From the NCBI GenBank assembly GCA_020723065.1, contig DYJP01000002.1, positions 7,464-71,463 of the forward strand: DNA of 64,000 nucleotides. The letters are read 5' to 3'. The stretch comes from Candidatus Micrarchaeum sp. GTDB lineage: Archaea; Micrarchaeota; Micrarchaeia; CABMEP01. This document shows, one piece after another, positions 1 to 64,000 of the stretch. Below the pieces are notes generated by a model. It was not told where the DNA came from, searched no databases, and saw only the letters and a list, made by a program, of their open reading frames with translations. Numbering within the stretch: position 1 is the first letter of the stretch; each line of letters begins with the position of its first letter. The position numbers were made by a program, and so were the translations under genes.

Positions 1-1190
1 TGACCAGAATCTCTCCAGATTGCATTGACGACAAGTCTGCAATGTCCAAAATAACCCTAACCTTTCCTGAAGTAAAGCCGGGGCTGGCCGGCAGTCCCTT
101 GAATAGGACCTTGGCCTTTGAGGCTTCAACTCCGCGCTCAATCTTCTCTTCTTCTCTAAAACCCTCCTCGAATGTCTTATCTCCCATCTTAACCCCTTTT
201 CTAAACGAATCGCCCACTTCCTTTCTCAAGGTAGTTATCGGGCGCGACTGAACTATGTAAATTTTATCGTTTTCCACCGCCCACTCTATGTCCTGAGGCC
301 ATCCGTAATGCTTTTCTATGTCCCTTCCTATCTTCGCAAGCTCGATTATCTTGTCATCCGAAAGCTTCTGGACCTGTTGATAGTCTGGCTTTATTCCTGC
401 CTTAACGTTTGCGTTTTCCGACTTTATGAGCATCCATTCCTGTTTTGCGATGTGCCTACTTAAGATATCCAGATTCTTCTTGTCTATTATATATGTATCC
501 GGAGTTACTGCGCCCGAGACCACAGTCTCTCCAAGTCCGAATGCGGCCTCGATCACCATCTTTCCAGTGTCTTGTGTGACTGGATCCACTGTGAAGAAAA
601 CCCCTGACTTTTCAGATTGAACCATATGCTGCACTACAACTGCAATCTTCACCTTTGAATGCTCGAATCCCTGCTGGACTCGGTAATAAATCGCTCTTGG
701 AGTGAAAAGGGACGCCCAGCATCTCTTGACCGCGTCGATTAGGTTCTGGTCATTATAAATGTTAAGGAACGTTGCCTGCTGGCCAGCAAAGCTTGCACTC
801 GGAACGTCCTCCGCAGTCGCACTGCTCCTGACAGCCACATATTCTACTTTTGAGCCTGTCTTCTCCTTCAGCCTTGAGTATGCCTCGATTATTTGATCCG
901 CCATTTCTTCTGGCACAGGATAGGACATTATCGCATTTGATATTTTCTTGGAAGCATCGTTGAGCTTGTTCGTATCCTCAACATCCAATGAAACAAGAAG
1001 ATCGTTCACGATAGAATCGATACCGTGGAGCTTGACGAACTCATAATAAGAATCAGCGTTCACTACGAAACCAGGTGGAATCGGAAATCCCGAATTCGCC
1101 ATTTCGCCAAGGTTCGCGCCCTTACCGCCTGCAACGGGCAAACTGTCCTTGGACAGCTCCTCAAACCAGTAGACATGCTTCATGAAATTA
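1..1190 (-). CDS. ppsA: Phosphoenolpyruvate synthase (pyruvate, water dikinase), N-terminal part; the gene continues beyond the window start
   Basis: Reverse-strand translation from ATG at 1188-1190 reads MKHVYWFEELSKDSLPVAGGKGANLGEMANSGFPIPPGFVV... and continues ...VRSSATAEDVPSASFAGQQATFLN... These are the PEP-utilising ATP-grasp N-domain motifs of PpsA/PPDK. The reading frame stays open to coordinate 1. It is absent from the supplied ORF track because it runs off the window edge. Confidence 0.8.
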
Positions 1191-1293
1191 ATTGTAAAAG
1201 AATGTTTTTAAACGATGTGAAAACAAGAAAACCTCCTGCTGACGCTAAGGATTTTTGAAAATAAAAAATAAAATAAAAGAAAAAATCAGAAAC

Positions 1294-1767
1294 TTAGCTG
1301 TATCTTACCACAATATCGATCGGCATCGACTTGACGAAGCTGTCGGAGCCCACCGGATAGTACTGGATCAGCATGGTGTCCTGGAAATAGTCCTTTCCTG
1401 CGGTCGGGTCGTCCAATGCGCTTGTCGATGTGCTGCAGTTGAACCTTACTTCCTTGGTGGACCCGGGGGATATCTGAACGTCATCGATATCTCTGAGTGT
1501 TCCGTCGTACGGGCATGCTGTCGCATTTATTGTGTAAACAACTGAACCGAGATTCAGGATGTTGACCCTTACAATCGTATCTGCGCCAACTTTACTTACA
1601 ACATACTGATCTGCCTGGCATTGAAACGGTGTCGCAATTGTGCAAGATTCAACCTGCTGCGGCCTTACCAAATAAACGAGAATACCCATAATTGCAAGGA
1701 CTATTAGGATAGCCCAGCCATATGTCATGAGATATTCCATAGCTGCTTGTCCTTTTCTTGAAACCAT
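1294..1767 (-). CDS. Archaeal type IV pilin-like protein with class III signal peptide (DUF361-like)
   Basis: N-terminus MVSRKGQ|AAMEYLMTYGWAILIVLAIMGILV: a basic stretch, KGQ, then a hydrophobic helix typical of prepilin-peptidase (EppA/PibD) substrates. The start is trimmed to the MVSRKGQ methionine. Confidence 0.65.
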   Translation of the reverse strand: MVSRKGQAAMEYLMTYGWAILIVLAIMGILVYLVRPQQVESCTIATPFQCQADQYVVSKVGADTIVRVNILNLGSVVYTINATACPYDGTLRDIDDVQISPGSTKEVRFNCSTSTSALDDPTAGKDYFQDTMLIQYYPVGSDSFVKSMPIDIVVRYS

Positions 1768-1856
1768 AATATCACATTTTAAGTTCAAATAGGAACTTAT
1801 CTTAGATAAATATTGTAAACACAGCTTAAAAAGTTATCCCTAGAACTGGGAATAAA

Positions 1857-2522
1857 CTATCCCTTCAGCTTTTTGAAATATTCGCAGTATCTGGAGATCG
1901 GGCACTCCCAACACTTTGGCTTGGCCTTACATATAGTCTGGCCATGCTGCACAAACAGCTCATTGATGTATTTCCACTGCTTTCTTGGAACTATCTTATA
2001 AAGCTCCGCTTCCGTCTTGTCCGGATGGTTTGTTTTGACCAAACCGAGCCTGTTTGAAACCTTATGGACATGAGTATCTACTGCGATATAATCTGGATTG
2101 CTGTATGCGTATGAAAAAAGAATGTTCGCAGTCTTTCTTCCGACCCCTGGAAGTGCGACTATCTCTTCGTATTCCCTTGGAACTTTTCCGCCATATTTCT
2201 CGACAAGAATCCGGCTTATCTCCTTTATCCTTCTTGCCTTAATATTGTACATTCCGACTGGCTTAATCAACTCCCTGAGCACATTCACTCTTGCGCTTGC
2301 AATGCTCTTTGCATCTGGAAACTGTGAAAAGAGCTTCTTTGAGCCGATTATCGTCATTTCATCACGTGTCTGGTGAGAAAGCACAGTGCCTATGAGAACC
2401 TGGAACGGCTCTTTAGTTATGTTCGAGCCGACAAAGCCGTCTGGATATCTTTTCTTGAGCAGGGAGATTATCTTGCTTATATTTTTTGCAGCGGTTCCTT
2501 TGCTTTTTTCGAATCTCGGCAT
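1857..2522 (-). CDS. nth: Endonuclease III (HhH-GPD DNA glycosylase with 4Fe-4S cluster)
   Basis: HhH-GPD motif LPGVGRKTANIL. C-terminal C-x6-C-x2-C-x5-C cluster (CKAKPKCWECPISRYC). The start is trimmed to MPRFEKS (ATG at 2520-2522). Confidence 0.85.
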   Translation of the reverse strand: MPRFEKSKGTAAKNISKIISLLKKRYPDGFVGSNITKEPFQVLIGTVLSHQTRDEMTIIGSKKLFSQFPDAKSIASARVNVLRELIKPVGMYNIKARRIKEISRILVEKYGGKVPREYEEIVALPGVGRKTANILFSYAYSNPDYIAVDTHVHKVSNRLGLVKTNHPDKTEAELYKIVPRKQWKYINELFVQHGQTICKAKPKCWECPISRYCEYFKKLKG

Positions 2523-2573
2523 TATAATATTAAGAATCAAAACATATTTTATATTTAGGATTGTAATAGGTTC

Positions 2574-3422
2574 ATGGCGCAGATACAAGCGGTAGCCAAT
2601 GAGCCGGCTTTGCTAATAACAGAGGAAAAGTCAAAGAAAAGGACCTTAGTGATAGGTGACTTACATATCGGAGTCGAAGTAGGGCTTGGAACGGAAAGAA
2701 TAGCGAAAAAGGCAATAAAAGATATGATCGAGCACATAGCAGATCTTGCAAAACAAACTAAATCGGACAGCCTGATGCTTGTGGGAGATATCCGCCACAA
2801 GCTGCCTTCCGAAAAGGAGTACTGGCAACAAATGGACGAAGACGAGGAAGTCGCGCACCGGATATCTGTAGAGATACCAGACATGTTGTTCAAGCTTAAG
2901 AAATGCTGTGAAATAAAGGTCATCCCCGGAAATCACGACGGAGGGCTGAAAAGTTATTTCGAGACTTCAGATGAAATGGTGATTGAAAACATCGGAATAG
3001 TGCACAGTCACAAGTGGCCCAGCGAAAAGATGATAAAAAACATCGACACGTTAGTGGTGGCCCATTCCCATCCTGCAGTGGTGTTCAAGGATGAATTTGG
3101 ATACAAAACAAGGGAGAAAGTGTGGGTGATGGGGGAAATTGATTCAAAAGAATTAAAAATACAATATCCGTATATTAATACGGGCAAAATAAAGGTAATC
3201 ATCATGCCCACATTCAATCCGCTTGTGACAGGAACGCCTATAAATGAAAGATCTGAAAAGAAGTTTTTGGGACCGTTACTGAAGGACAAGATATTCAAAA
3301 TTAAAAAAGTCGAAACATTTCTGCTTGATGGAACTTCTATAGCGATTGATTACACCGCAAAGGAGTCCAAGAAAAAAGGTGAAAAATATGGGAAGAGGAA
3401 AAACAACTCTGGTAAGATGTAA
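2574..3422 (+). CDS. Calcineurin-like metallophosphoesterase (SbcD/Mre11-related small phosphoesterase family)
   Basis: Motifs LVIGDLHIG, LMLVGDIRH, GNHDGG and VVAHSHP correspond to metallophosphoesterase signatures I-V. Confidence 0.6.
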   Translation: MAQIQAVANEPALLITEEKSKKRTLVIGDLHIGVEVGLGTERIAKKAIKDMIEHIADLAKQTKSDSLMLVGDIRHKLPSEKEYWQQMDEDEEVAHRISVEIPDMLFKLKKCCEIKVIPGNHDGGLKSYFETSDEMVIENIGIVHSHKWPSEKMIKNIDTLVVAHSHPAVVFKDEFGYKTREKVWVMGEIDSKELKIQYPYINTGKIKVIIMPTFNPLVTGTPINERSEKKFLGPLLKDKIFKIKKVETFLLDGTSIAIDYTAKESKKKGEKYGKRKNNSGKM

Positions 3423-3609
3423 CGCTTGTGGAAGAAGCGTTCCAAGGGCAAAGGCGGTGGTGGACTACAGACCAATCGTCTATACAACCGACCTTAGGAC
3501 GGCAGATGACCTCAGATACATGGAAAAGAGGAAGGTCTATTACTGCGTATCCTGCGGTAAGAGTTTGGGAGTCTACGAAAGAAAGAAGAAGCAGCAAAGA
3601 CGATATTAA
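3388..3609 (+). CDS. rps26e: Ribosomal protein eS26
   Basis: MGRGKTTLVRCNACGRSVPRAKAVVDYRPIV...YYCVSCGKS matches the eS26 zinc-ribbon signature (RC.NC.R.VPKDKAI ... YCVSCAIH). A GGTGA Shine-Dalgarno lies 6 nt upstream. The start is trimmed to MGRGK (3388). It overlaps the 3' end of the upstream phosphoesterase gene by 35 nt. Confidence 0.7.
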   Translation: MGRGKTTLVRCNACGRSVPRAKAVVDYRPIVYTTDLRTADDLRYMEKRKVYYCVSCGKSLGVYERKKKQQRRY

Positions 3610-3693
3610 ACTTAACTCGGTAAAACTTATTAAAAATCTTGTTTTATTTTCTCTTTTTTTATTTAAACTGAATAAGGCACACTCTGTTTATGA

Positions 3694-4212
3694 TCAAAAA
3701 AGATTATCTATCAACAGATGCGAAAGGAATCCCAAAAATCCCCAGAAAGAGATGAAAAGCGGATCGCTCAATCCATAGAGCATGGAAATAAGCAAAATTG
3801 CAATAGAATAGATCAGCCCTGCAAATATCCTGTGGATAGATCCTCTATGCCTGGGAATGAACCTCTCCAATACGGTTGTAAGTATAACCGCAAGAAACAA
3901 TGAAACTGAAAATGAGACCAGAACCAGAAGGATCTCGTTGCTGAACGTCTTGTTTATGGCACTGAAATCTATCTTCACAAAATAGGAAACTGCAAAATAC
4001 AGGAACAAGACAAATCCTATGATCAGAAGAGACCTAAATAGGTTGCGTATCTTGCTCTTAGGATGGTCGATGTCTGGGATGACCGAACCAAGAACTGTCG
4101 CTATTACTGCAGAAACAAGTATTGCTGAGTTTATTCCCGGATAAAGCATAATGCAAAGCAACGCAAGAATTGCCCCAGATAATGAATGTATGAACCAATT
4201 GCTCATCTGCAC
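3694..4212 (-). CDS. Membrane-bound metal-dependent hydrolase (DUF457/YdjM-like)
   Basis: Polytopic membrane protein with HSLSG...PDIDH motifs characteristic of the DUF457 inner-membrane hydrolase family. Confidence 0.5.
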   Translation of the reverse strand: MQMSNWFIHSLSGAILALLCIMLYPGINSAILVSAVIATVLGSVIPDIDHPKSKIRNLFRSLLIIGFVLFLYFAVSYFVKIDFSAINKTFSNEILLVLVSFSVSLFLAVILTTVLERFIPRHRGSIHRIFAGLIYSIAILLISMLYGLSDPLFISFWGFLGFLSHLLIDNLF

Positions 4213-4340
4213 ACCTATATCGCCATTTGAATGTAATTATGTAAATGATAAAAAATATAAACTGTACCGCACATACTACTACAGATAAGAGACTTTTATT
4301 TATGCGAACCATATGTAGTTTTAATTGGAGTGGTGATTAT

Positions 4341-4880
4341 ATGGCAAAAAAAAGAAGATTTCCTTTTGGATTCGGATTCGATGATGACGATTTCTTCGGA
4401 AGAAACATATTCGATGAGATAGAACGCATGATGAAGGAAATGCGCGGACTAGATATGAATGAGCTTGAAAAAAAATCAAGAAAAGGAAAGTCTTTCGTAA
4501 TGGGATATTCAATAACGATTGGCCCGGACGGCAAACCTGTGATAAGAGAATTCGGGGACAAACCTACCATCACTCCAAAGGGAACTGAAGACAAGAGAGA
4601 ACCCCTAGTGGACATAATAGAGGAAAAGAACAAAATAAAAGTAATAGCTGAACTGCCTGGCGTATCCAAGGCGGATATCGAGCTGAACGCGACAGAAAAG
4701 AATCTTGAAATCAAGGTCGAAAATGCAGAAAGGAAGTACTATAAGTCTGTTGAACTTCCTGCAAAGATAAAGCCAGACACCGCAGACGCGAAATACAACA
4801 ATGGAGTACTGGAGGTTTCCATCGAAAAGAAGGAGCCTTCCAAGGAAGAGAAAAAAGGAAAGAAGATAAACATCAAATAA
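4341..4880 (+). CDS. hsp20: Small heat-shock protein (Hsp20/alpha-crystallin family)
   Basis: Alpha-crystallin domain (IKVIAELPGVSKADIELNATEKNLEIKVE...AKYNNGVLEVSIEKKEP). Start at MAKKRR (4341) with a GGTGAT RBS. Confidence 0.85.
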   Translation: MAKKRRFPFGFGFDDDDFFGRNIFDEIERMMKEMRGLDMNELEKKSRKGKSFVMGYSITIGPDGKPVIREFGDKPTITPKGTEDKREPLVDIIEEKNKIKVIAELPGVSKADIELNATEKNLEIKVENAERKYYKSVELPAKIKPDTADAKYNNGVLEVSIEKKEPSKEEKKGKKINIK

Positions 4881-4905
4881 GAATTAATTGAAATAGGTGA
4901 AAAAA

Positions 4906-5805
4906 ATGGCAATCAAGGGATCTCCAGATCTTAGCGTAATGTTAACGACAGCATTAGTTTTCGGATCTATTGCGGGACTGCTTTACGGGCTGTTCATGAT
5001 CACGGGAACCGATGTCTCCATAATGGGAATGCTTGCGTTCTCGATCGTTCTTTTAGGGATTCAGTGGTACATCGGACCCACAATCGTTAGATGGACGAGC
5101 GGAGCCAAAGAAATAGCTTTGCAGCAGGCGCCGGAGCTTCACGCAACGGTTGAAAGGATTGCGAAAAAATCCGGAGTCCCGAAGCCCAAGCTCTATCTTG
5201 TAAACAGCCAAATCCCAAATGCGTTCGCATTCGGAAGGGGCAAGAATGATGCGGGCATTGCAGTGCATGCAGGGTTGCTTCAAAAGCTAAATAAAAAAGA
5301 AGTGGAAGCAGTTATAGCCCACGAAATGGGCCACATCAAGCACAACGACGTAATTATCATGACAATAGCGAGCGTAATACCTGTGCTCCTTTATTACATC
5401 ACCATAATGATACTGAGCAAGGACGACGACAGACCGAACCCTGTAACTGCCTGGATTGGTGGGATTGCCGTACAGTTCCTCGGCCAGCTTATGATCCTCT
5501 GGCTTTCAAGGCAAAGGGAATACTACGCAGACGCGCACAGCGCAAGAATAATGGGTGAACCGATGCCGCTTGCAAGCGCATTAACAAAGATAACCTATAA
5601 CATTCCGGCAAACACGGGAAACAGTTCCTTAAACACATTGTATGTAGCGGAACACGGCTTTGTATCTGAAAGCGTTGTCCGCGCGCTCAGCATGAACGAT
5701 TCGAAGGCGCTCCTTTCCGCTGTCGAAAGTGAAAAGGACAGCCCGTTTGAGATAATCGGAACGCATCCAAGCCTGAAGAAGAGGTTAAAAAGTTTGCTTA
5801 GCTAA
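4906..5805 (+). CDS. htpX: M48 zinc metalloprotease HtpX homologue
   Basis: HEMGHIKHND (HExxH) motif, N-terminal TM helices and an HtpX-like layout. Start at ATG 4906. Confidence 0.85.
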   Translation: MAIKGSPDLSVMLTTALVFGSIAGLLYGLFMITGTDVSIMGMLAFSIVLLGIQWYIGPTIVRWTSGAKEIALQQAPELHATVERIAKKSGVPKPKLYLVNSQIPNAFAFGRGKNDAGIAVHAGLLQKLNKKEVEAVIAHEMGHIKHNDVIIMTIASVIPVLLYYITIMILSKDDDRPNPVTAWIGGIAVQFLGQLMILWLSRQREYYADAHSARIMGEPMPLASALTKITYNIPANTGNSSLNTLYVAEHGFVSESVVRALSMNDSKALLSAVESEKDSPFEIIGTHPSLKKRLKSLLS

Positions 5806-5842
5806 GATAAACATCTATTATTTAATTAACAGGGGGTTTAGC

Positions 5843-6364
5843 ATGTTGACTATAAAGCATTACAGAAGGCCCATATCGGCAATAGCAATATCTGGAGAAA
5901 GAGCAAGGCTCACCCCCAATGTCTTGATGAAATTCATGGATCCGCTTTCCGCAAATAATATGCAGATATATGCAATAGCAACCGGCGAAAAGGAAGTAAT
6001 AATTTTCATCGACGAGGCAGAAACTGACAAGGCAATGTTAGTTTTGACCGATACAGCAACGCAGAGTCCGTTCGAAAGCATTTCAGTGAGAAGGAACCTC
6101 GGAATGATCACAGTAACAGGACCAGAACTGGTAAACACGCCAGGTCTGCTCAACAAGTTAACAACACCGCTTGCAAAGCAGAAGATAAACATAGTATCCA
6201 TAACTTCCGCATTCGACTCAGTTATATTTTTCTTCGATAAGAAGGACACGGAAAGAATATTCAACTTCTGGGAGAACTACGTACCTGAGAAGATAAATAT
6301 CTTTAAGAAAACAAGCCAAAAGGTTTCAGGGCTTTTGAAGAATATAATCCCAAAAAGAAGATAG
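5843..6364 (+). CDS. ACT-domain-containing protein
   Basis: Two ACT-like beta-alpha-beta-beta-alpha-beta repeats (ISGERARLTPNVLMKF... / ITVTGPELVNTPGLLNKLTTPLAKQKINIVSITSA) resembling aspartokinase regulatory domains. Confidence 0.45.
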   Translation: MLTIKHYRRPISAIAISGERARLTPNVLMKFMDPLSANNMQIYAIATGEKEVIIFIDEAETDKAMLVLTDTATQSPFESISVRRNLGMITVTGPELVNTPGLLNKLTTPLAKQKINIVSITSAFDSVIFFFDKKDTERIFNFWENYVPEKINIFKKTSQKVSGLLKNIIPKRR

Positions 6365-6385
6365 CTTATTTTTCAATTTCACATA

Positions 6386-8341
6386 TCAACAAATACCACA
6401 TACTGTACGTACCGACTTCGCGTTGGAAAGAAGCCCCTCTACAAACGGATTCGGCATGTAATATTCGTTGTAGATCCTGTTGGAGATCTCTCCATTGAAT
6501 CCATTGTCTCCGGAAACTATTCCATACAATGAGAGATAGGCTCTTACAAGCGAATCATTCGGGAACGAATTCTTAGCCTTGTTTTCATAATATCCTAATG
6601 TCTGGGCCACGCAACATATGTTTTTCTGAATTCCTTCATAAGTGTCGCAACTGCAATGAGGATTGGAAAGGAACAGTTCTCTTGCTGGAATTCCTCCTGA
6701 ATCATACTGCCCCTTGTAGGCCAATGCCGCCATCAGAACTGAGGCATCTATCTTATTTTCAGATGCCATATTTTTTATAAAAAGCGAGTTCTGCATGCAA
6801 TAGCCTGCATCGAACGAACCAGGCAGCACGGACTGCATGTCTATACAGAAAAGATTCCCACATTGGGTGGTGCTCACCGTCTTCTGAAGGTTTATCTTGT
6901 TGTAATCCGTTACCTCAAGGTCGAGTATATCATTATTGTATCCATACTGGTTGCACTGTGAAGCGACATTGTCTCCTGCTTCAGAGAACACTGCGAATGA
7001 TGAGTATGTGGAAGTGGGTGAACTGCTCGAATAGTATATTGTGCAGAACAGACCAAGACTGTTCAGCCCTTCCTTGGGCAAGGATGAAATGTCCTTAATT
7101 GATATTCCGATGACACCTGATCTTGAAAGGGCTGAAATTGATTTTATCAATGCTTGATAAAAGTCACCTATAGTTGTATTTGTCCAGGTGCAGGTTTCTT
7201 TCTGGTTGGTTCCCTGCCTTACATCTATGTCCAGAATCATGGTCGGCTTCCCGTATGTTTCAATGACGTGCTGCGCGAATGCTTTTATGGAGCTGTCCTT
7301 TTTCACATTTGAATCGGCATCATACTCCTTACTGTACAATATTATATTTGGCTCGCAACTTTCAAACGAATTTACATCCACCGTAAATCCTACAACATCT
7401 ATGCTATCCATGTCTCCGGAAGCCTTGTAGAAATCGAGTGTTTCAGTATCATTAAACCTAACAACCGCTACAGTCAAGCATTTTGGACACCAGGACTTTA
7501 TGGATGAAAAGGTTCCGCTTGGACTCCTTACGTTTTCAGTATTTAAGGATCTTTTTATAGAGTAACCAAAGCCGGGAGCAATAAACGCCGCACCTTTTTT
7601 GTTAGCTGCTTCGGCAAGCAGACTTGGGTATTCTAGATAATTGTATTTATAAAATGGGATTGTTCCGGAACTAAGGATGCAATCTGAAAGAAATTCCACT
7701 TCAGAAGCATCCACCTTTTGAGATTCCAATTTTAATATGATGAATCCCAAATTTCCTCCACACAACGACTTAAATTCCTCTCCCACGAATACAGAATCTC
7801 CAGTTCCAATCATTACGGTCTGTATGAATGTTCCGGTTGATTTCATAGTGTTCGATCCAGAATTTATTATGGCTTCAAGAGCCGATTTCTGCGTTGATTG
7901 AGTTAGATCAAACTTTTTCAATGAGCAGTTGCCTCCCGCCAAAGACGCCACTCCTATTTTTTTCTCAGATGTGAACATACTAACCAGGGAATCCCAAATC
8001 TTTGTAAATATAGATGCTTCCTTATAGTCACAAATGAGTGCAGTACAGGTATTCACTTCCTTGACCTCTTTCTGCTGATATTCTATAGTTTCTGCGGAAA
8101 GATATGAAGTGAACGTTGCCTTCTTAATGCATCCGAAAAGGAACAGTGTCGAAAACGCCAATAAAAGTAAAAGATAATTACTCTTCATAAGACCACTAAA
8201 TGAAAGAGATTCAATCTGAATCGTCTGGCCCCTCAGACTTGTCTTTTGAATCCTTTTTCTCTTTCTTGTATTCCAAAAGCTTCTTCTCTTCATATTCAAT
8301 TTCCTTCTTCTTTTCATACCATATCTACTTCTTTGGTTCAT
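6386..8341 (-). CDS. Large cysteine-rich exported/anchored protein of unknown function, last gene of the membrane-paralog operon
   Basis: A very basic N-terminus (RRRK/KRKR) is followed by a hydrophobic signal/anchor YLLLLLAFSTLFLFGC. About 590 extracytoplasmic residues carry ~20 Cys (CPKC, CGGNCS, CSCDTY...ICCVAQ). An alternative start at ATG 8188 (MKSNYLL...) is possible. An SD-like GGAG lies upstream of the 8341 start. Confidence 0.5.
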   Translation of the reverse strand: MNQRSRYGMKRRRKLNMKRRSFWNTRKRKRIQKTSLRGQTIQIESLSFSGLMKSNYLLLLLAFSTLFLFGCIKKATFTSYLSAETIEYQQKEVKEVNTCTALICDYKEASIFTKIWDSLVSMFTSEKKIGVASLAGGNCSLKKFDLTQSTQKSALEAIINSGSNTMKSTGTFIQTVMIGTGDSVFVGEEFKSLCGGNLGFIILKLESQKVDASEVEFLSDCILSSGTIPFYKYNYLEYPSLLAEAANKKGAAFIAPGFGYSIKRSLNTENVRSPSGTFSSIKSWCPKCLTVAVVRFNDTETLDFYKASGDMDSIDVVGFTVDVNSFESCEPNIILYSKEYDADSNVKKDSSIKAFAQHVIETYGKPTMILDIDVRQGTNQKETCTWTNTTIGDFYQALIKSISALSRSGVIGISIKDISSLPKEGLNSLGLFCTIYYSSSSPTSTYSSFAVFSEAGDNVASQCNQYGYNNDILDLEVTDYNKINLQKTVSTTQCGNLFCIDMQSVLPGSFDAGYCMQNSLFIKNMASENKIDASVLMAALAYKGQYDSGGIPARELFLSNPHCSCDTYEGIQKNICCVAQTLGYYENKAKNSFPNDSLVRAYLSLYGIVSGDNGFNGEISNRIYNEYYMPNPFVEGLLSNAKSVRTVCGIC

Positions 8342-8348
8342 AGCCTAT

Positions 8349-10859
8349 CTACTCCTTCTTCTCGTAACCGAGCTTGGGGGGGCTATATTTCCTTATGAAC
8401 TCTTTCGCGTAAGTGAGCGCCTTGTCCCGGTATTCCGATTTCGGAGATGCGGAAAGGACTATCTGTTCCCGTTCCATCTTGATGAGAAGATCATTGAGCG
8501 AATATCTCTGCATCAACCGCGTATCAAGAGTGAAGTCTTCCTCGACAGGATCAATGTTTCCTGCGAGCATCTCACTGAACGTCTTGTCGAACACTGTGCG
8601 CCCAATATCCTTGTTTTCAACTAGATCGATCCTTTCCAAGGCGAATTTAACCTCTTCGTCCTTTGCGTAAGGCGACATCAGTCTGTTGAAAAGAAGCTCG
8701 AAAACTTGGTCCTCATCCTTTCTTAATATTGTCGCATCAAACATCTGCCTCGCGGTTGTTTCGTCCAGCACCGGCTTGTCCCCGTAATAGTCCTCGGTCC
8801 GATTGTAAATATCGGCAAGAAAGCTATTTGCCTTGTTTGTTAGAATGTCGAAGGATATGAGCGAATTGAATGCGGATTGCTCCTTTGTTTTCACATCGTA
8901 GGAGCTGTTGTACTTTTCCACGTCGTGAAGGAACTTGTCTACGGAAGCCTCAAGGTTATTTCTTGCAGATATGATGTTGTCCATCCTCTCTTGGAAAATC
9001 TTGCCTTCCTGCTTTTCCAAGCCAACCAGAAGCGAAACGACCGCCTCTCTCTTTTCCTTTGATCCGAGAATCTCCTTTTCGATCTCGGCTTTTAATTTGC
9101 CGTCTTTTTCGGAGACATATTGGTCAAGCATGTTGTTTGAGATTCCCAACTTTTCGCTGACATTAAGCTTGTTTAGCAGTTCCTTGTATTCAGAATTTTT
9201 CACAAGGGAATCTTGTTTGGACACTATCTTAGTAAGAAGCGGGTCCAGCTCGCCCTTTTCAAGCTTCTGCACTCCGTCGTTCTTTACGGCCAGCTTGCGC
9301 TTATCGAATTCATTTAGTGTAAGATCGTTTAAAATGGCCGCAATCGAATCCACCCTCTCTTTCTCGGGAGTAATGGCGTTCATTGCGTTCTTATAATGCT
9401 TACTGTTCTGCGGATCCCCCATGATGTCCAGGACGTTTTTATTTATCATGTTCAGGCTCTTTATCATTTCGGCAATGTATATTCTTTCCAGCTCTATTTT
9501 CGTCTGGACTACTGCATCGATTTTCTTTGCGATTTCCGGATGTTCGGAAAAGTCCTTGGTCACCTTGAGCCCGACCTGCTCACGCAAGTCCTGGAAAAAG
9601 TTCGGATTGAGCGCCCTTCCGGGATCCCTTATGTATTGCACGTATTCACTAAGTATATACGTGTCTACGCTCTTCAGCTCTTCTTTTATAATTTCAGGAT
9701 TAATGCTTTCCAGTTCCGCTTTTTTAGCAAGAGTAAGCGCGGAAAGCGCCTTGAGGTCCTTTTCGTATTCCTGGATCTTCTTGACATACTGCTGCATCAT
9801 TTCATTTATCTTTTTTTCAGCCTGGTTTGCTCTCCAAATCTCCCCCTCCGTCCTTGCCTTTGCCTTTATCTTCTCTAATTTTTCCTTGCGCTTTTGCAGC
9901 GTGTTCACCCTACTCTTAGACGTTGCCAATCCTTTCATCAACTTGCTTCTCACCCCGAATTGGTTCAGTCTTCTTGCAAGCTTGAGCATCCTGTCCTGCT
10001 CTGATCTAGAAGTATAAACTTCCATTAGTTCTGCATATTTGTTTCTAGGCGTGTATTTCTCCAAAGTATTAACGGCCGAGAGCGAATTCAAATCTACATT
10101 TTTCGCTTTATAGAATGCAACGGCAACCGAAGTGAATACTTTTGCCATAGTACCTTTCATCACAGAAGTGCTTGTTTTTAACGAAAGCTTGGTAACGCGA
10201 GGCACCTTAATTCCTTTAACTTTGGGCATAGTTATGTCGAAAGCGGACATTGGCTTCCTTCCGGATGCGTAAAGTGCTGCTGCAAGAACACCTATAAACA
10301 AGAATACTATGAACCAACTTGAATCCACAAGCTCCTTAAACGAAAATACTGAAGATGAAAAGACGGTTTCGAATCTTTGAGTTGGAAAAAAAGTGGAATC
10401 GCCTTCAAAACGGACTTTTATTACTGCCTCATTTGAAGAAACTGTGGCAATGCAGAACCCTTTTCCTTCTGAATTGGTTATCCAGTTGCAAAGCTTAACT
10501 TGGTTAGATTGATCATTTGGATCAACCAAGTATGCAACAACCGATTGCCCCGCAACTGGCGAGAGACCGTAATTGCTAGATATGACTGATGGATCGATTT
10601 GGCCTGTCTGAGCATATTCAGCCAAAGTCTGTTTTGACTCTGGAAGAACGAAGCTAGATAATGTTGCGGATATGTTTAGGCTGGTAGTTGAAATGCTTGC
10701 AACTCTAAACTCTGAAAAATAAGTAGAAGTTTTAGTAGCGGCGAATATCATTTCAGAAAACAGAATGGTAACTAAGAAAATGCTTAGATATGAAAAGAAC
10801 AGTTTACGGATGCAAGGCATTCCAATGCATTTTCTTCTTAAAACCATATCTCTCCCCAT
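8349..10859 (-). CDS. Bitopic membrane protein: N-terminal signal/anchor, ~170-aa extracytoplasmic domain, TM helix, then ~620-aa K/E-rich coiled-coil cytoplasmic domain
   Basis: N-terminal hydrophobic segment FFSYLSIFLVTILFSEMIFA and a second TM WFIVFLFIGVLAAALYA. The long tail has a heptad-like K/E/L pattern with no Walker motifs. Confidence 0.5.
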   Translation of the reverse strand: MGRDMVLRRKCIGMPCIRKLFFSYLSIFLVTILFSEMIFAATKTSTYFSEFRVASISTTSLNISATLSSFVLPESKQTLAEYAQTGQIDPSVISSNYGLSPVAGQSVVAYLVDPNDQSNQVKLCNWITNSEGKGFCIATVSSNEAVIKVRFEGDSTFFPTQRFETVFSSSVFSFKELVDSSWFIVFLFIGVLAAALYASGRKPMSAFDITMPKVKGIKVPRVTKLSLKTSTSVMKGTMAKVFTSVAVAFYKAKNVDLNSLSAVNTLEKYTPRNKYAELMEVYTSRSEQDRMLKLARRLNQFGVRSKLMKGLATSKSRVNTLQKRKEKLEKIKAKARTEGEIWRANQAEKKINEMMQQYVKKIQEYEKDLKALSALTLAKKAELESINPEIIKEELKSVDTYILSEYVQYIRDPGRALNPNFFQDLREQVGLKVTKDFSEHPEIAKKIDAVVQTKIELERIYIAEMIKSLNMINKNVLDIMGDPQNSKHYKNAMNAITPEKERVDSIAAILNDLTLNEFDKRKLAVKNDGVQKLEKGELDPLLTKIVSKQDSLVKNSEYKELLNKLNVSEKLGISNNMLDQYVSEKDGKLKAEIEKEILGSKEKREAVVSLLVGLEKQEGKIFQERMDNIISARNNLEASVDKFLHDVEKYNSSYDVKTKEQSAFNSLISFDILTNKANSFLADIYNRTEDYYGDKPVLDETTARQMFDATILRKDEDQVFELLFNRLMSPYAKDEEVKFALERIDLVENKDIGRTVFDKTFSEMLAGNIDPVEEDFTLDTRLMQRYSLNDLLIKMEREQIVLSASPKSEYRDKALTYAKEFIRKYSPPKLGYEKKE

Positions 10860-10919
10860 TATATTTAATTGATTTATATATAAATGCTTTCCGATTTGCT
10901 TAAATTTACAGATATAAGG

Positions 10920-12113
10920 CTATATGAGTTTTGCTAAACCTTCAGCAAAGTCCTGAGCATCCACATTAAGGAATATGGAAAATGACTTTATGAATGTATA
11001 AGCAAGAACTGCTGCAATAAATGGATAAGCAACTCCGAATATCACCATCTCCCCAATTATTCGCTGCGTATTGGTCATATATGAGATTATGGATGTACTT
11101 TGATATTCTGTTTCACCTATTGAGCTAGTAAATAAGTCCATTGTTTTTGAAAATATTCCAGCAGAAAGTATGTCTGTCAAAATCGGACATGGTACGGCAG
11201 ATAAAAGTGTTGCACTGGTGACACCAGATGTTCCACAAAGGCCGTCAACCCCGCCCGAAGTTGTCCCAAGTACCATCAATATGCTGTATGATATCGGATA
11301 AACGAAATAAAGCCCAATTGAAACGGCAATAAGCAGGTTTCCGACAGAACGAACTACAGGAAAGCCCCTTAAGACCACTCCTACTGGAAGAAACACAGTA
11401 AGCATTGTTGTTTGAATAAAGAGCAGGAGCTGCTTTTGGAAAAAGAACATGTAAATTATGTATGAAATATCTGAAAGCAATCTGTTTATGGCACTTATCG
11501 GAACGCTAAGACCCATTTTAGCAATCTGAGTGACAAAGGAAGACGATGAAAGAACTGAAGATATGCTTCCTAGTGCTGAAGGAACTGAAATGCTCGAAAT
11601 AACCTTATTTGATTCTATTGTATTCAAGACCATCGGAATAGCAACAAGGCAAAATCCATCCTCGTATCGCTTCTGGGCACACACGAGTGTTCGGTTCATA
11701 TAATATTCTGCAACCACAAAGGGAGACTTGTCATTGGCCAAAACAGTTTGAAGTGCGATGCGGTCTTTCGACATTATTCCGACAAATTCTGCAGACTTGC
11801 TTGCAAGGACGTCTACGAACATAATTAGAAATGACAAAAGCACAACTGTAGATATTGCATAAATGAATTCTGATTTCGCAAGCTTCTCCAGGTCACTGGA
11901 TTGAAAAAGCCTTCCAAACATGAATGTAAGAGCCGAAAATGAAAATGAAATAGTCACAGCTATTACGGCAATCAATTCCCAGGGAAAGTCAACCGAATAC
12001 CAAGTCTTTGAAAGTTCCGAAGCAGGTGTTGTTGATGAAGAATAAGTTGACTGTGCTAATGAGATGGAAACGAAAGCCAGGAAAAATACAAACCAATTCG
12101 ATATTCTTCGCAT
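10920..12113 (-). CDS. Paralogous polytopic membrane protein, family member 6 of 6 (397 aa)
   Basis: Signal-like N-terminus. Shared motifs SDLEKLAKSEFIYAISTVVLLSF, LPVGVVLRGFPVVRSVGNLLIAVSIGLYFVYP, and C-terminal tail ...AQDFAEGLAKLI. Confidence 0.6.
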   Translation of the reverse strand: MRRISNWFVFFLAFVSISLAQSTYSSSTTPASELSKTWYSVDFPWELIAVIAVTISFSFSALTFMFGRLFQSSDLEKLAKSEFIYAISTVVLLSFLIMFVDVLASKSAEFVGIMSKDRIALQTVLANDKSPFVVAEYYMNRTLVCAQKRYEDGFCLVAIPMVLNTIESNKVISSISVPSALGSISSVLSSSSFVTQIAKMGLSVPISAINRLLSDISYIIYMFFFQKQLLLFIQTTMLTVFLPVGVVLRGFPVVRSVGNLLIAVSIGLYFVYPISYSILMVLGTTSGGVDGLCGTSGVTSATLLSAVPCPILTDILSAGIFSKTMDLFTSSIGETEYQSTSIISYMTNTQRIIGEMVIFGVAYPFIAAVLAYTFIKSFSIFLNVDAQDFAEGLAKLI

Positions 12114-12140
12114 ACGACCACTAAAAATTACAATACATAA

Positions 12141-13772
12141 CTATATTATCTTCCATATGGAGGCAATATCCATTTCAGAACCAAGCGCGCTAGACAGGCC
12201 TCTTATTCCCTTAGATATTACCGTAAGATTAAGTATTGGAAGCAGAATTCCGGCAATGAACGAGACTACAACCAGATCGAAAAGTTTTCTTATTGATTCG
12301 GATATTGTCGAATCAGAACTGGCGCTTCCTACTATTGTTTGTGAATATGAAGATGTTAGCAAAGTTGTTTGTGTATCCAAAACTTGAAACTGTGCAGACG
12401 GTGACGTTTCGGAAATAGCATAGCTTGCTGCGAGAAGATAGTTTACATCAGATTCAGTCAGAATTGTCTTTGTACAAACTTCATTTGGAGCAGCACCAGT
12501 ACAAGCCCTAGAGGCACACTCTCTCCAATCACCGCACTTTTCCCCATTTGATTTCTTAGGTATGCAAACCTTTCCACCTTCGATCTCATTTGAAACTGTT
12601 CTGTCCCCCACATAAATTGTACTGTAGACATGACTTGTCGAATTGCAAATGCCAGATATGCATTCCGAATCTTTAGTGCACTCTACCCCGTTTGCCTTCC
12701 CTATCTCACATTTTCCAGTGATTGGATTTTTCACAAAACCCTCACAGCATCGTATTGCAACCGAACCTTCTCCACCACAGGAACTACAGTTCTTCCCGGA
12801 AGAAGTCTGCTCACAGTATCCAGACTGGCATTGATCATCTGTCTCGCACGGCTGACCAACATCTTTCAATGGAGAACAAAGCTTAAGATTTTTAGATTGA
12901 TCGAATTCACACATATGCGAATAGCAGTCAAAATTGTTTGTGCATGAAAGTTTCTCAAATATTTCATCTGAATTAACATATTTGTCTACCATTGCCTGAT
13001 TCAAAAGCAAAACGAAAGGAATTAAGATATAAAGACTAATGCCTGCGCCAAGAAGTGCACCGCCAAATTTACGGAAAGGCAAGATGGATCTAAGAACCAA
13101 CCCTATAGGGACCAAAAAGAACAATGTTAAATACGGGACTATCTTTATTATATGAAGCTGAACCACGGTCAACAAGTATGCAGACAAGGCTATCCCATAA
13201 AGAACAAACGTTGAATCGGAAACATATTTTATCGGGTCTGATAATATCTCGAATGTTTTAGATGGTGTTGCATAGCCTTCAACAGATACAGTGGAAAGAA
13301 GCTGCAAGCTTGCTCCTATCGCACCTATTGCGATAGTTGTTTTGCCTAAATATCCAGAAAGTCTAGAAAGATATGATTCGGCAGCAATGAATGTAGGACC
13401 TTCCTTGCCGAAAAGATCGCTCACAACATCGCTACACATAAAGCCGACTATCGCAGTAATTGACACCAGGATAAGTGCGGTGAATACTAGCTGATAAAAC
13501 TCATTTTTAGACTTAGAAATGAAAGAATTGTCGATCGTAGAACCGTACATGTACATAAATCCGACCAGTAAAATTCCAATAATAAGCCCGATGAAGGCGG
13601 TTGCCCTCCAATCATTTATTGAAAGCATGAACTCGCATCCTGCTGTTTGCGCGCTTTCTGCCGTTACTGCGGCTTGAACAAAATAAGAAATGAAAAAGAA
13701 TATGAATAGTGATCTGAATAGAACTGAATCCTGGAAAGTTCCTAAATTCAAATTAAATTTTTTGGAGTCCAT
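12141..13772 (-). CDS. Paralogous polytopic membrane protein, member 5 (543 aa), with a disulfide-rich extracytoplasmic insert
   Basis: Shared motifs KNEFYQLVFTALILVSI and VPIGLVLRSILPFRKFGGALLGAGISLYILIPF. A ~110-aa insert carries repeated C-x(3-4)-D-x-C-x-S-G-x-C modules (CETDDQCQSGYC, CTKDSECISGIC, CTNNFDCYSHMC). Confidence 0.6.
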   Translation of the reverse strand: MDSKKFNLNLGTFQDSVLFRSLFIFFFISYFVQAAVTAESAQTAGCEFMLSINDWRATAFIGLIIGILLVGFMYMYGSTIDNSFISKSKNEFYQLVFTALILVSITAIVGFMCSDVVSDLFGKEGPTFIAAESYLSRLSGYLGKTTIAIGAIGASLQLLSTVSVEGYATPSKTFEILSDPIKYVSDSTFVLYGIALSAYLLTVVQLHIIKIVPYLTLFFLVPIGLVLRSILPFRKFGGALLGAGISLYILIPFVLLLNQAMVDKYVNSDEIFEKLSCTNNFDCYSHMCEFDQSKNLKLCSPLKDVGQPCETDDQCQSGYCEQTSSGKNCSSCGGEGSVAIRCCEGFVKNPITGKCEIGKANGVECTKDSECISGICNSTSHVYSTIYVGDRTVSNEIEGGKVCIPKKSNGEKCGDWRECASRACTGAAPNEVCTKTILTESDVNYLLAASYAISETSPSAQFQVLDTQTTLLTSSYSQTIVGSASSDSTISESIRKLFDLVVVSFIAGILLPILNLTVISKGIRGLSSALGSEMDIASIWKII

Positions 13773-13780
13773 TAAATCAC

Positions 13781-14917
13781 TTATAATTTTTTGATTACTT
13801 CTGAGAAATCCACATCGGATCCGAAGAAGTACCCAAGCTCCTTTGCAACTATAATCGTTATAGTAAAGTCAATTATAGGTATTATCGTAAACAATAAAAA
13901 TGCGAATGACGCTTCGTTGAATAAGACAAGCGGGTTCAAATATTCATTTAGCAACGATGGAAGTTTAGATACAGTATTTATGGAAAAAGCCAATGAAGCA
14001 AATATTGAATTCGTATCATCCTTAAATGAAGTTTCAAGATTCGTCATGAACTTGCCCATTTCTGTATTCTGGGTTCTTGCATCCAGAATATCACTCCATC
14101 CCCCTGGCTTATTCAGAAGTGTATCTACTATTGTTTGATTAATTACAAATGTAAGTGGATAAACTATGTAGAACGAAATTGCAACAACAATCAGAAAATT
14201 ACCAACATTTCTTAAAAAAGAAAAGGTTCTTAATAATAAACCAACTGGCAGAATCAGAGTAAATGCAAGCTTATCTATAAAGTCTAAAAAGTATATCTGC
14301 ATTGTAGTAAGTCCAAGAACTGAAGCAGAAGAGGTTAATATGAAATTGACCATGTTAATTATACTTTCAAAAATAGAGCTTATTGCCCTATCTATGTCAA
14401 ATAAAGGTACTTCCGCAATTTTCGTAAGATAACTGTTGCCAACCACTAATGCAACTTTGAACATATTGGCTGAAGTGACGATTGAAAGCACATATTTTTG
14501 AACGGAAGAAAGATAGATCTTAGCGTTTTCTATCGCTCCGTTTGGATGCTCCACTGTGGCTGTAAATCCGTAAGCCTCAAAAACCATATTCTCTATCTTT
14601 ATCGCTGAAAAGAATAGGAAAACCACTAGCGACATCATGATTACCTGATATAGCTCATTGTTTGCCCAACCGCCCAATTCCCTGACTCCAAAAACCTTGG
14701 AAACCATAAATGCAAGAGAGATAACACCGAGATTTAAGAAGAGCGCTGCAAGAACTATTATTTCCCACGGCAGCGCTCTTAAATTGTAAACTACGACCGA
14801 ATCTTCCTGAGCGAATGTCGCTGGAATTAAAGCAATAATAATCATAAGAACAAAAATGAACGGATGGACACTATATGATTTGAAAGAAGCCGTTCCTGTT
14901 TTTTTAATTTCATTCAT
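13781..14917 (-). CDS. Paralogous polytopic membrane protein, member 4
   Basis: Shared motifs NNELYQVIMMSLVVFLFF and LPVGLLLRTFSFLRNVGNFLIVVAISFYIVYP; tail FGSDVDFSEVIKKL. The start is trimmed to MNEIKK (ATG 14915-14917), which removes the 47-nt overlap with the upstream gene; the track start is 14980. Confidence 0.55.
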   Translation of the reverse strand: MNEIKKTGTASFKSYSVHPFIFVLMIIIALIPATFAQEDSVVVYNLRALPWEIIVLAALFLNLGVISLAFMVSKVFGVRELGGWANNELYQVIMMSLVVFLFFSAIKIENMVFEAYGFTATVEHPNGAIENAKIYLSSVQKYVLSIVTSANMFKVALVVGNSYLTKIAEVPLFDIDRAISSIFESIINMVNFILTSSASVLGLTTMQIYFLDFIDKLAFTLILPVGLLLRTFSFLRNVGNFLIVVAISFYIVYPLTFVINQTIVDTLLNKPGGWSDILDARTQNTEMGKFMTNLETSFKDDTNSIFASLAFSINTVSKLPSLLNEYLNPLVLFNEASFAFLLFTIIPIIDFTITIIVAKELGYFFGSDVDFSEVIKKL

Positions 14918-14933
14918 GTGATCACGATAAGTG

Positions 14934-16148
14934 TTATATAAGTTTAGAGAATCCAGCAAGATCCACGTCTCCTCCAACAAGCTGGGAGAATTCCTTAATG
15001 AATGAGACTAGTCCATAGATAGAAATTATGAATGGAACAAGGATCCATACTGAAAGCACCGAGAGATTATCAAGAAAACCACCGGGCATTATTGTTCTAA
15101 ATATAGTGTATGATATTCGGTCAACTGTATTTCCTTCGGATGTTTCAACCCAAAGATATTTCGTAGTTAAATCCTTTGAGAATTTCACAACTCCTGTTGC
15201 CCAGTCTTTATTTGATTCATCGATATTTTCAGAAACTACTACAATTCCGCCAGTTCCTGCTGCGGAACTTTCAGAAGGAACGTTTGAAATTTGGGACGTT
15301 TCAGCGGTTATAAACTGGGAATTGTCTGAAAATGCAGATACAAACGCATTTGGATCAGGTGAAAACAAAGTCGTCGAAAATACTATAAGCATCGGATATA
15401 TGAAATAAGTTCCGACTGCTATTGAGAAAAGAAGACCGCCCACCCCTCTGAATAATGATATTGACCTCAAAGCAAGACCCGCAATTATTAATGCTGGAAA
15501 GAGCGACTTCATTACAAAAAATAAAAACATTGAATTGGCCTTCAGAAGTATAAGAAGGTTGAAGCCGATTTGAATAAAGTTTGAATAGATTTGGCTTATA
15601 TTGGAGAGAACCGCCAAGGGGGTCGCTTTAAACGCACCATAACCCATAGATACTCCGGCAAGGAGATCGACCCAACCTGCAGAAACCACTTTGTTTGCAA
15701 GATAATACCGCACCACATCATAAGTGTGCTCTAGCTGCGTTATTGCAATCACCATATGGCAAGGAAGTTCGTCTCCTCCGCAGCTCACCTGTACCATTTT
15801 AACTGCAGCATTGAGATTCTCTGGACTTTCAGTAATTATTCCGTACTTTTGGAATTCTATCTTATTGAATGTGCAGTAATCTGTGCTGCAAGAAAGGCTG
15901 AGCGCTGGATTTATCGCAGAAATTACGCCATACATCAGATTGTTCGCTATAGCGACCATGAGCACAGCAGAACTCAGAAGAAATGCTGAAGCAAAAATCT
16001 GGTATATCTCATTCTGGGCCCATTTCTTTAAATTGTCATTGTCGAGGGCCCTTGCGATCATGTAGAATAATGAAATGAAGGCTAAGGAAATCACCAAAAT
16101 TAAAGAGGTGACGGGAGCCCAAGCCTGAAATATCATTTCATATACCAT
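14934..16148 (-). CDS. Paralogous polytopic membrane protein, member 3 (404 aa)
   Basis: Shared motifs LKKWAQNEIYQIFASAFLLSS and IIAGLALRSISLFRGVGGLLFSIAVGTYFIYP; tail VGGDVDLAGFSKLI. Confidence 0.6.
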   Translation of the reverse strand: MVYEMIFQAWAPVTSLILVISLAFISLFYMIARALDNDNLKKWAQNEIYQIFASAFLLSSAVLMVAIANNLMYGVISAINPALSLSCSTDYCTFNKIEFQKYGIITESPENLNAAVKMVQVSCGGDELPCHMVIAITQLEHTYDVVRYYLANKVVSAGWVDLLAGVSMGYGAFKATPLAVLSNISQIYSNFIQIGFNLLILLKANSMFLFFVMKSLFPALIIAGLALRSISLFRGVGGLLFSIAVGTYFIYPMLIVFSTTLFSPDPNAFVSAFSDNSQFITAETSQISNVPSESSAAGTGGIVVVSENIDESNKDWATGVVKFSKDLTTKYLWVETSEGNTVDRISYTIFRTIMPGGFLDNLSVLSVWILVPFIISIYGLVSFIKEFSQLVGGDVDLAGFSKLI

Positions 16149-16163
16149 ATAATCACTTTAAGC

Positions 16164-17054
16164 TTAATCTATGCTATCCAAGAAATTTGTAAATGTCTCT
16201 ACAAATGAAACAGTAATTGTAAAATTGATCAAAGCGAGAAATGTCGCTTGCGGAATCAGAATCGCCATCTGGTCAAAGTAGCCTAAAACATCTATAATTT
16301 GTGAAGATAACTTAAATGTTTCTAAAGGTTCAATAGTTGTCTTTGCAAGACCGTTGAAATTCGGATCAATTGTGTTGTATATTGCATAGTCCATAACGTA
16401 GGTCATTGGAAATACAATATAAAGACCAAAGGCTAATGCCATTAGGAATGAGCCTCCTTTGCGCATCATTGGAATCGTTCGCAATACCATTCCGAGTGGA
16501 AGCAATAATGTCATCGCAAACGCCTCCGAAAACTGAATAAGTATCAATTGAGCATGAAGACTTCCTACTATCACATTGAACAAGGATCCAAAAAGACCTA
16601 TTATCTTAGAAAAAGGAGTGAGCACTTTTCCTGGAGAGAATTTAACTGAACTCTTAGCCGCTGGAAGACCGGTTTTAATCTCTAAAGATGAAATCATGTC
16701 GATAATGAAACCACTGACCCAGAGATTTTGAATTGTCGGAAGCCCTTTCTTATAGATAAGGGTCGTAAGATATTGGCTGCTTGCGGTGAACTGGTTTCCT
16801 TCCCCTATAGTGCTCTGCACCAGATTCTGTGCTGCCCCGCAAGAGGCAGTGGCAAGCCCAACTATTACAACTGCAACTATCAATGCAACGAAAAGCTGAC
16901 TTAGTTCTTTCTTTGCCATCGCCTCGAATTCGCTCTTAATAAGAAGCCTACCGAGCATAAACAGCAAGGAAACAAATGCAAGCGTGGTAATTGAAGCTAA
17001 ACCTATGAAAGTCCAAACATCAATTACAGGCATGCATGCGTCAAGAACAACCAT
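16164..17054 (-). CDS. Paralogous polytopic membrane protein, member 2 (296 aa, minimal core without a large insert)
   Basis: Shared motifs EFEAMAKKELSQLFVALIV and LLPLGMVLRTIPMMRKGGSFLMALAFGLYIVFP. Confidence 0.6.
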   Translation of the reverse strand: MVVLDACMPVIDVWTFIGLASITTLAFVSLLFMLGRLLIKSEFEAMAKKELSQLFVALIVAVVIVGLATASCGAAQNLVQSTIGEGNQFTASSQYLTTLIYKKGLPTIQNLWVSGFIIDMISSLEIKTGLPAAKSSVKFSPGKVLTPFSKIIGLFGSLFNVIVGSLHAQLILIQFSEAFAMTLLLPLGMVLRTIPMMRKGGSFLMALAFGLYIVFPMTYVMDYAIYNTIDPNFNGLAKTTIEPLETFKLSSQIIDVLGYFDQMAILIPQATFLALINFTITVSFVETFTNFLDSID

Positions 17055-17066
17055 ATAAACACCAAA

Positions 17067-18755
17067 TCATATCAGTCTTCCCATTTCTATTATTTTTGTT
17101 TCGCCACCAAGTGTCTGTGATATTGACTTAAATGAACCTACAAATATCGCTATGGTAAGTGCAAATGTAAAAAATATCATCAATGGCGGAAACATTATCT
17201 TGTCTATATTATCTGTAAGATACAGAAACAAATAACCCGAGGAAACGGGACTCAGTGCGACACCAATTAATGATGCATCTGAAGCAGTTGAAAGCAGGCC
17301 CTTCATAAATGTATTGGTGCCGCTGAAAAATCCTTTTATTCCGGATGCAGTAAGCCTCAAATAGCTTATATCATTCAACTCATTTTCCTTTGTTGATGCT
17401 GACAATTTGCAATAAAAACTAGACCAAAGCCCTTCTTTGCAGGGATCTCCAAAATAAAAGCTGTAATTGTCGATATACTGCAAGTTCTTCTCTTCCGACT
17501 TAACAGCTAAAACGATCGTATTTTCATCGTCTGCCTTGAATGATGCAGAATTTAATGCTTGAGTTATATTCTGACCTACAGTAACTGCACCTCTTCCAGT
17601 AAGCTTGAAACAGTTTGTCACATCAAATTTAGATGTATATGGTATTCCATCTTGATCATAAGTGGTAATAGTTTCTTCTCTAATTGTCTTCCAGTAAACA
17701 TAATCCTTTGGAGGCAAATTAGCGTAAATTGAAGATTCAAAAGAAGATGAAATATCAGAAACATAAATTTTGTAATTCAATATATCGTTACACTGAACCT
17801 GTGACCAAATAGAATAATTGAGCGGTACAAGCGCCTTCCATTCGAATTTGTCGCTTTCATTGAGATAATACTTTCCTGGAGCTGGCGAAGTCTTGAGATA
17901 CAGTCCAGCGCCAGTGGGATCGAAGTTTGGCAATTCGCCTAAGATGCCACTACCTGGTTCCATCTCTGTATACAATATATTTTTCATCTCAATGTACATT
18001 GCGTTTGAAACTATAAGCGAAATAGGATAGATTATGTAAGCTGCCAAGGCAATTGCAATTAAGGTGGAACCTGTTTTCCTACTCAATGGGAAGGCACGAA
18101 GCAATACACCCAAAGGCAATACGATTGGAAGCATTGTCTTTTGAATTATATTAAGCAATTCGTGCTGAACAAACATTGCAAAAAACATAGGTTGCATAAA
18201 GGATTCAAAAGATGAAAGCGGGCCTAAAAGCATTCCAAAGGGGCTTCCATATTTTAAGCCAAAATTACTTACAATTGCTGCAAAACTTCCCAACAACCCA
18301 GGAAGATTTACACTTGCAGCAGAAAGTAATGCAGTAAGCCAGCCTATTTTAAATTCGAAAGTTGAAATGAAAGTTATAATCGTTTTAAGAGAAATGACGT
18401 GAGTATATGCCTCTATAAGATCAGCTTGTGCAGTGTCAAGAAATGCGGCAGCAGATTCATAAGGAGTTTGACCGACATATGCAGTAGTTAGTGCAGTAAT
18501 AATTATTATCAATGAATATGCAATTCCAATCAAGGCTCCAGTAAATATGAATTCACTGAGCTCCTTTTTCGCCCAGCCTTTCAACTCATTAGACTGGAAT
18601 GCAGTGGAAAACATCCATGCAAGAGAACTCATTATGGCAGAAAGAATAAGGGACAACACGCAGGTTGCGAACCAGTTTCCATTTTGAAAAACAGAATCGA
18701 TTGAGGACTGGACTACTGTTGTAAACGTGCTCATTTCTGTCGCCATTAATATCAC
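17067..18755 (-). CDS. Paralogous polytopic membrane protein, member 1 (562 aa), first gene of the block
   Basis: Shared motifs NELKGWAKKELSEFIFTGALIGI and VLPLGVLLRAFPLSRKTGSTLIAIALAAYIIYP. A ~250-aa extracytoplasmic insert is present. Tail LGGETKIIEMGRLI. Confidence 0.6.
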   Translation of the reverse strand: MILMATEMSTFTTVVQSSIDSVFQNGNWFATCVLSLILSAIMSSLAWMFSTAFQSNELKGWAKKELSEFIFTGALIGIAYSLIIIITALTTAYVGQTPYESAAAFLDTAQADLIEAYTHVISLKTIITFISTFEFKIGWLTALLSAASVNLPGLLGSFAAIVSNFGLKYGSPFGMLLGPLSSFESFMQPMFFAMFVQHELLNIIQKTMLPIVLPLGVLLRAFPLSRKTGSTLIAIALAAYIIYPISLIVSNAMYIEMKNILYTEMEPGSGILGELPNFDPTGAGLYLKTSPAPGKYYLNESDKFEWKALVPLNYSIWSQVQCNDILNYKIYVSDISSSFESSIYANLPPKDYVYWKTIREETITTYDQDGIPYTSKFDVTNCFKLTGRGAVTVGQNITQALNSASFKADDENTIVLAVKSEEKNLQYIDNYSFYFGDPCKEGLWSSFYCKLSASTKENELNDISYLRLTASGIKGFFSGTNTFMKGLLSTASDASLIGVALSPVSSGYLFLYLTDNIDKIMFPPLMIFFTFALTIAIFVGSFKSISQTLGGETKIIEMGRLI

Positions 18756-18796
18756 TGCCCTTAAGTACTAGATATATAGTTGAATAGCCTTAAATT

Positions 18797-18818
18797 TATT
18801 TCTATGTATATAGAAATA
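18797..18818. promoter_or_regulatory. Inverted repeat TATTTCTA-n6-TAGAAATA with a TATA-like spacer, in the divergent leuS / membrane-array intergenic region
   Basis: Perfect 8-bp arms (18797-18804 and 18811-18818) with spacer TGTATA. It lies 59 nt upstream of the leuS ATG and ~40 nt upstream of the 562-aa gene start on the other strand. Confidence 0.3.
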
Positions 18819-18876
18819 TACTGTGCAAAGTAGAATACTATTCCAGTCTAAACTCAACATATAAACTAGTGATTAT

Positions 18877-21438
18877 ATGAATCCAATTGAAGCCAAATGG
18901 CAGAAAGAATGGGAAAACAGCAATCTTTTCAGCTCTTCAGTTTCAGAAAAACCAAAATTCTATCTTGTTTTCGCATATCCTACTGTTTCTGGAACACTCC
19001 ATATCGGGCATGCAAGAAGCTATTCAATACCAGACATAATCGCCAGATATAAGCGAACCAAGGGGTTCAATGTCTTTTTCCCGCTCGGATTCCATGCAAC
19101 TGGAGTGGATTGTGCAAAAATCTATGAAGAATGCAAAGTCGATCCTTCAAAAGGAACCAAAAAATACGGATTAGAGGAGAATGCAGCCAAATCGTTCAAA
19201 TCTCCACTTGATGTCGACAAATATCTTGAGAAAAGGATAATCTCTGCGCTGAAAAGGATGGGGCTCAGCATAGATTCCAGCACCGCAGTATCTACGATAG
19301 AACCGCATTACAACAAATTCATTCAATGGCAGTACAAGCGTCTCAATGATCTTGGCTATCTCAAGCAGGGAGACTATGTCCTTCCCTACTGTAACGAATG
19401 CCAACAGGTGATAAGCATTGATGCTGCGCAGGCGGAAATAGCGGAAGGAGCAGAAGCTGAAGTAAAGGAATATGAAGTGCTCAAATTCAAAGATGAGAAC
19501 GAAACTATTTATCCGATTGCAACACTGAGGCCTGAGACAGTCTTCGGAGTCACTAACCTTTGGGTGAATCCTAAATCAGACTACGTTGAGGCTTCAGTTG
19601 ACAGTGAAACCTGGGTGGTAAGCCAGCATGCAGTGGAGAAGCTCAGAAACCTTGGCAAAAATGTAGAAGTCAAAAAGAAACTTAAGGGGATAGAGCTAAA
19701 AGACAAAGAAGTTTCGAATCCTGCGAACGGAAGCAAGGTCAAGATAATACCTGCGACATTCGTAGACTCATCTGAAGCTACTGGAGTGGTCATGAGCGTG
19801 CCCGCGCACGATCCCTATGATTACAGACATTATAAGGAAGCAACAAACGCTGACGACAGCATGATACCATTTGTGGTTGATATGCGAATGAACGGAATTC
19901 CAAGCGCAATAATCCTCCAAAAAAACAAGGGAGATGCAGAAGCCGCAGTAAAGGAACTCTATAAAATGGAATACCGTGGAACAATAAAGAAAGACATCCC
20001 TGTTATAGGCGGACTTCCGACTGCAAAAGCGAAAGACGCGATAATCGCCTATCTTTCTCAAAAAGGACTTACGGATAAAATTTACGAGTTCACAGTGAAG
20101 GAAGTGAAAGATAGGTTCGGACATCCTGTTATAATCAAAAGCATAGGCGGACAATGGTTCGTGAATTATGCGGACCAAAAATGGAAAGGTCTGGCTAAGG
20201 AATGCGTGGAACAGATGAACACTTATCCCCCAGAGTACAAGAAAGAGCTTCCAGGAATAATCGATTGGCTGAGAGGAAGACCACTCATCAGAAAGAGGGG
20301 ATTGGGAACTGAATTCCCGTTCGCAAAAGGGTGGATAATCGAGGCCCTGTCTGATTCCACAATCTATATGGCGTTTTATGTTATTTCCAAGGCGGTAAAC
20401 ACAGGAAAGCTTAAGGTCGATGAAATTGACGACGCATTCTTCGACTATATTTATCACGGAAAGGAGGGAAGCCTCAAGTGCAGCAGGGAAGTCGCAGATC
20501 AGATCAAGAAGGAATTCGAGTACTTCTATCCCCTTGACCTTAATTTCGGAGGAAAGGAACACAAGACAGTGCATTTCCCGTTCTTTATATTCCACCATGC
20601 TGCGCTATTCGACAAAAAGTTCTGGCCGAAAGGGGTGTTCGTCAACTGGCACCTAATAGTTGAAGGAGAAAAGATGTCCAAGAGCAAGGGCAATGTAGTT
20701 TTCTGGGACGATGCGATAGAAAAGTACGGAGCAGACGCGATCAGATTCTACGAAGCACACGGCACCAGCCAATGGAACGACTTCGATTGGAAGAATGCAG
20801 AAATGGAAAGGTACGCGATTCATCTTGAAAGTATAAAGAAAATGCTAGACGAAATGATCTCTGAAAAAGAAAACAATCTCGAAATCAACAAATGGGGAGA
20901 AGCGATGTTTGCAAAGAGACTAAAGGCGTTAGAAACTGAATTCGAGAAATACGAAATAAGAAACGCAGCCTCACTTGCATTCTTTGAGATAAGAAACGAC
21001 CTACAATGGCTCAGGAGCCGAGGTGGAACGCCGAGCAAGAAGCTGCTATCAGACTGGCTAAAAATACTCAGTCCGTTCATACCCCATGTCGCAGAGGAAT
21101 ACTGGCATAAGCTTGGAAATAAAACGTTCATATCGACCGAAAGCTGGCCGGAAGCCAGAGAAATAAACGAAAATATACTGAAAGCGGAAGAAGAAGTAAG
21201 GACCCTAGTGGATGACCTCAACAACCTAATGAGAATTGTAAAAGAGAAAAAGACCAAACTTTACGTATACTCGATGCCCAATGAGACACAATATCTCAAA
21301 GATGCCTCTGAATTCATAAAGCAGAGATTCAAATTCGATGAAGTGAACGTTTCTTCCGTAGCCGACAAGGAAAAATACGATCCGATGAAAAAGGCAAGCA
21401 AGGCGAAGCCTGGCAAACCCGCTATATACCTCGAATAA
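18877..21438 (+). CDS. leuS: Leucyl-tRNA synthetase
   Basis: Class I aaRS motifs HIGHARSY and KMSKS; 853-aa archaeal/eukaryal-type LeuRS layout. Confidence 0.95.
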   Translation: MNPIEAKWQKEWENSNLFSSSVSEKPKFYLVFAYPTVSGTLHIGHARSYSIPDIIARYKRTKGFNVFFPLGFHATGVDCAKIYEECKVDPSKGTKKYGLEENAAKSFKSPLDVDKYLEKRIISALKRMGLSIDSSTAVSTIEPHYNKFIQWQYKRLNDLGYLKQGDYVLPYCNECQQVISIDAAQAEIAEGAEAEVKEYEVLKFKDENETIYPIATLRPETVFGVTNLWVNPKSDYVEASVDSETWVVSQHAVEKLRNLGKNVEVKKKLKGIELKDKEVSNPANGSKVKIIPATFVDSSEATGVVMSVPAHDPYDYRHYKEATNADDSMIPFVVDMRMNGIPSAIILQKNKGDAEAAVKELYKMEYRGTIKKDIPVIGGLPTAKAKDAIIAYLSQKGLTDKIYEFTVKEVKDRFGHPVIIKSIGGQWFVNYADQKWKGLAKECVEQMNTYPPEYKKELPGIIDWLRGRPLIRKRGLGTEFPFAKGWIIEALSDSTIYMAFYVISKAVNTGKLKVDEIDDAFFDYIYHGKEGSLKCSREVADQIKKEFEYFYPLDLNFGGKEHKTVHFPFFIFHHAALFDKKFWPKGVFVNWHLIVEGEKMSKSKGNVVFWDDAIEKYGADAIRFYEAHGTSQWNDFDWKNAEMERYAIHLESIKKMLDEMISEKENNLEINKWGEAMFAKRLKALETEFEKYEIRNAASLAFFEIRNDLQWLRSRGGTPSKKLLSDWLKILSPFIPHVAEEYWHKLGNKTFISTESWPEAREINENILKAEEEVRTLVDDLNNLMRIVKEKKTKLYVYSMPNETQYLKDASEFIKQRFKFDEVNVSSVADKEKYDPMKKASKAKPGKPAIYLE

Positions 21439-21527
21439 GGAGTATCTTCTCGACAAGCTGAAGCACAATAAGAAGTATTAAAAAAGATAATAGATATAAG
21501 ATAAGCATCTGAAAAACAAGTGATCGT

Positions 21528-21941
21528 ATGGCGTCTGCAATGAAAACCAAGAAGGAGATAAAGAAAAGGATGGACATAATCAAGTCGGTCCTTACTTTGA
21601 TAAAAGGAAGGCTATCTCCTCCAGAATATAATCACGTTAAAAGATTGATGACAGACGGGACAGAAAGAGACCTTGTTTTCATACAGGGGCTATCCACAGG
21701 CATTGAACTCGCAGTGTTGGATGCAGACGAACTTAAAATAATAATTAAGATACTGAAAGACGCCAAGCTAAGATCGAAGGATGGAAAGCTCGTCTTCAAC
21801 AAACAGGAGATCAAAACCATGGACGAGATACTTGAGCACAAGTTCCCGCTTGCTGCAAGAAGAAGGATAATGGCAGTAATAGCGAGAGCGGATTCCATGC
21901 TCCTTGATGGCCTTATTGAAACTCTAAGCAAAGCTCTTTGA
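21528..21941 (+). CDS. Hypothetical protein (137 aa)
   Basis: Intact ORF with ATG start, coding-like composition and no recognisable motif. Confidence 0.4.
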   Translation: MASAMKTKKEIKKRMDIIKSVLTLIKGRLSPPEYNHVKRLMTDGTERDLVFIQGLSTGIELAVLDADELKIIIKILKDAKLRSKDGKLVFNKQEIKTMDEILEHKFPLAARRRIMAVIARADSMLLDGLIETLSKAL

Positions 21942-21945
21942 AAAA

Positions 21946-22416
21946 TCAGAACTTTCCTTTTTTGACCAAAGAATAGGCTAATTTGAGCTGTTTCTTAGAC
22001 GATTCGTAGGTGAGAAGCTTCATTGAATCCTTAAACGACGCCCACCTGTAACCGTCGTGCTCTTTTATGTCATTATTCTGTATGGAGACCTTGCCGTAGT
22101 ATTCCACGAGGAAAACTTGAAACTCCATTCGAGTGTATCTGTACTTTTTAACATATTCTGGGGGTGTCCTGAACTTCATCTTTGACGAAATAGGAATTAT
22201 ACTCCCTATCATATGTTTTTCTGCGTTTATCTCTTCCTTGAGTTCACGCATGAGAGTGGAAACTGGACTTTCTCTTCCGATTCTTCCGCCTTTTAGAATC
22301 TCCCAGCCGATCCACCTTTTTACTCTGTGAAGAAGAAGGAATTCTGGCTGACCTTTTCTCATCCTGAAGACTATCGCACTCGCTCCGCGCCTAATTCTCT
22401 CTTTTTTAGTTGCCAT
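21946..22416 (-). CDS. NUDIX hydrolase
   Basis: Nudix box GGRIGRESPVSTLMRELKEEI (G-x5-E-x7-RE-U-x-EE). Confidence 0.75.
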   Translation of the reverse strand: MATKKERIRRGASAIVFRMRKGQPEFLLLHRVKRWIGWEILKGGRIGRESPVSTLMRELKEEINAEKHMIGSIIPISSKMKFRTPPEYVKKYRYTRMEFQVFLVEYYGKVSIQNNDIKEHDGYRWASFKDSMKLLTYESSKKQLKLAYSLVKKGKF

Positions 22417-22429
22417 CTAACCAACTTAA

Positions 22430-23419
22430 TCATTTTATTTTTGAAAAATCTATAATTCTATTCTTTTTCGCTTTTTCATCTCTGCAAAGGAGAACGATTC
22501 TTGAAGGCTTGTGCTCATCAGTATATATGTAACCTGTCTCTTTTGCCAATTTCTTTGCGAACTCAACGATTTCATCATGCAAAGGCATTCCTAAAGGACC
22601 GATTCTATTTCTTGAGAATCCCAAGGCCATATACGCCTTTACCTCCACATAATCTGGATTGCCCATCTTTATAAGTTCAGCATACTTTTCTGGATGGGCC
22701 ATATTACTGTCCTTGATAATGGTCATGCGTATAACTGTTCGTGTAAACTTGCCCGCCTCCTTAAGCAATTTAAGTGAAGCGAGATACCTTTCCCAGCCAT
22801 CGGGAGAATTCGGCCTTACAATCAAATTGAAGCTTTCCTTATCGTAAGAAGACATCGAAAGATAAAGTTGGGTTGGAAGTGTTTTATTATTTATCAGATT
22901 CTCTATTGCACTTGGCGATCCACCAGCAGTCACGATAAATGTACTCATTCCCCTCTTATGGAACGCTTTGAGAAGCTCCGGCATTTTGGGATAAACGATT
23001 GGTTCTCCGAGAACGCTCAATGCCACGTGCTTCGGATCCTGTGCTTCAATCCAGAGCTTCTTGTCCGCATGCGGGTGTCCTCCTAAGCCGGAAAGAAGCT
23101 TTCTCTGCGCCAAGATCATCTCTTCGATTATCTCTTCCGGATCATCCCATTTATCAATTTTAATTGAATCCATATCAACTTCGATCTCTCCTGGCTGCGC
23201 TCTCCAGCAGAAAACGCATTTGTTAAAGCAGAACGGAACGACCGTGCATTGGAGACATCTATTACTCTTTATACCGTAAAACTGGTTTTTGTAGCACCAA
23301 GAACCCTTAATTATCGAATCTTTGGTATATTGGCAAATCTTGACCAATGAATGTTGGTTCTTTCCAGCGAACCGGTACTTCTGTTTTTTCAAAACAGCTG
23401 CAAGCTTATCCGGAATCAT
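22430..23419 (-). CDS. taw1: Radical SAM enzyme, tRNA 4-demethylwyosine synthase (Taw1/TYW1-like)
   Basis: CFNKCVFCWR radical-SAM cluster motif, plus an upstream Cys-containing region (KICQYTKDS...GSWCYK) typical of Taw1. Confidence 0.65.
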   Translation of the reverse strand: MIPDKLAAVLKKQKYRFAGKNQHSLVKICQYTKDSIIKGSWCYKNQFYGIKSNRCLQCTVVPFCFNKCVFCWRAQPGEIEVDMDSIKIDKWDDPEEIIEEMILAQRKLLSGLGGHPHADKKLWIEAQDPKHVALSVLGEPIVYPKMPELLKAFHKRGMSTFIVTAGGSPSAIENLINNKTLPTQLYLSMSSYDKESFNLIVRPNSPDGWERYLASLKLLKEAGKFTRTVIRMTIIKDSNMAHPEKYAELIKMGNPDYVEVKAYMALGFSRNRIGPLGMPLHDEIVEFAKKLAKETGYIYTDEHKPSRIVLLCRDEKAKKNRIIDFSKIK

Positions 23420-23503
23420 AGCATCACAAAAAAGGATCTTTGATATCGACCTTAATATTAATACAAAAGGACATTATTTAAATTTAATCCGAGATATAAA
23501 ACC

Positions 23504-24655
23504 ATGCCTATAACCATTCTTTTGGAAAAGAACAAACTCAAGGTAAGAAACCAACAGGATTACGAAGCGCTAAGAAGGGCTTTCTACGGAGAGAAGCGCG
23601 GACCCGAAATAGAGCTCACTGTAGAGGAAGCCCTCTATCTGATGGAAGTTCGAAATGCTATTTGCCTAGATGGAGAGCGATCCGTCACATTCAGTGAACT
23701 GGTGCAAAAATTCAACAAACCGAAACTGTTCGCAGAATACATCACATTCAGGGACTGGAGAGAAAGGGGACTCATGGTAAGACCTTTCTCAGACTCGAAA
23801 GGAAACTACAACAAGAATCCGACAGTCAAGTATCCGTTCAAGAAAACAAAATTCAATAAGGTGAATGCCAGCGGATTGTTCTTCAAAGAAGATAAGATGA
23901 CGATCCTGGAAGATGAAGAGACAGGAAAAATCCTGTATCAAAGTCATTGGTTCGGCCAGTACGGATCCTACAAGGCGGAAGGAAGGGGAAGGTTCCTAAA
24001 ACTTGACAAGTTCGAGACGATGTTCCTTGTGAAAAACTGTGGAATGGAGCTCATGAACTGCACGGAAGCAGAGCTCGACGCCAACCTGAATGAGGATCCT
24101 GATTTTCTGTCGATGTATCAAGTTTATGAAGATTGGAGAAATGCTGGATTCATAGTAAAAACAGGATTCAAATTCGGAACGCACTTCAGAATATATTTCC
24201 CAGGCGCATTGCCTGGAAAGAGCAAGGATTGGACCCATTCAAAGCACGTCCTCCACATATTCCCAAGGGAGAAGAGAATGGTAATAGCTGAATGGGCGAG
24301 AGCGATCAGGGTGGCTCACGGAGTCAGGAAGACGTTCATACTCGCCATACCTGGAAAGAAAAAAAAGGAAAAGAATAAATCCATAGTCAGTTTCATATTA
24401 TACCATAGGAAAGGAAACGCCATAGAGACCCCGGACAAAGACGGACCTTCTTTCGCCATGGTTTCATTGAGCGAAGAGGAAATGATCGGAGGAAACGAGC
24501 TTGCAATAGCGATCGAAGAATCCAAGAACCACGGGCTAGATGTTGTCCTGGGTATAGTTGATAGAGAGACTTCTGTCACTTATTACAGGGTAAAAAGAAT
24601 CGACTTGCCGGAAAGCAAGTACGAATATTACGAAATAGAATGGATACAGCCATGA
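23504..24655 (+). CDS. endA: tRNA-splicing endonuclease EndA, three-unit architecture
   Basis: Central catalytic motif GFKFGTHFRIYFPG...WTHSKHVLHI (Tyr/His/Lys triad region). It is preceded by an N-terminal EndA-like domain and followed by a ~130-aa extra C-terminal unit. Confidence 0.75.
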   Translation: MPITILLEKNKLKVRNQQDYEALRRAFYGEKRGPEIELTVEEALYLMEVRNAICLDGERSVTFSELVQKFNKPKLFAEYITFRDWRERGLMVRPFSDSKGNYNKNPTVKYPFKKTKFNKVNASGLFFKEDKMTILEDEETGKILYQSHWFGQYGSYKAEGRGRFLKLDKFETMFLVKNCGMELMNCTEAELDANLNEDPDFLSMYQVYEDWRNAGFIVKTGFKFGTHFRIYFPGALPGKSKDWTHSKHVLHIFPREKRMVIAEWARAIRVAHGVRKTFILAIPGKKKKEKNKSIVSFILYHRKGNAIETPDKDGPSFAMVSLSEEEMIGGNELAIAIEESKNHGLDVVLGIVDRETSVTYYRVKRIDLPESKYEYYEIEWIQP

Positions 24656-24681
24656 TATGATTGTATGTTTAAAGTGATAAA

Positions 24682-25983
24682 ATGGATCTTGGAGACGGCA
24701 TCAGAAAGGCACTTACAAAAATAACTGGCAAGGCGCTTATCGATGAATCTGTAATAAAATCAATGCTTAAGGACATCCAAAGGGCGCTGATACTCTCCGA
24801 TGTCAACATCGAATTAGTCTACAAGATATCTAAAGAAATAGAAAAGAGGGCGCTTAATGAGAAGCCTCCGATCGGAAGGAGCATGAATGAGCACGTAAGC
24901 GCCATAGTATATGAAGAGCTTACCAAGATAATGGGTGAAGGAAGGAAAATAGAGCTCAAGAAGCAGACCATAATGGTGCTCGGCCTTTTCGGTTCCGGAA
25001 AGACAACTCAAATAGGAAAGATATCTAATTACCTCAAGAAAAGGGGAATGAGCGTCGGAGTGATAGCGGCGGACATGATGAGGCCGGCCGCATACGACCA
25101 GCTTGAACAACTTTCAAAGCAAGTAGGCTGCAATTTCTATGGAAAACGGAATGCAAACTCATCCGACGTGGTGAAGGAAGGACTGCAAAGGCTCAAAAAC
25201 GATGTCATAATTATAGACACCTCCGGAAGAGACGCTCTTGATGACGAGCTGACAACAGAACTGAAGAGCATAGAGCAGATTGCAAAGCCGGATGAAAAAA
25301 TACTGGTCATGTCTGCAGACATAGGGCAAATTGCAAAGCAACAGGCAGAGGAATTCAACAAATCCGTAGGCCTGACAGGAGTCATAATCACAAAAATGGA
25401 CGGAAGCGGAAAAGGAGGGGGAGCACTTACCGCCTGCTCTGTTGCGGGAATAAAGGTAGTATTCATAGGTGTCGGAGAGAAGCTTGACGACATAGAAGAA
25501 TTCAATCCGGGAAAATTCGTGGGAAGGCTCCTTGGGGTTCCTGACTTCGAGGCCCTGATCGAAAAAGTCAAGACTGCAATGCCGGAAGGGGCAAACGAGA
25601 TTCCCGAAGAATTCGATATTGATACTTTTTACAAGCAGCTCAAGGCTGCAAGAAACATGGGCCCTTTGAAAGGTCTCTTTGAGATGATGGGAATGGTAAA
25701 CGTTCCGAAAGATGTTGTCGAACAGGGAGAGCAGAAGATGGATCAATACGAAGCTATAATCAATTCGATGACTAAAGCGGAAAGGAAGAACCCGGATCTG
25801 GTAAGAAAACACCCAAGCAGGGTAACCCGAATTGCTAACGGTTCAGGAATAAGCCCTTCCACGGTCAAGGAATTCATAACGCAATTCGGGAAGATGAAGA
25901 AGATGTACGAGCAACTTCAGAAGAACAAAGGAATGCAAAAGAACCTGCAAAGAATGCTAAAAGGAAAAGGCTTTGGATTTTAA
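24682..25983 (+). CDS. srp54: Signal recognition particle protein SRP54
   Basis: N domain, G domain with GLFGSGKTT and DTSGR motifs, and a Met-rich M domain. Confidence 0.9.
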   Translation: MDLGDGIRKALTKITGKALIDESVIKSMLKDIQRALILSDVNIELVYKISKEIEKRALNEKPPIGRSMNEHVSAIVYEELTKIMGEGRKIELKKQTIMVLGLFGSGKTTQIGKISNYLKKRGMSVGVIAADMMRPAAYDQLEQLSKQVGCNFYGKRNANSSDVVKEGLQRLKNDVIIIDTSGRDALDDELTTELKSIEQIAKPDEKILVMSADIGQIAKQQAEEFNKSVGLTGVIITKMDGSGKGGGALTACSVAGIKVVFIGVGEKLDDIEEFNPGKFVGRLLGVPDFEALIEKVKTAMPEGANEIPEEFDIDTFYKQLKAARNMGPLKGLFEMMGMVNVPKDVVEQGEQKMDQYEAIINSMTKAERKNPDLVRKHPSRVTRIANGSGISPSTVKEFITQFGKMKKMYEQLQKNKGMQKNLQRMLKGKGFGF

Positions 25984-25990
25984 ATAATCA

Positions 25991-28627
25991 CTAGGATGCC
26001 TTTGAAGACCGGATCATTTTCATTATTTCTATGTAAACAAAACCTGTAGATGCAATAAGGATCACTGCTCCAAGCTCCAGTGCTGTTAAAGACGTGGTAT
26101 AGAACAAGGATTGGACTGGCTCGAAATATATTATAACCATCTGAAGGAGGAATGAGAACAAGGCCGCAAGAACCAAATACTTATTATTGAAAAGAACTCC
26201 AAACACTGGTCTTTCAAGCGACCTGCAGGAGAAAGATTGGAACATTTCAAAGAAAACAATTAAGCTGAACGATATCGTTTGTGCCTTAAGCAAGTCTCCC
26301 GTAACACTAAGAACATAAGCGAAGGAAACGAGAACAGCAACAGTCAATATAATCGGATAATGTATAACGTAAAGGTCAAGTTTGGAAATTATGTCTTCAT
26401 CTGGGGGCCTCGGCCGCCTATTCATAACATCTTTTGATATCGGATCAACTGCAAGCGAAAGAGCGGGCAGCCCGTCAGTAATAAGATTTATCCACAGAAT
26501 CTGAATTGCAATTAATGGAAGCGACAACCCGATCAGGGCTGCCAGAAATATTATGAAAACCTCCGCTATGTTTCCGGAAAGCAGGAATGCGATATTCTTC
26601 CTTATATTCTCGTATATTCCTCTTCCCTGCTCTATCGCCTTGACTATTGTGGCAAAATTGTCGTCGGATATGACAAGGTCTGCGACTTCTCTGGTGACAT
26701 CAGTTCCTGTTTGGCCCATAGCCACGCCCACGTCTGCCGTCTTTAGGGCAGGAGCGTCATTTATCCCGTCTCCAGTCATTGCAACTATCTCTCCCTTCTC
26801 CTTCAAAATGCGCGTTATCCTTACCTTGTGCTCCGGAGAGACTCTTGCAAATATCTTGACTCGTGAAATCCTTTTCTTAAGCTCTGAGTCACTAAGCTCG
26901 TCCAATTCCAAGCCAGTAAGGGCACTCCCGCCATCTATTATTCCAAGTTCTTTCCCTATTGCGAGCGCAGTCTCCTTATGGTCTCCGGTGATCATGATGA
27001 CGTCTACGCCTGCTTTCTTGCAAATGGAAATCGCATGCTTCACTTCAGGCCTCGGCGGATCTATCATCGCCTGAAGACCCAAAAACACGAATCCGTTCTC
27101 CTGTATCTTATTTGCAGAAGTACACTTCATTGCAAGTGCCAAAACCCTGAAGCTTGATCTTGCGTATTCTTTCTCCTTTTCAAGTATTTTTGACTTATCT
27201 TTAGAGTTTATCTTCTGGATTTTTCCTTCTTTTAAAATGAACTGGCATTTCTGAATTATCTTTTCTGCCGCACCCTTGGACCAGACAATCTTTTTATGTT
27301 TGTTAGAAACTGAAGCGTAAAGAACCGACATCATCTTTCGCTCGGAATCGAACTGAACCTCATCTAATCGCTTAAAATCCGACCGGTGATCTGGAATGCC
27401 TGCTTTTTTAGCTGAGACCAAAAGGGCCAATTCAGTAGGATCTCCAACCGGTTGGCCTGTTATGAAACTGTCATTACAATAAGAGCCAGCTTCCAAAGTC
27501 AATGAAAGATCCTTGTCTATTCTCTTTACTTCCTTGTTCTTGAACAGCACCTTTCCTTCTCCTTTGTAGCCTTCTCCAGTGAAAACGTATTCTTTTCCAT
27601 AATTCCAAACTTTCTTAACTGTCATTTCATTCACTGTAAGGGTTCCGGTCTTATCTGTGCAAATAGTAGTAACGCTGCCGAGCCCTTCTACTGCCGTAAG
27701 CTTTCTGACTATGGCATTGTGCTTTGCCATCTTGTTAACACCTAACGAAAGCGCAATAGTTATGGAAGCGAGAAGACCTTCCGGCACCGCCGCCACTGCA
27801 AGAGATATTGAAGTAAGCGCGATATCAATAAGCTTCATGCCATTAAGCAGACCAAGCAGAAAAACTACAGTACATATCGCAAGAAACACGATTCCGATGA
27901 ATTGACCGAACCTATCAAGCTTCTTCTGAAGCGGAGTGACGTCTTCTTCGGCCTGTATTGAAAGCGCAATCTTTCCGAATTCGGTACCCATTCCAGTGGA
28001 AACTACCACCGCTCCACAACGGCCATAAACTACGGATGTTCCCATGAAAAGCATATTCGCCTGGTTCTGTACCAACTGCTTTCCGTTTATGACTTCAGAA
28101 ATCTTCGAAACTGGATGCGACTCGCCAGTAAGGATTGATTCGTCAACTTTAAGATTTATTTGGGATATAACCCTGCAGTCTGCAGGAACCCTGTCACCAG
28201 TATTCAAAACTACGAAGTCGCCGGGAACAAGCTCTCTGGAAGAGATGGTCTTCAGCTCTCCATCTCGGATAACCTTGACAGTCGGAATTGTAAGCTTCTT
28301 TAAAGCTCGAATCGCCTCTTCTGCCTTCTTTGTTTGGATGTAACCTAGAAATGCATTGAGAAGAATTATTACAAGTATAAGGAGTGCATCCACGTATTCA
28401 TTGAATGCGAATGAAAGCAAAACTGCAATGATCAAAATCAATATGAGAAAACTCTTGAACTGATCGACTAATAAGTCAAAATCGGATTTCTGTTTCTTTT
28501 CCTGAATTTCATTATAGCCAAATTCCGCCAGTCGTTCCTTTGCTTCAAAAGAAGTAAGTCCGTTTGTAGATGTCTGAAGTGTTTCCATCACTTCCTTTGC
28601 AGACAGAATATGGTACGGTTCGTTCAT
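25991..28627 (-). CDS. P-type cation-transporting ATPase (P2/Ca2+-type)
   Basis: DKTGTLT phosphorylation motif, TGDGINDAPAL hinge motif, a cation ATPase N-terminal domain and 10 predicted TM segments. Confidence 0.9.
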   Translation of the reverse strand: MNEPYHILSAKEVMETLQTSTNGLTSFEAKERLAEFGYNEIQEKKQKSDFDLLVDQFKSFLILILIIAVLLSFAFNEYVDALLILVIILLNAFLGYIQTKKAEEAIRALKKLTIPTVKVIRDGELKTISSRELVPGDFVVLNTGDRVPADCRVISQINLKVDESILTGESHPVSKISEVINGKQLVQNQANMLFMGTSVVYGRCGAVVVSTGMGTEFGKIALSIQAEEDVTPLQKKLDRFGQFIGIVFLAICTVVFLLGLLNGMKLIDIALTSISLAVAAVPEGLLASITIALSLGVNKMAKHNAIVRKLTAVEGLGSVTTICTDKTGTLTVNEMTVKKVWNYGKEYVFTGEGYKGEGKVLFKNKEVKRIDKDLSLTLEAGSYCNDSFITGQPVGDPTELALLVSAKKAGIPDHRSDFKRLDEVQFDSERKMMSVLYASVSNKHKKIVWSKGAAEKIIQKCQFILKEGKIQKINSKDKSKILEKEKEYARSSFRVLALAMKCTSANKIQENGFVFLGLQAMIDPPRPEVKHAISICKKAGVDVIMITGDHKETALAIGKELGIIDGGSALTGLELDELSDSELKKRISRVKIFARVSPEHKVRITRILKEKGEIVAMTGDGINDAPALKTADVGVAMGQTGTDVTREVADLVISDDNFATIVKAIEQGRGIYENIRKNIAFLLSGNIAEVFIIFLAALIGLSLPLIAIQILWINLITDGLPALSLAVDPISKDVMNRRPRPPDEDIISKLDLYVIHYPIILTVAVLVSFAYVLSVTGDLLKAQTISFSLIVFFEMFQSFSCRSLERPVFGVLFNNKYLVLAALFSFLLQMVIIYFEPVQSLFYTTSLTALELGAVILIASTGFVYIEIMKMIRSSKAS

Positions 28628-28748
28628 AATTTAGATTTAGAGACAACTTATAAAAATATTGGTAGCTTGAATAAGGGGTTTAACGACAGTATTTAAAAGA
28701 CTAGGTATATAAAAAATCTTTTTAAATCTAATTAAGTATATAATATAG

Positions 28749-29258
28749 ATGAACGACACTATTACTCAGCAAATACAAGAGCTAGAAGATGAAAAAAAAG
28801 ACAAGCTGGAAAAAGTAAAAAAGCTCAGTAGCGAAATCAGAAACTTAGCAGAGCAGATAGAAAAGGTCAGGAAATCTAGCGGATTGGGATCCATCGATGA
28901 AGAGAAGAGGATCATGAAGCAGATCAACCTGATTGACTTCAAGATTTCCACAACCAAGAACCTTCCACTAAAACAGGAAAGGGAGCTGGCGAAAGAAATA
29001 CATTCTCTCGAAGCAAGACTCAAAAAGATAAAAGAAATGAAGCAGAAGATGGGCGAGCTTAGGGAAATGGAAAGCAAGATTTCTGCACTAAAGAAGGAAA
29101 GAGACGAGATCAAAACAGGACTCGACGAATTCAACGATGAGATCGAACTCTTAAAAAGTGAAAAGAAGTTTTCTGCAAGAAGAAAAGTCAAGGAAGCCGC
29201 AATCGAGCAGTTCTCGCTTGGAGACATCGCAGCAATAAAGAAGAAGAAAACCAAATAA
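28749..29258 (+). CDS. Coiled-coil protein of unknown function
   Basis: Continuous K/E-rich heptad pattern across 169 aa. Confidence 0.4.
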   Translation: MNDTITQQIQELEDEKKDKLEKVKKLSSEIRNLAEQIEKVRKSSGLGSIDEEKRIMKQINLIDFKISTTKNLPLKQERELAKEIHSLEARLKKIKEMKQKMGELREMESKISALKKERDEIKTGLDEFNDEIELLKSEKKFSARRKVKEAAIEQFSLGDIAAIKKKKTK

Positions 29259-29335
29259 CTTGTTTTTTATTCTTGCACTTTAATTTTGTTGAATTTGCAT
29301 TGAATTCTTGAAACTTTTATCTGAAAGGTAGTGGT

Positions 29336-31714
29336 ATGTCTAAGAAACAAGCCATTTTAATTGACGTAGATTCTGTAACCAAGAACGGCAGGACCATTAT
29401 CAGGCTAATCCTGAAAAGGAAAGGAATGTTCAAACTCTACGACCGAACATTCTATCCCTATTTCTATATAGAAACAGAGGAAAGGATAGAGAAAGGGCTC
29501 TATAATGGGATAGAAATCATTTCCGTAGAAGAAGTAGTGAAAAAGATAGAAGGGCAGGAGCGCAAGGTGAAGAAAGTCACCTGCAGCGACCCCAGAGAGA
29601 TTCAAGTCCTTAGCAAAATGCTCGAATCTTTCGGAAAAACCTATGAAAAGGACATAAGGTTCAACAGAAGATATCTTATCGACAAGGGGCTTAAGCCCAT
29701 GAACACAGTGGAAATAGAATACGAAGGCAAGTTCGTAAAGTCGATAAGGGATGTCGGGGAAAAGATAGATGTGAACACCCTGAATTTCCTTTCTTTTGAT
29801 ATAGAAGTCTACAACCCCTACGGCATACCGAGAGAAGACGAAGATCAAGCTATAATAATCAGCTATGCGAACAAAGACGGATCCGGCGCAATAACATGGA
29901 AAAATTGCGGAGTGAAGAATACAAAAGTGGTTAAAAACGAAAAAGAAATGATAGACGAATTCTGCAATGTCCTGCGCGAAAATGAAGTGGATGTCCTTTC
30001 TGGCTACAACTCCTCTGTTTTTGACATACCGTACTTAAAAGCGAGAGCAAACGCAGTCAAAACAAAACTGAAGCTCGGACGTGGGGATAGCTCGCCGAAA
30101 ATAAACAAAGTAGGAATGACCACTCATGTAAAGATAGAGGGAAGGGTACACTCCGATATTTACTATTTAATAAGAATACTTGCGGCTGCGCAGGCAATAA
30201 AACTCCAAAGGCACACATTAGAAGAAGTTTACAAAGAGTTGATAGGGGGACCAGAATGGAAAGTAGATATGCTTTCGATATACCAGATGTGGGATGATGA
30301 AAAAAGAAGGGGCGATCTGGTTAGATACGGAATAAAGGATGCGGAAGCCACTTATGAAATATTCGAAAAAATATTTCCACTACAAGTGGAAATGGCAAGG
30401 CTGATAAAGATACCGCTCTCCATGATCAGTGGGTCAACAACTGGACAGATGGTCGAAGCGCTTCTGATGGATGAAAGCTTCAAGAGAGGCTACATGATAC
30501 CATCTCGACCTAGCGGATATGCTGCAAATGAAAGGTATTCCAAACCCATCCAGGGAGCGTATGTCAAGCTCCCGCAGCCTGGCATATACGAAAACATAGT
30601 TGTCTTTGACTTCAGAAGCCTGTATCCATCAATAATCACCTCTCATAACATTGACCCATACACTATAAACTGCACTCATAAGGAATGCAAGACGGGTGCA
30701 AATAAGGCGCCGAATGGAAACCACTTCTGCACAAAGACACAGGGACTCGTGCCTTCCGCTATAAAGAACCTTCTTGAACTTAGGAAAAAAGTCAAAGCAG
30801 AACTGAAAAACGCAGAAAAAAAAGAAGACTGGAAACTCGCGAGCACACTCAACGCCAGAGTTGCCGCAATGAAAATAATCCTAAACACAGTTTACGGGAT
30901 GCTCAATTATCCGAGATCAAGATGGTATTCAAGAGAATGCGCGGAAAGTATCACTGCATTTGGAAGAGAATATGTCCAAGAAGTCGGAAGAAAAGCTGAA
31001 GAAAAAGGTTTCAACGTACTATACAGTGATACAGATAGTATATTCATACTTTTAGGAAATAAAACGCAGGAAGAAGCACTTGAATTTATGAAAGACGTAA
31101 ATCACCACCTTCCGGAAACCATGGAGCTTGAACTTGAAAACATATACAAGAGAGGCCTTTTCGTATCCAAAAAGCAGGAGAAAGAGACAGGTGCAAAGAA
31201 GAAATACGCGCTCATTACAAAGGAAGGAAAAATCAAGATTAGAGGCTTCGAGCTCGTCAGAAGAGACTGGTCCAAGATAGCTAAGGACACCCAGCTCGCG
31301 GTTCTTAAGGCGATCTTAGAGGAAGGAAGCAGAGAAAAAGCGCTTCAAATTGTAAAGGATACAGTCCAAAGGCTTAGCAGCGGAAAAGTTCCGAAAGAGG
31401 AGCTTGTAATATACACTCAGCTAAGGAAAGCAAACTATGAAGTTCTGTCCCCTGAGCTTTCGGCGGTTGAAAAGGCAAGAAGCAGAGGAATGAATATAGC
31501 CACGGGAGCAATAATCGGATACATAATAACTAAGAAAGGAAAGACAGTCTCTGAAAAGGCGGAGCTGATAGATTTCGCCGCAGATTACGATTCGGAATAT
31601 TACATAGATCACCAGGTTCTGCCCGCGGTCATGAAGATAATAGGTGAGCTTGGCTACACTGAAGAGGACATAAAATACAGCGGAAAACAAGGCTCGCTTT
31701 CTGACTGGATGTGA
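29336..31714 (+). CDS. polB: DNA polymerase, family B
   Basis: Exonuclease motifs (FDIEV), polymerase motif A DFRSLYPSII, motif B KILNTVYG and motif C YSDTDSIFI. Confidence 0.9.
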   Translation: MSKKQAILIDVDSVTKNGRTIIRLILKRKGMFKLYDRTFYPYFYIETEERIEKGLYNGIEIISVEEVVKKIEGQERKVKKVTCSDPREIQVLSKMLESFGKTYEKDIRFNRRYLIDKGLKPMNTVEIEYEGKFVKSIRDVGEKIDVNTLNFLSFDIEVYNPYGIPREDEDQAIIISYANKDGSGAITWKNCGVKNTKVVKNEKEMIDEFCNVLRENEVDVLSGYNSSVFDIPYLKARANAVKTKLKLGRGDSSPKINKVGMTTHVKIEGRVHSDIYYLIRILAAAQAIKLQRHTLEEVYKELIGGPEWKVDMLSIYQMWDDEKRRGDLVRYGIKDAEATYEIFEKIFPLQVEMARLIKIPLSMISGSTTGQMVEALLMDESFKRGYMIPSRPSGYAANERYSKPIQGAYVKLPQPGIYENIVVFDFRSLYPSIITSHNIDPYTINCTHKECKTGANKAPNGNHFCTKTQGLVPSAIKNLLELRKKVKAELKNAEKKEDWKLASTLNARVAAMKIILNTVYGMLNYPRSRWYSRECAESITAFGREYVQEVGRKAEEKGFNVLYSDTDSIFILLGNKTQEEALEFMKDVNHHLPETMELELENIYKRGLFVSKKQEKETGAKKKYALITKEGKIKIRGFELVRRDWSKIAKDTQLAVLKAILEEGSREKALQIVKDTVQRLSSGKVPKEELVIYTQLRKANYEVLSPELSAVEKARSRGMNIATGAIIGYIITKKGKTVSEKAELIDFAADYDSEYYIDHQVLPAVMKIIGELGYTEEDIKYSGKQGSLSDWM

Positions 31715-31761
31715 TTGAAAAGGTTAAAAGATCAAATTGGCATATATAAAAGGATGATGAT

Positions 31762-32646
31762 ATGGATTATGAAGACAAGATCAAAAACACAATAGAAGCG
31801 GGAAAGGTGGCGAAGCAGATACGCGATTCTCTTAAGATAAAAGTCGGCGACAAATATTCAAATATCTGCGAAAAACTGGAAAACAAAATGAGCGAACTCG
31901 GATGCGAATACGCGTTCCCAGTGAATATATCTGTCAACGAGATAACTGCGCACGACACTGCATCACTCAAAGATGATAGAATCATAACAGAAAAGGACCT
32001 TGTAAAAGTAGATATTGGGGTACATAAGAATGGATTCATAGCGGACGGAGCAGTAACATTCGATATGACTGGAGAGTACGGGCACCTCATGGATGCTTCA
32101 AAGGAAGCTCTAGAAAATGCAATTTCAATAGTTAAAGCGGGAGTAGATACATCCAGGATTGGTGCAGAGATAGAAAGGACTGTTAAAAAAAGAGGTTTAA
32201 AGGTGATAGAAAACCTCACCGGCCACGGCCTTGATCAGTACATTATACATTCTGACCCGATAATACCCAACTATGAAACTCAAAAAGGAACCATTCTTCA
32301 GGAAGGGGACATCATAGCAATAGAGCCCTTTGTCACGTCTGGAGATATGGAAGGCCATGTGACAGAGATGGACAGGTGCGAAATATTCAGCGCAAGCAGC
32401 TTCGAACCGACCAGGAATAAAGATGCCAGAAAGATGATGGAAAAAATTGTAAACGAAAGGAGAACGATGCCATTCGCAGAAAGACATTATGTAAAAAAGC
32501 CCACCGACAAAATTGCAATACTTGAATTGATACGGAATGGTTCACTCATTGCATATCCGGTGCTGAAGGAAAAAAGCGGCGGGATGGTTGCCCAGTTTGA
32601 ACATACTATCATCGTAGGTAAAGATGCCGCTGAACTTGTTTTCTGA
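31762..32646 (+). CDS. map: Methionine aminopeptidase, type 2
   Basis: 294-aa pita-bread fold with metal-ligand context (D..D..H..E..E) and an archaeal MAP2 layout. Confidence 0.85.
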   Translation: MDYEDKIKNTIEAGKVAKQIRDSLKIKVGDKYSNICEKLENKMSELGCEYAFPVNISVNEITAHDTASLKDDRIITEKDLVKVDIGVHKNGFIADGAVTFDMTGEYGHLMDASKEALENAISIVKAGVDTSRIGAEIERTVKKRGLKVIENLTGHGLDQYIIHSDPIIPNYETQKGTILQEGDIIAIEPFVTSGDMEGHVTEMDRCEIFSASSFEPTRNKDARKMMEKIVNERRTMPFAERHYVKKPTDKIAILELIRNGSLIAYPVLKEKSGGMVAQFEHTIIVGKDAAELVF

Positions 32647-33055
32647 TTTCAGTTCGAAACCAATTCAAGTATTAAAATACGACATACTCCGTCCCTAAAT
32701 GGTATAGGATCTTTCTGACAAATCCTTATTAGCAATCCGATGACCGTATATCTGCAGTTTCTGGAATTTTAATGGATAGATCCTGAATTTATGCCACATT
32801 ACACTGACTTTTGCAATGACTACCACGGTAAACTATATGAAAATAGATTACAAACAAACTGCAAGGGCTGATTTCCGATGATCTATTAAATTTATAAAAT
32901 TTTGGCAACTGAATTTCGTGAATGAAATATCGTATTTCTGTTCACGTTCATCCTACCTCTAAAGAATATAAGTTTTTGCAGGAACATGTGCATTTCAAGT
33001 ATATGAAAATCGCATGGAATTTCCCGCTCACAAAGATTAAAAACCAATACCGCCA

Positions 33056-33787
33056 ATGATAATTATGACAAAAATCGTTGAAGTCTCGCCAATAAAACTG
33101 AAGAATCCGGTGCTAATTGAAGGTTTCCCTGGAGTGGGGATGATTGGCACAATAGCCGCCATGCATCTAATAAAGGAATGGAACATGGAACTGGTAGGAT
33201 ACATAGACTCTGAAGAGTTCCCGCCAATATGCACGATCCATGACGAGGAACCATTACCTGCGGCAAGAATATACCAATCCAAGAGATACAACACGCTCGT
33301 TCTTTTCTCTGAATTCGTAATACCAACCGATGCAGTCAACAAGGTAGCAAACGAGATCATCCTTTGGGGAGAAGACAGAAAGCTTAGCGCAATAATATCG
33401 CTTGGAGGTGTCGGCCTTTCAACAATAAAAGACGACGTATTCGGAATCGCATCGACAGACGGACTGAAAAAAGAGCTCAAAGACATCGGAATCACTGTGG
33501 TAAAAGAGGGAGTCACTACCGGAGTGACCGGACTAGTCCTCGCAAACGCATACATTAGGAAATTTCCCGCGGCAGCAATACTTACTTCTAACAAAAACAT
33601 GAACATCAACTTAATAGGAGCAGCAAAAGTGCTTGAAAAGCTCAGCGACCTGCTAAATATACCTATAAGCACCGACAAATTGCAGAAAGAAGGAGAAGAG
33701 CTTGAGAACAAACTAAAGAAAATGATAAAGGAAACCAAAGAAGTAAGGAAGACTTATGAAGACATACAGTCTCCGATGTACAGATAG
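33056..33787 (+). CDS. PAC2-family proteasome assembly chaperone-like protein
   Basis: N-terminal IEGFPGVGMIGTIA motif and a length typical of archaeal PAC2 (COG1938). Confidence 0.55.
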   Translation: MIIMTKIVEVSPIKLKNPVLIEGFPGVGMIGTIAAMHLIKEWNMELVGYIDSEEFPPICTIHDEEPLPAARIYQSKRYNTLVLFSEFVIPTDAVNKVANEIILWGEDRKLSAIISLGGVGLSTIKDDVFGIASTDGLKKELKDIGITVVKEGVTTGVTGLVLANAYIRKFPAAAILTSNKNMNINLIGAAKVLEKLSDLLNIPISTDKLQKEGEELENKLKKMIKETKEVRKTYEDIQSPMYR

Positions 33788-33819
33788 GATTATATTATTC
33801 GTTTGCTTATTCTTACTAT

Positions 33820-33925
33820 GCAGGGGTGCCAGAGCCAGGTCAAACGGGTCAGATTCAGTATTGAAGACCAAGCTTAGGACCTGATGCGCGTAGGCGCTGC
33901 GTGGGTTCAAATCCCACCTCCTGCA
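33820..33925 (+). tRNA. tRNA-Leu (anticodon TAG), class II with long variable arm and a candidate 19-nt intron at non-canonical position 30/31
   Basis: Acceptor stem GCAGGGG/CUCCUGC with discriminator A. T-arm GUGGG-UUCAAAU-CCCAC. Variable-arm hairpin GCGC-GUAG-GCGC. Removing 33853-33871 restores a perfect anticodon arm UCAGG-CUUAGGA-CCUGA. The D-arm pairing could not be resolved by eye. Confidence 0.55.
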
Positions 33926-34103
33926 TTTTATTTTTATTCGATTAGACGATGAAATAAGATATAATAAATAGTAAGAGACAACTAAACTCTTAGTGAAAAA
34001 CGGGATTTTCCTTTTACTTAGATTGCATCTAAAAAAAATAGTACTGACTTAAACTTAAAGAAAATTAAAGATGTTTTGAAAAGATATAGGAAAGAATTGA
34101 GTT

Positions 34104-35243
34104 TTACTTCTTACTCTTTTTCTCTTCTGCTTTTGCTATCCTTTGCATTGCCAGTTCCATTGCTGCATCTCTTGGTTTTATGTTTTTTTTCTTTGAAATC
34201 GAAAGGACCTTCTTAACGTTCTGCACGACCTTCTTTTCCACAAGCTTAAACATGTCTTCGACTGACTTTCCGCGGTATTCCACATAAGAAGAAATAACGC
34301 CGCCGGAATTCGCTACAAAATCTGGAACGACCAGAATTCCATTCCTGAACAGCATCTCTTCAAATTCTGGCTTTGTGGGAATATTGGATCCCTCGACAAC
34401 TATCTTCGCCTTAATTTTGTTTACGTTTGTCTCGTTTATTACGTCGGGAACTGCTGCAGTAATTATAACGTCCGCATCAATCTCAACTAAATCGGTTGTC
34501 TTCAGAATAGTTCCCGGTTTGTAATTAATCACTGAACCTGTTTCCTTCTTGACCTTGTCCAATTCCGAAAAATTAATTCCGTTTGAATTGTACAATGTTC
34601 CCTTGCTGTCACTTATCGCAACAAGCTTGGCACCCATTTCAGTAAGGTATTTTACTGCAAAATAACCTACATTACCGAACCCTTCCACTGCAAATGTGAT
34701 ATTTTTAACATCTAATTTTTTATATTTGGCGGCAACGACTGTGGCATGAGCGACGCCGAATCCGGTAGAACCGTATTCATGAGGAATGCCGCATTTGTTT
34801 TCGAAACACATGTCTTTCGGTTTGCCCGTGGTCGATTTCCATGAACCATTCTCTTCTGCAAACCATCTCATTTCCTGCTCTGCAGTATTCATGTCTGGAG
34901 CCGCAACGTATAGCTTAGGGCATAGATAACGTATCTCCCTTGAATATGCCCTTACATACTCCTCTTTCCGTTTAACATCTTTGATTACGTCTTGTGGAGC
35001 TAGAATCCCTCCCTTCGCCCCTCCAAACGGCAATCCTGCCAATGCAGTCTTGAATGTCATTACTCTGGCAAGTCTGGCAATTTCCTGGATTGTCACAGTT
35101 GGGGACATTCGTATTCCGCCTTTTCCTACACCTAATGCGGTATTGTCAATCACAACAAAACCCTTCATGCCTGTTTTCTTATCTGAAACAACTATTACTT
35201 TCTCAGGCCCGATTTGATCAAAATTTATTTCGCCAAGCTGCAT
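34104..35243 (-). CDS. gdh: Glu/Leu/Phe/Val dehydrogenase family protein (glutamate dehydrogenase-like)
   Basis: GLPFGGAKGGI lysine-active-site motif and a Rossmann NAD(P) domain (TFAVEGFGNVG). Confidence 0.8.
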   Translation of the reverse strand: MQLGEINFDQIGPEKVIVVSDKKTGMKGFVVIDNTALGVGKGGIRMSPTVTIQEIARLARVMTFKTALAGLPFGGAKGGILAPQDVIKDVKRKEEYVRAYSREIRYLCPKLYVAAPDMNTAEQEMRWFAEENGSWKSTTGKPKDMCFENKCGIPHEYGSTGFGVAHATVVAAKYKKLDVKNITFAVEGFGNVGYFAVKYLTEMGAKLVAISDSKGTLYNSNGINFSELDKVKKETGSVINYKPGTILKTTDLVEIDADVIITAAVPDVINETNVNKIKAKIVVEGSNIPTKPEFEEMLFRNGILVVPDFVANSGGVISSYVEYRGKSVEDMFKLVEKKVVQNVKKVLSISKKKNIKPRDAAMELAMQRIAKAEEKKSKK

Positions 35244-35253
35244 CGAATCACTT

Positions 35254-35868
35254 TCATTTCTTTTCTAAAGAATCAACTGTCTTGCAAAAAACAAGATAAG
35301 CTGTATGCATGAGACCGATATTCTGGGGCCTTGTGCCACGCTCCCTACTCATGATTTCTCTCACTATCGCCTCTAAAATGAAACAATCGTATCCCTTTTC
35401 TTTTGCAATCTTTGCAAACAGGGCAACCTGCTCCATGTGGGGGAGATATGCGATTATATATCCGTCTTCTGAAAGTTTGAACTTTGAATTGAATATATTT
35501 TCCGGATTTGGAAGATCTAAATTGATGATGTCAATCTCTCCTTCAATTTTTTCGATGCCTTCAAAAACCGACTCGTTTGACAAAAATATGTTATTTAGCC
35601 CGGAGCGCTTTATGTTCTTTTCTGCAATACCATAGAACTCTTCACGATTTTCAAAAGAATACACTTTCTTAGCAATTGAACCAAAAAAAACATTAGAAAA
35701 ACCGCTTCCCGCTCCAGCGTCAACCACTACGCTCTTTTTATTCATGCCCGAAAATGCAACAATCGTGCCCAGATCCTTTGGAAGAATTACTTGCGGGCCT
35801 CTTTTAAGCTTCTTAAGAATTGGAGGAAACCTGAAATCAAACCCCTGGTGCCTTGAACTTCTTACCAT
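35254..35868 (-). CDS. trmI: tRNA (adenine-N1)-methyltransferase TrmI/Gcd14-like SAM methyltransferase
   Basis: PQVILPKD resembles the TrmI motif (QIIYPKD). SAM motif I VVDAGAGSGF. The start is trimmed to MVRSSR (ATG 35866-35868); the track start is 35919. Confidence 0.55.
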   Translation of the reverse strand: MVRSSRHQGFDFRFPPILKKLKRGPQVILPKDLGTIVAFSGMNKKSVVVDAGAGSGFSNVFFGSIAKKVYSFENREEFYGIAEKNIKRSGLNNIFLSNESVFEGIEKIEGEIDIINLDLPNPENIFNSKFKLSEDGYIIAYLPHMEQVALFAKIAKEKGYDCFILEAIVREIMSRERGTRPQNIGLMHTAYLVFCKTVDSLEKK

Positions 35869-35923
35869 AGAATAAATATAAAGAGAATATTTTAATGCCT
35901 TTAGTGTAATATAATACATCTAG

Positions 35924-35995
35924 GCCCCAGTAGCTCAGTGGTAGATCGCGTCCTTGGTAAGGACGAGGCCACGGGTTCGAATCCCGTCTGGGGCT
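35924..35995 (+). tRNA. tRNA-Thr (anticodon GGT)
   Basis: Acceptor GCCCCAG/CUGGGGC. Anticodon arm CGUCC-UUGGUAA-GGACG. T-arm ACGGG-UUCGAAU-CCCGU. There is one C:U mismatch in the D-stem (GCUC/GAUC). Confidence 0.8.
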
Positions 35996-36002
35996 TGCTT
36001 AA

Positions 36003-37688
36003 TTAAACTATTTTCACCAAATCTCTTGCAACATTAAAGATGAATAGAGTTATTGGCAGAAACAAGATGAAATAACCTATAAATGTCCTTAACCTTCCTT
36101 CCTGGAACGCTATGAAAATCGAGGCCAGCAACACATATATAACCAGATATGCCTGAACCGCTTCAAAAGAAGCGGAAAGCACCGCATTCTTAAATTCCAA
36201 CGAAGTCGCATCCTGTCCGGGGGGCTGTATTCCAGAGATAATACCCAATATAACCGACAGAATGATCGGAACCATTATGCATCCGCCAACAAGTATGGTG
36301 TACTTTTGCAAGGACAGAGACGACGCTTGCTCCTTGGTCAACATGTTGAGCTCAAATATGTCTTCGGCGGTTTCCTTTATTGCATGATGGACGTCCTTTC
36401 CGGTCTTATAACACTGAATAAGAAGTGAAATGACGCGATCCAAAAGTATCGAATGGTTCCTGTCCTTCATATTCAACAACGCATGAATTGGATTTATCCC
36501 GATTTTTATCTGCCTTTCAGCTTTTTTAAACTCTTTAGACAAAGAATGGTAACCTGAATCCCCGATGTTTTGTATTATTTTCTCCATAGGGATCCCAAAT
36601 TCCAATGTGGCTGCATAAAGCAACGCATCCGGAAGATACTGCTCAATCTCATTTGACCGCCTTTCGATAAACCACAGCAGAACTAAGTAGACGATAACAG
36701 GAATGAAAAGAATAAGGAGACAGTATATACTGAAAAAAACAGCTGCTGAAATTGCAACGACAGAAGAAACAACGGAAACGGCAATAATGAAATCTTTGAA
36801 CTTTACGTCCAATCCGAGATTTCGAAGCTCTTCATTAAGCATTAGTATTTCGCGCTTAGAAAACAGTGGTTCGGAAACGTTCGTAAGCACGGAAGGAGTG
36901 GAATATTTAATATAAAATATAAGTAGGATTTCAACAACAGGAAATACGAAAATAAATATGAACCAAATGTCCGAAGGCGAAGTCGGAGAGTCGAGATACA
37001 ATCCAGCCACAACCACATAAGCAAGGTACATCGTTGGTGCTATTGCCGATACGGCAATGAACATCAGGCTCATGAAATTAAGCTTAGCTGAAAACTCCTT
37101 GAAACGGAAGCGCTGGGAATTGATCAATTCGTCTGCACTGTGCTTTAATTCTGAACCGTCCAATCCTTCTAAATACACGTGAATCAGCTGAACTATAAGC
37201 TTCTTTACTATCTGTGAATCTACCCTATCGGCCATTTGCCTTAAGGAATCCGGAATAGTGGCTCCTCCTTCCACCATGTTTACGACTTTCTTGAACTCAT
37301 AAGAACATTGATAATTGGAGTCTGCAACATTCTTCAGAGCAGATTCGAAAGGAACTTTCATGTTGATTTGAATTCCTATAGAACGTATTGCAATTGGAAG
37401 ATCTGATTCGATGCGCATCGCCCTAGATTTGGCAAATTTCATAGGAAGTCGCTTAAATATTAAGAAAAATAATAGAGAAAGTACTGCCGCAAGTACTATG
37501 GATGAGATAATATCGAAATATCCGATCTGCTGCGCAAATGCAGAGAACAATAAGCCTAGGATAACACTTCCAAATGAGATATACCGCAGATACTGGCTTA
37601 CTGAAAATGGAAAGTCCGATTTATACAATGAAATGCTCAGTTCCCTTTTCAGATCTGAAACATACTGTTTTTCTTGGCCATTCTCCAA
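36003..37688 (-). CDS. FlaJ/TadC-like polytopic membrane protein (type II secretion F-domain family), pilus assembly platform
   Basis: 561-aa multi-TM protein immediately downstream of, and co-oriented with, the FlaI-like ATPase. It has two cytoplasmic helical domains between TM blocks, as in FlaJ/TadC. Confidence 0.6.
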   Translation of the reverse strand: MENGQEKQYVSDLKRELSISLYKSDFPFSVSQYLRYISFGSVILGLLFSAFAQQIGYFDIISSIVLAAVLSLLFFLIFKRLPMKFAKSRAMRIESDLPIAIRSIGIQINMKVPFESALKNVADSNYQCSYEFKKVVNMVEGGATIPDSLRQMADRVDSQIVKKLIVQLIHVYLEGLDGSELKHSADELINSQRFRFKEFSAKLNFMSLMFIAVSAIAPTMYLAYVVVAGLYLDSPTSPSDIWFIFIFVFPVVEILLIFYIKYSTPSVLTNVSEPLFSKREILMLNEELRNLGLDVKFKDFIIAVSVVSSVVAISAAVFFSIYCLLILFIPVIVYLVLLWFIERRSNEIEQYLPDALLYAATLEFGIPMEKIIQNIGDSGYHSLSKEFKKAERQIKIGINPIHALLNMKDRNHSILLDRVISLLIQCYKTGKDVHHAIKETAEDIFELNMLTKEQASSLSLQKYTILVGGCIMVPIILSVILGIISGIQPPGQDATSLEFKNAVLSASFEAVQAYLVIYVLLASIFIAFQEGRLRTFIGYFILFLPITLFIFNVARDLVKIV

Positions 37689-37702
37689 AATTTACCACGA
37701 CC

Positions 37703-39091
37703 TTATTCCGGCTTAGAATTTTTAGCCTGAATGTTTGAAAATAACCTTTCCTGAATAGCAAAAACAGAAGTGTTGAAATCGCTGTACTGCAGGTTCTCCA
37801 GAAATTTCTTTCGCATATTCAACTCTTCCTCCAATTCACTCATGCTCAAGCCAAAATTATCTGAAATCTCTTCAAATTTCTGCGAATTCTCAACTGAACC
37901 TTCCATAATGCTGGTTTTTCTATTCAATTCGAAAACTTTATTTATGGATCCGTCGCTCTGAATTTCTGATATTTCGATTCCCTTTCGCTCCTCCCAGTAT
38001 TTCCGTTCTGCTGGGTCATACCTCATTAATCTTCGTTGTACTATAATAAAATCCATGGAATTAAGATCGTGTTTTGAAATTCCAAGCGATACCATCCTCT
38101 TCAACACCTCTTCTGAAGATTGTGCATGAAATGTCGCATAACTTCCTCTGGCCTGCCCACTCAAAATTGTTTCTATGAAGGCATCTGTTTCTTCTTTTGT
38201 TCGGATTTCACCTACAATTACCCGGTCCGGTCTCATCCTAAGGCTATCTTCCACTAAATGCTTCATGTCTATTTTCAATTCTGAGTTCGAAAGCAACTTT
38301 ATTTTATGTGGATGGGGAATATTAATTTCTGGCGTCTCCTCTATGATTAAAATTCGATCAGAAAGTGGAACAAAAGAAAATAAAGCATTGAGGGTGGTCG
38401 TCTTTCCGCTTGCAGTATTTCCAGAGATAAGAACATTATAGTCCGATTGAAAAACAAGCGAAAGAAATGCTATGGCTTCAGGAGAATAAGTACGTTTGTT
38501 GAACAACTCCGTGGGAGTAATCGGATTGTTCCTAAATTTTCGTATGGTCATCTCTACGTTTGAGATTGGAGGAATAGATGCATGAAGTCTTGAACCGTCT
38601 GGCAAAACTGCATTGATTTTCGGGTTCTGATATGTTATTCTCCTACCCACACTTCTGGCAATCTTATTTATGACTGCAATAACAACATCCTGATTTCGAA
38701 AAGAAAGATTCGAAGCAATCCAACCCTTACCGATAAAATATACATAAACTGGTTTGTTTACTCCGATTATCGCTATTTCTTCTATATTTTTGTCCAACAG
38801 GAACTCGTCCAATCCGTTATAGCCGGAGATATTATAAACTAGATATTCAGTTATGTATTTCTCCTGGTCATGGTCTAAAGAAATATTATGGTATTTACAA
38901 TAATCCACAAGAAGCTCCGCTGCCTCTCTTCTTATGTTCTTTAGAGAAATGTCTTTATTTTTTGAAACCTCTTTGAACTGGTTTGAAATTTCGACAATTA
39001 GGTTTTCTTCGTTTTTAGAAATTGGAGGGATTGATAGAGTATATTCGGCTTTTTCTTTTAGAATCTCCCATCCTAACATAGCCAACCTCAT
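37703..39091 (-). CDS. Type II/IV secretion system ATPase (FlaI/VirB11/GspE family), pilus assembly ATPase
   Basis: Walker A GNTASGKTT, Walker B/Asp box LIIEETPE, and an archaeal FlaI-like N-domain. Confidence 0.8.
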   Translation of the reverse strand: MRLAMLGWEILKEKAEYTLSIPPISKNEENLIVEISNQFKEVSKNKDISLKNIRREAAELLVDYCKYHNISLDHDQEKYITEYLVYNISGYNGLDEFLLDKNIEEIAIIGVNKPVYVYFIGKGWIASNLSFRNQDVVIAVINKIARSVGRRITYQNPKINAVLPDGSRLHASIPPISNVEMTIRKFRNNPITPTELFNKRTYSPEAIAFLSLVFQSDYNVLISGNTASGKTTTLNALFSFVPLSDRILIIEETPEINIPHPHKIKLLSNSELKIDMKHLVEDSLRMRPDRVIVGEIRTKEETDAFIETILSGQARGSYATFHAQSSEEVLKRMVSLGISKHDLNSMDFIIVQRRLMRYDPAERKYWEERKGIEISEIQSDGSINKVFELNRKTSIMEGSVENSQKFEEISDNFGLSMSELEEELNMRKKFLENLQYSDFNTSVFAIQERLFSNIQAKNSKPE

Positions 39092-39100
39092 AGAAAGAAA

Positions 39101-39814
39101 TTACTTTCCAAATCTCCTTTCTCTATGTTTATATTCCTCAATTGCTGTATAAATATCTTTCTTTTGAATTTCCGGCCAGAGTTTTTTAGAAAAATAGAAT
39201 TCTGTATACACTGACTGCCAAGGCAAGAATCCACTGACTCGTTTTTCACCACCAGCCCTAAAAATCAAATCTGGATCCCTAATGTCCGGAGCATATAGAT
39301 AGTTCCTGAACGAGATTTCATCTATCCTTTCAATCTTTCCCTTCTTCGCATCGGAAATTATCTTGTTGACTGAATCGACTATCTCCTTCTTGCCACCGTA
39401 GTTGCAGAGTATGGCAAGCGTATACTTAACATTCTTGGATGTTCTCGACTCAATCTTCTGCATTTTTTCCTGCAAGTTAGAAGGAAATACGGCTTTATCA
39501 CCAATGAAACGGATACGAACCTCTTTTCTCAGTTTTTCGAATTCTTTTGAATTAAGAAGATTGTCAAGCATTATATTAAAAAGATCGAAAAGCGCATCCA
39601 CCTCTTCCTTACTGCGCTTCAAATTTTCAGTTGAAAGTATCCATATGGAGATAGTGTCTATATTGAGGCCCTTGCACCATTCGACAAGCTTTTTCAACTT
39701 CTCAATTCCGGCTCGGTGTCCTTCCTTGGTGGACTTGTTATGCTTTTTAGCCCACCTTCTATTTCCATCTGGAATTATAGCAATATGAATCTTGTTTTTT
39801 TCTCTTTTTACCAT
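39101..39814 (-). CDS. uppS: Undecaprenyl/di-trans,poly-cis-polyprenyl diphosphate synthase (cis-prenyltransferase)
   Basis: HIAIIPDGNRRWAKK and the ...RFGK C-terminus are canonical UppS motifs. Confidence 0.85.
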   Translation of the reverse strand: MVKREKNKIHIAIIPDGNRRWAKKHNKSTKEGHRAGIEKLKKLVEWCKGLNIDTISIWILSTENLKRSKEEVDALFDLFNIMLDNLLNSKEFEKLRKEVRIRFIGDKAVFPSNLQEKMQKIESRTSKNVKYTLAILCNYGGKKEIVDSVNKIISDAKKGKIERIDEISFRNYLYAPDIRDPDLIFRAGGEKRVSGFLPWQSVYTEFYFSKKLWPEIQKKDIYTAIEEYKHRERRFGK

Positions 39815-39837
39815 CTAATCACTTCATAAAAATTAAA

Positions 39838-40476
39838 TTAAATGAAGATATAGGCCAAAACGCCAGAAACCAAAGTACATATGAAGTTGGATGTACTCTT
39901 CGTACCTATTCCTTTTTCTTCGAATACTCCTGCAATCGAATCCGCAACGCTTCCAAATAAGCCGAACAGCCCAATAAGAAGAATAGATATAGGTGCATAA
40001 TTATAAAAGAAAAAACCAGCTATACCGATTATGAGTGCTCCCACGAACGAAAGGTAAGTACCTAAGATGGAAATAGCTCCAGAGGTTCCCTGCCTTACAG
40101 TCTTGAAGGAACCGAGCGAAAGCGGATTGGGAGAGAGAACTCCCAATTCAGAACCGAATTTGTCGGCCATTGCCCCCGCAAACGCGCCGATATATGCCGC
40201 AATCCAAGCTGAATTCCCAGTGATATAATAAGCGCCACATGAAATAAGTGGAAACAGCGAATTAGAAAGAACGTTCTGCCAGCTTCTCTCGTGTTCGTAA
40301 ACTCCTTTCTCTTTCTTTTCTTCATACATGTATTTCGTTATTGCAATACCAATTATTAAAAAAATAAGGGCTATAGCAAGATTCTGAATCGCATAGCTTC
40401 CAGACATTGCAAATACAAAGAAAGCGGCGACTAATACTGCAGCAATACCTACTGCATCTAATAAAAGAAATCTCAT
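39838..40476 (-). CDS. Integral membrane protein (possibly DUF92/TMEM19-like)
   Basis: 212 aa, 6-7 TM helices and glycine-rich segments (RQGTSGAISILGTYLSFVGA). Confidence 0.4.
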   Translation of the reverse strand: MRFLLLDAVGIAAVLVAAFFVFAMSGSYAIQNLAIALIFLIIGIAITKYMYEEKKEKGVYEHERSWQNVLSNSLFPLISCGAYYITGNSAWIAAYIGAFAGAMADKFGSELGVLSPNPLSLGSFKTVRQGTSGAISILGTYLSFVGALIIGIAGFFFYNYAPISILLIGLFGLFGSVADSIAGVFEEKGIGTKSTSNFICTLVSGVLAYIFI

Positions 40477-40500
40477 TTAATCACTGAAGTTTCGGAAAAT

Positions 40501-41508
40501 TCAACCTATTCCATCTACAGATATTATGTCATCATCTATTTTAAATTCTATTCCAGTAAATAGCGGAATCACATCAAGACACGAGAGTATATGACCAGTA
40601 ATCTTTGGTACCTTGATCTTTGAAGCTCCCTTTGCTAACGCCATATATATTAGAAGTTGGTCTCCCATCCATTGGTCCACAGTCGCCTTCGATTTTATCT
40701 GCTTATTAAGCTTTCTGGCACTAGATGAACCCAATTCTTCTGCTGGAAGACCTTTTTTTCCAAGCGAATCTACTCCGATGATTGTATTATCATATTCCGC
40801 CCACAAAGTAAGAGAAGTTCCCATAGAACCGGATGGTTTCATTTTCTTATTATAAATTACACCAGGAAATACCTCCCTCACTCCCTTTTCCTCCCTTGTA
40901 AGAATATCTTCAGGAAGATTCGACTGGCTTGCATATCCATTTATGGAAATAAGGTCGGATTTCTCCAAAAGTTCTATCGAATTTAATTTTGAGGGTTTTG
41001 TATAAAGGATTACCTTCCCACCTCCTTTTGGATACCAGCCGAATTCCTGTATCTCTAACTCGGCGTTCACACCCATTTTCCTTACCATGGGCAAAAAAAC
41101 ATTGCTGTAATAGTCGATGGTTGGAGAATGAGGAACGTGGGTGCCGCCCATCAAAGTAAGGTTTGACTGCCGATCTGCGAAAACAAGCAAAGGAAGAAGA
41201 GATTGCATGAGAAGAGTTATTGAACCCGCCGTTCCGATGTCGAAAGTATAGTAGCCCCCGGTTATGTTTAAAGGAGAGAATGAAAGCTCGGTCGAACCTA
41301 TCTTGGCCCCATCCACAACCGCTCTAGAGATATATGAAATGGCATTCACACTCGTAAGATGTTGAGCTTGAAGGCCCGGTTTGGACCTATTCGCGCGAAT
41401 ATTTTCAATCTTGAATGGCTTCTTTGTTATGCAAGACAAGGCTAAAGCTAGTCTAAGGATCTGTCCGCCTCCTTCACCTTTCGAGCCGTCTATCGTAATA
41501 CTCTCCAT
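40501..41508 (-). CDS. rtcA: RNA 3'-terminal phosphate cyclase
   Basis: N-terminal IDGSKGEGGGQILRLALALS motif and the catalytic His region of the RtcA family. Confidence 0.8.
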   Translation of the reverse strand: MESITIDGSKGEGGGQILRLALALSCITKKPFKIENIRANRSKPGLQAQHLTSVNAISYISRAVVDGAKIGSTELSFSPLNITGGYYTFDIGTAGSITLLMQSLLPLLVFADRQSNLTLMGGTHVPHSPTIDYYSNVFLPMVRKMGVNAELEIQEFGWYPKGGGKVILYTKPSKLNSIELLEKSDLISINGYASQSNLPEDILTREEKGVREVFPGVIYNKKMKPSGSMGTSLTLWAEYDNTIIGVDSLGKKGLPAEELGSSSARKLNKQIKSKATVDQWMGDQLLIYMALAKGASKIKVPKITGHILSCLDVIPLFTGIEFKIDDDIISVDGIG

Positions 41509-41833
41509 GTTTAATCACTAAGGATAATTGTGAATAGAAAAAGGCCAGCGCAGAGCGCTGGCGAGGCGACCAATTTGAGGCAGATGTACAAAATTCGAAT
41601 GTACCCTCTACTAATAGAATAGTCTATTATATTTATAAATATTGCGGTTTCGATTAAATTTATATATAAATTTTGTTGTTTATCCTTAATTCTCTAACTT
41701 CCACTAAAAAAATGAATTACGACGAAAATGAAAAAGGGGAAACTTCCAATATTTTAAACAGTTAAAAAAATAGAAAATATTAAAGATTTATAACCCGAAA
41801 AAAAAGGAAAAAGGCACTTGTTTTAGTGATCAG

Positions 41834-43042
41834 ATGAAACTTGATGATTTGAACTATTTATCGAAATTGCAAGGTTGCGGCGGCCGAAGGGGCGAGAAAC
41901 CAGAAGATTTCAACGTAGAAGAGATAATCGATGGCAAAAGAGTGTCTATGCTGAAGAGGCCCGAAGGAAACGGGCTTAAGGAGTACATCTATTTTGTTTT
42001 AACCAAGAAAGGAATCACTACGGAAGACGCGTTGACCGCGATTGCCAAAGAATTGAAAATAGGTCGCGAACGCCTGAATGTTGCAGGACAGAAGGACAAA
42101 AATGCGATAACGACCCAGCTCGTTTCTTGCTGGAGTGGAGTAACGGGCGGAAAAAACGTGGAGATTTCCCCTTCCAAAATTGTCAATGTCAAAAATTTAA
42201 AGGACATAAGTATCCATAATCCATTTTATTCAAGTGAAAAACTCAAAATTGGTGATTTAACGGGAAATGCGTTCAAAATACGCTTAACTGGAGTGAGAAA
42301 AAAAGAGCAGATAGAAAAAATAATCAAGGATAATAATAGTATGGTTCCGAATTATTTCGGACCGCAGAGATTCGGCATGAAACAAAACAATGCCACGGTC
42401 GCAAGATACATCCTTCTTAAACAGTACAGAAATGCGGTTTACGCCTTCCTGGCGGAAAATGAGAAAGAATTTTTAGAACTTAATGAAAATGGAATAAGTG
42501 AAGAATACCTGTCGGGTCTTAGAAAGGGAAGCTATGAATGGCTCGTTGGAAGGCACCTTCTCGACCACGAAGGAGAATATCTTTCTGCGATCAAGAAAAT
42601 ACCTAGGACTGTAAAAAAACTCATAGTCCAATCCTATCAGTCCTACCTATTCAACTTGGAACTTAGCGAACGAATAAGGAGAAATCAGCTCTCTCCATTG
42701 GAAGGTGAAAAAACCTGCGGTTTCAATAAATACGGTTTCATAGATCCTGAAGCCACTGGAAGTGCGGTTACGGTCGGAAAAATAATTGGCTATAACACAA
42801 AGGCAAATGAGATAACTTCAAACATACTTTGGAACGAAGGAGTAGAACTTGGAGATTTCAAATTCAGGGACCTACCGGAGTTGGCAAGCGAGGGTTTCGA
42901 ACGCCCGCTCTTGATAAATGTTAAGGATTTAAAGGTTGAGAGAGAAACTAAAAGCAAAACGGTCTTAATCTTTTTTGAACTTCCAAAAGGCGGATATGCC
43001 ACTAGCGTTTTACGGGAAATTACCGCACTGAAAAGACAGTGA
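41834..43042 (+). CDS. truD: tRNA pseudouridine(13) synthase TruD/Pus7 family
   Basis: NYFGPQRFG motif with catalytic Asp context. Confidence 0.75.
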   Translation: MKLDDLNYLSKLQGCGGRRGEKPEDFNVEEIIDGKRVSMLKRPEGNGLKEYIYFVLTKKGITTEDALTAIAKELKIGRERLNVAGQKDKNAITTQLVSCWSGVTGGKNVEISPSKIVNVKNLKDISIHNPFYSSEKLKIGDLTGNAFKIRLTGVRKKEQIEKIIKDNNSMVPNYFGPQRFGMKQNNATVARYILLKQYRNAVYAFLAENEKEFLELNENGISEEYLSGLRKGSYEWLVGRHLLDHEGEYLSAIKKIPRTVKKLIVQSYQSYLFNLELSERIRRNQLSPLEGEKTCGFNKYGFIDPEATGSAVTVGKIIGYNTKANEITSNILWNEGVELGDFKFRDLPELASEGFERPLLINVKDLKVERETKSKTVLIFFELPKGGYATSVLREITALKRQ

Positions 43043-43048
43043 TACTTA

Positions 43049-44227
43049 ATGAATCTTGAACCGAACCGAATAGTTGAATACGTCATGATGTTCTGTGTCT
43101 TATTCTTCACTACTGTAATGCTATTGATATATCTGAGACATAGGAAAGACCTAAATCGAACAAAAAGAACGAACTTCGAACCCACCATCAGCGTAATAAT
43201 CCCTGCTTATAACGAAGAAGAAACGATCGTCGACACCATAAGATCCGTGCTAGCATCAGAATACCCGAAAAACAAGCTGGAGATAATAGTGGTGAACGAC
43301 GGATCGAAAGACCGGACATCCGAATCGGTCAAACAAATAAAGGACAAGCGAGTCAAATTGCTCAACAAGGAAAACAGCGGAAAGGCGAATTCCCTTAATT
43401 ACGGGATAAAGAGGGCCAGCGGAGAGATAATCATCACTCTCGATGCAGACTCCTATATCGAACCTCAAAGCATAAGGAAAATGCTCGCTTATTTTAATGA
43501 CGATGTTGCGGCAGTGACATCTGCCGTCAAAGTGAAGGAAGAAAGTAACGCGAATTTTTTGGAAAAGCTTCAGAAGCTTGAATATTTGTTTACAATATTC
43601 AACAGAAGACTGTTCGCCATGATAAATGGGGTTTATGTCACCCCCGGACCGTTCAGCGCGTTTAGAAGAGAAATTTTTGACGAAATCGGAGGCTTTGATC
43701 CGAACAATATTATGGAGGATCAAGAAATAGCGCTTAGGATACAGGCCGCAAATTACAGGATCGAAAGCTGCATGGATGCGGTGGTTTATACTGATGTCCC
43801 GAAGGATTTCTCTTCTTTCATGAAGCAGAGGGAGAGGTGGCACAGGGGAGGATTCAGGAACGTAATGAAATACAGCTACACTATAAGCCCGAAATACGGG
43901 GACTTCGGCCTTTTCGTAATGCTATACAGCATCCTTTCAATCGCTTTGCTCATCATCGTCTCTATAATGGTAGCTACCGCATTATCGAAGGGAAACATGT
44001 TCTTCTTGGAAAATCCAATGCTGTATGTAGAACCGATACACATCATATCCGCAATAGTCTTCATAGTAACTATAGCATGGACTGTCATAGCATTGAAGGA
44101 AATGAAGGAAATGAATGTGAAGAAGAGATACATTATCGCATACACAATACTCTATTGCTACCTGATAACATTGTTCATGTTCATAGCAATATTTAAAGAA
44201 TTGAAGGGAGAAAAACAAACTTGGTAA
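43049..44227 (+). CDS. Processive family-2 glycosyltransferase (NodC/chitin-synthase/CesA-like) with C-terminal TM helices
   Basis: N-terminal TM, then IIPAYNEEETI (DXD context), DADSYIEP and QRERWHRG (QxxRW), followed by 3-4 C-terminal TM helices. Confidence 0.75.
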   Translation: MNLEPNRIVEYVMMFCVLFFTTVMLLIYLRHRKDLNRTKRTNFEPTISVIIPAYNEEETIVDTIRSVLASEYPKNKLEIIVVNDGSKDRTSESVKQIKDKRVKLLNKENSGKANSLNYGIKRASGEIIITLDADSYIEPQSIRKMLAYFNDDVAAVTSAVKVKEESNANFLEKLQKLEYLFTIFNRRLFAMINGVYVTPGPFSAFRREIFDEIGGFDPNNIMEDQEIALRIQAANYRIESCMDAVVYTDVPKDFSSFMKQRERWHRGGFRNVMKYSYTISPKYGDFGLFVMLYSILSIALLIIVSIMVATALSKGNMFFLENPMLYVEPIHIISAIVFIVTIAWTVIALKEMKEMNVKKRYIIAYTILYCYLITLFMFIAIFKELKGEKQTW

Positions 44228-44886
44228 AAAGAGGTCATAGTATGGTGCTTAAAAAAATAGAAAGAAAAATCAGCTGGGACCTGTACTTAACTGCATTTGT
44301 AATATCTGTTGTCGTATTTGCAATCGGAGTATGGGTTGGACTCCAGATTGAAATCGAAGCAAGCCGGCAAATGTCAAACTTAATAGATCAGACAAGCAAT
44401 GGAATGATTGCAATAAGCAACATCCTTCTAATGGAAAAAGACCCTTCGTTCTGCACTTATCTTGAAGAAGAAATGATGATTTTTGATTCCGAAACTTATT
44501 CCTTGGGGAGGCAAATAGGCTCCATGGAAGAGAGAAGGGGGGTCGAAGACTCATTGAAAATAAAATACATGGACCTGGAATTCAGGGACTATCTGCTTTC
44601 GAAAGGCATTAATGAACGTTGCAGCCTAAATCAGAACATAGTCCTTTACTTTGTTTCAAGCTCGGATTGCGCCAGTTGCAAGCAGCAGGGAGAAGAGCTT
44701 AGCCTTGCAAGAGAGCAAACGAACACCAAAGTATATACGTTTGATATCGGCATGAACTCGAGCCTGGTGAATTCCCTTAAGGAAAAGTATTTGATTGACT
44801 CTGTTCCATCTATGGTGATCAATGAAAACAGATACGAAGGATACAGGTCTGCAAGCGAATTAATATCTGTTTTGAATTCAAAGTGA
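44221..44886 (+). CDS. Membrane-anchored thioredoxin-like protein
   Basis: N-terminal TM helix. CASC (CxxC) lies in a Trx-like context (LYFVSSSDCASCKQQ). Confidence 0.4.
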   Translation: MVKRGHSMVLKKIERKISWDLYLTAFVISVVVFAIGVWVGLQIEIEASRQMSNLIDQTSNGMIAISNILLMEKDPSFCTYLEEEMMIFDSETYSLGRQIGSMEERRGVEDSLKIKYMDLEFRDYLLSKGINERCSLNQNIVLYFVSSSDCASCKQQGEELSLAREQTNTKVYTFDIGMNSSLVNSLKEKYLIDSVPSMVINENRYEGYRSASELISVLNSK

Positions 44887-44890
44887 GAAA

Positions 44891-45196
44891 ATGGTCCTGA
44901 TAAAGATAATGAAAAATAAAGGAGAAACTGTGGTTTCTCTTTGTGACAAGGAACTACTAGGAAAAGTATACAAAGATGAAAAATACTGCTTGGACCTAGT
45001 GAAATACAAACAATTTTATGAGGGAGAATCGATAGAAGAATACGATGATCTGAAAAAGGCTCTAAAATCCGCATCTTCCATTAATGCAGTCGGTGAAAAA
45101 TCAATAAGGATTCTTAAAAGATACGGATTTGAAATTTCTAATGCCAAAAAAATTGGAAAGGAAAAGATATCTCATATACAGATTTACATGATTTAA
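44891..45196 (+). CDS. DUF424-family archaeal protein
   Basis: MVLIKIMKNKGETVVSLCDKELLGKVY... matches the DUF424 N-terminal pattern. Confidence 0.5.
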   Translation: MVLIKIMKNKGETVVSLCDKELLGKVYKDEKYCLDLVKYKQFYEGESIEEYDDLKKALKSASSINAVGEKSIRILKRYGFEISNAKKIGKEKISHIQIYMI

Positions 45197-45202
45197 CAAG
45201 AT

Positions 45203-46366
45203 TTATCTTGCAGCTGAAACGATTCTTATTATATCACCGTCATTCAAAACATGGTCCTTGGCTATTCTTATCTTTTTCTTAGCATCAATCGCGTAAAGAA
45301 AATTCTTGGCCAGATCGGTATGTATTTTTTCAGCAAGCTGGATCGCCGTAGTACCTTTTTTAACCAAAATCGCGTCCGGAAGCACATTGCCGAAATTATC
45401 TGAATATTTGTGCTCATCACTTACAGGATAGACTACTATCAGCCCAAGAAATCCGAAAACTGCACTATTGATTATCTGCTGTACTCCAGTTCCATGATAG
45501 ATATCCATCGTCTGTTTTATTTTGTTAAGGGCCACTTTCTGCTGTTCGTTTGCATTAAGTATTTCAAAAGAAGTGTCACCAGGAACATAATTTATTACTT
45601 GTTTAGCAGCTGCTTTCCTTAATGCAAGTTCCCCATCAGCATAAGTCGGAACGATGATCTTGTCTGGAAAAGTTTCCTTTAATTTCATATACCTATCATG
45701 GGCGCCTGGAATGTCTATTTTATTAGCAGCAATTATAATTGGCATCGATTCCTTTCTTACTTTCTGGCTAAAAGTAGAAATTTGCGCTTCTGTCCAATTG
45801 ATTCGCTCCAATGGAAGACCAATCTTTTTTGCAGTTAGTTCTATGTCTGCTTCACTTATTTTAAGTCCAGTAAGCATTGAATGAACCGCCTTAATATCAT
45901 GCCCTTTTATTTTACTCCAATTCCTTTGCAAAATACTTGCAATCCAAAATCCAATCTCCTCTTCGAGGAATTTTATTTCTGCTGCAGGATCATAATCTTC
46001 GCAAGGATTCCCTTCTGAATCAGTCTTACCACTTGAATCGACAATCTGGATAAGTACATCCGCGGATCTAATATCATCTAGAAATCGGTTTCCAAGTCCC
46101 TTACCTTCATGTGCTCCAGGAACTAGACCTGCAACATCGATCATGTTTATAGGAACATATCTCTTGCCGTGATCGCATTTTCCGTTTTTTGGATTGCATG
46201 AAACTCCTAATTCAACACAAGGGCAATTGACCTGCAGGTAAGTGATTCCTTTATTGGGATCAATCGTAGTAAAAGGCCTCGGACTGATTGGAACGTCCAC
46301 TAACGTTGCAGCAGAGAAAAATGTTGATTTTCCGCTTGATGGCTTGCCAGTTATTCCTATCAGCAT
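45203..46366 (-). CDS. ychF: Obg-like ATPase of the YchF/OLA1 family with C-terminal TGS domain and a Cys-rich insert
   Basis: P-loop GITGKPSSGKST, G2 FTTIDPN, the KIHTD motif, and a TGS-like C-terminus KDHVLNDGDIIRIVS. Insert CPCVELGVSCNPKNGKCDH. Confidence 0.75.
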   Translation of the reverse strand: MLIGITGKPSSGKSTFFSAATLVDVPISPRPFTTIDPNKGITYLQVNCPCVELGVSCNPKNGKCDHGKRYVPINMIDVAGLVPGAHEGKGLGNRFLDDIRSADVLIQIVDSSGKTDSEGNPCEDYDPAAEIKFLEEEIGFWIASILQRNWSKIKGHDIKAVHSMLTGLKISEADIELTAKKIGLPLERINWTEAQISTFSQKVRKESMPIIIAANKIDIPGAHDRYMKLKETFPDKIIVPTYADGELALRKAAAKQVINYVPGDTSFEILNANEQQKVALNKIKQTMDIYHGTGVQQIINSAVFGFLGLIVVYPVSDEHKYSDNFGNVLPDAILVKKGTTAIQLAEKIHTDLAKNFLYAIDAKKKIRIAKDHVLNDGDIIRIVSAAR

Positions 46367-46490
46367 TGTATCGCCTTAAAACTATAAATAACTATATAAT
46401 TATCAACAAAAAGAAATTAAACTTATTGAAAAGGAATATAAACTTACTTATGCAAATTGAAGTGAAGAACCACATGAAAACGGTGATGAT

Positions 46491-47018
46491 ATGGATCTGA
46501 CTTTCTCTATAATTATATTCCTTTTGCAAATTTTCGTAGGAATACTTTTCGCAATATTATCTGTTTATCTTGGATTGAGGTTCTTCGACAAAATGACCGA
46601 AGGCATCGATGAGATAAAAGAATTGAAAAGAGGTAATGTTGCAGTGGCGCTAATCCTCGCATCACTCATGCTTTCAATAGGGACTATAATCCAGCAGGGA
46701 GTTAACCAATTCGACAACGTCCTAATGAAAGGCGTTTCCCTTCCACTGTTCATAATTGCATTTGTAATGGCAATATTCCAGCTGGCAATAGTCATTTTAA
46801 TTGCTGTAATTGTTATATACGTCGCAATAAAAGTGCTCGATTCAATGACTGTCGGAATAAATGAACTCGAAGAGATAAAGAAAGGCAATACTGCAGTGGC
46901 ACTTGTTGTTGCAATAGTTATATATCTTGTTTCCTTCGTAGTTGCTGGTGCAGTTATTGGAATAAGCGAACTTTCGATTTTCAATCCGGAAACTATAGCT
47001 TCATTACTTGGAATGTAA
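46491..47018 (+). CDS. DUF350-family membrane protein (two repeats)
   Basis: Duplicated DEI.ELKRGNVAVAL / NELEEIKKGNTAVAL motif between TM helices. Confidence 0.6.
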   Translation: MDLTFSIIIFLLQIFVGILFAILSVYLGLRFFDKMTEGIDEIKELKRGNVAVALILASLMLSIGTIIQQGVNQFDNVLMKGVSLPLFIIAFVMAIFQLAIVILIAVIVIYVAIKVLDSMTVGINELEEIKKGNTAVALVVAIVIYLVSFVVAGAVIGISELSIFNPETIASLLGM

Positions 47019-47028
47019 TTGCTAAATA

Positions 47029-47418
47029 TCAAGAAACAAACACTGTTCCGTTCTTATTTTCTATTTTTAACTTATTACCGATGCTTGATGCACAAACTGT
47101 ATCGCAATTGACTTCAATTGAATGCGTAATATTTTGAAAAGATATACTAATTATATTTTTATTACAAAATAGTAATGCACCAGCCAAAAAATCAGAAGAA
47201 AATTCTCTTACGTTGCCATCACCAAGAATACATATGCTATTAATAATATAAGAGAAGTCGTTTTCAAGTTTGGAAATAATTATCTCATTCAGAGAGCGTT
47301 CTGTTTGATTTTTTGTCTTTGAAAATGAAACTAAAAATATTGCTAAAACAGATAGAAAAATAGCAAAAATAAGCAAAAATTCTAAAGACATCTGACCCTT
47401 CCTAAATGGAATAGGCAT
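47029..47418 (-). CDS. Type IV pilin-like protein with class III signal peptide
   Basis: MPIPFRKGQ|MSLEFLLIFAIFLSVLAIFLV (DUF361-type QxSxEF motif). The start is trimmed to ATG 47416-47418. Confidence 0.6.
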   Translation of the reverse strand: MPIPFRKGQMSLEFLLIFAIFLSVLAIFLVSFSKTKNQTERSLNEIIISKLENDFSYIINSICILGDGNVREFSSDFLAGALLFCNKNIISISFQNITHSIEVNCDTVCASSIGNKLKIENKNGTVFVS

Positions 47419-47441
47419 TGATATCGCTCCAATTATAAGAA

Positions 47442-47684
47442 TCAGCTGCAAGTCTTTGTAGCCTGATCACAAAATGAATTTTCTCCGAAACCAAAACAGT
47501 CAGAATCGGTCTCGCAAGAGGTTGTCATCTCGGAAATCGCATCGAAAGTCTTATCCGAAGTATTCTCTATGGAATTTGCAGCTTTGGATGCGGAATCTTT
47601 CATCTTTGAAGCCACCAGGAAGACCACACCCAGCAAAATCGCCAGGATGATGATCAGTTCGATTGATAATTGACCTTTTCGCAT
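47442..47684 (-). CDS. Type IV pilin-like protein with class III signal peptide (80 aa)
   Basis: MRKGQ|LSIELIIILAILLGVVFLV. Contains CETDSDCFGFGENSFCDQATKTC; tandem with the 47029-47418 pilin gene. Confidence 0.6.
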   Translation of the reverse strand: MRKGQLSIELIIILAILLGVVFLVASKMKDSASKAANSIENTSDKTFDAISEMTTSCETDSDCFGFGENSFCDQATKTCS

Positions 47685-47733
47685 GTAAAACTAAAACCAA
47701 ATGTTACTTATAAATGTTACGGAATTGTTTGCA

Positions 47734-49650
47734 TCACTTAAGCCTGATGGAATCCAGATCCATTGGAGACCTTGATTCGATATTGAGTATCCTTGTAATG
47801 CTGTTTGCAAAATCCTCGGACTTCTTTGGCTCTCCATGATTAACCAACACTAGAGAAGGCTTTGGTCTCATGGTCTTTATGAAGTTCATCATCTGCCTTC
47901 TATCACTATGACCGCTGAAACCAGATGCGGTTTCAACCCTCAGATTAACTTTTATAGTATCAAGTCTGCCATCTTCTCCGACAATTGCAACTTCCTTATC
48001 TCCTTTCTGTATCTTTCTTCCTAATGAATAGTTGGTGTTGAAACCTACGAATATAATTGCATTTTTGGGATCATGCGCAAACGCTTTGAAATATTCAACT
48101 GACGGTCCTCCTGTCATCATACCGGACGGCGCAAGAACTACGCACGGTCCTCCGTCAATTATTTCCTGCCTATTACCTTTTACAACCTCAAAAATTGGAG
48201 ATTCGAATGGACTCTTTCCACTCAGAATCATTCTCTGGAGGCTATCCTTGAGATATTCTGGATAAACAGTGTGTATGGCAGATGCTTCAAGAATCATTCC
48301 ATCTATGTAAATCTTGAAGTTTGCCTTGTCAGGATTCCTTCTTGCGAATTCTTCGAATACGAGCATAATGTCCTGAGACCTTCCCACAGAGAAAACAGGT
48401 ATGAGTACTTTTCCTCCCTTGGCTATAGTCTCTGTAACAACTCTCATCATCTTTTCTTCTCCTTCAGGCCTGGGTAAATGGAAGTCGTCCTTTCCGGCAT
48501 ATGTACTCTCTATAAGAAGAGTTTCTACTCTAGGAAACACATTGACCGCAGGATTAAGGAGCTTGGTGTGGCTAAACTTGATGTCACCAGTGTAAACGAA
48601 ATTGTGAAGACCGTCGCTTATATGCAAATGCATTATGGAACTTCCTAGTATATGGCCTGAATTGTGAAGTGTGAGCTTGATTTCTGGAGTAATATCGGTT
48701 ACTTCGCCGAAATCTCTTGTTATGCAGTGAAGAAGTGCCTTCCTGACGTCTTTTTCCTCATAGATCGGCGTCATCCCCTGCTTCTTCATAACTTTAATAT
48801 AATCAAAAGTAAGTAGTGCCATTAAGTCTCGGCTCGGTGGAGTGCAATAAATCGGACCGTCGTATCCCATAGCGAAAAAGTAAGGTATGAAACCGCAATG
48901 ATCGAGATGGCTATGTGAAAGAACAATTGCATTTATCTCGTCAACTGGAGTGTTCAAAGTAGAAAGATATGGGTAAAAATCCTTTGAATTATCTGTTGCT
49001 TCGAATTTAAGCCCAGAATCAAGAATTATTTTGTCGTTAGATGTTTCCAAATATATGCAAGATCTGCCCACTTCCTTAAATCCTCCAAGAGCAGTAATCT
49101 TGACCCAGGATGTCTTATCTACTGTAGAGAATATCCTCTTACCTGTCTTTAGCAAGAATTTCTTCCTTAATTCCGCTTCCTTAAGCAGGGTAGATCTTAT
49201 GCTTTTTTCTATTTCAGATGGAAGAGTTGGAGTTCTGAGAACCTTTGGAGCCCATCCTGTTGATTTTATTATTTCTTTCAAAGTCGATCCTCCCTTACCT
49301 ATTACCAATCCCGGCTTGTATGCTTCTATCCAAACTTCATGGAATTCCGGAGAGAATCGTATTTCATTTACTTTTGCATCTGCTTGAATTAAAGAACTTA
49401 TCTTTGCCTTTGCCTCTTCTGGATTCATTAATAAATTTGAAGCTCCTCTTACTATAACCTTCTTTTTTAAAGCGTTCGCTATATCCTTGACTGGATTGTC
49501 AACAGCATAAAACTTCTCTACATTGTCTATGTAAAGTATTATGTCCGGACCTTCAGCCTCAAGCTTTACAATCGAACATCCGGAAGGTATTAAGGGTTCT
49601 ATCTTCTTAATTATTTCGTTTGATATTGTACTTTGCATCTCACTCAACAT
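47734..49650 (-). CDS. fttA: aCPSF1/FttA: KH-domain beta-CASP metallo-beta-lactamase RNase (archaeal transcription termination factor)
   Basis: Two N-terminal KH domains (VIGKGGSTLKEI). MBL motif HSHLDHCG, beta-CASP and the C-terminal His motif. The 638-aa length is typical. Confidence 0.85.
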   Translation of the reverse strand: MLSEMQSTISNEIIKKIEPLIPSGCSIVKLEAEGPDIILYIDNVEKFYAVDNPVKDIANALKKKVIVRGASNLLMNPEEAKAKISSLIQADAKVNEIRFSPEFHEVWIEAYKPGLVIGKGGSTLKEIIKSTGWAPKVLRTPTLPSEIEKSIRSTLLKEAELRKKFLLKTGKRIFSTVDKTSWVKITALGGFKEVGRSCIYLETSNDKIILDSGLKFEATDNSKDFYPYLSTLNTPVDEINAIVLSHSHLDHCGFIPYFFAMGYDGPIYCTPPSRDLMALLTFDYIKVMKKQGMTPIYEEKDVRKALLHCITRDFGEVTDITPEIKLTLHNSGHILGSSIMHLHISDGLHNFVYTGDIKFSHTKLLNPAVNVFPRVETLLIESTYAGKDDFHLPRPEGEEKMMRVVTETIAKGGKVLIPVFSVGRSQDIMLVFEEFARRNPDKANFKIYIDGMILEASAIHTVYPEYLKDSLQRMILSGKSPFESPIFEVVKGNRQEIIDGGPCVVLAPSGMMTGGPSVEYFKAFAHDPKNAIIFVGFNTNYSLGRKIQKGDKEVAIVGEDGRLDTIKVNLRVETASGFSGHSDRRQMMNFIKTMRPKPSLVLVNHGEPKKSEDFANSITRILNIESRSPMDLDSIRLK

Positions 49651-49709
49651 TTAGTATATAAAAACAAAATACGTATAAAAAAATGACTAAAAGAAACAAA
49701 AATACTGGA

Positions 49710-50366
49710 TTATCTCTTCTTCTTCTCTCTGGACTTCTCCAGCATCTTCTCAACTTCTTCTGTCTTATATTTCCTGATTCCGTCCTTAGTTATTGCGATA
49801 ATGTCGATTCCTCCGCCGGACGCGGTGTCTCTCTTCTTGGCCGCATTGATCGCCCTGGCAACTATTGGAATCGCATCAGTTATTGTTGTCTTTTCATAAA
49901 TGTCGTCTAAAACTGCCTGCGCAGAGAACCAACCACTTCCACCATATGCAGTATGATCCTTTACAGGGGTTATCGAACCAGATGGATCCAAAGTGAAAAG
50001 CTTCGGTGTTCCATCTTTCTCCACTCCACCGATTATTATCGCAACGTAGAACGGCATATATTTATATTGATAAAGCATGTTCTGCAAAAAAGCTACTGCG
50101 GCTTCAACTGTTATAGGTCTTCCTTCCCTAAGCCTAAATAGCTTGAATTCTACGGAAAGTATCCTATCCAAAGCTTCAAGATCGCCAGCCATTCCTGCAG
50201 CAGCGAATGCGATGTGTTTTTCCGGAGTTCTGACTTTTTCTATGTCCTCGGAAATGACCACCATTCCACCTGCAGTAACTCTCTTCTCTGCAGCTATGAT
50301 AATTCCGTCTGTACAAACCACTCCGACTGTTGTCGTGCCTGTTTTAATAGTAGTGTCCAAATTCAC
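49710..50366 (-). CDS. psmB: Proteasome beta subunit
   Basis: The propeptide is followed by TTTVG (catalytic Thr1) and an Ntn-hydrolase fold. Confidence 0.85.
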   Translation of the reverse strand: MNLDTTIKTGTTTVGVVCTDGIIIAAEKRVTAGGMVVISEDIEKVRTPEKHIAFAAAGMAGDLEALDRILSVEFKLFRLREGRPITVEAAVAFLQNMLYQYKYMPFYVAIIIGGVEKDGTPKLFTLDPSGSITPVKDHTAYGGSGWFSAQAVLDDIYEKTTITDAIPIVARAINAAKKRDTASGGGIDIIAITKDGIRKYKTEEVEKMLEKSREKKKR

Positions 50367-50486
50367 TCACCAAAATAAAGTTAAAATAAAGGTAAACTTA
50401 AAGATCGCCTTATAATAAATATTTAACAGCAGTATATTTAAACTTAACGCTGAAGGATAATAATCATATATTTAGCGTGATTTTCA

Positions 50487-50807
50487 ATGACTAAAACACT
50501 ATATATTAAGAAGTATAAAATAATGAACGATTTACTCTCTCAAATCAAGGGACTTATGTTTTCAAAAAAAATTAAAGTTCCATTGATATTTGTATTTAAA
50601 AAGGATGTTAAGCTCTTATTTCATTCAGCATTCTGCCCCAAATTCGACATAGTCTTTTTAGATAAAAATAAGCGGACCGTATATACTGAAGAAGTAAGGA
50701 AAATGAAAATAATCAAACCTAAAAATTATTACAGATACGTTATTGAAGCCGCTCCTGGATTCATCAAACAAAATAGAATAAGAAAAAAAACAAAAATAAA
50801 TTTCTAA
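50487..50807 (+). CDS. DUF192 (COG1430) family protein
   Basis: GLMF...PLIFVF...FDIVFLDKNKRTV...YVIEAAPG pattern of DUF192. Confidence 0.5.
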   Translation: MTKTLYIKKYKIMNDLLSQIKGLMFSKKIKVPLIFVFKKDVKLLFHSAFCPKFDIVFLDKNKRTVYTEEVRKMKIIKPKNYYRYVIEAAPGFIKQNRIRKKTKINF

Positions 50808-50819
50808 GATGGCCAGAAT

Positions 50820-52037
50820 TCATCGTTTGGAGCTTTCCTTTCCTGCAGTTATTCTGAGAGTTCCGCCGACTTCCTTTATTGTGACATCTATATTCTTGGA
50901 ATTCTCAAAGCACTCCCTTATCTGGTCAAGAGAATAATTCCTCATTGCGGCAATGTTGGCAGATATCGCTTCATCTGTTATGTCTTTCGCTACTTTCGAT
51001 TCGAACTGCTGCTTGAATACCTTCATGTCGATCTCGAAATAAAGGAGCCTTAGAGGGGATTCCTTATCCTTCTCTTCTTTCCTTCCTACTTCCAACTTCT
51101 GGAATAGGGAGGATCGTATCTCTTTCTGTTTTATGAACGTGCTAACTCTTCTAAATTCTGCGTCAAGTTCGGATAATAGATTGTAAGCGGAATCATTTTC
51201 TGCTGCTAAAAGGAACGAAGAATCTCCAAGGTAAGATATGAATATCTTTTCCGGAGAATCCGCTATCTTGTCCTGTAGCATTTGAGAAACGAGCCTTACT
51301 ATTTTATTCTTTTCCTTTTCGGTATAAAGCTCTGCGTACTGATCTATTCCTTCTATTTCAAGTTTAATGAATTTACTGTTTTCCTCATTAAGATAAAGTG
51401 CAATATTCTTAACGAGCCTTTCGACATCTGGAAGATCGACAAGCGGATCGAATATGTTTCCGCTCTTCTGAAGAAATATATTCGCAAGTGCCCTGAGTTC
51501 CATCGGTTCGAATGGTTTCTTAATGTAGTAGTCAGCCCCGTATTGTATACCGTGGAATCGATTTACTGTAGCATCTGCTGCAGAAACAATAACTACGATT
51601 ATGTTTTTGGTATCTGGCGCTGATTTGATCTTTTTACAGACATCCAATCCATTTATGCCCGGAAGCATAAGGTCTAAAAATACAAGATCTGGCTTAAAGG
51701 TGTTTACTTTTTTCAACCCTTCTTCTCCATCATATGCAGAGTCGATTTCATACCCTTCGCCTAATGATAGTTTGATAAGGTTATTTATATCTTTGTCGTC
51801 TTCCACGATCAAAATTTTCTTCGGTTTTGTGAATTCAAGAACGTACCAAAAGTCCAACTTTCCTACTGCTCTTGATTCTATCTTGCCTTTTGTTTTAAGC
51901 CTTACTAGTGTGCCTTTAACTTCCTCTTCGGAATAACTGGAAAATTCCTTGATTATTTCCTTTGTTTCTAAAGCGATATCTTTAGCTTTTAAGAATGAAA
52001 GGAGCTCTTGTTCAATTTTTAGATCATCAATTTCCAT
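50820..52037 (-). CDS. Response regulator: N-terminal wHTH-like region, CheY-like receiver, and a degenerate GGDEF-like output domain
   Basis: Receiver KILIVEDDKDINNL...KPDLVFLDLMLPGINGL...KKPF. Output domain DPLVDLPDVERL (DxLTGLxNR-like) ... SYLGDSSF in place of GG(D/E)EF. The start is trimmed to MEIDDLK (ATG 52035-52037). Confidence 0.6.
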   Translation of the reverse strand: MEIDDLKIEQELLSFLKAKDIALETKEIIKEFSSYSEEEVKGTLVRLKTKGKIESRAVGKLDFWYVLEFTKPKKILIVEDDKDINNLIKLSLGEGYEIDSAYDGEEGLKKVNTFKPDLVFLDLMLPGINGLDVCKKIKSAPDTKNIIVVIVSAADATVNRFHGIQYGADYYIKKPFEPMELRALANIFLQKSGNIFDPLVDLPDVERLVKNIALYLNEENSKFIKLEIEGIDQYAELYTEKEKNKIVRLVSQMLQDKIADSPEKIFISYLGDSSFLLAAENDSAYNLLSELDAEFRRVSTFIKQKEIRSSLFQKLEVGRKEEKDKESPLRLLYFEIDMKVFKQQFESKVAKDITDEAISANIAAMRNYSLDQIRECFENSKNIDVTIKEVGGTLRITAGKESSKR

Positions 52038-52114
52038 AAACTCACTACGCAAGACAAGTATACAATAAAAGATTGATTGTAAAGAAATTAAAAGGTTAGT
52101 GTGAAAAATGATAT

Positions 52115-54061
52115 ATGGCGGATGCAGGGGATCAAAATATTGGCAAAATGCAACCAACTATATTAGAACTAGCTGAGCTGGAAAAGGAAAACTCAACAGC
52201 TCAGAAAATCGAGCCGAAAATAAATGAAAAAAATAATGTTAGAAGATATGAAGTGAGGTATAGGCCAGACTTCCAACAAAATGATTCTTTTCAATTACTA
52301 TTTAGACATATAGGTGAACCAGCGGTTCTAGTAGACAACAAAAAAAGGATAATGGATGTAAACCCGTCCTTTTCAAGAATGACTTCTTATCAACGAGAGG
52401 AAATTATTGGAAAAAAAATAAACAGCATATTAAGAAAAAACACTATTTTGACAAAAAACAACGGAACTAAGGAATTCGAGGCTAATGAGATTAAGATAGG
52501 TCTTAGCACATTGTATCTTTTCATAGATAAGAATGAAATAGATACTAAATTTAAGATATCTAACGAGCTTGAAGCACTAAAAACACACTTAGATGATTTT
52601 GTAATAAAGGTAAAAAAAGATGGAAAGATTATTTACATGAATCCAAATTTTAAGACCGTATTTTCAAATGCCTCTGAAGGCGAAAACTTAAAGAATTACC
52701 TTAAAATTAATAAATTTCATTCAAAACTGAAAATTGCGAGCGAAACTGGTCAACCTGAACTTTCTGAAGGAACAATGGAAATAAATGACAAAGGACAGAT
52801 AAGGAATTGTCCAATAAACGTGAAAATAATACCATCCAAAGAAGAATTAATAATTATAGTAAAAAATCAAATTGAAAAACTAGATCTTAACAAGCAAATA
52901 GAAGATGCAAAGCAAGAATACGAAGCCATAGTCAACAATGTCACCGATATTATTTGCATAATAGACAAAAAAGGCAAGTTTCAATTTGTAAACAAGCAGT
53001 TTGAACGGCAGCTTGGGTATAAGAAGGAGAATCTCCCCTTACTTCCCCAAATAATCTATCATGAAGACCTTCCAAAATTTCTTCAGACTCTTACTGAAAT
53101 AGAAAGAAACAATAGAGGTTTTCAAGAACTTGAAATAAGCCTTTATACCTCTAAACGAAAACTACTCAATTTCTCAGCAAGTGGAATATCTAAGATATCT
53201 GATGGAAACGACGTGAGATACAGTGTCACCTTAAGAGATATTACAGCAAAGAAAAAAAGTGAAAATGAAACTGCAAAAGAAAGGGAAAAATTGAAAGAAG
53301 AATACAAAAAGATGAAGGAAATTAATGAAATGAAAACCAATTTCGTAAGCATGGTATCACACGATCTTAAAACACCACTTACAAACATACAAGGATACGC
53401 TTCTCTCATGAGAAACAAAATATTGGGACCGAATAATCCGAAGCAGCAGGAAGCAACAGAAATAATAGACAAGGAATCTAAACGTCTCGCCAAACTGATC
53501 AACGACCTTTTAGATCTTTCAAAAATAGATGCGGGGGCTATGGTCATACAGAAGAAACCGTTTAAACTTAAAGATTTAGAAGACAAATGCTCCTTAAAAC
53601 ATCTCGCAGAAAAGAAAGGTTTGATACTTATATGGAACACTCCTGAATCGCTCGGCGAAGTTTATGGAGATCCAGAAAGAATAGCCCAAGTTCTCACCAA
53701 TCTTGTAAATAATGCGATCAAATTTACAGATCACGGATCCGTGACTGTCAATGCGTTCGAAAAAGGAAAAGACAATATACAAATTGATGTTATAGACACC
53801 GGACTGGGAATACCTAAAAAAGACCAGGAAATGATTTTTGAAAGATTCCAGCGAAGTAGTACTTCCTTGAAATTCAAAAAAGAAGGAAGTGGTCTCGGCC
53901 TTGCTATCGCAAGAGAGATAATGAAGCTTCATGACAGTGACATAATGGTCAAATCAGAAGTAGGTAAAGGAAGCACGTTTAGTATAATATTAAGTAAAGC
54001 ACCGAAGCAACAAAATGAAAGAGACAAGGTTAACGACTATCTCGAAAAGATGACCCATTAA
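52115..54061 (+). CDS. Cytoplasmic PAS-domain sensor histidine kinase
   Basis: Multiple PAS-like repeats. HisKA VSMVSHDLKTPLTNIQGYASLM. HATPase_c N-box LTNLVNNAIKFT and G-boxes DTGLGIP / GSGLGLAIA. No TM helices. Confidence 0.8.
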   Translation: MADAGDQNIGKMQPTILELAELEKENSTAQKIEPKINEKNNVRRYEVRYRPDFQQNDSFQLLFRHIGEPAVLVDNKKRIMDVNPSFSRMTSYQREEIIGKKINSILRKNTILTKNNGTKEFEANEIKIGLSTLYLFIDKNEIDTKFKISNELEALKTHLDDFVIKVKKDGKIIYMNPNFKTVFSNASEGENLKNYLKINKFHSKLKIASETGQPELSEGTMEINDKGQIRNCPINVKIIPSKEELIIIVKNQIEKLDLNKQIEDAKQEYEAIVNNVTDIICIIDKKGKFQFVNKQFERQLGYKKENLPLLPQIIYHEDLPKFLQTLTEIERNNRGFQELEISLYTSKRKLLNFSASGISKISDGNDVRYSVTLRDITAKKKSENETAKEREKLKEEYKKMKEINEMKTNFVSMVSHDLKTPLTNIQGYASLMRNKILGPNNPKQQEATEIIDKESKRLAKLINDLLDLSKIDAGAMVIQKKPFKLKDLEDKCSLKHLAEKKGLILIWNTPESLGEVYGDPERIAQVLTNLVNNAIKFTDHGSVTVNAFEKGKDNIQIDVIDTGLGIPKKDQEMIFERFQRSSTSLKFKKEGSGLGLAIAREIMKLHDSDIMVKSEVGKGSTFSIILSKAPKQQNERDKVNDYLEKMTH

Positions 54062-54065
54062 TAGA

Positions 54066-56117
54066 TTATTTCTTTTTTGCTTCTAGTTTCTTTATTTTCT
54101 TTACTGTTCTTGGTTTTTCTGCTGCCTTTTCTGATTTTCCAACATTCTTGTTAGAAGAGCAATATGGATTAAGGCATTTTTGATACCTTTGTTTTCCTTT
54201 TATCACCCATATCTTTGGAGAAGAGCAAATGTCGCAAGACCCGGCATATGTGAAAAGATATGTTGGGGGTAAAGAGTACGTTATTTTACAATTTGGATAG
54301 TTGCTGCATCCCAGGAACTTGCTTCCTTTGTAATTTATAATTTTTAGATAGCCGCCGCACTTGCAAGGGGCGAATTTTTCTGATTCTTCCAATTGACTTT
54401 TTAGAAAAGTTCCTATTTCTTTTTCGTGATTAAAAATATCGTTCATAATTGATGAAATAATGTTTTTTGCATCTTCGATTACTTTGTCCTTACTTACTTT
54501 TTTATTCTGTATCTTTTCCATCTCTTCTTCAAGCTGCCTTGTAAGAGTAGGATCAAGTATTTTGGGTGAATATTGCTTGAATGTCTGGTATATCGCTTTG
54601 CCTAATGGAGTGATTGTAAGCTGCTTTCCGTTTACATAACCTCTCTTATATAATGTATCTAAAACAAGGGCTCTTGTTGTTTTTGTACCTATATTCTCCT
54701 TTTCCATAAGCTGCAAAATAGATGCAGGTGTATATCTTATAGGTGGAGTTGTTGTTTTTTCGGTTATATTTATCTTGGTAATGTTTACATCCTGACCATC
54801 CGTAAATTTGAGTTTATGGTCTTTTTCATTCAAGAACGGATAGAATTCATACCAACCTCTTTTGACAATCTCTGGAATTGAAGCATTATATGTTTCTCTT
54901 GCATTGAGAGTTAGCTTATTGTCTTTTATTTCCGCGGGATCTGCAAAACATGCAAGAAATCTGTAAACAATTAAATTGTAAAGCCTTTCTTCATCCTGAT
55001 TCAATTTATCCTTGTTTCCCGTAGGATATATTGCAGGATGTACGTCTTCTTTTTTGCCTTCTCTCGGTCTGAATTTATTTTCATTTATTAATTGATTAGC
55101 CAAGTTTGTAAATGTGGAATTCTGAGAAAGCTGCTTGATTATGTTTCTTACATTTATTTGTGGCGGAAGTTTTTGGGATGCTGTTCTAGGATAGCTGATC
55201 AATGCTTTTTCATATAAGGATTGAGCAAGCTCTTGCGTCTTAACTGGAATATAACCATATATTCTATAAGCTTCAGTTTGCAAGGAGGTGAAATCAAAAG
55301 GGGGAAGTGTATAGACTTTTCTAATTGAAGAGACAATGGAAATCTTTCCTTTTTTATCTGTATTATTCTTTGCTGTTTCTGCTTCATCTTTTTTCTTAAA
55401 TGGATTTTTAGTATGTAAAAATGAAATTTCTTCCACTTCAGCATTAACTTGCCAATAAAGTTCTGGTTTAAAGTTTGCTATTTCTTCTTCTTTTTTAAAA
55501 AGAAAATAGAGCATTGGACCCTGTACTCTCCCTATTGACAAAACTCTGAATCTACCTGCATTCCTTATTGCGTTCATCACTGCCCTACTTAAATTTATTC
55601 CATAAAACCAATCGATAATGTGCCTTACTTCACCTGCATATGCGTTGTCAATATCAAAATCAATAAGATTATGATATGATTCTTGAAGTTCAGAAGGAGT
55701 GACTGTGGAAAATTTCATTCTTTTTGCTTTTTTTATGTCACTGAAGTTTCGAATAATATTGTATCCAATCAAGCTTCCTTCTATATCGAAATCTGTCGCA
55801 TTAATAACTAAGTCTGCGTTTTTTACTAGATTTTGAAGATTATCTAAATAATCTTTAATATACCATGCTGTCTTGTTAATTTGATATGAGGGAACCCATT
55901 CAAGATTAAAAATCGGTAATACGTTTGTTTTCTCCTTTAATGTAAATAAATGACCTACTGCTGGAGAAATAAAAATTGTTTTATTGTTGTTTTTTAACTC
56001 GTAATAAGACACTTTTTTGTAAACCTTTCTAGTAAGGGAAATAAATTCTGGTTTTAATGCGTATGCTATCTTCTGTGCAACAGACGGTTTCTCTGCAATA
56101 ATTACGATATTTTCCAT
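54066..56117 (-). CDS. topA: DNA topoisomerase, type IA (Topo I/III-like) with C-terminal zinc ribbons
   Basis: Toprim N-terminus IVIIAEKPSVA...DFDIEGS, a catalytic Tyr region, and C-terminal C4 zinc fingers (CKCGGY...CSNYPNC, CDICSS...C). Confidence 0.85.
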   Translation of the reverse strand: MENIVIIAEKPSVAQKIAYALKPEFISLTRKVYKKVSYYELKNNNKTIFISPAVGHLFTLKEKTNVLPIFNLEWVPSYQINKTAWYIKDYLDNLQNLVKNADLVINATDFDIEGSLIGYNIIRNFSDIKKAKRMKFSTVTPSELQESYHNLIDFDIDNAYAGEVRHIIDWFYGINLSRAVMNAIRNAGRFRVLSIGRVQGPMLYFLFKKEEEIANFKPELYWQVNAEVEEISFLHTKNPFKKKDEAETAKNNTDKKGKISIVSSIRKVYTLPPFDFTSLQTEAYRIYGYIPVKTQELAQSLYEKALISYPRTASQKLPPQINVRNIIKQLSQNSTFTNLANQLINENKFRPREGKKEDVHPAIYPTGNKDKLNQDEERLYNLIVYRFLACFADPAEIKDNKLTLNARETYNASIPEIVKRGWYEFYPFLNEKDHKLKFTDGQDVNITKINITEKTTTPPIRYTPASILQLMEKENIGTKTTRALVLDTLYKRGYVNGKQLTITPLGKAIYQTFKQYSPKILDPTLTRQLEEEMEKIQNKKVSKDKVIEDAKNIISSIMNDIFNHEKEIGTFLKSQLEESEKFAPCKCGGYLKIINYKGSKFLGCSNYPNCKITYSLPPTYLFTYAGSCDICSSPKIWVIKGKQRYQKCLNPYCSSNKNVGKSEKAAEKPRTVKKIKKLEAKKK

Positions 56118-56681
56118 TCAATCACAAAATAAATTTAAAAATTTCTATTAAGATAATAAAACAGAAATAGAAATATAAAAGTATTTTGAATTTTACAGAA
56201 AAACACAAGACGGACCCCTTAATTCCAGTAATAATGGAATTTTCTGAATATTTAATTCTAATAAACTAGAAATAAACTGTTTTAAATTAAGCTATTTTAT
56301 TTTTGTAATAAAATTAATATCTTCTATATTTATTTTATAATAATCTATCCAATCAAGATAATCTTTAAAAAATAGATCTATTTCATTTTGATATTCGTTT
56401 TCGATTAGGAATATTTGGTTTTTTAAAAATAATTTAATTTTTATGTATTTGTTTAATTTTTTAAAATTATAATAAAATCTTCTTTTAATTGTATTTTTAA
56501 CTTTTTTAGATGATGATTTTATTTGAAAAAGATAAAGAATAGTCATATTGTAACTTTAGTTACATAAATTTATATATTTATTTATAATATTGGAACTAAC
56601 CCCTCCCCCTATCAACTAAAACTGTATAAATTTAAAAGTAATCAGAAATTTACTAAAAAAAGGTAAAAAAAATAAAAAAGA

Positions 56682-57233
56682 CTAAACTACTCTTAAAACA
56701 CTGTCCTTTTTAACTCCATTTAAAATATATGAATAAGTCCTGTAATGAACATATGCATTAATTTTTACTGGTGCATTTCCAGGTGGAGTTGTACTATTTG
56801 ACCAAATCGGAACAATTATTGTATAGCTATCTCCTTTATTTAAATAACCCACTCTTATCTCTTTTGTTCTATGGATACCTGTTTGGTCAAGACCTAAATT
56901 GTTTCCAACTTCAATAACTAAAGAAGTTAAAACAGTTTCATTTGTCATGTTCTTAATCTTAATTTCTAAATCACATCTATCTATTTTGTGTGATGAAATT
57001 CTAACTGGATTAAACGAAGTTTTTATATCAAATGGAACTTTTTTTGCAATAGGACTTACATCCTTCTTTCCAAATAAATCTAAAATACCCATAAACCCAC
57101 TCTTCTTATTTTCTCTGACGAGATATTCATATTTTATTTTATAGCATTCCTTTATATTAGTTTCTTTTACTAACTTGTTTTCTTCGTTATCGAATAGGTT
57201 TTTAAATATTATACTTAATATCTCATTATACAC
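56682..57233 (-). CDS. Hypothetical protein (183 aa) inside a low-GC island
   Basis: Intact ORF with no recognisable motif. Its GC is markedly lower than flanking genes. Confidence 0.35.
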   Translation of the reverse strand: MYNEILSIIFKNLFDNEENKLVKETNIKECYKIKYEYLVRENKKSGFMGILDLFGKKDVSPIAKKVPFDIKTSFNPVRISSHKIDRCDLEIKIKNMTNETVLTSLVIEVGNNLGLDQTGIHRTKEIRVGYLNKGDSYTIIVPIWSNSTTPPGNAPVKINAYVHYRTYSYILNGVKKDSVLRVV

Positions 57234-57239
57234 AATGAG

Positions 57240-57467
57240 GTGTTTTTAATGGGAAAGAAAGTAGGATCTGAAAAAATTAAGAGAGAAGATGGTTATCTGT
57301 ACTACGTTGGAAAAGACGGTTTTGTATGGAGAGCACCAATGAAGGCAAACAAGAAAGGAAGAAAAGGAAAAGTTGGTTCTGAAAAAATTTCCAAGAAGGA
57401 TGGTTTCATGTACTACGTCGGAAAAGACGGATTCGTATATGAAGCAAAGATGAAGAACGTAAGATAA
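57240..57467 (+). CDS. Small basic protein with two tandem ~35-aa repeats (GSEKI-K-DG--YYVGKDGFV---MK)
   Basis: KKVGSEKIKREDGYLYYVGKDGFVWRAPMK / GKVGSEKISKKDGFMYYVGKDGFVYEAKMK. A GAGG-like RBS lies upstream. Confidence 0.4.
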   Translation: MFLMGKKVGSEKIKREDGYLYYVGKDGFVWRAPMKANKKGRKGKVGSEKISKKDGFMYYVGKDGFVYEAKMKNVR

Positions 57468-57555
57468 CTTAACTTAATTTCTTTTTTATTTTTTCTTTAT
57501 TTTTCTCATTTTTGATTTTTATATATTTAATTAATATTGGTCTGTATCTAATTAG

Positions 57556-57628
57556 TGGGGTCGCTGAGATTTGAACTCAGATCAACAGCTCCCAAAGCTG
57601 TCAGCATACCAGGTTAGCCCACGACCCC
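57556..57628 (-). tRNA. tRNA-Pro (anticodon TGG)
   Basis: Acceptor GGGGUCG/CGACCCC with discriminator A. Anticodon arm ACAGC-UUUGGGA-GCUGU. T-arm CUGAG-UUCAAAU-CUCAG. CCA is not encoded. Confidence 0.8.
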
Positions 57629-57706
57629 ATCAAATAAAAAATCAGAACGTACGCTTACACTATATTACATTCTACATTTTAAAATATTACTCTACGACTA
57701 TATATT

Positions 57707-58051
57707 ATGAAGCAAGTAATTGTTTTTCGTGAAGATCTCAAACTTGGAAAAGGTAAACTTGCAGCTCATGCAGCTCATGCAGCCATAGTCGGATATGAAT
57801 TAATTAGCAAAAAAGACAAAAAATTACTGTTTAAATGGTTAAATGAAGGTCAGAAAAAAATAGTAGTAAAAGTCAAAACAGAAAAAGATTTGTTTACTCT
57901 TTATGAATCTATGAAAGAAAAGATTCCATGTCAAATAATAAGTGATGCAGGACTCACTCAAATCGCCCCAGGTACCGTAACATGCATGGTAATCGGGCCA
58001 TGGTATGAAAAAGAGATAGACCCTTATATTTCAGAATTAAAGCTCCTTTAA
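57707..58051 (+). CDS. pth2: Peptidyl-tRNA hydrolase, archaeal/eukaryal PTH2 type
   Basis: GKLAAHAAHAA and DAGLTQIAPGTVTCMVIGP motifs of PTH2. Confidence 0.85.
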   Translation: MKQVIVFREDLKLGKGKLAAHAAHAAIVGYELISKKDKKLLFKWLNEGQKKIVVKVKTEKDLFTLYESMKEKIPCQIISDAGLTQIAPGTVTCMVIGPWYEKEIDPYISELKLL

Positions 58052-58410
58052 ACCAGTCTCTTTGATTCAGTGGTCATTTCTTCTTTTTTAGCCTGCGTTT
58101 CCAAAACATTTTCTTCATATATATTAGCAAAGATTTCATTTATTTTAATCGCAATCTTCGCCCCTTTTTCAGTCAAAGCAATGATTCTGTTTTTTCCTTC
58201 TTTTGTCGTTATAATAATCCCAATTTTTTCGAATTCTTTAACCTTTTTTATGACATAAGGAAAACTCAAGCCAGTTTCTTTGCTTAACTTACTTAGTGTC
58301 CATTTGTTTTCTTGAAGTAGAACAGTGATCATTTTTGCGATTTTTTTATGCATTATAAGCTCTCCAATATCTATTTCCATTGATTTTTGCTCCACTTTTT
58401 GCTTCTCCAT
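58048..58410 (-). CDS. Winged-helix transcriptional regulator
   Basis: HTH segment WTLSKLSKETGLSFPYVIKKVKEFEKIGII followed by a wing; 120 aa. Confidence 0.5.
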   Translation of the reverse strand: MEKQKVEQKSMEIDIGELIMHKKIAKMITVLLQENKWTLSKLSKETGLSFPYVIKKVKEFEKIGIIITTKEGKNRIIALTEKGAKIAIKINEIFANIYEENVLETQAKKEEMTTESKRLV

Positions 58411-58510
58411 AATTTAATCTAGTCAAGTTATTTTTTAACTTTTTTCCTTTGAACAATATTTAGTAATGTTTTTAAATATATTATTATAATAAGTTAATAG
58501 AGGCGATAAT

Positions 58511-58834
58511 ATGTCAATTCGTTTAAGCAAATTATATGGAATGGATATATTTTCCGATGGCGGAAGATACATGGGTAAAGTTTACGATATTATAGTCGAT
58601 GTAGAGAAAGGAGAAGTCGTAAGGTTGACCCTTGAAAGTATACATGCAGCATCCAGAGAAGAAGCACAGAGAATCATAAAGGAAAAGACTGTTCTTTACA
58701 AGAATGTTAGATCATTAGAAGACGTGATCGTTGTTTCCAAAGCTGTAGGCGCTCAAGTACAATACAGTTACGCACCATCGTCTACATCTACAAGAGAAGA
58801 CGAAAGCACATCAAATCTTTCATTCCTTAAGTAA
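58511..58834 (+). CDS. PRC-barrel domain protein
   Basis: LYGMDIFSDGGRYMGKVYDIIVDVEKGEVVRLTL matches the PRC-barrel pattern (L.G..V....G..LG.V.D...D...G.I..L). Confidence 0.55.
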   Translation: MSIRLSKLYGMDIFSDGGRYMGKVYDIIVDVEKGEVVRLTLESIHAASREEAQRIIKEKTVLYKNVRSLEDVIVVSKAVGAQVQYSYAPSSTSTREDESTSNLSFLK

Positions 58835-58925
58835 TTCTGTTTGTTTTTTTCTCTTTTTTTAAATTTTAAAATGTTAGTTTCAGTTTTAAAGAAACATTTT
58901 AAAATACACGAGATAAATTATTTTT

Positions 58926-59522
58926 ATGTTCATTGTATTCGAGGGAATTAACGGCTCCGGTAAGACGAAGCATGTACACAACTTTATTTCTGAATTGAAG
59001 AAGAGGGGAAAGAAAGTAAAACTTTACGAATATCCAGACAAGAAAGGAATTTTCAATAAGGGTATAAAGAGCTTTCTAAATAAGGAGATAAACATTTCTC
59101 CAGAAACACAATTCCTACTTTTCCTTGCAGATATAATTAAAGACCAAGAATCTATAAAGAAAGATTTGGACAAAGGGTATTGGGTGGTGGCAGATAGATA
59201 TGTCTTGACTACAATAGCATTCCAAAACATAAATTATATGAAAGCGAAGACAATAATCGAATCTATTAAACCAATAAAACCAGACCTAATAATTTATCTT
59301 TCAATTTCTCCGGAACTTGCAATAGAACGAATAAAAGGGAAGAAGAGATACACAAGGTTTGAACGGGACGAGGAATTCCTTCTCAAGGCTAATGTCAGAT
59401 ATAAAGAGCTTTATGAAGAGAAATTTCTTTCTAAATGGTTAAAAGTGGAAACAACAAGGCCATTTAAGGAAGTAAGCGCCGAGATAAACAAAAAATTTTC
59501 AATCACAGAAAAAACTGAATAA
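58926..59522 (+). CDS. tmk: Thymidylate kinase
   Basis: P-loop IVFEGINGSGKTK, DRY-like motif ADRYV and the LID region. Confidence 0.85.
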   Translation: MFIVFEGINGSGKTKHVHNFISELKKRGKKVKLYEYPDKKGIFNKGIKSFLNKEINISPETQFLLFLADIIKDQESIKKDLDKGYWVVADRYVLTTIAFQNINYMKAKTIIESIKPIKPDLIIYLSISPELAIERIKGKKRYTRFERDEEFLLKANVRYKELYEEKFLSKWLKVETTRPFKEVSAEINKKFSITEKTE

Positions 59523-59610
59523 TCCTTTCGACGCTAGGAAGGTATTTATTTCTTTTTGTAGTATATTATTTACTTCTTATCTTTCGCGTAAGCTTTAGAT
59601 AAGATTGCTA

Positions 59611-59721
59611 GCTCCAATCGTCTAGCCCGGTCAAGGACGTAGCCCTTTCAGAAACTTTTGAAAAGTTTCATCAAAAGTCTAAAGAAAGGCTAAAACTCGG
59701 GTTCAAATCCCGATTGGAGCA
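59611..59721 (+). tRNA. tRNA-Glu (anticodon TTC) with a 36-nt canonical-position intron
   Basis: Acceptor GCUCCAA/UUGGAGC with discriminator A. D-arm GUC-UAGCCCGGUCAAG-GAC. Anticodon stem UAGCC/GGCUA enclosing the loop CUUUCA plus intron 59651-59686, which contains a GAAACUUUU/AAAAGUUUC hairpin. T-arm UCGGG-UUCAAAU-CCCGA. Confidence 0.7.
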
Positions 59722-59804
59722 CTCTATTTTTATTATAACTAGGTTAGCTTAAGCTAAAGACTTGAATAAAAGAAAAAATAGAAACAAAAGAAAAACCGAT
59801 CAGC

Positions 59805-61019
59805 TTAGCTAAACAACAGCTTAAGGTAAAACAACGGAGAGGAGAAGCTCTTCTTCGCCTCTTCGCTTACGATCATAGTGGTGAGCTCCTTCCTTATTTC
59901 CGGATTCCTTGCGGCTTTGTCTATTACCAGATTGAGCAGGAATTCGTTCTTTCCTAGTCTTTGGAGCAGGTAGCTCATTTCAAGTTCCTTATTGAGTTCG
60001 TTCTTGATTTCCTGTTCGTATTCGCCAAGTATTTTTTGGCTGTAGGCGCCTAGCCTGAGCGCCCTGCTTATTGTTCTGAACGCGATCTTACCACTTGTCA
60101 TCGCATTACCCATCCCTTCTCCTGAAAACGGATCAATGAGCGAGGCGGCGTCTCCTAACAGTAACCAGCCGTCACCAGCTATCTGCTTTCTTATCTTGGA
60201 ACCCAACGGCAAGCTCCAGCCCTTTATTTCACTTATAAGTTTCGCATCCTTGAATCTTTCCTTAAATGTGGGGTTGAGTGTTATTTCATTTTCCATGAGT
60301 TCCTTGAGGTTGACATTTCTAGCCTTGACGTCTTTTGTAAGCATTCCTAGCCCTACGTTGGCTGTTCCATCCTCATATGGAAATATCCAGAAATAGCCGG
60401 GTATCGCCGTCTTTGTGAAGTGAAGTTCTATAACATCCTTCATTCCGGTGACACCGTCATAATAACCCCTTACTGCAAGGCAGTGGTGGTTCGGATCAAT
60501 TTCAAACACTCCGACTTTCTGAGCCACTACCGACATTGCGCCGTCCGCTCCTACTACTATATTAGCATTTATTTTCATCTCTTTTCCAGTCTTATCTGTT
60601 CCTACTATTCCGACAACCTGGTTTCCTTCCTTGATGAGGTCTGTAACTGTGAATTCCTCAAGTGTCTCTACGTATTTCTTTGCAGCTTTATAGATTATGT
60701 TGTCGAGAATCTCTCTTCTGCAGACGAATCCATCTTGGGAATCGGTCCTTATTTCAAGTATGGTTCCTTTCGGAGAAGAAAATATTACCCCATTATTTAC
60801 TCCGTGGGCCGCCTTCTTTACATCGGAAAGGATTCCCAGCTCCCTGAGCACTGCGATTGACTTTCCGCTGCATGCGTCTCCGCATGTCTTGTCTCTCGGG
60901 AACTTTGCCTTGTCCACAAGAAGGACCTTGTGACCTTCTCTTCCAAGAAAGTTCGCGCATACAGATCCGGACGGACCCGCGCCTACAATTATTACGTCGT
61001 ATTTGTTAGCAATAGTCAT
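59805..61019 (-). CDS. ggr: Geranylgeranyl reductase (digeranylgeranylglycerophospholipid reductase), FAD-dependent
   Basis: FAD dinucleotide motif YDVIIVGAGPSGS, 404 aa, archaeal GGR family. Confidence 0.85.
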   Translation of the reverse strand: MTIANKYDVIIVGAGPSGSVCANFLGREGHKVLLVDKAKFPRDKTCGDACSGKSIAVLRELGILSDVKKAAHGVNNGVIFSSPKGTILEIRTDSQDGFVCRREILDNIIYKAAKKYVETLEEFTVTDLIKEGNQVVGIVGTDKTGKEMKINANIVVGADGAMSVVAQKVGVFEIDPNHHCLAVRGYYDGVTGMKDVIELHFTKTAIPGYFWIFPYEDGTANVGLGMLTKDVKARNVNLKELMENEITLNPTFKERFKDAKLISEIKGWSLPLGSKIRKQIAGDGWLLLGDAASLIDPFSGEGMGNAMTSGKIAFRTISRALRLGAYSQKILGEYEQEIKNELNKELEMSYLLQRLGKNEFLLNLVIDKAARNPEIRKELTTMIVSEEAKKSFSSPLFYLKLLFS

Positions 61020-61261
61020 ATCTTATCACCTAAAAACTGCTTTTTTTCGTTGTTTTTTGATTATAACAATAGATTTTTGTTATTATATAAATATGGAAAT
61101 AAAAGAATATAAACATATTCATTTTTTTGTTTTTTCTTTCTATTTTTTACTTCTTAAACAATTTGTTGATGTAATCAATTTAACAGTTTGAATGAAAGAA
61201 ATTTTGCTTGCGCTAGCGGGTGTTAAAATGAAAAAAGTGAATGAAGGTTTGAATAAAAGAC

Positions 61262-64000
61262 ATAAAGAATTATGAGAAAGGAGATTTAGTATTAGCTAGC
61301 TCACAGATCGCGTTAGCTCTCTGTTTACACTACTAACCTATCAAACGGGTCTGCTACCCGCTCTCACGTTTGACTAGTTTTGGGAGATCCTTCGACCTTA
61401 GATGCTTTCAGGTCTTATGATTCGATGCGTGGCTGCCCGGCAATACTTTCAATAACCGGTATACTAGAGGCACCCGTCCCCTGTTCCTCTCGTACTCAAG
61501 GGGCGCTACCCTCAGTCAAAAACACTCCTAGTAGATACTACCGTACTGTCTCGCGACGTACTGAACCCAACTCGTGTATCTCTTTAATGGATGAACAAAC
61601 CAACCCTTGGGAGCTCCTACACTCCCAGGATGAGATAGGTCGACAGCGATGTACCAAGCCGCGGGGTCGATATGTACGCGACAGACTAGTGCTTTTAAAC
61701 GAAGACTAAACTGTCGCAGGGTACTCTCGCCCGCGACGAGCCTGTTTTGGGTCTTAACAGCTACAACTGGGACATAATTATCTTAAAATACGATATGGTT
61801 GAGAAGGAATGTATTTAAGAGAGGAGTGTATGTCCGATTACGTACGCAACTGAAAAGATTACCCCCGAGGTAACTTGTCTGACAGATTGAGCCCTTAACA
61901 AAAGGATTTCAATGTTCGTTAAGCCCGGCTTTCGCCTCTGCGTCCCACGCTTTTAAGAACACAGTCAGCCTTGCATTTCTCTTTAACCGTCTTCACCCGA
62001 CGTTCAGTGATCGAATGATGATTTGCGTCATTCGCTGTTGGCCTCTTCATATTAACGCACTAGGATTATGCAAACACTTGCGTGTCCACATCCTGCCTTT
62101 ATAGACAGATGTGCATCAGAGGTTGTTCATAATATCATCCGCGCATCGTTCGGTCATTTCTGACCGGGTTGAGCAAAGCTTTGGGCGCCCTTATTTCCTT
62201 ATTGAGGGCGTACTGCCCCAGCCAAACTATCCACCAGCCGCTGTTCCATTTCTGGTTAGAAACACAAAAAATGAAGAGTGGTGTTACACTTTTGCATCCG
62301 CCTCAGCCGCGACCGAGGTTTCTACGCTCCCACTTACGCTCTGCAACATTCTATGAATTCCAACGACAGGCTATAGTAAAGTTCTACGGGGTCTTCGTTT
62401 CCCACTAGGAGTCCTCCGCATATTCACGGAGTAGTGAGTTCACTAGGTCCCTCGTTGGGACAGTGGAAGAGTCGTTATGCCCTTCATGCAAGTCGCCAAT
62501 TAAGCGACGAGGTATTACGCTACCTTAAGAGGATCAGAGTTATCCCCGCTCTTCGCCAGCCCTTAAATCCCTTGAACGAGATGTTCGGGTACTGGTAGTG
62601 AGCAGGCATCGGCACCTATACTCGACGTTTCCATTTTGCAGGTACCTGTGTTTTTGATAAACAGTCGCTCTTCCCTTGTTACTGAGACTTGCACATGCAC
62701 CGTAAGGTACAAGCGCAGGTAATCCTTCTACCGAAGATACGGATCTATTTTGCCGAATTCCCTAACGAGAGTTCCCCTAACACGCCTAAGCTTATTCAGC
62801 TAGCCACACTTGTACTAGTTCTAGGTACGATCATCACGGATCGGATAGAACAACTTTTCACTGATCCAAGGTCTCAACAGAACCCCCAAACGAGGGCTGC
62901 TCATGCCTTGTACTGCTTCTCCTCATAACGAGACTCCACAGTATTATGTCACTTGAACAGAATCACTTCTGCTCCGTCTAACCTCAGATGTCATGTTTCT
63001 ACCTTGTGTTGCCACGTCTACCATGATGGTACAGGAATATTAACCTGTTTCCCATTCGTCCCCGAGTAATTAGCTGGGGCCTTAGGATCGACTAACTCTT
63101 GGCTGACAAACGTTGCCAAGAAAACCGTGGGCTTTCGGCGTACCGGATTCGCACCGGTATTTGCTGCTACTAACTCCAGGATATTTATTGCAATACAGTC
63201 CATTGGAACTCACGTCCCAACTTCGCTCTGTACCGCACACCTCCCTACCGGATCACACTTTTTGAGTGTGCCCTTGGGTCTCAGCATCCAGTTTAGTCCC
63301 GTTCATTTTCGGCTTGTATATATCTCCCAACAAAGTTGGTGTCGAACGGTCCGCTATTACGCGTTGCTTAGACGATGGCTGCTTCTAAGCCTACGTCCCG
63401 TCTGTCTAGATATATACCTTCCTTGTGTCTTCACACTTAACTGGAATTTTGGGGCTTTAACCCAAGACTCGTTCGTTCACGTCACGGCTCACCAGCTTAC
63501 CCGGTGAAACCCGACTCTCTATTTCTACGATGATTGTAGATTCGGAGTTTGACAATACAGCAGGCTCTTTCGAACCTATTCTGTCTAATCAGTGCTCTAC
63601 CCCACAATCTATCTCCATAAAGGTCATCCTAGGGGATGCTTCGGGAGGAACCCGCTATCGCGATGCTCGATTGGACTTTCACCCCTACACAGAAGTCACC
63701 AAAACAGATATACTAGAATTTGTTGCGGTCCTCCACCAGTCGTTAGACTGGCTTCAACCTGCTTCAGTGTAGTTCGCAACCGTTTCGGGTAAGATTATAG
63801 TGACTACACGCATTTTCATACGACGCGCCTCGTTCAGCACTACGCGCAATTGCTTTCGCTTCGCCTTTCGGCTCGCCACTACCATCTACTCCCTGGATCT
63901 TGTTTCGAGAAGTACGATACAACGCTGATCAGCTATTTTGGTCCACAGCCTTGCGACTGTATTCTTCAATAGCGTCGTCTCTTTAACGCCGTATCAACCT
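61262..64000 (-). rRNA. rrl: 23S ribosomal RNA, 3' ~2.7 kb; the 5' end lies beyond the window end
   Basis: The reverse complement contains universally conserved domain V/VI sequences: CUGAAAGCAUCUAAG (plus strand 61397-61411), GGGUUCAGUACGUCGCGAGACAGU, AACAGGCU...CAUAUCGAC (PTC/H89), and GUUGAUAGG-type helix 101 near the 3' end. Confidence 0.9.

Follow-up and report, generated by a model that had tools for sequence, protein, structure and literature searches.

Two adjacent genes found on an archaeal contig form a pair that, by sequence comparison, is conserved across Micrarchaeota. We tentatively propose, with slightly less than even confidence, that this pair is the core of a Micrarchaeota-specific cell-envelope module, comprising the docking of one product onto the other, a contact made by a cytoplasmic tail, a catalytically dead cap and a promoter of its own. 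Together with six membrane paralogues encoded on the same strand, the pair looks like an undescribed cell-envelope complex. The window, that is the whole stretch of 64,000 nucleotides of Candidatus Micrarchaeum sp. that was analysed, encodes both an archaeal LSU rRNA and an archaeal LeuRS, and all homologues carrying an archaeal taxon name belong to Candidatus Micrarchaeia, Micrarchaeota or Ca. Gugararchaeum. Micrarchaeota are tiny symbiotic archaea. The six membrane paralogues, the gene of a partner protein and that of a Cys-rich lipoprotein occupy a one-strand block of 12.37 kb (6386-18755), in keeping with the single-strand block of about 12.4 kb recognized in the initial annotation. Its features are the following:

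17067-18755, minus strand: membrane paralogue M1, 562 aa; opens the block; positional orthologue g1 in L001, L005, L007 and L010
16164-17054, minus strand: membrane paralogue M2, 296 aa; shortest of the six, without a C-terminal KLI tail
14934-16148, minus strand: membrane paralogue M3, 404 aa
13781-14980, minus strand: membrane paralogue M4, 399 aa as listed; TTG start, 47-nt overlap with M3
12141-13772, minus strand: membrane paralogue M5, 543 aa; extracellular insert with 22 Cys
10920-12113, minus strand: membrane paralogue M6, 397 aa; closes the array
10877-10884, minus strand: TATA-box-like element TTTATATA, in the one long gap (60 nt) that the block contains
8349-10859, minus strand: partner protein gene, 836 aa as listed; conserved homologues
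10317-10739, minus strand: partner ectodomain (residues ~41-181), beta-rich by sequence; invariant Cys pair C124, C136
10212-10316, minus strand: partner TM helix (residues 182-200) and juxtamembrane signature Y-A-S-G-R-K-P-M-S-A-F-D-I-T-M-P-K-V-K-G
8352-10211, minus strand: partner cytoplasmic tail (residues ~217-836), mostly helical-looking
6386-8341, minus strand: Cys-rich lipoprotein gene, 651 aa as listed; the conserved protein begins at M52 (8188)
8129-8188, minus strand: predicted signal peptide and lipobox MKSNYLLLLLAFSTLFLFGC
7019-8071, minus strand: (β/α)8 barrel, clan GH-A-like fold
6389-6811, minus strand: C-terminal helical domain of SLT/lysozyme-like ancestry

The two open reading frames of the pair coincide with those delineated in the initial annotation and are real genes, because each has conserved homologues. 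They are adjacent in all fetched loci (L001 to L012), including where identity to the window protein drops to about 20%. The order of all eight genes is common to the window, L001, L002, L005 and L009, with partner-gene identity down to about 35-40%. The array adjoins the pair in these four loci, in L004 (partially) and in L007 and L010, two distant relatives where it lies divergently beside the pair with its first three genes in orthologous order. No array genes were found within the fetched DNA around the pair in L006, L011 and L012, showing that the pair can be encoded apart from the array. The tightest unit is thus the pair itself, not an array plus accessories. The initial annotation had described the two genes as accessories of the array: the link stands, as four other Micrarchaeia loci share the gene order, whereas the term accessory does not, as the pair remains adjacent without the array. 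Homology gave neither gene a housekeeping assignment, and synteny with the array is conserved, two results on which the proposed association had been made to depend. Housekeeping genes flank the block, no mobile-element genes were found in the neighbourhoods of the cluster in the window and the compared loci, and searches of plasmid and phage collections gave no matches. The window encodes one secretion-type ATPase only, at a type IV pilus locus some 17 kb from the cluster.

M52 corresponds to the start of the two nearest homologues of the Cys-rich protein, and the reading frame of L002 is open for only 6 codons upstream of that position. The stretch preceding M52 is probably untranslated, or at least unconserved, and the poly-basic N-terminus reported earlier is probably an artefact of choosing the upstream ATG at 8341. 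In contrast, the hydrophobic anchor with its lipobox-like LFLFGC was borne out: the motif L-F-G-C follows a 15-residue hydrophobic stretch, and 67 of 69 aligned family members have its G-C. We counted 21 Cys, close to the 20 or so first estimated, of which 18 are conserved in at least 90% of 73 relatives. We conclude that the gene encodes a predicted secreted, lipobox-bearing, disulfide-rich protein of two domains.

In the AF2 model of this protein (pLDDT 88.6, pTM 0.87), the segments MILDIDV and VVGFTVD, which had been likened to a beta-rich or TIM-like core, are indeed barrel strands. The (β/α)8 barrel is shared with clan GH-A (GH10, GH26, GH53, GH5, GH79) at sequence identities of 4-16%, and no Pfam or NCBIfam entry, GH families included, matched the window protein at E-values up to 0.1. 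The family conserves one Glu, at position 206, which directly follows the barrel strand 201-205, the strand numbering having been set without structural superposition. Its conservation and its place just after a strand suggest that E206 would be catalytic; in the window protein it is a Gly (codon 7571-7573). Clan GH-A, in contrast, has one catalytic Glu each at the C-terminal ends of β4 and β7. No second conserved Glu was found in the family barrel, so that the barrel may not have been a classical retaining hydrolase even in the ancestor. N140, W153, Y183, E206, Q226, Y320, Y365 and W378, 8 of the 14 barrel residues that the presumably active clade conserves, have each been replaced in the window protein. 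Conserved Cys, probably forming several disulfides, and the fusion to an SLT-derived domain further distinguish this barrel from those of clan GH-A.

In distant family members, domain searches place an SLT lytic-transglycosylase domain after the barrel: 12 of 19 C-terminal domains match Pfam SLT (best E-value 1.4e-6; in one member 23.7 bits against a gathering score of 21.3 bits). They share E-S, G-[LI]-x-Q and A-Y-x-x-G-like motifs with family-1 lytic transglycosylases (PF01464; MltC, EtgA), and family profiles match MltC and EtgA at the catalytic ES motif. Many add a predicted M23 (LytM) peptidase (E-values down to 5e-24), which lies at the C-terminus in P0027, P0031, P0049 and P0061 and is absent from the window protein. 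The latter does not match Pfam SLT. A Foldseek search of BFVD with its model returned, for the C-terminal part, tail lysin, endolysin, SLT and LT_GEWL entries over 140-160 columns, with probabilities of 0.8-0.99 and weak E-values of 0.17-0.4. By alignment, the window domain is homologous to the SLT-type domains of its relatives, minus a core segment: K-G, preceded by Y, stands in place of the x-E-[ST] of 39 relatives (K492, codon 6713-6715), and a 40-90-aa segment with a GLMQ-type motif is missing. The extra TIM barrel is a further difference from family-1 lytic transglycosylases. The 73 sequences fall into two clades. E206 is found in 50, of which 39 also have Glu at 492, typically as E-S/T, with the 40-90-aa insert; in the window clade (the 18 sequences closest in the alignment), 14 have G206, and the E-S motif and the insert are absent. 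Judged from these alignments, both domains of the window protein have lost the Glu that the family conserves; also gone are the GLMQ-type segment and 8 of 14 barrel residues. A new activity may be compatible with this loss. The SLT/lysozyme-derived domain and the loss of catalytic and cleft residues had both escaped the initial annotation. We know of no wall polymer cut by SLT or M23 enzymes in Micrarchaeota or their known hosts; compared with SLT transglycosylases and the hydrolases of Gram-positive type IV secretion systems (T4SSs), the host is here an archaeon without known murein.

L002 has no counterpart of the first ATG of the partner gene (10859), and translation likely starts at 10847, which would give 832 aa, the same length as P0007. 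The layout first proposed, a signal or anchor, an outside domain, one TM and no NTPase motif, was confirmed: the N-terminus is hydrophobic at residues 16-38, the outside domain spans residues ~40-181 before the TM helix, and no Walker A motif was found in the protein. The juxtamembrane signature, whose family form is G[RK]xPLxxFDITTP[KR], is kept across partner proteins of 521-1913 aa. Relative to homologues of 608-610 aa, the tail carries two lineage-specific insertions, one internal of ~100 aa and one C-terminal of ~120 aa. These data show that the partner crosses the membrane once, N-out/C-in, and has a small ectodomain with a Cys pair and a tail of lineage-variable length. The K/E-rich coiled-coil rod of about 620 aa first described for this tail was probably over-called. 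K+E amount to 19% of the partner overall and reach ~30% only in residues 301-400 and 551-600, and a crude home-made heptad score, which peaks at ~310-385, never rises above shuffled controls (95th percentile); a continuous rod is thus unsupported. Pro and Gly break the tail every 30-50 residues, and the K/E-rich candidate coiled-coil segment is confined to about 305-395.

The six paralogues are 5-TM proteins with a conserved cytoplasmic loop, LRxxPxxRxxG, and, except in M2, C-terminal KLI tails. Each has 1:1 positional orthologues in other loci, showing that they are ancient, fixed in position and non-redundant. They match neither Pfam TrbL/VirB6 nor, with profiles of 6 or 24 sequences, any PDB sequence. 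M1 is preceded by a TATA-like element, CTATATAT, and may start at an ATG a few codons inside the listed GTG; for M4, an internal ATG near 14917 is a more likely start than the listed TTG. The gap between M6 and the partner gene contains a 27-nt element, CAAATCGGAAAGnATTTATATATAAAT, which includes TTTATATA and matches at 26 of 27 positions in L002, a relative of 78% identity. TTTATATA lies 30-37 nt upstream of the conserved ATG at 10847. An internal promoter for the pair, suggested in the initial annotation for positions 10860-10919, is plausible on this basis, and the pair would probably be driven by it together with read-through from the array.

In the module that we propose, the lipoprotein would dock onto the partner ectodomain at the outer membrane face, while the partner tail would touch the six paralogues at their LRxxPxxRxxG loop and KLI tails; together they would form a hetero-oligomeric envelope complex. 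The ancestral hydrolase module may have cut a glycan-peptide envelope polymer locally, on the model of the specialised lytic transglycosylases that work for bacterial trans-envelope machines; this hot-spring clade would have kept it as a non-catalytic structural or regulatory cap. A bolder form of this reading seems to us quite improbable: the eight genes would encode a trans-envelope machine peculiar to Micrarchaeota and without counterpart in described secretion, pilus or division systems, made of six distinct 5-TM subunits in a ring or platform, a bitopic spine and a disulfide-locked hydrolase-derived cap, for example the docking platform of ARM-1. In this cultured micrarchaeon, cryo-tomography revealed a 21-nm barrel-shaped docking platform in the envelope, where host nanotubes enter (PMC11329633).

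We considered whether pair and array could be mere neighbours without shared function, as the three loci in which the array does not lie beside the pair might suggest. This reading is already disfavoured and we give it scarcely any credence: the pair is adjacent in every further locus even at about 20% identity, the eight-gene order is kept in five loci, and the divergent arrays of L007 and L010 begin with three orthologous genes. It is unlikely that the cluster is instead a remodelling or division complex of the cell's own envelope, similar to FtsEX-EnvC or LytM factors, in which another enzyme would be regulated by a catalytically dead window protein. Phylum-wide conservation and the housekeeping neighbourhood fit such a role, and a bitopic partner could relay a signal through the membrane. 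Hydrolase domains that have degenerated into regulators are a familiar theme: the LytM factors EnvC, NlpD and DipM keep a wall-hydrolase fold after catalytic loss and work with a membrane complex, as the window protein keeps such a fold without its catalytic residues. However, the fold differs from LytM in being a TIM barrel joined to an SLT domain, an ABC partner of the FtsEX kind is lacking, and the cluster is not linked to any cognate active hydrolase, ATPase or known division gene. Moreover, sequence comparison gave no link to FtsX, EnvC or MreC/D, and no self wall polymer is known in Micrarchaeota. This alternative overlaps the module proposed above rather than excluding it.

A lipoprotein that attacks or grips the envelope of a host or prey, with membrane proteins that merely anchor or export it, is decidedly unlikely. 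The ES motif and E206 are retained in most of the family, DPANN archaea have extracellular murein-like transglycosylase and M23 proteins that have been proposed to act on other cells (PMC8204110; PMC8561730), and Micrarchaeota are ectosymbionts with elaborate contact structures (PMC11329633). Yet the window clade has lost the catalytic and most cleft residues while keeping the gene and its synteny, the family also occurs in Ca. Gugararchaeum, proposed to be host-independent, and a weapon that is simply secreted would have no need of a bitopic partner that is always encoded next to it and has a cytoplasmic tail reaching up to 1,900 aa. The known hosts, wall-less Thermoplasmatales and S-layered Sulfolobales, moreover have no murein. 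We regard as highly improbable a conduit for DNA uptake or of the T4SS or conjugation type, with VirB6-like paralogues, a VirB8- or VirB10-like partner and a VirB1-like hydrolase, although the part list parallels that of minimised Gram-positive T4SSs. The anchored hydrolases of the latter (PrgK, CwlT, TcpG) combine SLT with peptidase or LytM domains; the proteins of the present family would likewise be membrane-tethered, in their case through the lipobox, and are encoded beside polytopic and bitopic membrane proteins. Some members of our family similarly combine SLT with M23, and the family profile touches EtgA, a transglycosylase specialised for secretion systems. Against this reading, no VirB4, VirD4, HerA or FtsK-type ATPase is encoded beside the cluster in the window and the 12 fetched loci, the paralogues match neither Pfam TrbL/VirB6 nor any PDB sequence even with the 24-sequence profile, and the hydrolase is catalytically degenerate in the window. 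The cluster also sits amid conserved housekeeping genes, not in a mobile element, and is unmatched in the plasmid and phage collections.

Genome surveys have reported DPANN surface proteins with bacterial-type wall-hydrolase domains (PMC8204110; PMC8561730). The surveys concern single proteins in other lineages or give the M23 annotation only; neither describes the combination of TIM barrel and SLT, the obligate partner gene, the array of paralogues or the degenerate clade. P0061, a member of the present family from Ca. Gugararchaeum, carries the deposited name 'Peptidase family M23'.

The window is archaeal, as it holds both an archaeal LSU rRNA (61267-64000) and an archaeal-type LeuRS (18877-21438). 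The initial annotation had placed two accessory proteins downstream of an array of membrane-protein paralogues, and both ORFs lie exactly where it had put them:

6386-8341, minus strand, gene of the Cys-rich protein (a lipoprotein), 651 aa as listed
8349-10859, minus strand, gene of its partner protein, 836 aa as listed
10920-18755, minus strand (the same as the pair), six paralogous membrane-protein genes (M1-M6), upstream of the pair

Its description held in large part, with three corrections, while its interpretation was supported in part and is sharpened here. None of the eight proteins matched a family in Pfam, NCBIfam or PHROGs. A tblastn search of plasmid and phage collections returned no match for the cluster, a result that speaks against descent from a mobile element. 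Two further readings, a phage lysis cassette (holin, spanin, endolysin) and a tape-measure-like protein, were rejected, since the genes occur across the phylum, share synteny with housekeeping genes and lie next to no phage genes.

The synteny of array and pair is conserved in related genomes. The full eight-gene order recurs in four Micrarchaeia loci (L001, L002, L005 and L009), among which the identity to the window Cys-rich protein falls to about 35-38%; in each of them, genes for ACT, M48-peptidase and HSP20 proteins come next, on the opposite strand. M1-M6 have strict one-to-one positional orthologues (L001, L005, L007 and L010). At the more remote loci L007 and L010, M1, M2 and M3 find their best matches in array genes 1, 2 and 3 respectively, and the array lies divergently beside a partner (1701 or 1913 aa) and a lipoprotein homologue. 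The pair is adjacent in all 11 further loci examined, even in L006, L011 (Ca. Gugararchaeum) and L012, where the fetched DNA contains no array gene. The pair is thus the tightest unit and the array a frequent third component. The flanks examined carry housekeeping genes, with no linked ATPase or mobile-element gene.

A full HMMER search of 1.84 billion cluster representatives with the Cys-rich family profile retrieved 123 clusters at E < 1e-3, 61 of them at E < 1e-10. All archaeal-named matches belong to Micrarchaeota, to Ca. Gugararchaeum (a Micrarchaeota order) or to an 'uncultured archaeon'. The sole taxonomic exception is P0006 (NCBI MFN6992523.1), from a 1.6-kb contig binned in a 'Fervidobacterium sp.' MAG, probably a mis-binned Micrarchaeota fragment. 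The paralogue profile likewise retrieved proteins deposited as Candidatus Micrarchaeia archaeon, and a search of GTDB genomes with the family alignment found one locus only, in a Micrarchaeia MAG. From the taxon names of the matches and the GTDB locus, the Cys-rich family is phylum-wide in Micrarchaeota (DPANN) and not private to the window genome.

Alignment with homologues places the beginning of the conserved part of the Cys-rich protein at M52 (8188). Its two closest homologues (77-78% identity) start at the equivalent methionine, and in L002, the 78%-identity relative, the frame upstream of that position is open for six codons only. The poly-basic N-terminus that had been ascribed to the protein therefore probably does not belong to it. 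A Tat signal (KRRSFW) in this upstream extension was ruled out, the hydrophobic region lying 35 residues downstream and the extension not being conserved. The proposed lipobox is well founded, as G-C is present in 67 of 69 aligned family sequences. Eighteen cysteines are kept in at least 90% of 73 relatives, as expected of an extracellular disulfide-bonded protein. The AF2 model, which comprises a (β/α)8 barrel and a C-terminal domain, was built on the 73-sequence alignment; six homologues alone gave a pLDDT of 41.

The C-terminal domain (residues ~460-600) is helical and separate from the barrel. Most of the family, its distant members, show here the hallmarks of family-1 lytic transglycosylases, namely E-S, G-[LI]-x-Q, YNPF and A-Y-x-x-G-like motifs. 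Pfam SLT is matched by 12 of 19 C-terminal domains of distant members (best E 1.4e-6), and at the catalytic motif the family profiles have matches to MltC and to EtgA, a transglycosylase of secretion systems. The C-terminal part of the window model weakly resembles phage tail lysins and SLT proteins. Several relatives bear an additional M23 peptidase at the C-terminus (E down to 5e-24). Two relatives, P0023 and P0024, extend 110-170 aa past the end of the window protein. The visible end of this extension in P0023 (…CIAETL…) is similar to CC[VI]A[EQ]TL in the degenerate lysozyme-like domain, a hint that part of the domain was duplicated in tandem.

The family falls into two groups. A glutamate directly after a barrel strand, at position 206, is present in 50 of 73 sequences, and 39 of these 50 also have a glutamate at 492, usually as E-S/T, together with a 40-90-residue insert containing a GLMQ-type motif. 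The window protein and its 18 closest sequences lack both the E-S motif (K-G in the window) and the insert, and position 206 is a glycine in 14 of these 18. Among the polar and aromatic residues of the barrel, 14 are shared by at least 80% of the E206 clade; eight of these are replaced in the window protein (N140K, W153K, Y183N, E206G, Q226T, Y320D, Y365K and W378L). Despite these losses, the fold, the Cys pattern and the gene neighbourhood are kept. The simplest reading is that the window protein is a pseudoenzyme whose present role is structural or regulatory. The M23 domain, absent from the window protein, is present in some of the Gly-206 sequences, and in these catalysis may have shifted to it.

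The partner gene likely starts at 10847 rather than 10859, because L002 does not share the first ATG and P0007, a database protein, is 832 aa long. The 60-nt gap before this gene is the only long one in the block, the other junctions ranging from a 47-nt overlap to a 27-nt gap. It contains TTTATATA at 10877-10884, within an element conserved in L002, and we infer that its position would suit an archaeal TATA box yielding a nearly leaderless mRNA. The internal promoter suggested earlier for the pair is thus plausible.

The partner protein begins with a signal peptide and a ~140-aa ectodomain, in which one Cys pair is invariant; a single TM helix and then a basic stretch come next, an arrangement that points to an N-out/C-in topology. 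Directly after the helix lies G-[RK]-x-P-L-x-x-F-D-I-T-T-P-[KR], conserved in every partner homologue, from 521 to 1913 aa. This post-TM FDITTP motif, rather than the tail, is the family signature. The tail varies in length and sequence, the window version having two insertions relative to the 608-610-aa homologues. It had been described as a coiled-coil rod of ~620 aa without NTPase motifs. No Walker A motif was indeed found; a rod of that length is not established, since K+E reaches ~30% in two stretches only and our own crude heptad score, which singles out residues ~310-385, did not exceed that of shuffled controls. The tail is likely helical. Searches of PDB sequences with partner profiles (4 and 8 sequences) gave noise only. 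The idea that the TM helix and tail are a seventh paralogue was dropped, as hhalign against the paralogue profile showed no relationship (probability 0.1%).

M1-M6 are mutually 21-33% identical over BLAST-aligned segments and have in common the core motif LPxGxxLRxxPxxRxxGxxLxAxAxxxYxxxP. Five of the six, all except M2, end in a cytoplasmic tail G-[GS]-[DE]-x-[DK]-x4-5-[KR]-[LI]-[IL]-COOH, which looks like a docking peptide. Paralogue profiles (6 and 24 sequences) also gave noise only against PDB sequences. M5 (12141-13772, minus strand) has a variable extracellular loop with 22 Cys in repeated C-x5-C-x3-G-x-C units, such as CETDDQCQSGYC, CTKDSECISGIC and CGDWRECASRAC; it looks like a small disulfide-knot repeat inserted in this paralogue only. 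As listed, M4 begins at a TTG within the end of M3, and the two genes share 47 nt (14934-14980); an internal ATG (MNEIKK..., near 14917) is the more likely start and removes the overlap.

Paralogues that are fixed, ancient and non-redundant argue for a hetero-oligomeric membrane assembly, and the fact that a bitopic protein and a lipoprotein are obligate neighbours speaks for an interaction of the two across or at the membrane. Where bacterial membrane assemblies carry wall-hydrolase folds, these typically 'make space' for trans-envelope machines or act in regulated remodelling. On these grounds we tentatively favour an envelope complex in which the SLT(/M23)/TIM module would ancestrally have made local cuts in an envelope polymer; the hot-spring version of the complex would keep this module as a non-catalytic cap or adaptor. 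To our knowledge, no murein has been described in Micrarchaeota or their known hosts.

A regulator of division or remodelling of the cell's own envelope is a rival that overlaps this favoured reading. A T4SS-like conduit is a further rival, for which the cluster has no ATPase and shows no similarity to VirB6. Neither the degeneration of the hydrolase module nor the obligate partner fits easily with a host-directed weapon or adhesin. That the genes are mere neighbours is disfavoured, as the synteny speaks against it.

Murein-like transglycosylase proteins have been noted in surveys of Woesearchaeota and Pacearchaeota (PMC8204110) and an M23B peptidase in a Micrarchaeota MAG (PMC8561730). One member of the Cys-rich family is deposited as 'Peptidase family M23'. 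Our literature search turned up no account of this architecture, of the partner or array, or of the degenerate clade. To the 'membrane complex plus anchored wall-hydrolase' theme the cluster adds a new variant specific to this phylum, in which the membrane components appear to be orphan and the hydrolase module is predicted to be dead in the window lineage. Cryo-tomography of ARM-1, a cultured Micrarchaeon, revealed an unidentified 21-nm envelope barrel where host nanotubes dock (PMC11329633); linking it to this cluster is speculation, and we consider the link improbable.

What had been eight hypothetical proteins can now be treated as one defined module, found across the phylum, whose parts can be recognised: six fixed membrane paralogues, a lipoprotein built on wall-hydrolase folds and a partner for which the FDITTP motif is diagnostic. 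The clades with and without the presumed catalytic residues provide a natural split. Few DPANN archaea can be cultured together with their hosts; Micrarchaeota belong to these few, and we know of no proteins assigned to the building of their contact and envelope structures. The module offers concrete candidates to seek in existing ARM-1 and Ca. Micrarchaeum proteomes and tomograms, and signatures for annotating more than 100 protein clusters now nameless or called only 'M23 peptidase'. It also prompts the question what polymer would serve an SLT/M23-type enzyme as substrate in a symbiosis of archaea for which no murein is known.

Elsewhere in the window, a type IV pilus-like locus (36003-39091, minus strand) encodes a T2SSF/PilC-like membrane protein of 561 aa and a T2SSE ATPase of 462 aa; it lies ~17 kb from the cluster, and no other secretion-type ATPase was seen in the window. 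Two Rfam tRNA matches that ARAGORN did not call, at 33820-33925 (106 nt) and 59611-59721 (111 nt), both plus strand, are probably intron-containing archaeal tRNA genes. Between 52000 and 60000 the G+C content drops to 27-33%, against ~40% elsewhere, in a region containing a response regulator, a PAS histidine kinase and topoisomerase I.

Follow-up and report, generated by a model that had tools for sequence, protein, structure and literature searches.

The question raised by this locus is what a tiny, symbiotic archaeon of the Micrarchaeota does with six consecutive paralogous membrane protein genes that belong to no recognized family. The genes lie on the minus strand, from position 18755 to 10920 in the ORF listing of the window, by which we mean the whole stretch of 64,000 nucleotides that was analyzed. 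Our best explanation, to which we assign a probability of roughly 60%, is that they encode a six-paralog, VirB6-equivalent membrane platform, belonging to a T4SS/Ced-like apparatus that DPANN archaea have domesticated.

The ORFs and their alignment bear out the original prediction of six paralogous genes running in the same direction (Table 1), and only two start codons call for comment. For paralog 1, the database call (P0001) begins at an ATG at 18746, giving 559 aa. For paralog 4, the mechanical ORF (14980-13781, TTG start, 399 aa) overlaps paralog 3 by 47 nt; a start at M22 (14917) removes the overlap, and an ortholog is 383 aa long. Once paralog 4 begins at M22, the spacers within the array are 12, 15, 16, 8, and 27 nt, matching the range of 8-27 nt given originally. 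The gap between paralog 1 and leuS holds a AAATAAATTTAAGG stretch approximately 25-40 nt upstream of the start codons and is presumed to be a divergent archaeal promoter region.

Table 1. The six-paralog array, its upstream gap, and the two accessory genes downstream of it (positions in the window).
Feature	Coordinates	Strand	Length	Characteristics
Paralog 1	17067..18755	-	562 aa	From GTG; five-TM core; ~195-aa insert (residues 306-499) between TM4 and TM5
Paralog 2	16164..17054	-	296 aa	Minimal core, insert nearly absent
Paralog 3	14934..16148	-	404 aa	
Paralog 4	13781..14917	-	378 aa	From M22
Paralog 5	12141..13772	-	543 aa	Cys-rich insert (20 Cys) between TM4 and TM5
Paralog 6	10920..12113	-	397 aa	Signal-peptide-like N-terminus ahead of TM1; AF2 mean pLDDT 80.9
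Gap between paralog 1 and leuS	18756..18876		121 nt	AT-rich; leuS divergent, at 18877
Accessory protein, 836 aa	8349..10859	-	836 aa	N-terminal TM, ~150-aa outside segment, second TM at ~182-200
Accessory protein, 651 aa	6386..8341	-	651 aa	Basic N-terminus, one TM, large extracellular domain with 21 Cys

A MAFFT alignment of the six paralogs reproduced all three blocks that had been described as common to them: an (E/K)L..(W)AK.E loop after TM1; a central LPxGxxLRxFPxxRxxGxxLIAxxxGxYxxYP block, in which G216, L219, R220, R226, G229, L232, Y240, and P244 are invariant; and a last TM helix followed by a G.D.D....KLI tail, the tail itself being confined to five of the six. Since the blocks align and each paralog matches the family HMM at E = 1e-66 to 1e-104, the objection that the likeness is one of generic TM-helix composition fails. 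The paralogs are nonetheless far apart, with 20-27% identity within the array and BLAST scores of 26-71 bits among paralogs versus 200-400 bits among orthologs. Further, the family is large. An exhaustive HMMER search retrieved 3,126 cluster representatives at E <= 1e-3 (2,599 at E <= 1e-10), the named ones coming from Micrarchaeota, Aenigmatarchaeota, and Burarchaeum, and a profile search of genome contigs returned three loci only, all Micrarchaeota.

That the family is unrecognized, as originally predicted, holds for all the collections searched. Specifically, the six paralogs have no match in Pfam, NCBIfam, PHROGs, or PDB sequences; scans of the eight proteins of Table 1 against the first three gave sub-threshold noise only (Vezatin, TMEM108, SctU, E = 0.4); in a Pfam scan of 83 diverse family members, no family was matched by more than one; and PDB sequence searches with profiles of 6 and 83 sequences yielded nothing meaningful. 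These results make it most improbable that the array represents a known transporter or pilus-platform family that has diverged far (FlaJ/TadC, ABC-2, FtsX, MmpL, and similar), a reading that can draw on the polytopic helical nature of the proteins and nothing further. FlaJ/TadC (PF00482), which had already been discounted, is matched neither by the six paralogs nor by the 83 members, and a bona fide FlaJ/FlaI pair lies elsewhere in the window (36003-39091, with the T2SSF protein at 36003-37688). Fold searches returned none of these families as a long match; their best long match, a weak one, is R388 TrwI/VirB6 (PDB 7o3v).

The arrangement of the genes had first been read as a set of duplicates of one another, and this reading gives way when arrays are compared. 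All 18 of the non-redundant complete arrays examined contain exactly six family genes in identical order. For positions 1 to 6, the best match in another array fell at the same position in 165, 260, 223, 157, 206, and 276 of 306 comparisons, respectively, against a chance expectation of approximately 51, and positions 2 and 6 are among the most conserved across arrays. Orthology is one-to-one between species and positional across phyla. The members of the array are thus not interchangeable copies; each belongs to its own ancient orthologous group, and the order of the six groups does not change.

The indicators of topology agree with a conserved core carrying extracytoplasmic inserts, as had been proposed. 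Lys and Arg are concentrated in two short conserved loops, with a K+R density of 0.06-0.27 there against 0.00-0.08 in all other segments save the short C-terminal tail. An outside location of the inserts, which lie between TM4 and TM5, agrees with this pattern under the positive-inside rule and with the 20 Cys that the 543-aa member carries in its insert. Each paralog would have its N-terminus outside and five TM helices, with the two short conserved basic loops and the acidic C-terminal tail facing the cytoplasm, and with the long helical loop between TM2 and TM3 and the variable insert between TM4 and TM5 facing outward. The further proposal, that these inserts are hypervariable and that the array consists of duplicated, partly redundant surface proteins diversifying for host contact, appears highly improbable. 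It would account for the strong differences among the inserts of the paralogs and for the shifting position of the large ones over deep distance (1 and 5 in the window, 2 in L019, 3 and 4 in L008). However, the inserts, while paralog-specific, are conserved among orthologs, being 86-90% alignable and 27-41% identical in five of the six paralogs, near the 42-54% of the core, and neither the fixed order of six copies nor their one-to-one orthology between species is in keeping with diversifying selection of this kind.

The analogy to VirB6 that had been offered proved to be the best lead, and besides the fold match, the gene neighborhoods of relatives speak for it. Searching from the ATPase, we recovered 32 metagenomic loci, of mostly undefined taxonomy, that have 9 kb or more of upstream flank. 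In 14 of these, exactly six family genes lie directly upstream of the ATPase module on the same strand, and the order is pilins, six paralogs, 264-aa proteins, and ATPase, with gaps of a few bases or overlaps, such that the array is immediately flanked by two TrbC/VirB2-type pilin genes on one side and by a CedB/CedD/VirB4-like ATPase module on the other. One more locus has five family genes at a contig edge and the remaining 17 have none; the count of array-linked loci is biased by the sampling through the ATPase, and the 17 without a nearby array imply that the array and ATPase modules are separable. The linkage occurs within the Micrarchaeota themselves, given that the array of one locus (L083) adjoins the ATPase and has members 49-52% identical to the named Micrarchaeota protein P0050 and to P0116.

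The individual components of these operons match known T4SS parts. In the L010 locus, two small proteins that match TrbC/VirB2 (E = 4.8e-6) and T4SS_pilin (E = 1.5e-5) precede the array, and two 2-TM proteins (264 and 273 aa) followed by a 513-aa ATPase come after it. A ParE toxin gene adjoins the same array. The L019 pilin (828-1193) reaches 28.5 bits on PF04956, against a gathering cut-off of 27.9, and the array begins at 1325. A jackhmmer profile of the in-operon pilins reaches R388 TrwL/VirB2 at E = 1.1e-10; it also recovered one member of the array family. The best curated families for the linked ATPase are CedD (8.9e-20), CedB (5.8e-24, for the copy in L008, where the module lies 4 kb from the array), VirB4-like CD1110, and TraC. 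In a tblastn search against plasmids, this ATPase matched 3,752 records, 3,447 of them conjugative, and the best-covered matches among those listed fall on TraC, the F-type VirB4 homolog. The module further includes a 126-aa Zn-ribbon protein, a 248-aa coiled-coil/winged-helix protein, and an 800-900-aa 2-TM protein, the last unrelated to the 836-aa protein of the window. Given operons in which conjugation-type pilin genes precede the array and a VirB4/CedB-type ATPase follows it, we consider the array most likely to be the membrane core of a chromosomally fixed, T4SS-like machine that has not been described before.

In the contig of the window itself, the array is uncoupled from the ATPase module. 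A check had been proposed for a VirB4/VirD4-like ATPase or an integrase just outside the window; neither is present in the window or in the examined parts of the 79.9-kb contig beyond it, and the same holds for a VirB2-like pilin and the 264-aa partner. The pilin, the partner, and the VirB4-like ATPase are absent also from the related loci L001, L002, L004, and L009. What does accompany the array is a pair of downstream genes that the original prediction overlooked, so that its count of six paralogs stands but the unit in the lineage of the window is one of eight genes. The 836-aa protein continues after its second TM as a K/E-rich helical cytoplasmic domain of approximately 630 aa, without a Walker A motif, and its gene is linked to the array in every window-type Micrarchaeota locus. 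The gene of the 651-aa protein is likewise linked, and an Aenigmatarchaeota homolog of this protein has a C-terminal Peptidase_M23 domain. Linkage of the two genes to the array is kept even in rearranged gene orders, and jackhmmer searches from both proteins returned window-type loci only.

This second kind of neighborhood suggests a different explanation, in which the array is an independent, DPANN-specific heteromeric complex (a channel, a system for lipid or nutrient uptake, or an envelope scaffold) that partners with the 836- and 651-aa proteins and works without a VirB4-type ATPase, its adjacency to T4SS modules elsewhere reflecting loose functional coupling or shared regulation. The linkage of window-type arrays to this pair and not to the ATPase module, the 17 of 32 ATPase loci that lack a nearby array, the absence of sequence homology to VirB6, and the weakness of the fold matches are all as such a complex would have it. 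We nevertheless judge it rather unlikely, given the tight, same-strand packing of pilins, six paralogs, 264-aa proteins, and ATPase in 14 of the 32 loci, the occurrence of array-ATPase linkage inside the Micrarchaeota (L083), and a putatively pilin-like N-terminal hairpin, which would fit a T4SS relationship. For this hairpin, a comparison of the in-operon pilin profile with the TM1-loop-TM2 region of the family by hhalign gave P = 7.6e-4 over 41 columns.

Several observations speak against a mobile element. Housekeeping synteny around the array is kept between species (leuS, NUDIX, Wyosine_form/radical SAM, tRNA endonuclease, SRP54, and P-type ATPase genes), with no mobile-element signs among these neighbors. 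The array has a GC content of 0.38-0.39, near that of most of the window, integrase and relaxase are absent, and the orthology of the six genes, positional across phyla, is not that of a roaming element. An ICE or integrated plasmid could be invoked on the strength of the T4SS-type neighbors in relatives and of the ParE gene beside the L010 array, and we consider it very improbable. Because the apparatus is encoded on the chromosome, passes down vertically, and occurs widely among DPANN archaea, it is probably a domesticated T4SS and not a plasmid transfer system.

How close the array comes to the VirB6/TrbL family (R388 TrwI, A. tumefaciens VirB6) can be judged from structure, sequence, and assembly. 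Like the array proteins, VirB6 crosses the membrane five times, starting outside and ending in the cytoplasm, and TM2 is followed by a large outside loop. To our knowledge, no motif like the LPxGxxLRxFPxxRxxG loop of the array occurs in VirB6. In monoderm systems, VirB6 proteins have four to six hydrophobic helices and approximately 300 residues, and "extended" forms bear additional hydrophilic domains in a central or C-proximal position (PMC12857230). The array is alike in both respects, with a polytopic helical core of 296 aa in its smallest member and extended members with hydrophilic domains between TM4 and TM5, as indicated by hydropathy, the positive-inside rule, and AF2 helices. Tandem VirB6 paralogs also occur in the Rickettsiales, including Ehrlichia (work cited in PMC12857230), and our TrwI homolog search found several TrwI copies per Bartonella genome. 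Further, monoderm T4SSs use LytM-type VirB1 hydrolases (PMC12857230), to which the M23/LytM domain on the Aenigmatarchaeota 651-aa homolog is a parallel. In contrast, no sequence or profile similarity to VirB6 is detectable. TrbL (PF04610) was matched by none of the six paralogs, nor by the 83 members at E <= 1 (hmmscan), and hhalign of the family profile against TrwI alone or a 121-sequence TrwI clade gave P = 0.19-0.35 (0.32-0.35 for the clade), the clade profile being narrow (Neff ~3) because the homolog search gave close TrwI relatives only (>= 51% identity). VirB6 is also the product of one gene, and its known assemblies are homopentamers (PMC12857230), whereas the array, in an archaeon with a single membrane, consists of six anciently diverged paralogs in fixed order, which favors a heteromer and would depart from known VirB6. 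We infer homology or equivalence to VirB6, together with heteromeric assembly.

Close precedents are also the Ced/Ted DNA-import systems of Sulfolobales and Thermoproteales, with CedA/TedA (PMC9905601). These, too, are archaeal, chromosomal, domesticated T4SS derivatives that lack a relaxase, and in them a VirB6-like polytopic protein is joined by a VirB4-like ATPase and a VirB2-like pilin. CedB and CedD are the best matches of the array-linked ATPase. In both CedA/CedA1 and VirB6/VirB2, the N-terminal hairpin of the polytopic protein is reported to be related to the pilin (PMC9905601), a relation that the topologically equivalent hairpin of the array may share with its cognate pilin (hhalign probability 25%). 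The systems differ in that CedA and TedA are single genes with 6-7 TM helices, unlike the six 5-TM paralogs; in that NCBIfam Ced models match the linked ATPase and none of the six paralogs, the comparison with CedA/TedA being by description; in the accessory genes linked to the arrays (the 264-aa 2-TM pair and the Zn-ribbon, coiled-coil/winged-helix, and 800-900-aa 2-TM proteins); and in lineage, Thermoproteota versus DPANN. A second precedent is the T4SS of Patescibacteria/CPR, likewise chromosomal and relaxase-less, with VirB2-like pilins in monoderm, ultra-small, host-dependent cells (PMC12102498). Its virB6 is reported to be essential for the epibiotic growth of one Saccharibacterium (PMC12102498). 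It is bacterial, its VirB6 is found by standard profiles, and it has no six-paralog array. Another candidate was a putative secretion system that Makarova et al. described in 2015 (arCOG01314, MoxR, vWA; PMC5898192) and whose components include "5-TM membrane proteins"; we rejected it, as none of its marker genes is present here. In the literature on DPANN archaea with VirB6, VirB4, or CedB, we found no description of the array; the sole related find was a VirB4-like domain in nanohaloarchaeal SPEARE proteins.

A working model of the platform can be proposed from these comparisons. The six paralogs, one or a fixed number of each, would assemble within the cytoplasmic membrane into a ring or platform of mixed subunits and would take the role that VirB6/TrbL (CedA/TedA) has in secretion, conjugation, and DNA-import machines, that is, of a membrane base that recruits VirB2-type pilins and passes the substrate. 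A VirB4/CedB-type ATPase docked on its cytoplasmic face would drive the process, and cytoplasmic partners would dock on the C-terminal tail and on the E and R residues conserved in the two cytoplasmic loops. The outside inserts, different in each paralog, and the Cys-rich 651-aa protein would make up the envelope-facing part, to which the Aenigmatarchaeota homolog would add its M23 wall hydrolase domain. As far as we infer cargo and direction, the apparatus probably serves to exchange cargo, be it DNA or something else, with the host or with other cells. More tentatively, and on balance doubtfully, DPANN archaea may possess a conserved, chromosomally fixed, T4SS-derived machine whose hetero-hexameric core consists of six anciently diverged VirB6-like paralogs and which serves as a conduit instead of type IV pili. 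It would then form the base of a nanotube or cytoplasmic bridge through which these symbionts, with their reduced genomes, exchange DNA, lipids, or metabolites with hosts, and its core would be a ring of paralogs, in the style of eukaryotes, within a secretion system of prokaryotes.

How DPANN archaea are supplied with the compounds they lack, and what builds the tubes and bridges to their hosts seen by cryo-tomography, is a question without molecular candidates; the cryo-ET study of DPANN archaea puts forward no genes for these structures. With the reading proposed herein, a family of more than 3,000 clusters that is absent from Pfam and NCBIfam gains a testable assignment, as the six-subunit membrane core of a T4SS/Ced-like apparatus that has pilins and a VirB4-type ATPase of its own. 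The ATPase, the 264-aa partner, and each of the six orthologous groups can serve as HMM-ready markers in the annotation of hundreds of genomes. If it is true, domesticated conjugation machinery would extend from the Thermoproteota (Ced/Ted) and the bacterial CPR to DPANN archaea, and the array would stand as one of the few cases among prokaryotes in which a membrane assembly has six obligate paralogs.

We consider it probable, at roughly 0.6, that the six paralogs form the core of a T4SS- or Ced-like machinery; such a six-paralog core would be unprecedented. Together with the two genes that follow it, the array makes up a unit of eight genes surrounded by housekeeping genes. An archaeal-type 23S rRNA marks the window as archaeal, and, among named sequences, its proteins are closest to those of Candidatus Micrarchaeota. 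For paralog 4, M22 (14917), yielding 378 aa, is a more likely start than that of its longer ORF, and with M22 the spacers are 12, 15, 16, 8, and 27 nt, in line with the 8-27 nt of the original prediction. Gene 1 and the divergent gene for leucyl-tRNA synthetase (leuS) are 121 nt apart, with AT-rich sequence between them, and the neighbors (leuS, NUDIX, a Wyosine_form/radical SAM wyosine-formation gene, tRNA-splicing endonuclease, SRP54, P-type ATPase, PolB, and others) are housekeeping genes that are syntenic across species. Related loci keep both accessory proteins, of which the 836-aa protein lacks a Walker A motif; given that the pair lies upstream of the array in one relative (L002) but downstream in the window, its linkage to the array outlasts rearrangement. 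A separate type-IV-pilus/archaellum-type pair is also encoded, which shows that the array is not the pilus platform of this genome and agrees with the earlier exclusion of FlaJ/TadC. Elsewhere in the window, two Rfam tRNA matches probably contain introns, given their lengths and that ARAGORN missed both, and the tRNA-splicing endonuclease gene is in their vicinity; a low-GC region carries several small unannotated ORFs in addition to the genes tabulated.

Features of the window and of loci in relatives (coordinates without a locus name are those of the window)
Feature	Coordinates	Strand	Details
Array, six co-oriented ORFs	18755 to 10920	minus	562, 296, 404, 399, 543, 397 aa
Accessory protein, 836 aa	10859-8349	minus	co-oriented, after array; two TM helices, then ~630-aa K/E-rich helical cytoplasmic domain
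Accessory protein, 651 aa	8341-6386	minus	co-oriented; one TM helix, large Cys-rich outside domain
tRNA-splicing endonuclease	23504-24655	plus	two-domain, 383 aa
Rfam tRNA match	33820-33925	plus	106 nt
T2SSF protein and T2SSE ATPase	36003-39091	minus	FlaJ/TadC-like (561 aa); FlaI-type (462 aa)
Response regulator	50820-52157		low-GC region gene
PAS histidine kinase	52115-54061		low-GC region gene
Topoisomerase I	54066-56117		low-GC region gene
Low-GC region	52000-60000		GC 0.27-0.33 vs ~0.40 elsewhere
Rfam tRNA match	59611-59721	plus	111 nt
23S rRNA	61267-64000		archaeal type
Aenigmatarchaeota homolog of 651-aa protein	L007:44-2443	plus	C-terminal Peptidase_M23 (LytM-type), residues 705-763
Ca. 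Burarchaeum australiense array	L009:7805-15051	plus	seven family matches
ParE-toxin and DUF2683 genes	L010:8949-9478	plus	between pilin genes and array
ATPase with conserved protein set	L019:8348-15562		equivalents in L011-L090

The six co-oriented paralogous genes and their three common blocks, as originally described, were reproduced in the ORFs and in a multiple alignment. Invariant positions comprise E65, in the loop after TM1; G216, L219, R220, R226, and G229, in the LPxGxxLRxFPxxRxxG loop; and, shortly thereafter, L232, Y240, and P244. Hydropathy gives five TM helices per paralog. Based on K+R densities, which are 0.06-0.27 in the two short conserved loops and 0.00-0.08 in all other segments except the short C-terminal tail, the conserved loops and the tail are predicted to be cytoplasmic, with the N terminus, the loop of ~100 aa that follows TM2, and the variable TM4-TM5 insert outside. 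The 20 cysteines in the insert of the 543-aa member agree with the extracytoplasmic placement that had been proposed for the inserts. The AlphaFold2 models consist entirely of helices and include long ones that reach past the membrane (pLDDT 76.9 for the 296-aa member and 80.9 for paralog 6).

The family was considered unrecognized, and so it proved: the six paralogs have no match in Pfam, NCBIfam, PHROGs, or PDB sequences, and a Pfam scan of 83 diverse members matched no Pfam family more than once. It is unnamed but large: an exhaustive HMMER search of sequences clustered at 50% identity retrieved 3,126 cluster representatives at E <= 1e-3 (2,599 at E <= 1e-10), and every member with a name is a "hypothetical protein" of Micrarchaeota, Aenigmatarchaeota, or Ca. 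Burarchaeum.

All 18 non-redundant complete arrays examined have exactly six members. One-to-one orthologs of the window paralogs occupy the same positions in two further Micrarchaeota, with 200-400 bits on the diagonal and 30-80 bits for off-diagonal pairs, and positions match for the first three paralogs in an Aenigmatarchaeota contig. When each of the 18 arrays was compared with every other (306 ordered pairs), the best match of positions 1-6 fell at the same position in 165, 260, 223, 157, 206, and 276 cases, respectively (~51 by chance). The Ca. Burarchaeum australiense array counts as six when one position, seemingly split into 144-aa and 248-aa genes, whether genuinely or by a frameshift, is taken as one. 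The inserts were originally thought to be hypervariable. When the window is compared with the L001 species, they are 86-90% alignable in five of the six paralogs, with 27-41% identity in these five as opposed to 42-54% in the core, and thus are old, paralog-specific, and conserved rather than hypervariable; the large-insert position shifts only at much greater evolutionary distance. Six anciently fixed, ordered, and non-redundant paralogs would point to a heteromeric assembly.

The strongest lead is the genomic context in relatives. In one relative (L010), two small proteins (115 and 118 aa) that match TrbC/VirB2 pilin (E = 4.8e-6) and T4SS_pilin (E = 1.5e-5) precede the array, which is followed by two 2-TM proteins (264/273 aa) and a 513-aa ATPase with DUF87, AAA_10, and TraG P-loop domains; the ParE/DUF2683 genes there are likely a toxin-antitoxin pair. 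Among curated families, this ATPase ranks the archaeal DNA-translocating CedD and CedB first, followed by VirB4-like conjugation ATPases and TraC, and then HerA. Of 3,752 plasmid records matched, 3,447 are conjugative, and F-type TraC genes are the best covered among the plasmid matches listed. A metagenome scan seeded with the ATPase returned 80 loci, 32 of which have at least 9 kb upstream; exactly six family genes lie directly upstream on the same strand in 14 of these, five at a contig edge in one, and none in 17. In L019, with gaps of a few bases, the order is pilin, pilin, six paralogs, two 264-aa proteins, ATPase, 99-aa protein, 126-aa Zn-ribbon 2-TM protein, 248-aa coiled-coil/winged-helix protein, and ~800-aa 2-TM protein. 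The second pilin scores 28.5 bits on PF04956 (gathering cut-off, 27.9 bits), and a profile of in-operon pilins reaches R388 TrwL/VirB2 (E = 1.1e-10). The ATPase is always accompanied by such a set (one or two 264-aa 2-TM proteins, the 99-aa, 126-aa, and 248-aa proteins, and an 800-900-aa 2-TM protein), none with a Pfam family; the 99-aa piece is homologous to the ATPase C terminus, and the 248-aa protein has a weak EAP30/Vps36 match.

The weakest point of our reading is that the array does not adjoin the ATPase and pilin module in the window contig or in three related Micrarchaeota loci. The original prediction had asked whether a VirB4/VirD4-like ATPase or an integrase lies just outside; no integrase, relaxase, or VirB4/VirD4 ATPase was found in the window or in the contig parts read beyond it. 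This separation would fit a lineage in which the module is absent and the array works with the 836/651 partners alone, a reading we regard as rather unlikely. The linked arrangement exists within this phylum, as members of the L083 array, which adjoins the ATPase, are 49-52% identical to the named Micrarchaeota protein P0050 and to P0116. The 17 ATPase loci that lack an adjacent array suggest that separation is common, so that the module may sit elsewhere in the window's genome.

By position, topology, and context, we class the family as VirB6-equivalent, which may or may not reflect homology. Structural evidence is suggestive but weak: in Foldseek with the 296-aa model, R388 TrwI/VirB6 (7o3v) ranks first and second (E = 0.19, probability 0.82). 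At the sequence level the evidence is negative: the family has no match to TrbL, and its hhalign comparison with a TrwI-clade profile, itself narrow, gave P ~0.3. Its size, helix number, and "extended" forms agree with a recent review of VirB6 (PMC12857230), and the in-operon pilin profile aligns to its TM1-loop-TM2 (hhalign P = 7.6e-4), echoing the relations of CedA to CedA1 and of VirB6 to VirB2 that Beltran et al. (PMC9905601) reported. Multiplied VirB6 genes have bacterial precedent in Bartonella, alongside Rickettsiales; Bartonella chromosomes encode several distinct TrwI/VirB6 proteins (e.g., two from B. australis AUST/NH1). In open-access papers and preprints, we found no description of the family and nothing linking DPANN with VirB6, VirB4, or CedB-type systems, except that giant proteins of nanohaloarchaea have been noted to carry a VirB4-like domain.

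We propose that the six paralogs would assemble as a heteromer into a membrane ring or platform, with their conserved acidic/basic cytoplasmic loops and C-terminal tails docking cytoplasmic partners: in relatives, the VirB4/CedB-like ATPase and the 264-aa membrane proteins that partner it and, in the window's lineage, possibly the 836-aa protein through its cytoplasmic domain. The outside face would recruit VirB2-like pilins, and the paralog-specific outside domains, together with the 651-aa Cys-rich protein, would make up the envelope-facing part. Being chromosomal, vertically inherited, and without a relaxase, the system resembles Ced and Ted, which are domesticated systems, as well as the CPR bacterial T4SS, and virB6 has been reported to be essential for epibiotic growth in one Saccharibacterium (PMC12102498). 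The M23 domain of the Aenigmatarchaeota 651-aa homolog recalls the LytM-type VirB1 enzymes of monoderm T4SSs, and, for an archaeon, a wall hydrolase outside the cell suggests a target in the envelope of a host or neighbor.

Follow-up and report, generated by a model that had tools for sequence, protein, structure and literature searches.

What role is served by a short C-terminal motif that is carried by five of six neighbouring membrane-protein paralogs, and what does its absence from the sixth imply? The question is raised by a 64,000-nucleotide stretch of DNA from Candidatus Micrarchaeum sp. (the window), in which the six genes occupy positions 10920-18755 of the minus strand. Micrarchaeota are genome-reduced, host-dependent DPANN archaea. 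The array and its surroundings comprise the following features:

18756-18876, no strand: intergenic region of 121 nt, AT-rich and divergent, between paralog A and leuS.
17067-18755, minus strand: paralog A, 562 aa, the first array gene; tail GGETKIIEMGRLI at 17070-17108.
16164-17054, minus strand: paralog B, 296 aa, tail-less, with FLDSID at its end and the invariant Arg loop (LRTIPMMRKGG) retained.
14934-16148, minus strand: paralog C, 404 aa; tail GGDVDLAGFSKLI at 14937-14975.
13781-14980, minus strand: paralog D, 399 aa as longest ORF; tail GSDVDFSEVIKKL at 13784-13822.
12141-13772, minus strand: paralog E, 543 aa; C-terminus quoted as SEMDIASIWKII, tail GSEMDIASIWKII at 12144-12182.
10920-12113, minus strand: paralog F, 397 aa; C-terminus quoted as AQDFAEGLAKLI, tail VDAQDFAEGLAKLI at 10923-10964.
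8349-10859, minus strand: seventh operon gene, 836 aa, a candidate accessory or partner protein.
6386-8341, minus strand: eighth operon gene, 651 aa; its N-terminus is basic, a hydrophobic segment ends in LFGC, and its large ectodomain contains Cys.

The initial annotation had reported similar tails after the last TM helix of five of the six paralogs and a 296-aa member ending in FLDSID; when re-read, the six ORFs and their C-termini were as quoted there. In the five tailed members the extreme C-terminus follows the pattern L-G-G-[DE]-h-[DE]-h-x-G-h-x-[KR]-h-h, which starts ~10 residues past the last hydrophobic helix in each case. The concern that homologues in other genomes might lack the tail was not borne out. 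Of 160 family members encoded in other genomes, 141 have [KRHQ] and then two hydrophobic residues as their last three positions, and the consensus reads LGGD[VI]EIAGL[TS][RK]LI-COOH. A loose form of the pattern matched 335 of 478 family ORFs but not one of the 1246 non-family ORFs at the same loci; the tail columns were part of the search profile, but they contribute only a few bits to scores of 120-420 bits. When the 71 complete loci were aligned orthogroup by orthogroup, no window along the whole protein had lower entropy than the final 14 columns in C (rank 1/324) and E (1/305); these columns rank 6/301 in F, 14/348 in A and 27/314 in D, and the C-terminal window of B ranks only 75/264. On these three counts, the tail is more than residual similarity among paralogs.

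Each tailed position also has a signature of its own, and these signatures are kept throughout the phylum. The orthogroup consensus is IGGEaEIfGLTKlV for A (signature GGExEIxGLTKxV), LGGDiEIAGLTRLI for C (GGD[IV]EIAGLTRLI) and lGEEVDIsnLTRMI for E (GEEVD[IV]xNLTRMI), and the F signature across the phylum is GANIPEIGRGLVKLI. B is always tail-less, its position lacking a tail in every complete locus examined. The C-subunit motif is found in at least 131 GTDB species genomes.

The tail does not conform to familiar C-terminal signals. PDZ-binding motifs of classes I-III have S/T, a hydrophobic or an acidic residue at position -2 and a hydrophobic C-terminal residue; here R, K or H occupies that position in 145 of the 160 members. 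Like PGF-CTERM and PEP-CTERM, the tail is a short conserved motif near the last C-terminal membrane helix of several envelope proteins in one genome. However, an archaeosortase or exosortase signal consists of a motif, then a single TM helix, then a basic cluster at the extreme C-terminus, whereas the array proteins are multi-pass and have TM5, ~10 residues and then the G-G-acidic motif on the cytoplasmic side. The initial annotation was thus right to set this class aside: the helix precedes the motif, and the end is [KR]-hydrophobic-hydrophobic rather than basic. Neither Pfam scans of the window neighbours nor neighbour clusters of 85 loci contained a cognate sortase gene.

The proteins that carry these tails belong to a single family. 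The six minus-strand genes encode paralogous five-helix membrane proteins that share the invariant core G..LR.....R..G..L.......Y...P and are 19-27% identical to the 397-aa member. They have five core TM helices and an invariant G..LR.....R..G.......P between and within TM3 and TM4, stand in A-to-F order, and have the tail except in B. Word-index homologue searches, which are insensitive for this family, gave 13, 16 and 3 matches; an exhaustive profile search was informative and returned 2864 cluster representatives, of which all the named ones are from Micrarchaeota (NCBI: Microcaldota). Family members reach 1635 aa. In 71 of 85 loci the members number exactly six and follow one set order, A to F, and loci with fewer than six are mostly on short or end-truncated contigs. 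Three MAGs have two complete divergent arrays, whose corresponding members are 23-38% identical and in which all six are kept in order; this suggests that the six behave as one obligate module. The initial annotation had missed the central point, namely that the six paralogs, which we take to be ancient, form a phylum-wide set of fixed order whose tail-less member lacks the tail everywhere. That very small genomes keep six paralogs, no more and no fewer, in order at 71 or more of the 85 loci makes the set likely to be important to Micrarchaeota biology.

No relatives of the array emerged from the curated families or from the solved and viral predicted structures searched. The eight operon proteins and 102 family members had no Pfam or NCBIfam match above cut-off, the best curated-family scores being 10-15 bits against cut-offs of 22-465; weak matches to T4SS_pilin in two members (E 0.005) were judged to be noise from hydrophobic hairpins. 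A sequence profile had zero matches in the PDB at E<=10, neither the PDB nor BFVD yielded a structural match to the array family, and a literature search found no description of the six-paralog family, which appears to be undescribed. Two known systems resemble it in architecture. VirB6/TrbL proteins, polytopic type IV secretion subunits that form tandem paralog arrays in Rickettsiales, share the predicted N-out, five-TM, C-in layout, a large external loop and tandem paralogs with large variable inserts. This candidate was rejected: the six paralogs and 102 diverse members had no PF04610 match at E<=1, there was no structural similarity to solved VirB6-type subunits, and no neighbourhood examined contained VirB4, VirD4 or another T4SS gene. 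The only secretion-type ATPase in the window, T2SSE/T2SSF at 36003-39091, lies 17 kb off among unrelated genes. Tweety homologues (TTYH) likewise have five membrane helices, N-out and C-in, and an extracellular helical bundle built from extended membrane helices. They were the top full-length Foldseek rows but non-significant (TM-score 0.11-0.15, E >= 0.2), and they are eukaryotic and lack a comparable tail.

On which side of the membrane does the tail lie? Across 426 family proteins, K and R together reach 11.7%, 20.4% and 10.4% in the loops and tail predicted to lie inside, compared with 4.8-5.7% outside, whereas Cys accounts for 1.0-1.9% outside and 0-0.7% inside. A 243-aa insert with 20 Cys lies between TM4 and TM5 of paralog E. 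Judged by charge and Cys bias, the tail is cytoplasmic, as had been proposed from the sequence of this genome, and it lies on the same face as the invariant Arg loop. In the AF2 models the tails form a helix, a break and an amphipathic helix, with a pLDDT of 67-83 compared with 93-97 for the membrane core. For C (pLDDT 82, pTM 0.80) the TM5 helix spans residues 358-391, followed by coil at 392-397 and a helix at 398-403. For F (pLDDT 83.7, pTM 0.79) TM5 spans 335-381 with a break at 382-385, and an amphipathic C-terminal helix follows at 386-396 (pLDDT ~81). The lower confidence of the tail than of the core fits an element whose binding site lies outside the same chain.

We tentatively favor a reading in which the tail is a cytoplasmic docking latch between the subunits of a six-paralog hetero-oligomer built from this Micrarchaeota-specific five-TM family, although we would not give it even odds. 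Such an oligomer is inferred from gene order and copy number only, and docking in trans and pairing with Arg are proposals. Subunits with five TM helices, the N-terminus outside and the C-terminus inside, would most likely assemble from A to F, one of each, into a probably ring-like envelope complex. Past the last membrane helix, each tailed chain would continue for about two turns into the cytoplasm and break at the Gly-Gly hinge. The short acidic and hydrophobic amphipathic element beyond the hinge, ending at [KR]-hydrophobic-hydrophobic-COOH, would fold back onto the inner face of the complex, where its hydrophobic side would pack in a groove of the neighbouring paralog. Its acidic residues or the terminal carboxylate may pair with the two invariant Arg residues of the TM3-TM4 loop (G..LR.....R..G). 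Since B gives no tail, the assembly would be asymmetric, with one acceptor site free. The paralog-specific signatures are what would be expected from pseudo-equivalent contacts between distinct neighbours, not from a single common receptor. Three further considerations weigh against this reading. The invariant Arg residues could simply be topogenic, in keeping with the positive-inside rule; a motif core common to five paralogs is equally compatible with one reader protein encoded elsewhere; and the pLDDT of ~81 for the F tail could mean that it packs in cis.

The next explanation we consider possible but doubtful: five tails per complex would recruit a separate cytoplasmic partner, either through the K/E-rich domain or juxtamembrane motif of the 836-aa family or in the form of an unlinked ATPase or scaffold. 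An analogue, in mechanism only, is HbYX, the C-terminal docking tail by which the six proteasomal AAA ATPase paralogs (Rpt1-6; PAN in archaea) dock into the 20S ring. The analogy would extend to six paralogs, to a short motif that closes the chain with hydrophobic residues, to its presence on some subunits and not others, and to docking onto a partner surface. However, the array proteins are polytopic membrane proteins without sequence relation to that system, and they end in [KR]-[LIM]-[ILV] instead of hydrophobic-Tyr-X, with L/I/M rather than Tyr at position -1. Motifs read at a free terminus typically end exactly at the C-terminus, as the tail does in 141 of the 160 members, and the common motif core of five paralogs also suits a shared receptor, for which paralog-specific signatures would not be expected.

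The initial annotation had named the adjacent protein, described as a coiled coil, as an obvious candidate partner. This 836-aa protein starts with a signal or TM segment, and an ectodomain of ~150 aa with two invariant Cys is followed by a TM helix. Next come the juxtamembrane motif YASGRKPMSAFDITMPKV, conserved in the family as MYYxGKNPLSLFDITTPRLP, and a 636-aa K/E-rich C-terminal region that is predicted to be cytoplasmic and so could reach the tails. Its N-terminal ~270 aa are homologous to proteins of 587-2341 aa directly beside the array at 16 of the 85 loci, either co-directional downstream or divergent upstream, and the occurrence of two arrangements argues for functional linkage. Against this, the family was not found within 10 kb of the array in the other 69 loci, yet the tail is universal, and both the length and the sequence of the large cytoplasmic region are poorly conserved. 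Nor is the coiled coil convincing: heptad periodicity does not rise above background, just 8% of windows of 28 residues score beyond the 95th percentile of shuffled sequences, and coiled-coil character is confined to roughly residues 320-390. The protein has no Pfam domain. More broadly, neighbour clustering of the 85 loci found no conserved cytoplasmic partner gene beside the array in most lineages, where the neighbours are housekeeping genes (LeuRS, AspRS, SurE, a PIN-domain protein, an RNA ligase and CarS). A docking or recognition role for the tail is plausible and the 836-aa family is a possible partner, but the description of that protein as a coiled coil does not hold up well.

An unlikely third explanation is that the tail is an interfacial amphipathic helix on the inner leaflet, serving TM5 as an anchor that faces the lipid or as a topogenic element. 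In all six paralogs TM5 ends 14-24 residues from the C-terminus, and it is flanked by K/R on the inside; it lies within ~45 residues of the C-terminus and so has to insert once translation is over. The 11-residue helix after the break in the F model is amphipathic, with F3, L7, L10 and I11 opposite D2, E5 and K9. However, TM5 of B inserts without a tail, the conserved residues are acidic and would be unfavorable at an anionic lipid surface, and such an anchor needs no invariant Gly-Gly-acidic hinge, no paralog-specific signature and no exact C-terminal end. A processing, sorting or quality-control signal, whether a degron on unassembled subunits or a cleaved sorting signal, is very improbable: several proteases read hydrophobic C-termini, and an M48/HtpX peptidase gene lies nearby (4897-5805 of the window, and also near the array in locus L001), but that neighbourhood is confined to close relatives, the neighbourhoods contain no sortase-like gene, the motif order is the reverse of PGF-CTERM-type signals, and the paralog-specific conservation exceeds what a degron would need.

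The proposed latch between subunits has consequences that can be stated simply. It predicts that five subunits donate a tail, that there are six acceptors and that the single asymmetric position is B. The tail also offers an experimental handle: a 13-residue, paralog-specific peptide at a free C-terminus, open to truncation, tagging or use as bait. A more ambitious picture, which we regard as speculative and rather improbable as a whole, is that the array specifies an envelope complex peculiar to the phylum, which serves envelope building or host exchange and in which five-helix subunits, with stalk-like helices on the outside and ectodomains that vary, form a pseudo-hexameric ring. The tails, as latches on the cytoplasmic side, would then fix the order of the subunits and gate or recruit a giant partner in the cytoplasm. 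Were the complex to act as a channel or as the base for attachment, it would be an archaeal cell-surface machine of a new kind.

Several minor features concern the genes themselves. The gaps between genes inside the operon are 7-60 nt, and the intergenic region at 18756-18876 is likely to be the promoter region of all eight. The true start of D is probably the ATG at 14917, which would abolish a 47-nt overlap with C, and the N-terminus of F carries a signal-peptide-like segment. The 651-aa protein is conserved only in close relatives, with homologues at only three other loci. Pairs of array genes are also joined in nature by in-frame read-through, at 12-24 loci per pair.

The C-termini of the window proteins read exactly as the initial annotation had quoted them: five of six tandem membrane-protein paralogs (A–F, in transcription order) end, after their last membrane helix, in a short conserved tail, and B does not. 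This tail is a hallmark of the family. Anchored on the C-terminus, 160 members give the consensus L-G-G-[DE]-[VI]-[ED]-I-[AP]-G-L-[TS]-[RK]-[LI]-[ILV]-COOH, and 141 of them finish with [KRHQ]-hydrophobic-hydrophobic. A loose tail pattern matches 335 of 478 family ORFs, for which the ceiling is ∼5/6 because B has no tail, and none of the 1246 non-family ORFs of ≥150 aa from the loci that encode them. Comparison of homologous C-termini, which had been suggested as a check, finds the tail kept in other genomes.

Genes of the operon and its divergent neighbor (window coordinates). For each paralog, the tail found in the array is followed by the rank of the last 14 alignment columns, by entropy, among all 14-column windows of its orthogroup.
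17067–18755, minus strand: paralog A, 562 aa; GGE.EI.GL.K.V; 14 of 348
16164–17054, minus strand: paralog B, 296 aa; no tail motif; 75 of 264
14934–16148, minus strand: paralog C, 404 aa; LGGD[IV]EIAGLTRLI; 1 of 324
13781–14980, minus strand: paralog D, 399 aa; LG.D[VI]N...[LF].K[IL][IL]; 27 of 314
12141–13772, minus strand: paralog E, 543 aa; LGEEVD[VI].NLTRMI; 1 of 305
10920–12113, minus strand: paralog F, 397 aa; FGA[DN][LI].E[IV]GRGL[VI]KLI; 6 of 301
8349–10859, minus strand: seventh operon gene, 836 aa
6386–8341, minus strand: eighth and last operon gene, 651 aa
18877–21438, plus strand: leuS, divergent from the array

The eight minus-strand ORFs are arranged head to tail between 18755 and 6386, separated by 7–60 nt, and housekeeping genes flank them: downstream of the operon are genes for an ACT-domain protein, an HtpX-type peptidase, and Hsp20, and further on SRP54, a tRNA-splicing endonuclease, and others. 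The longest ORF of paralog D has a TTG start and a 47-nt overlap with C; an ATG at 14917 (Met22, MNEIKK...), 16 nt past the stop codon of C, is the likelier start. The 651-aa protein combines a very basic N-terminus (17 K/R in 50 aa) and a large ectodomain with a hydrophobic segment ending in LFGC, which may be a lipobox-like site; its homologues were found at only three other loci.

Hydropathy gives each paralog five core membrane helices. The TM1–TM2 loop (∼18 aa) and TM3–TM4 loop (2–3 K/R, zero acidic residues) are short, the TM2–TM3 loop (75–125 aa) and the variable TM4–TM5 loop are long, and ∼14–24 residues follow TM5. Across 426 family proteins from complete loci, the TM1–TM2 loop, the TM3–TM4 loop, and the tail, all predicted to lie inside, contain 11.7%, 20.4%, and 10.4% K/R, respectively, and 0–0.7% Cys, whereas the three outside segments contain 4.8–5.7% K/R and 1.0–1.9% Cys. 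Because this pattern places the N-terminus outside and the C-terminus inside, the tail is predicted by the positive-inside rule to be cytoplasmic. Paralog F starts with a signal-peptide-like segment. Variable ectodomains seem to be mounted on the external loops: between TM4 and TM5, paralog E has an insert of 243 aa (residues ∼258–500) with 20 Cys in repeated C-x-C-rich modules, and inserts in other family members take the length up to 1635 aa. In confident AF2 models of C (pLDDT 82, pTM 0.80) and F (pLDDT 83.7, pTM 0.79), helices of 42–57 residues extend the membrane helices far beyond the bilayer, joined in C by a small beta-containing head, and the variable insert is disordered. At the C-terminal end, the TM5 helix projects into the cytoplasm as far as residue 391 (C) or 381 (F) and is broken at a Gly-Gly or N-V-D-A hinge before a short terminal helix (C, 398–403, pLDDT 67–75; F, 386–396, ∼81).

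The six paralogs are 19–27% identical to F (itself the 397-aa member), and the invariant core G..LR.....R..G..L.......Y...P is common to all. When 1.84 billion cluster representatives were searched exhaustively with a family profile, 2864 proteins passed E ≤ 1e-3 and 1938 passed E ≤ 1e-10, with lengths of 282–1635 aa among the 150 matches listed; organism-named members all come from Micrarchaeota, Micrarchaeia, or Ca. Gugararchaeum. The window itself is archaeal, with an archaeal LSU rRNA at 61267–64000 and intron-containing tRNAs. A scan with the C-subunit motif GGD[VIT]EIAG[LI] across GTDB species genomes identified 131 relatives, the best 80 of which are mostly labelled Micrarchaeota or Micrarchaeia (current NCBI phylum name, Microcaldota) and include the complete Ca. 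Fermentimicrarchaeum limneticum genome. Some of these 80 are labelled just “archaeon” and two “ainarchaeum”; at one of the latter loci, L054, the gene neighbors are those of Micrarchaeota-labelled loci. No Pfam or NCBIfam model matched any of the eight operon proteins or 102 diverse family members, and the family profile found nothing among PDB sequences. Neither the curated libraries nor the literature searched appear to describe the family, its fixed six-gene array, or the tail, and we regard the family and its array as a new category when set against curated families and solved folds.

When ORFs were called in 85 array-bearing sequences and searched with the family HMM, 71 had exactly six members on a single strand; loci with fewer are mainly short or end-truncated contigs. 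In the listed loci read, the order by C-termini is always A–F, as in the window, and two independent look-ups at 43% and ∼30% identity to the window proteins gave the same layout. In three MAGs, two divergent arrays sit on different contigs (loci L024 and L039 in CAZWEI01, L008 and L045 in JACRGF01, and L023 and L075 in JAPLWU01), with corresponding members 23–38% identical. Two pairs are complete and keep six members in order; the third is cut by contig ends. These double arrays, which we read as duplication of an entire module, may instead be mixed bins. The A tail of the second array type finishes with G[LI]xEF[IV], an acidic residue replacing K/R near the end, and B ends in ..KDY..E. Because the divergent double arrays retain all six in order, strong comparative evidence leads us to infer that the six paralogs act together at a fixed stoichiometry. 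Leucyl-tRNA synthetase adjoins the array in 18 loci including the window (in 14 of them immediately upstream of A and divergent), and aspartyl-tRNA synthetase takes that position in 20 loci of another clade; the probable explanation is conserved synteny and not a functional link.

What might the tail do? We tentatively favor an inter-subunit latch, in which the tails of A, C, D, E, and F would each fold back to rest on the inner face of a neighboring paralog, near the invariant Arg-rich TM3–TM4 loop, and B would contribute no tail. We lean this way because the tail signatures are paralog-specific yet conserved phylum-wide, the paralogs are the only available set of six distinct, co-inherited surfaces, B retains the Arg loop and never the tail, and AF2 confidence is lower for the tail than for the core. 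Most lineages, moreover, have no cytoplasmic partner gene traveling with the array, which favors a latch over the main alternative, docking to a separate cytoplasmic protein.

Such docking, proposed in the initial annotation with the 836-aa protein as a coiled-coil partner, is possible but somewhat less likely than a latch; its best candidate is still the 836-aa family. The initial interpretation finds partial support: the predicted cytoplasmic tail fits it, and the protein shares the predicted compartment, since its N-terminal hydrophobic segment, ∼150-aa ectodomain, and single TM helix precede a 636-aa K/E-rich region predicted to be cytoplasmic. The coiled coil is unconvincing: only 8% of windows have heptad periodicity above the 95th percentile of shuffled sequences, and a coiled-coil look is limited to residues ∼320–390. 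The N-terminal ∼270 residues are homologous to proteins of 587–2341 aa. What these have in common is limited to an ectodomain bearing two invariant Cys, one TM helix, and a juxtamembrane motif of consensus MYYxGKNPLSLFDITTPRLP; the remainder is a giant region, and no member has a Pfam domain. Of the 85 loci, 16 have a member of this family immediately beside the array. It is co-directional and downstream in the window, L001, L053, and L063 and divergent and upstream in twelve others, and adjacency in two different arrangements suggests that the linkage is real. Members noted besides that of the window are at L005, L007, L009, L012, L015, L021, L029, L034, L036, L039, L040, L053, L063, and L066. 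In the NCBI annotation, the window member begins 4 codons later and has 832 aa. Elsewhere the array neighbors encode aminoacyl-tRNA synthetases, SurE, a PIN-domain protein, RNA ligase, CDP-archaeol synthase, and similar proteins.

The terminal helix of F, QDFAEGLAKLI, is amphipathic: one face carries F, L, L, and I, the opposite face D, E, and K. Even so, we consider it improbable that the paralog-specific tails are simply interfacial or topogenic amphipathic helices. A degron or processing signal is more improbable still. A sortase-type signal, already discounted in the initial annotation, is rejected. The closest mechanistic analogy is the HbYX C-terminal tails of the six proteasomal ATPase paralogs, which have no sequence relation to this tail. 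The family resembles VirB6/TrbL in topology and tandem paralogy, but membership fails on sequence, structure, and gene context. The tail alone is modest; the phylum-wide six-paralog module that it marks, and makes experimentally approachable, is more notable.

Other features of the window deserve mention. At 36003–39091 (minus strand), 17 kb from the array, a 561-aa platform protein of T2SSF type adjoins a 462-aa ATPase of T2SSE type; together they make up an assembly pair of the type IV pilus or archaellum-like kind. Rfam tRNA matches at 33820–33925 and 59611–59721 (plus strand; 106 and 111 nt), absent from the ARAGORN output, are probably tRNAs with introns, in keeping with the tRNA-splicing endonuclease gene at 23504–24655. 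Finally, GC content is ∼40% in the window and falls to 27–33% over 52001–60000, with a minimum at 56001–58000; this stretch, directly ahead of the rRNA gene, could represent either an island or AT-rich intergenic/RNA sequence.

Follow-up and report, generated by a model that had tools for sequence, protein, structure and literature searches.

The window, the whole 64,000-nucleotide stretch of DNA that was analysed, is archaeal, with a 23S rRNA gene at 61267-64000 and a GC content of approximately 40%. An operon of eight genes, recognized by its small intergenic gaps and by synteny, lies on the minus strand. The six paralogues at its head (g1 to g6) were assigned by a shared motif.

6386-18755, minus strand: eight-gene operon of paralogues g1-g6, g7 and g8
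17067-18755, minus strand: g1 (p562, 562 aa), paralogue
16164-17054, minus strand: g2, paralogue
14934-16148, minus strand: g3, paralogue
13781-14980, minus strand: g4, paralogue
12141-13772, minus strand: g5 (p543), polytopic membrane protein of the Cys-rich paralogue class; in the list of open reading frames, with orthologues at 67, 58, and 43% identity
10920-12113, minus strand: g6, paralogue
8349-10859, minus strand: g7, 836 aa; signal peptide, short ecto domain, one transmembrane (TM) helix, and a cytoplasmic coiled coil of approximately 630 aa
6386-8341, minus strand: g8, Cys-rich, exported and lipoprotein-like, with 16 Cys columns invariant in four orthologues

All six paralogues share LPxGxxLRxxPxxRxxGxxL...Y..P, a final TM helix, and a G.D.D...K.I tail. 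The initial annotation had described the 543-aa product of g5 as one of a set of paralogues, and the motif and C-terminal TM helix and tail common to the six tandem genes bear this out. Among the paralogues, it is chiefly the cytoplasmic face that is conserved, with variation in the outer loops. The gaps between the genes of the operon are 7-60 nt, with the exceptions of g3 and g4, which overlap by 47 nt as called, and of the gap before g8, which would be up to approximately 160 nt if that gene starts at 8188. The true start of g8 is likely this codon, M52, which opens the lipobox-like MKSNYLLLLLAFSTLFLFGC; starting there would give 600 aa, the length found in the orthologues, and the ATG in the list would put a highly basic stretch of 51 residues in front of it. 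The overlap with g3 arises from the TTG start of g4 (13781-14980), for which an internal ATG (MNEIKK...) 21 codons downstream, just before a signal-like segment, is the more likely start. The g7 protein has 836 aa here and 610-644 aa in related genomes, and its coiled coil appears expanded.

The same eight genes are syntenic beside LeuRS in four more contigs (L001, L002, L003, and L005). In a more distant member of the Micrarchaeota (L006; GCA_902385155.1, 4566-13169), g7 and g8 are upstream of g1 but are still linked to it. Genes around the operon are housekeeping genes (LeuRS, an ACT-domain protein, M48 peptidase, HSP20, a wyosine-synthesis enzyme, and a tRNA-splicing endonuclease), and no sign of a mobile element was seen around it. 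Searches of Pfam and NCBIfam with all eight operon proteins returned no family for any of them, and phmmer searches of PDB sequences with g7, g8, and p562 returned nothing. The p562 protein has an insert of approximately 260 aa at the loop that in p543 holds the Cys-rich insert; it is Cys-poor and had no Pfam or PDB match.

The g5 gene is real: its minus-strand reading frame (12141-13772) opens with ATG and encodes 543 aa, including 22 Cys, of which 20 are within aa 277-433. The layout of p543 outside the Cys-rich module is as follows.

13668-13772, minus strand: probable signal peptide, aa 1-35 (KK n-region, hydrophobic core, VQA/A), by sequence reading and similar N-termini in the alignment
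13434-13637, minus strand: conserved candidate disulfide pair, C46 in the N-terminal ecto tail (13635-13637) and C113 at the outer end of TM2 (13434-13436)
13059-13094, minus strand: loop C, aa 227-238, LRSILPFRKFGG, strongly basic, conserved, assigned to the cytoplasm; anchors the topology
12273-13001, minus strand: loop D, aa 258-500, variable TM4-TM5 loop that holds the module, assigned as extracytoplasmic; acidic, with a low K+R fraction across the family
12288-12416, minus strand: variable Ser/Thr-rich (44%) linker from the module to TM5, by composition and pLDDT below 50
12216-12272, minus strand: TM5, aa 501-519, by sequence and family alignment
12144-12215, minus strand: conserved tail after TM5, LGSEMDIASIWKII, assigned to the cytoplasm by sequence and family alignment

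Topology was derived from the family alignment by the positive-inside pattern of 148 members, that is, by sequence statistics. The family-wide fraction of K+R was highest in loop C (LRxxPxxRxxGG, 12 residues) at 0.21. The remaining inner segments had fractions of 0.11 (loop after TM1) and 0.105 (C-tail), and the outer segments had fractions of 0.04 (N-tail), 0.056 (loop B), and 0.066 (variable loop D). Residues R228, R234, and G237 of loop C are invariant or at least 90% conserved. A signal-peptide-like N-terminal segment is found in p543 and many relatives, and cleavage of the signal peptide is predicted for p543. One relative has four CARDB domains preceding TM1, an N-out fusion, and another has Cys-rich domains at the N-terminus as well as in the variable loop. 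CARDB is a domain class known from extracellular proteins. The positive-inside pattern, the signal-peptide-like starts, and the N-terminal fusions together argue for an N-out, C-in protein with loop D outside. We, therefore, predict that p543 has five or possibly seven TM helices, the N-terminus lying outside and the C-terminus inside, and that loop D and its module are very probably extracytoplasmic. Residues 188-226 may form one long tilted helix, as in the AlphaFold model, or may form a hairpin that joins 144-163 to make three passes; either pass count between loops B and C leaves the module outside. The density of N-glycosylation sequons was uninformative as a marker of topology. C46 and C113 were both present in 94 of the 148 family members and both absent in 27, with a single one present in the other 27. 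This strong co-occurrence, on what is predicted to be the outer side, would fit a disulfide linking the N-tail with TM2, in Cys-poor paralogues as well.

The predicted topology of the p543 family and its tandem paralogues with variable hydrophilic inserts are reminiscent of VirB6/TrbL. VirB6/TrbL proteins of type IV secretion are N-out with five TM helices, C-in, and a large outer loop, and tandem paralogues are present in Rickettsia. Neither a match to the VirB6/TrbL model (PF04610) nor linkage to a type IV secretion ATPase was found, and the likeness is an analogy of topology only.

The Cys-rich module consists of five units of 4 Cys each.

12474-12944, minus strand: Cys-rich module, aa 277-433, five 4-Cys units of Dickkopf/colipase type, 20 Cys
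12876-12944, minus strand: unit 1, C277, C283, C288, C299 (sequence, alignment)
12786-12848, minus strand: unit 2, C309, C315, C320, C329 (sequence, alignment)
12708-12779, minus strand: unit 3, a modified form, C332, C342, C343, C355 (sequence, alignment)
12564-12680, minus strand: unit 4, C365, C371, C376, C403, with a long beta-hairpin at aa 377-402 (12567-12644)
12474-12536, minus strand: unit 5, C413, C419, C424, C433 (sequence, orthologues)

The initial annotation had placed a Cys-dense insert of about 110 aa at approximately aa 265-375. The insert exists, but its extent is 157 aa (277-433). All of the repeat strings quoted there are present (CTNNFDCYSHMC at aa 277-288, CETDDQCQSGYC at 309-320, CTKDSECISGIC at 365-376, and CSSCGG...RCCEGF at 329-346), the last being unit 3 together with C329. 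However, a fifth unit, CGDWRECASRAC...C at 413-433, had been overlooked, and the consensus is refined to C-x5-C-x-S-x2-C-x(8-26)-C with 4 Cys in each unit. In distant relatives, unit 3 has the regular C-x5-C-x(4-5)-C form. The hairpin of unit 4 is variable and lineage-specific, and is absent from one family member (P0004) and from more distant ones. Cys made up 0.81% of the residues in the other 43 reading frames of the window; against this background, the binomial probability of at least 20 Cys in 157 aa was 5e-18, and the Cys density is thus not due to chance.

We compared the module with known domain families at the sequence and structure levels. There was no Pfam match for full-length p543 at E ≤ 0.1. 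The initial annotation had proposed that the repeat be looked up in Pfam; when the insert alone was searched at E ≤ 10, Dickkopf_N (12.3 bits, E 0.23, gathering score 25) and Colipase-like (E 1.6) were found, but both were sub-threshold. Since p543 falls below the Pfam threshold for Dickkopf_N, its membership rests on transitive and profile evidence. A profile of four orthologues matched a bacterial protein (P0158, Thermoanaerobaculia) over query positions 277-378 with an E-value of 4.9e-9 in a search of 1.84 billion proteins. P0158 itself matches Dickkopf_N in eight stretches (E 1.5e-33) and is named accordingly by NCBI. Alignment of the insert to its eight repeats by hhalign gave a probability of 94.7% (E 6.4e-8), with units 4 and 5 together aligned to one full Dickkopf_N repeat. 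Within the Cys-rich class of the archaeal family, 8 of 25 members matched Dickkopf_N at E ≤ 0.01 (best, 6.3e-8). One member, P0038, scored 30.3 bits, above the gathering score of 25, and its NCBI name is [quoted passage not shown]. Weaker matches of the insert profile to PDB sequences were LEAP-2 (E 0.0075, unit 5), DKK2 (0.031), and prokineticin Bv8 (0.51); a phmmer search of PDB sequences with the insert gave chance matches only.

The structure prediction that had been suggested for the insert was informative in part. The hairpin strands of unit 4 were modelled (107-121 and 124-138 of the predicted model), but in the AlphaFold model of full-length p543 the insert had pLDDT below 50, as did the Ser/Thr linker, compared to 80-90 for the core helices. 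Foldseek returned nothing significant, and the most probable of the weak matches were procolipase and colipase. Taken together, the transitive and profile evidence indicates that the module belongs to the Dickkopf_N (PF04706)/colipase group. The likeness to EGF-like or knottin modules that had been noted originally was not supported, as the sequence and fold matches point to the Dickkopf_N/colipase group instead. The six-Cys pattern of an EGF-like domain and a match to the EGF model were both lacking, and a knottin appears less likely, with Dickkopf_N and Colipase-like being the only Pfam matches of the insert at E ≤ 10.

The module resembles Dickkopf_N in its motif, G-x2-C-x2-D-x2-C-x-S-G-x-C-...-C, and in being of a disulfide-rich, secreted or extracellular type. 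PF04706 is known from animal DKK1-4 and from many bacterial secreted repeat proteins. Animal DKK domains have 10 Cys and five disulfides each, whereas the units of p543 have 4 Cys, or 8 per pair; the bacterial repeats of P0158 have 8 Cys, like the unit pair of p543. Unlike the soluble secreted DKK proteins, the module is inside a loop of a polytopic membrane protein, and it is archaeal with no Wnt/LRP context. The colipase fold group, which includes the DKK C-terminal domain, colipase, prokineticin/MIT1/Bv8, and the draxin C-terminal domain, is also among the closest known. The module type is already known, and its position inside an archaeal polytopic membrane protein is unusual but conserved.

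As had been proposed, the module is very probably surface-exposed and disulfide-bonded, judging from the positive-inside pattern of the 148 members, the N-out fusions, the homology and weak fold similarity to secreted disulfide-rich domains, and the even number of Cys in 27 of the 28 loops bearing at least 4 Cys. Neither of the two outcomes that the initial annotation had named as telling against this, a cytoplasmic insert or a match to an intracellular metal-binding domain, was seen. The 20 Cys would allow up to ten disulfides. By contrast, the proposal of a dedicated disulfide-rich surface proteome was weak. Only 2 of the 45 reading frames in the window are Cys-rich and both are in the one operon, which indicates a Cys-rich operon rather than a Cys-rich surface proteome. 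The membrane-anchored thioredoxin-like protein that had been cited in its favor (44221-44886, plus strand) does have an N-in TM anchor, but its link to the module is weak: it lies 30 kb away and its Pfam score is sub-threshold (20.7 compared to 27 bits). Its start is TTG, its N-terminus is basic, and a single TM helix and a CASC motif are present, features that fit a predicted outward-facing oxidoreductase, and its best PDB relatives are thioredoxins (E approximately 0.008). The gene overlaps an upstream GT2 glycosyltransferase gene by 7 nt and is probably co-transcribed with it. There was no DsbB- or VKOR-like gene within the window and no oxidase linked to the operon.

All 20 Cys of the module were invariant in the orthologues at 67, 58, and 43% identity. 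Identity to these orthologues was 71, 59, and 46% in the module compared to 68, 68, and 48% in the TM core. Non-Cys positions of the module were 66, 53, and 36% identical and, therefore, about as conserved as the TM core. The Ser/Thr linker that follows the module was variable even among close orthologues.

A word-indexed homologue search identified 4 orthologues, and the same 4 were returned with a 25-sequence profile. When 1.84 billion representative proteins were searched exhaustively by profile, 493 relatives were identified at E ≤ 1e-3, most of them 330-410 aa long and matching the membrane core alone, so that the family comprises at least 493 clusters at 50% identity. Loop statistics were taken from 145 of the best 149 relatives, namely those with both anchor motifs. 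The loop between TM4 and the last TM helix ranged from 14 to 956 aa in these representatives (median 81); it had no Cys in 94, at least 8 in 26, and exactly 20 in 17. Family members with as little as 25-30% identity retained the 20-Cys architecture. The initial annotation had presented the insert as an oddity of one paralogue; given its conservation and the distribution of Cys in the loops, with 26 of 145 representatives having at least 8, the 20-Cys loop is instead an old paralogue class and not a recent insertion. All named family members are from Candidatus Micrarchaeota, Micrarchaeia, or Anstonellaceae (DPANN), and the six-paralogue family appears restricted to Micrarchaeota as far as seen. 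A scan of GTDB genomes for relatives found no orthologue and a single spurious Acidobacteriota match. Searching PDB sequences with the core profile gave no match, leaving the core with no informative structural or sequence relative, and a literature search found nothing on the p543 membrane protein family. Extreme ectodomains were observed in P0162 (1265 aa), P0116 (955 aa), and P0139 (872 aa): one relative has a 956-aa loop with 90 Cys, one is that with Cys domains at both the N-terminus and the loop, and one is that with the four CARDB domains.

We propose, with a probability of roughly 0.65 for the model as a whole, that p543 is the Cys-rich subunit class of the six-paralogue family and carries a Dickkopf-like module on its outer face as a binding surface within one envelope complex of the eight operon products. 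The last outward loop of p543 would present five 4-Cys modules in tandem as a rigid ectodomain, held by the disulfides and tethered to the last TM helix by the flexible Ser/Thr-rich linker. The conserved inner face of the complex could dock on the g7 coiled coil or on other subunits, and the variable outer loops would build its exposed surface. The module itself would offer a stable surface for binding protein or membrane, and its target could be another subunit (e.g., g8) or a partner cell. Eukaryotic relatives of this fold bind in pairs such as DKK with LRP6, colipase with lipase and lipid, and draxin with DCC. A binding role would be expected for the module because the known members of the fold all bind proteins or lipid interfaces; complex formation and the partner are likewise proposed. 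The VSP/HCMP proteins of Giardia, also membrane-anchored disulfide-rich ectodomains on a small host-associated cell, are a functional analogy only. They have no sequence relation to p543 and differ in having CxxC repeats and antigenic variation, whereas each genome has one copy of the p543 module, which is conserved and subject to purifying selection.

Other explanations were weighed against this model. The module could be a purely structural spacer, resistant to protease and acid and with no specific ligand, that fixes the geometry of the envelope, for example as support for a surface layer. A Ser/Thr-rich linker behind rigid disulfide units in tandem would suit such a part, and unrelated inserts of variable length occupy the same site in other paralogues. 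However, the non-Cys positions of the module are conserved to nearly the same degree as the TM core, which suggests a specific surface, and we consider a spacer unlikely.

It is quite unlikely that the module is a membrane-active or lipid-interface effector acting on the membrane of a partner or host in episymbiotic contact, rather than a passive adhesin or scaffold, although its neighbors by fold or sequence include colipase, a spider toxin, prokineticin Bv8, and the antimicrobial peptide LEAP-2, and the host lineage is Micrarchaeota, whose cultivated members grow in attachment to other archaea. Both ends of the module are fixed within its loop, no hydrophobic finger was identified, and loop D (243 aa) is acidic, with 32 D+E compared to 21 K+R.

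Recent horizontal transfer of a Dickkopf_N cassette from bacteria into this one gene would account for the fact that the sole non-family protein found via the insert region, P0158, is bacterial. This is very improbable. The 20-Cys architecture persists at 25-30% identity, g5 has the same operon position in all syntenic genomes, and there is no GC anomaly at g5; any acquisition would, therefore, have been ancient within the lineage. That the Cys cluster is instead a Zn or Fe-S domain, possibly cytoplasmic, is scarcely credible despite the high Cys density, one CxxC (C329-C332), and a His286 conserved in close orthologues, as the positive-inside flanks put loop D outside, the C-x5-C-x4-C spacing is not CxxC-paired, His286 is lost in the wider class, the sequence and fold matches are all to secreted disulfide domains, and no metal-binding Pfam family was found on the insert even at E ≤ 10.

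The assignment of the module makes a fold class best known from animal signalling a conserved element of a polytopic membrane protein in archaea. As a divergent but recognizable module of Dickkopf_N/colipase type, with one relative already so named in NCBI, the insert is a modest finding; an archaeal module of this type implies routine extracellular disulfide formation in Micrarchaeota. Of more interest are the host family and the conserved eight-gene operon, for which Pfam, NCBIfam, and the PDB gave no relative. In organisms that probably depend on contact with other cells, a surface complex that is conserved but varies in its outer loops would be a reasonable candidate for the contact machinery. 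A stronger version, in which the operon is an undescribed Micrarchaeota-specific envelope machine of six five-TM subunits with hypervariable outer loops, the bitopic g7, and a Cys-rich lipoprotein, serving cell-to-cell contact or exchange, and the module grips or perturbs the partner surface, is speculative and on balance doubtful. In the few co-cultures that exist, such a complex gives proteomics or cryo-tomography a well-defined object.

Other observations were made elsewhere in the window. Two tRNAs on the plus strand, at 59611-59721 (111 nt) and 33820-33925 (106 nt), were found by Rfam and missed by ARAGORN; both probably contain introns. The tRNA-splicing endonuclease gene is at 23504-24655. 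A second surface system, unlinked to the operon, is present at 36003-39091 on the minus strand, where a T2SSE ATPase of type IV pilus/archaellum type is adjacent to a T2SSF platform protein. The region 52000-60000 has a GC content of 27-33% compared to approximately 40% elsewhere, and includes a PAS histidine kinase, topoisomerase I, an unassigned reading frame at 56682-57233, and tRNA-Pro.
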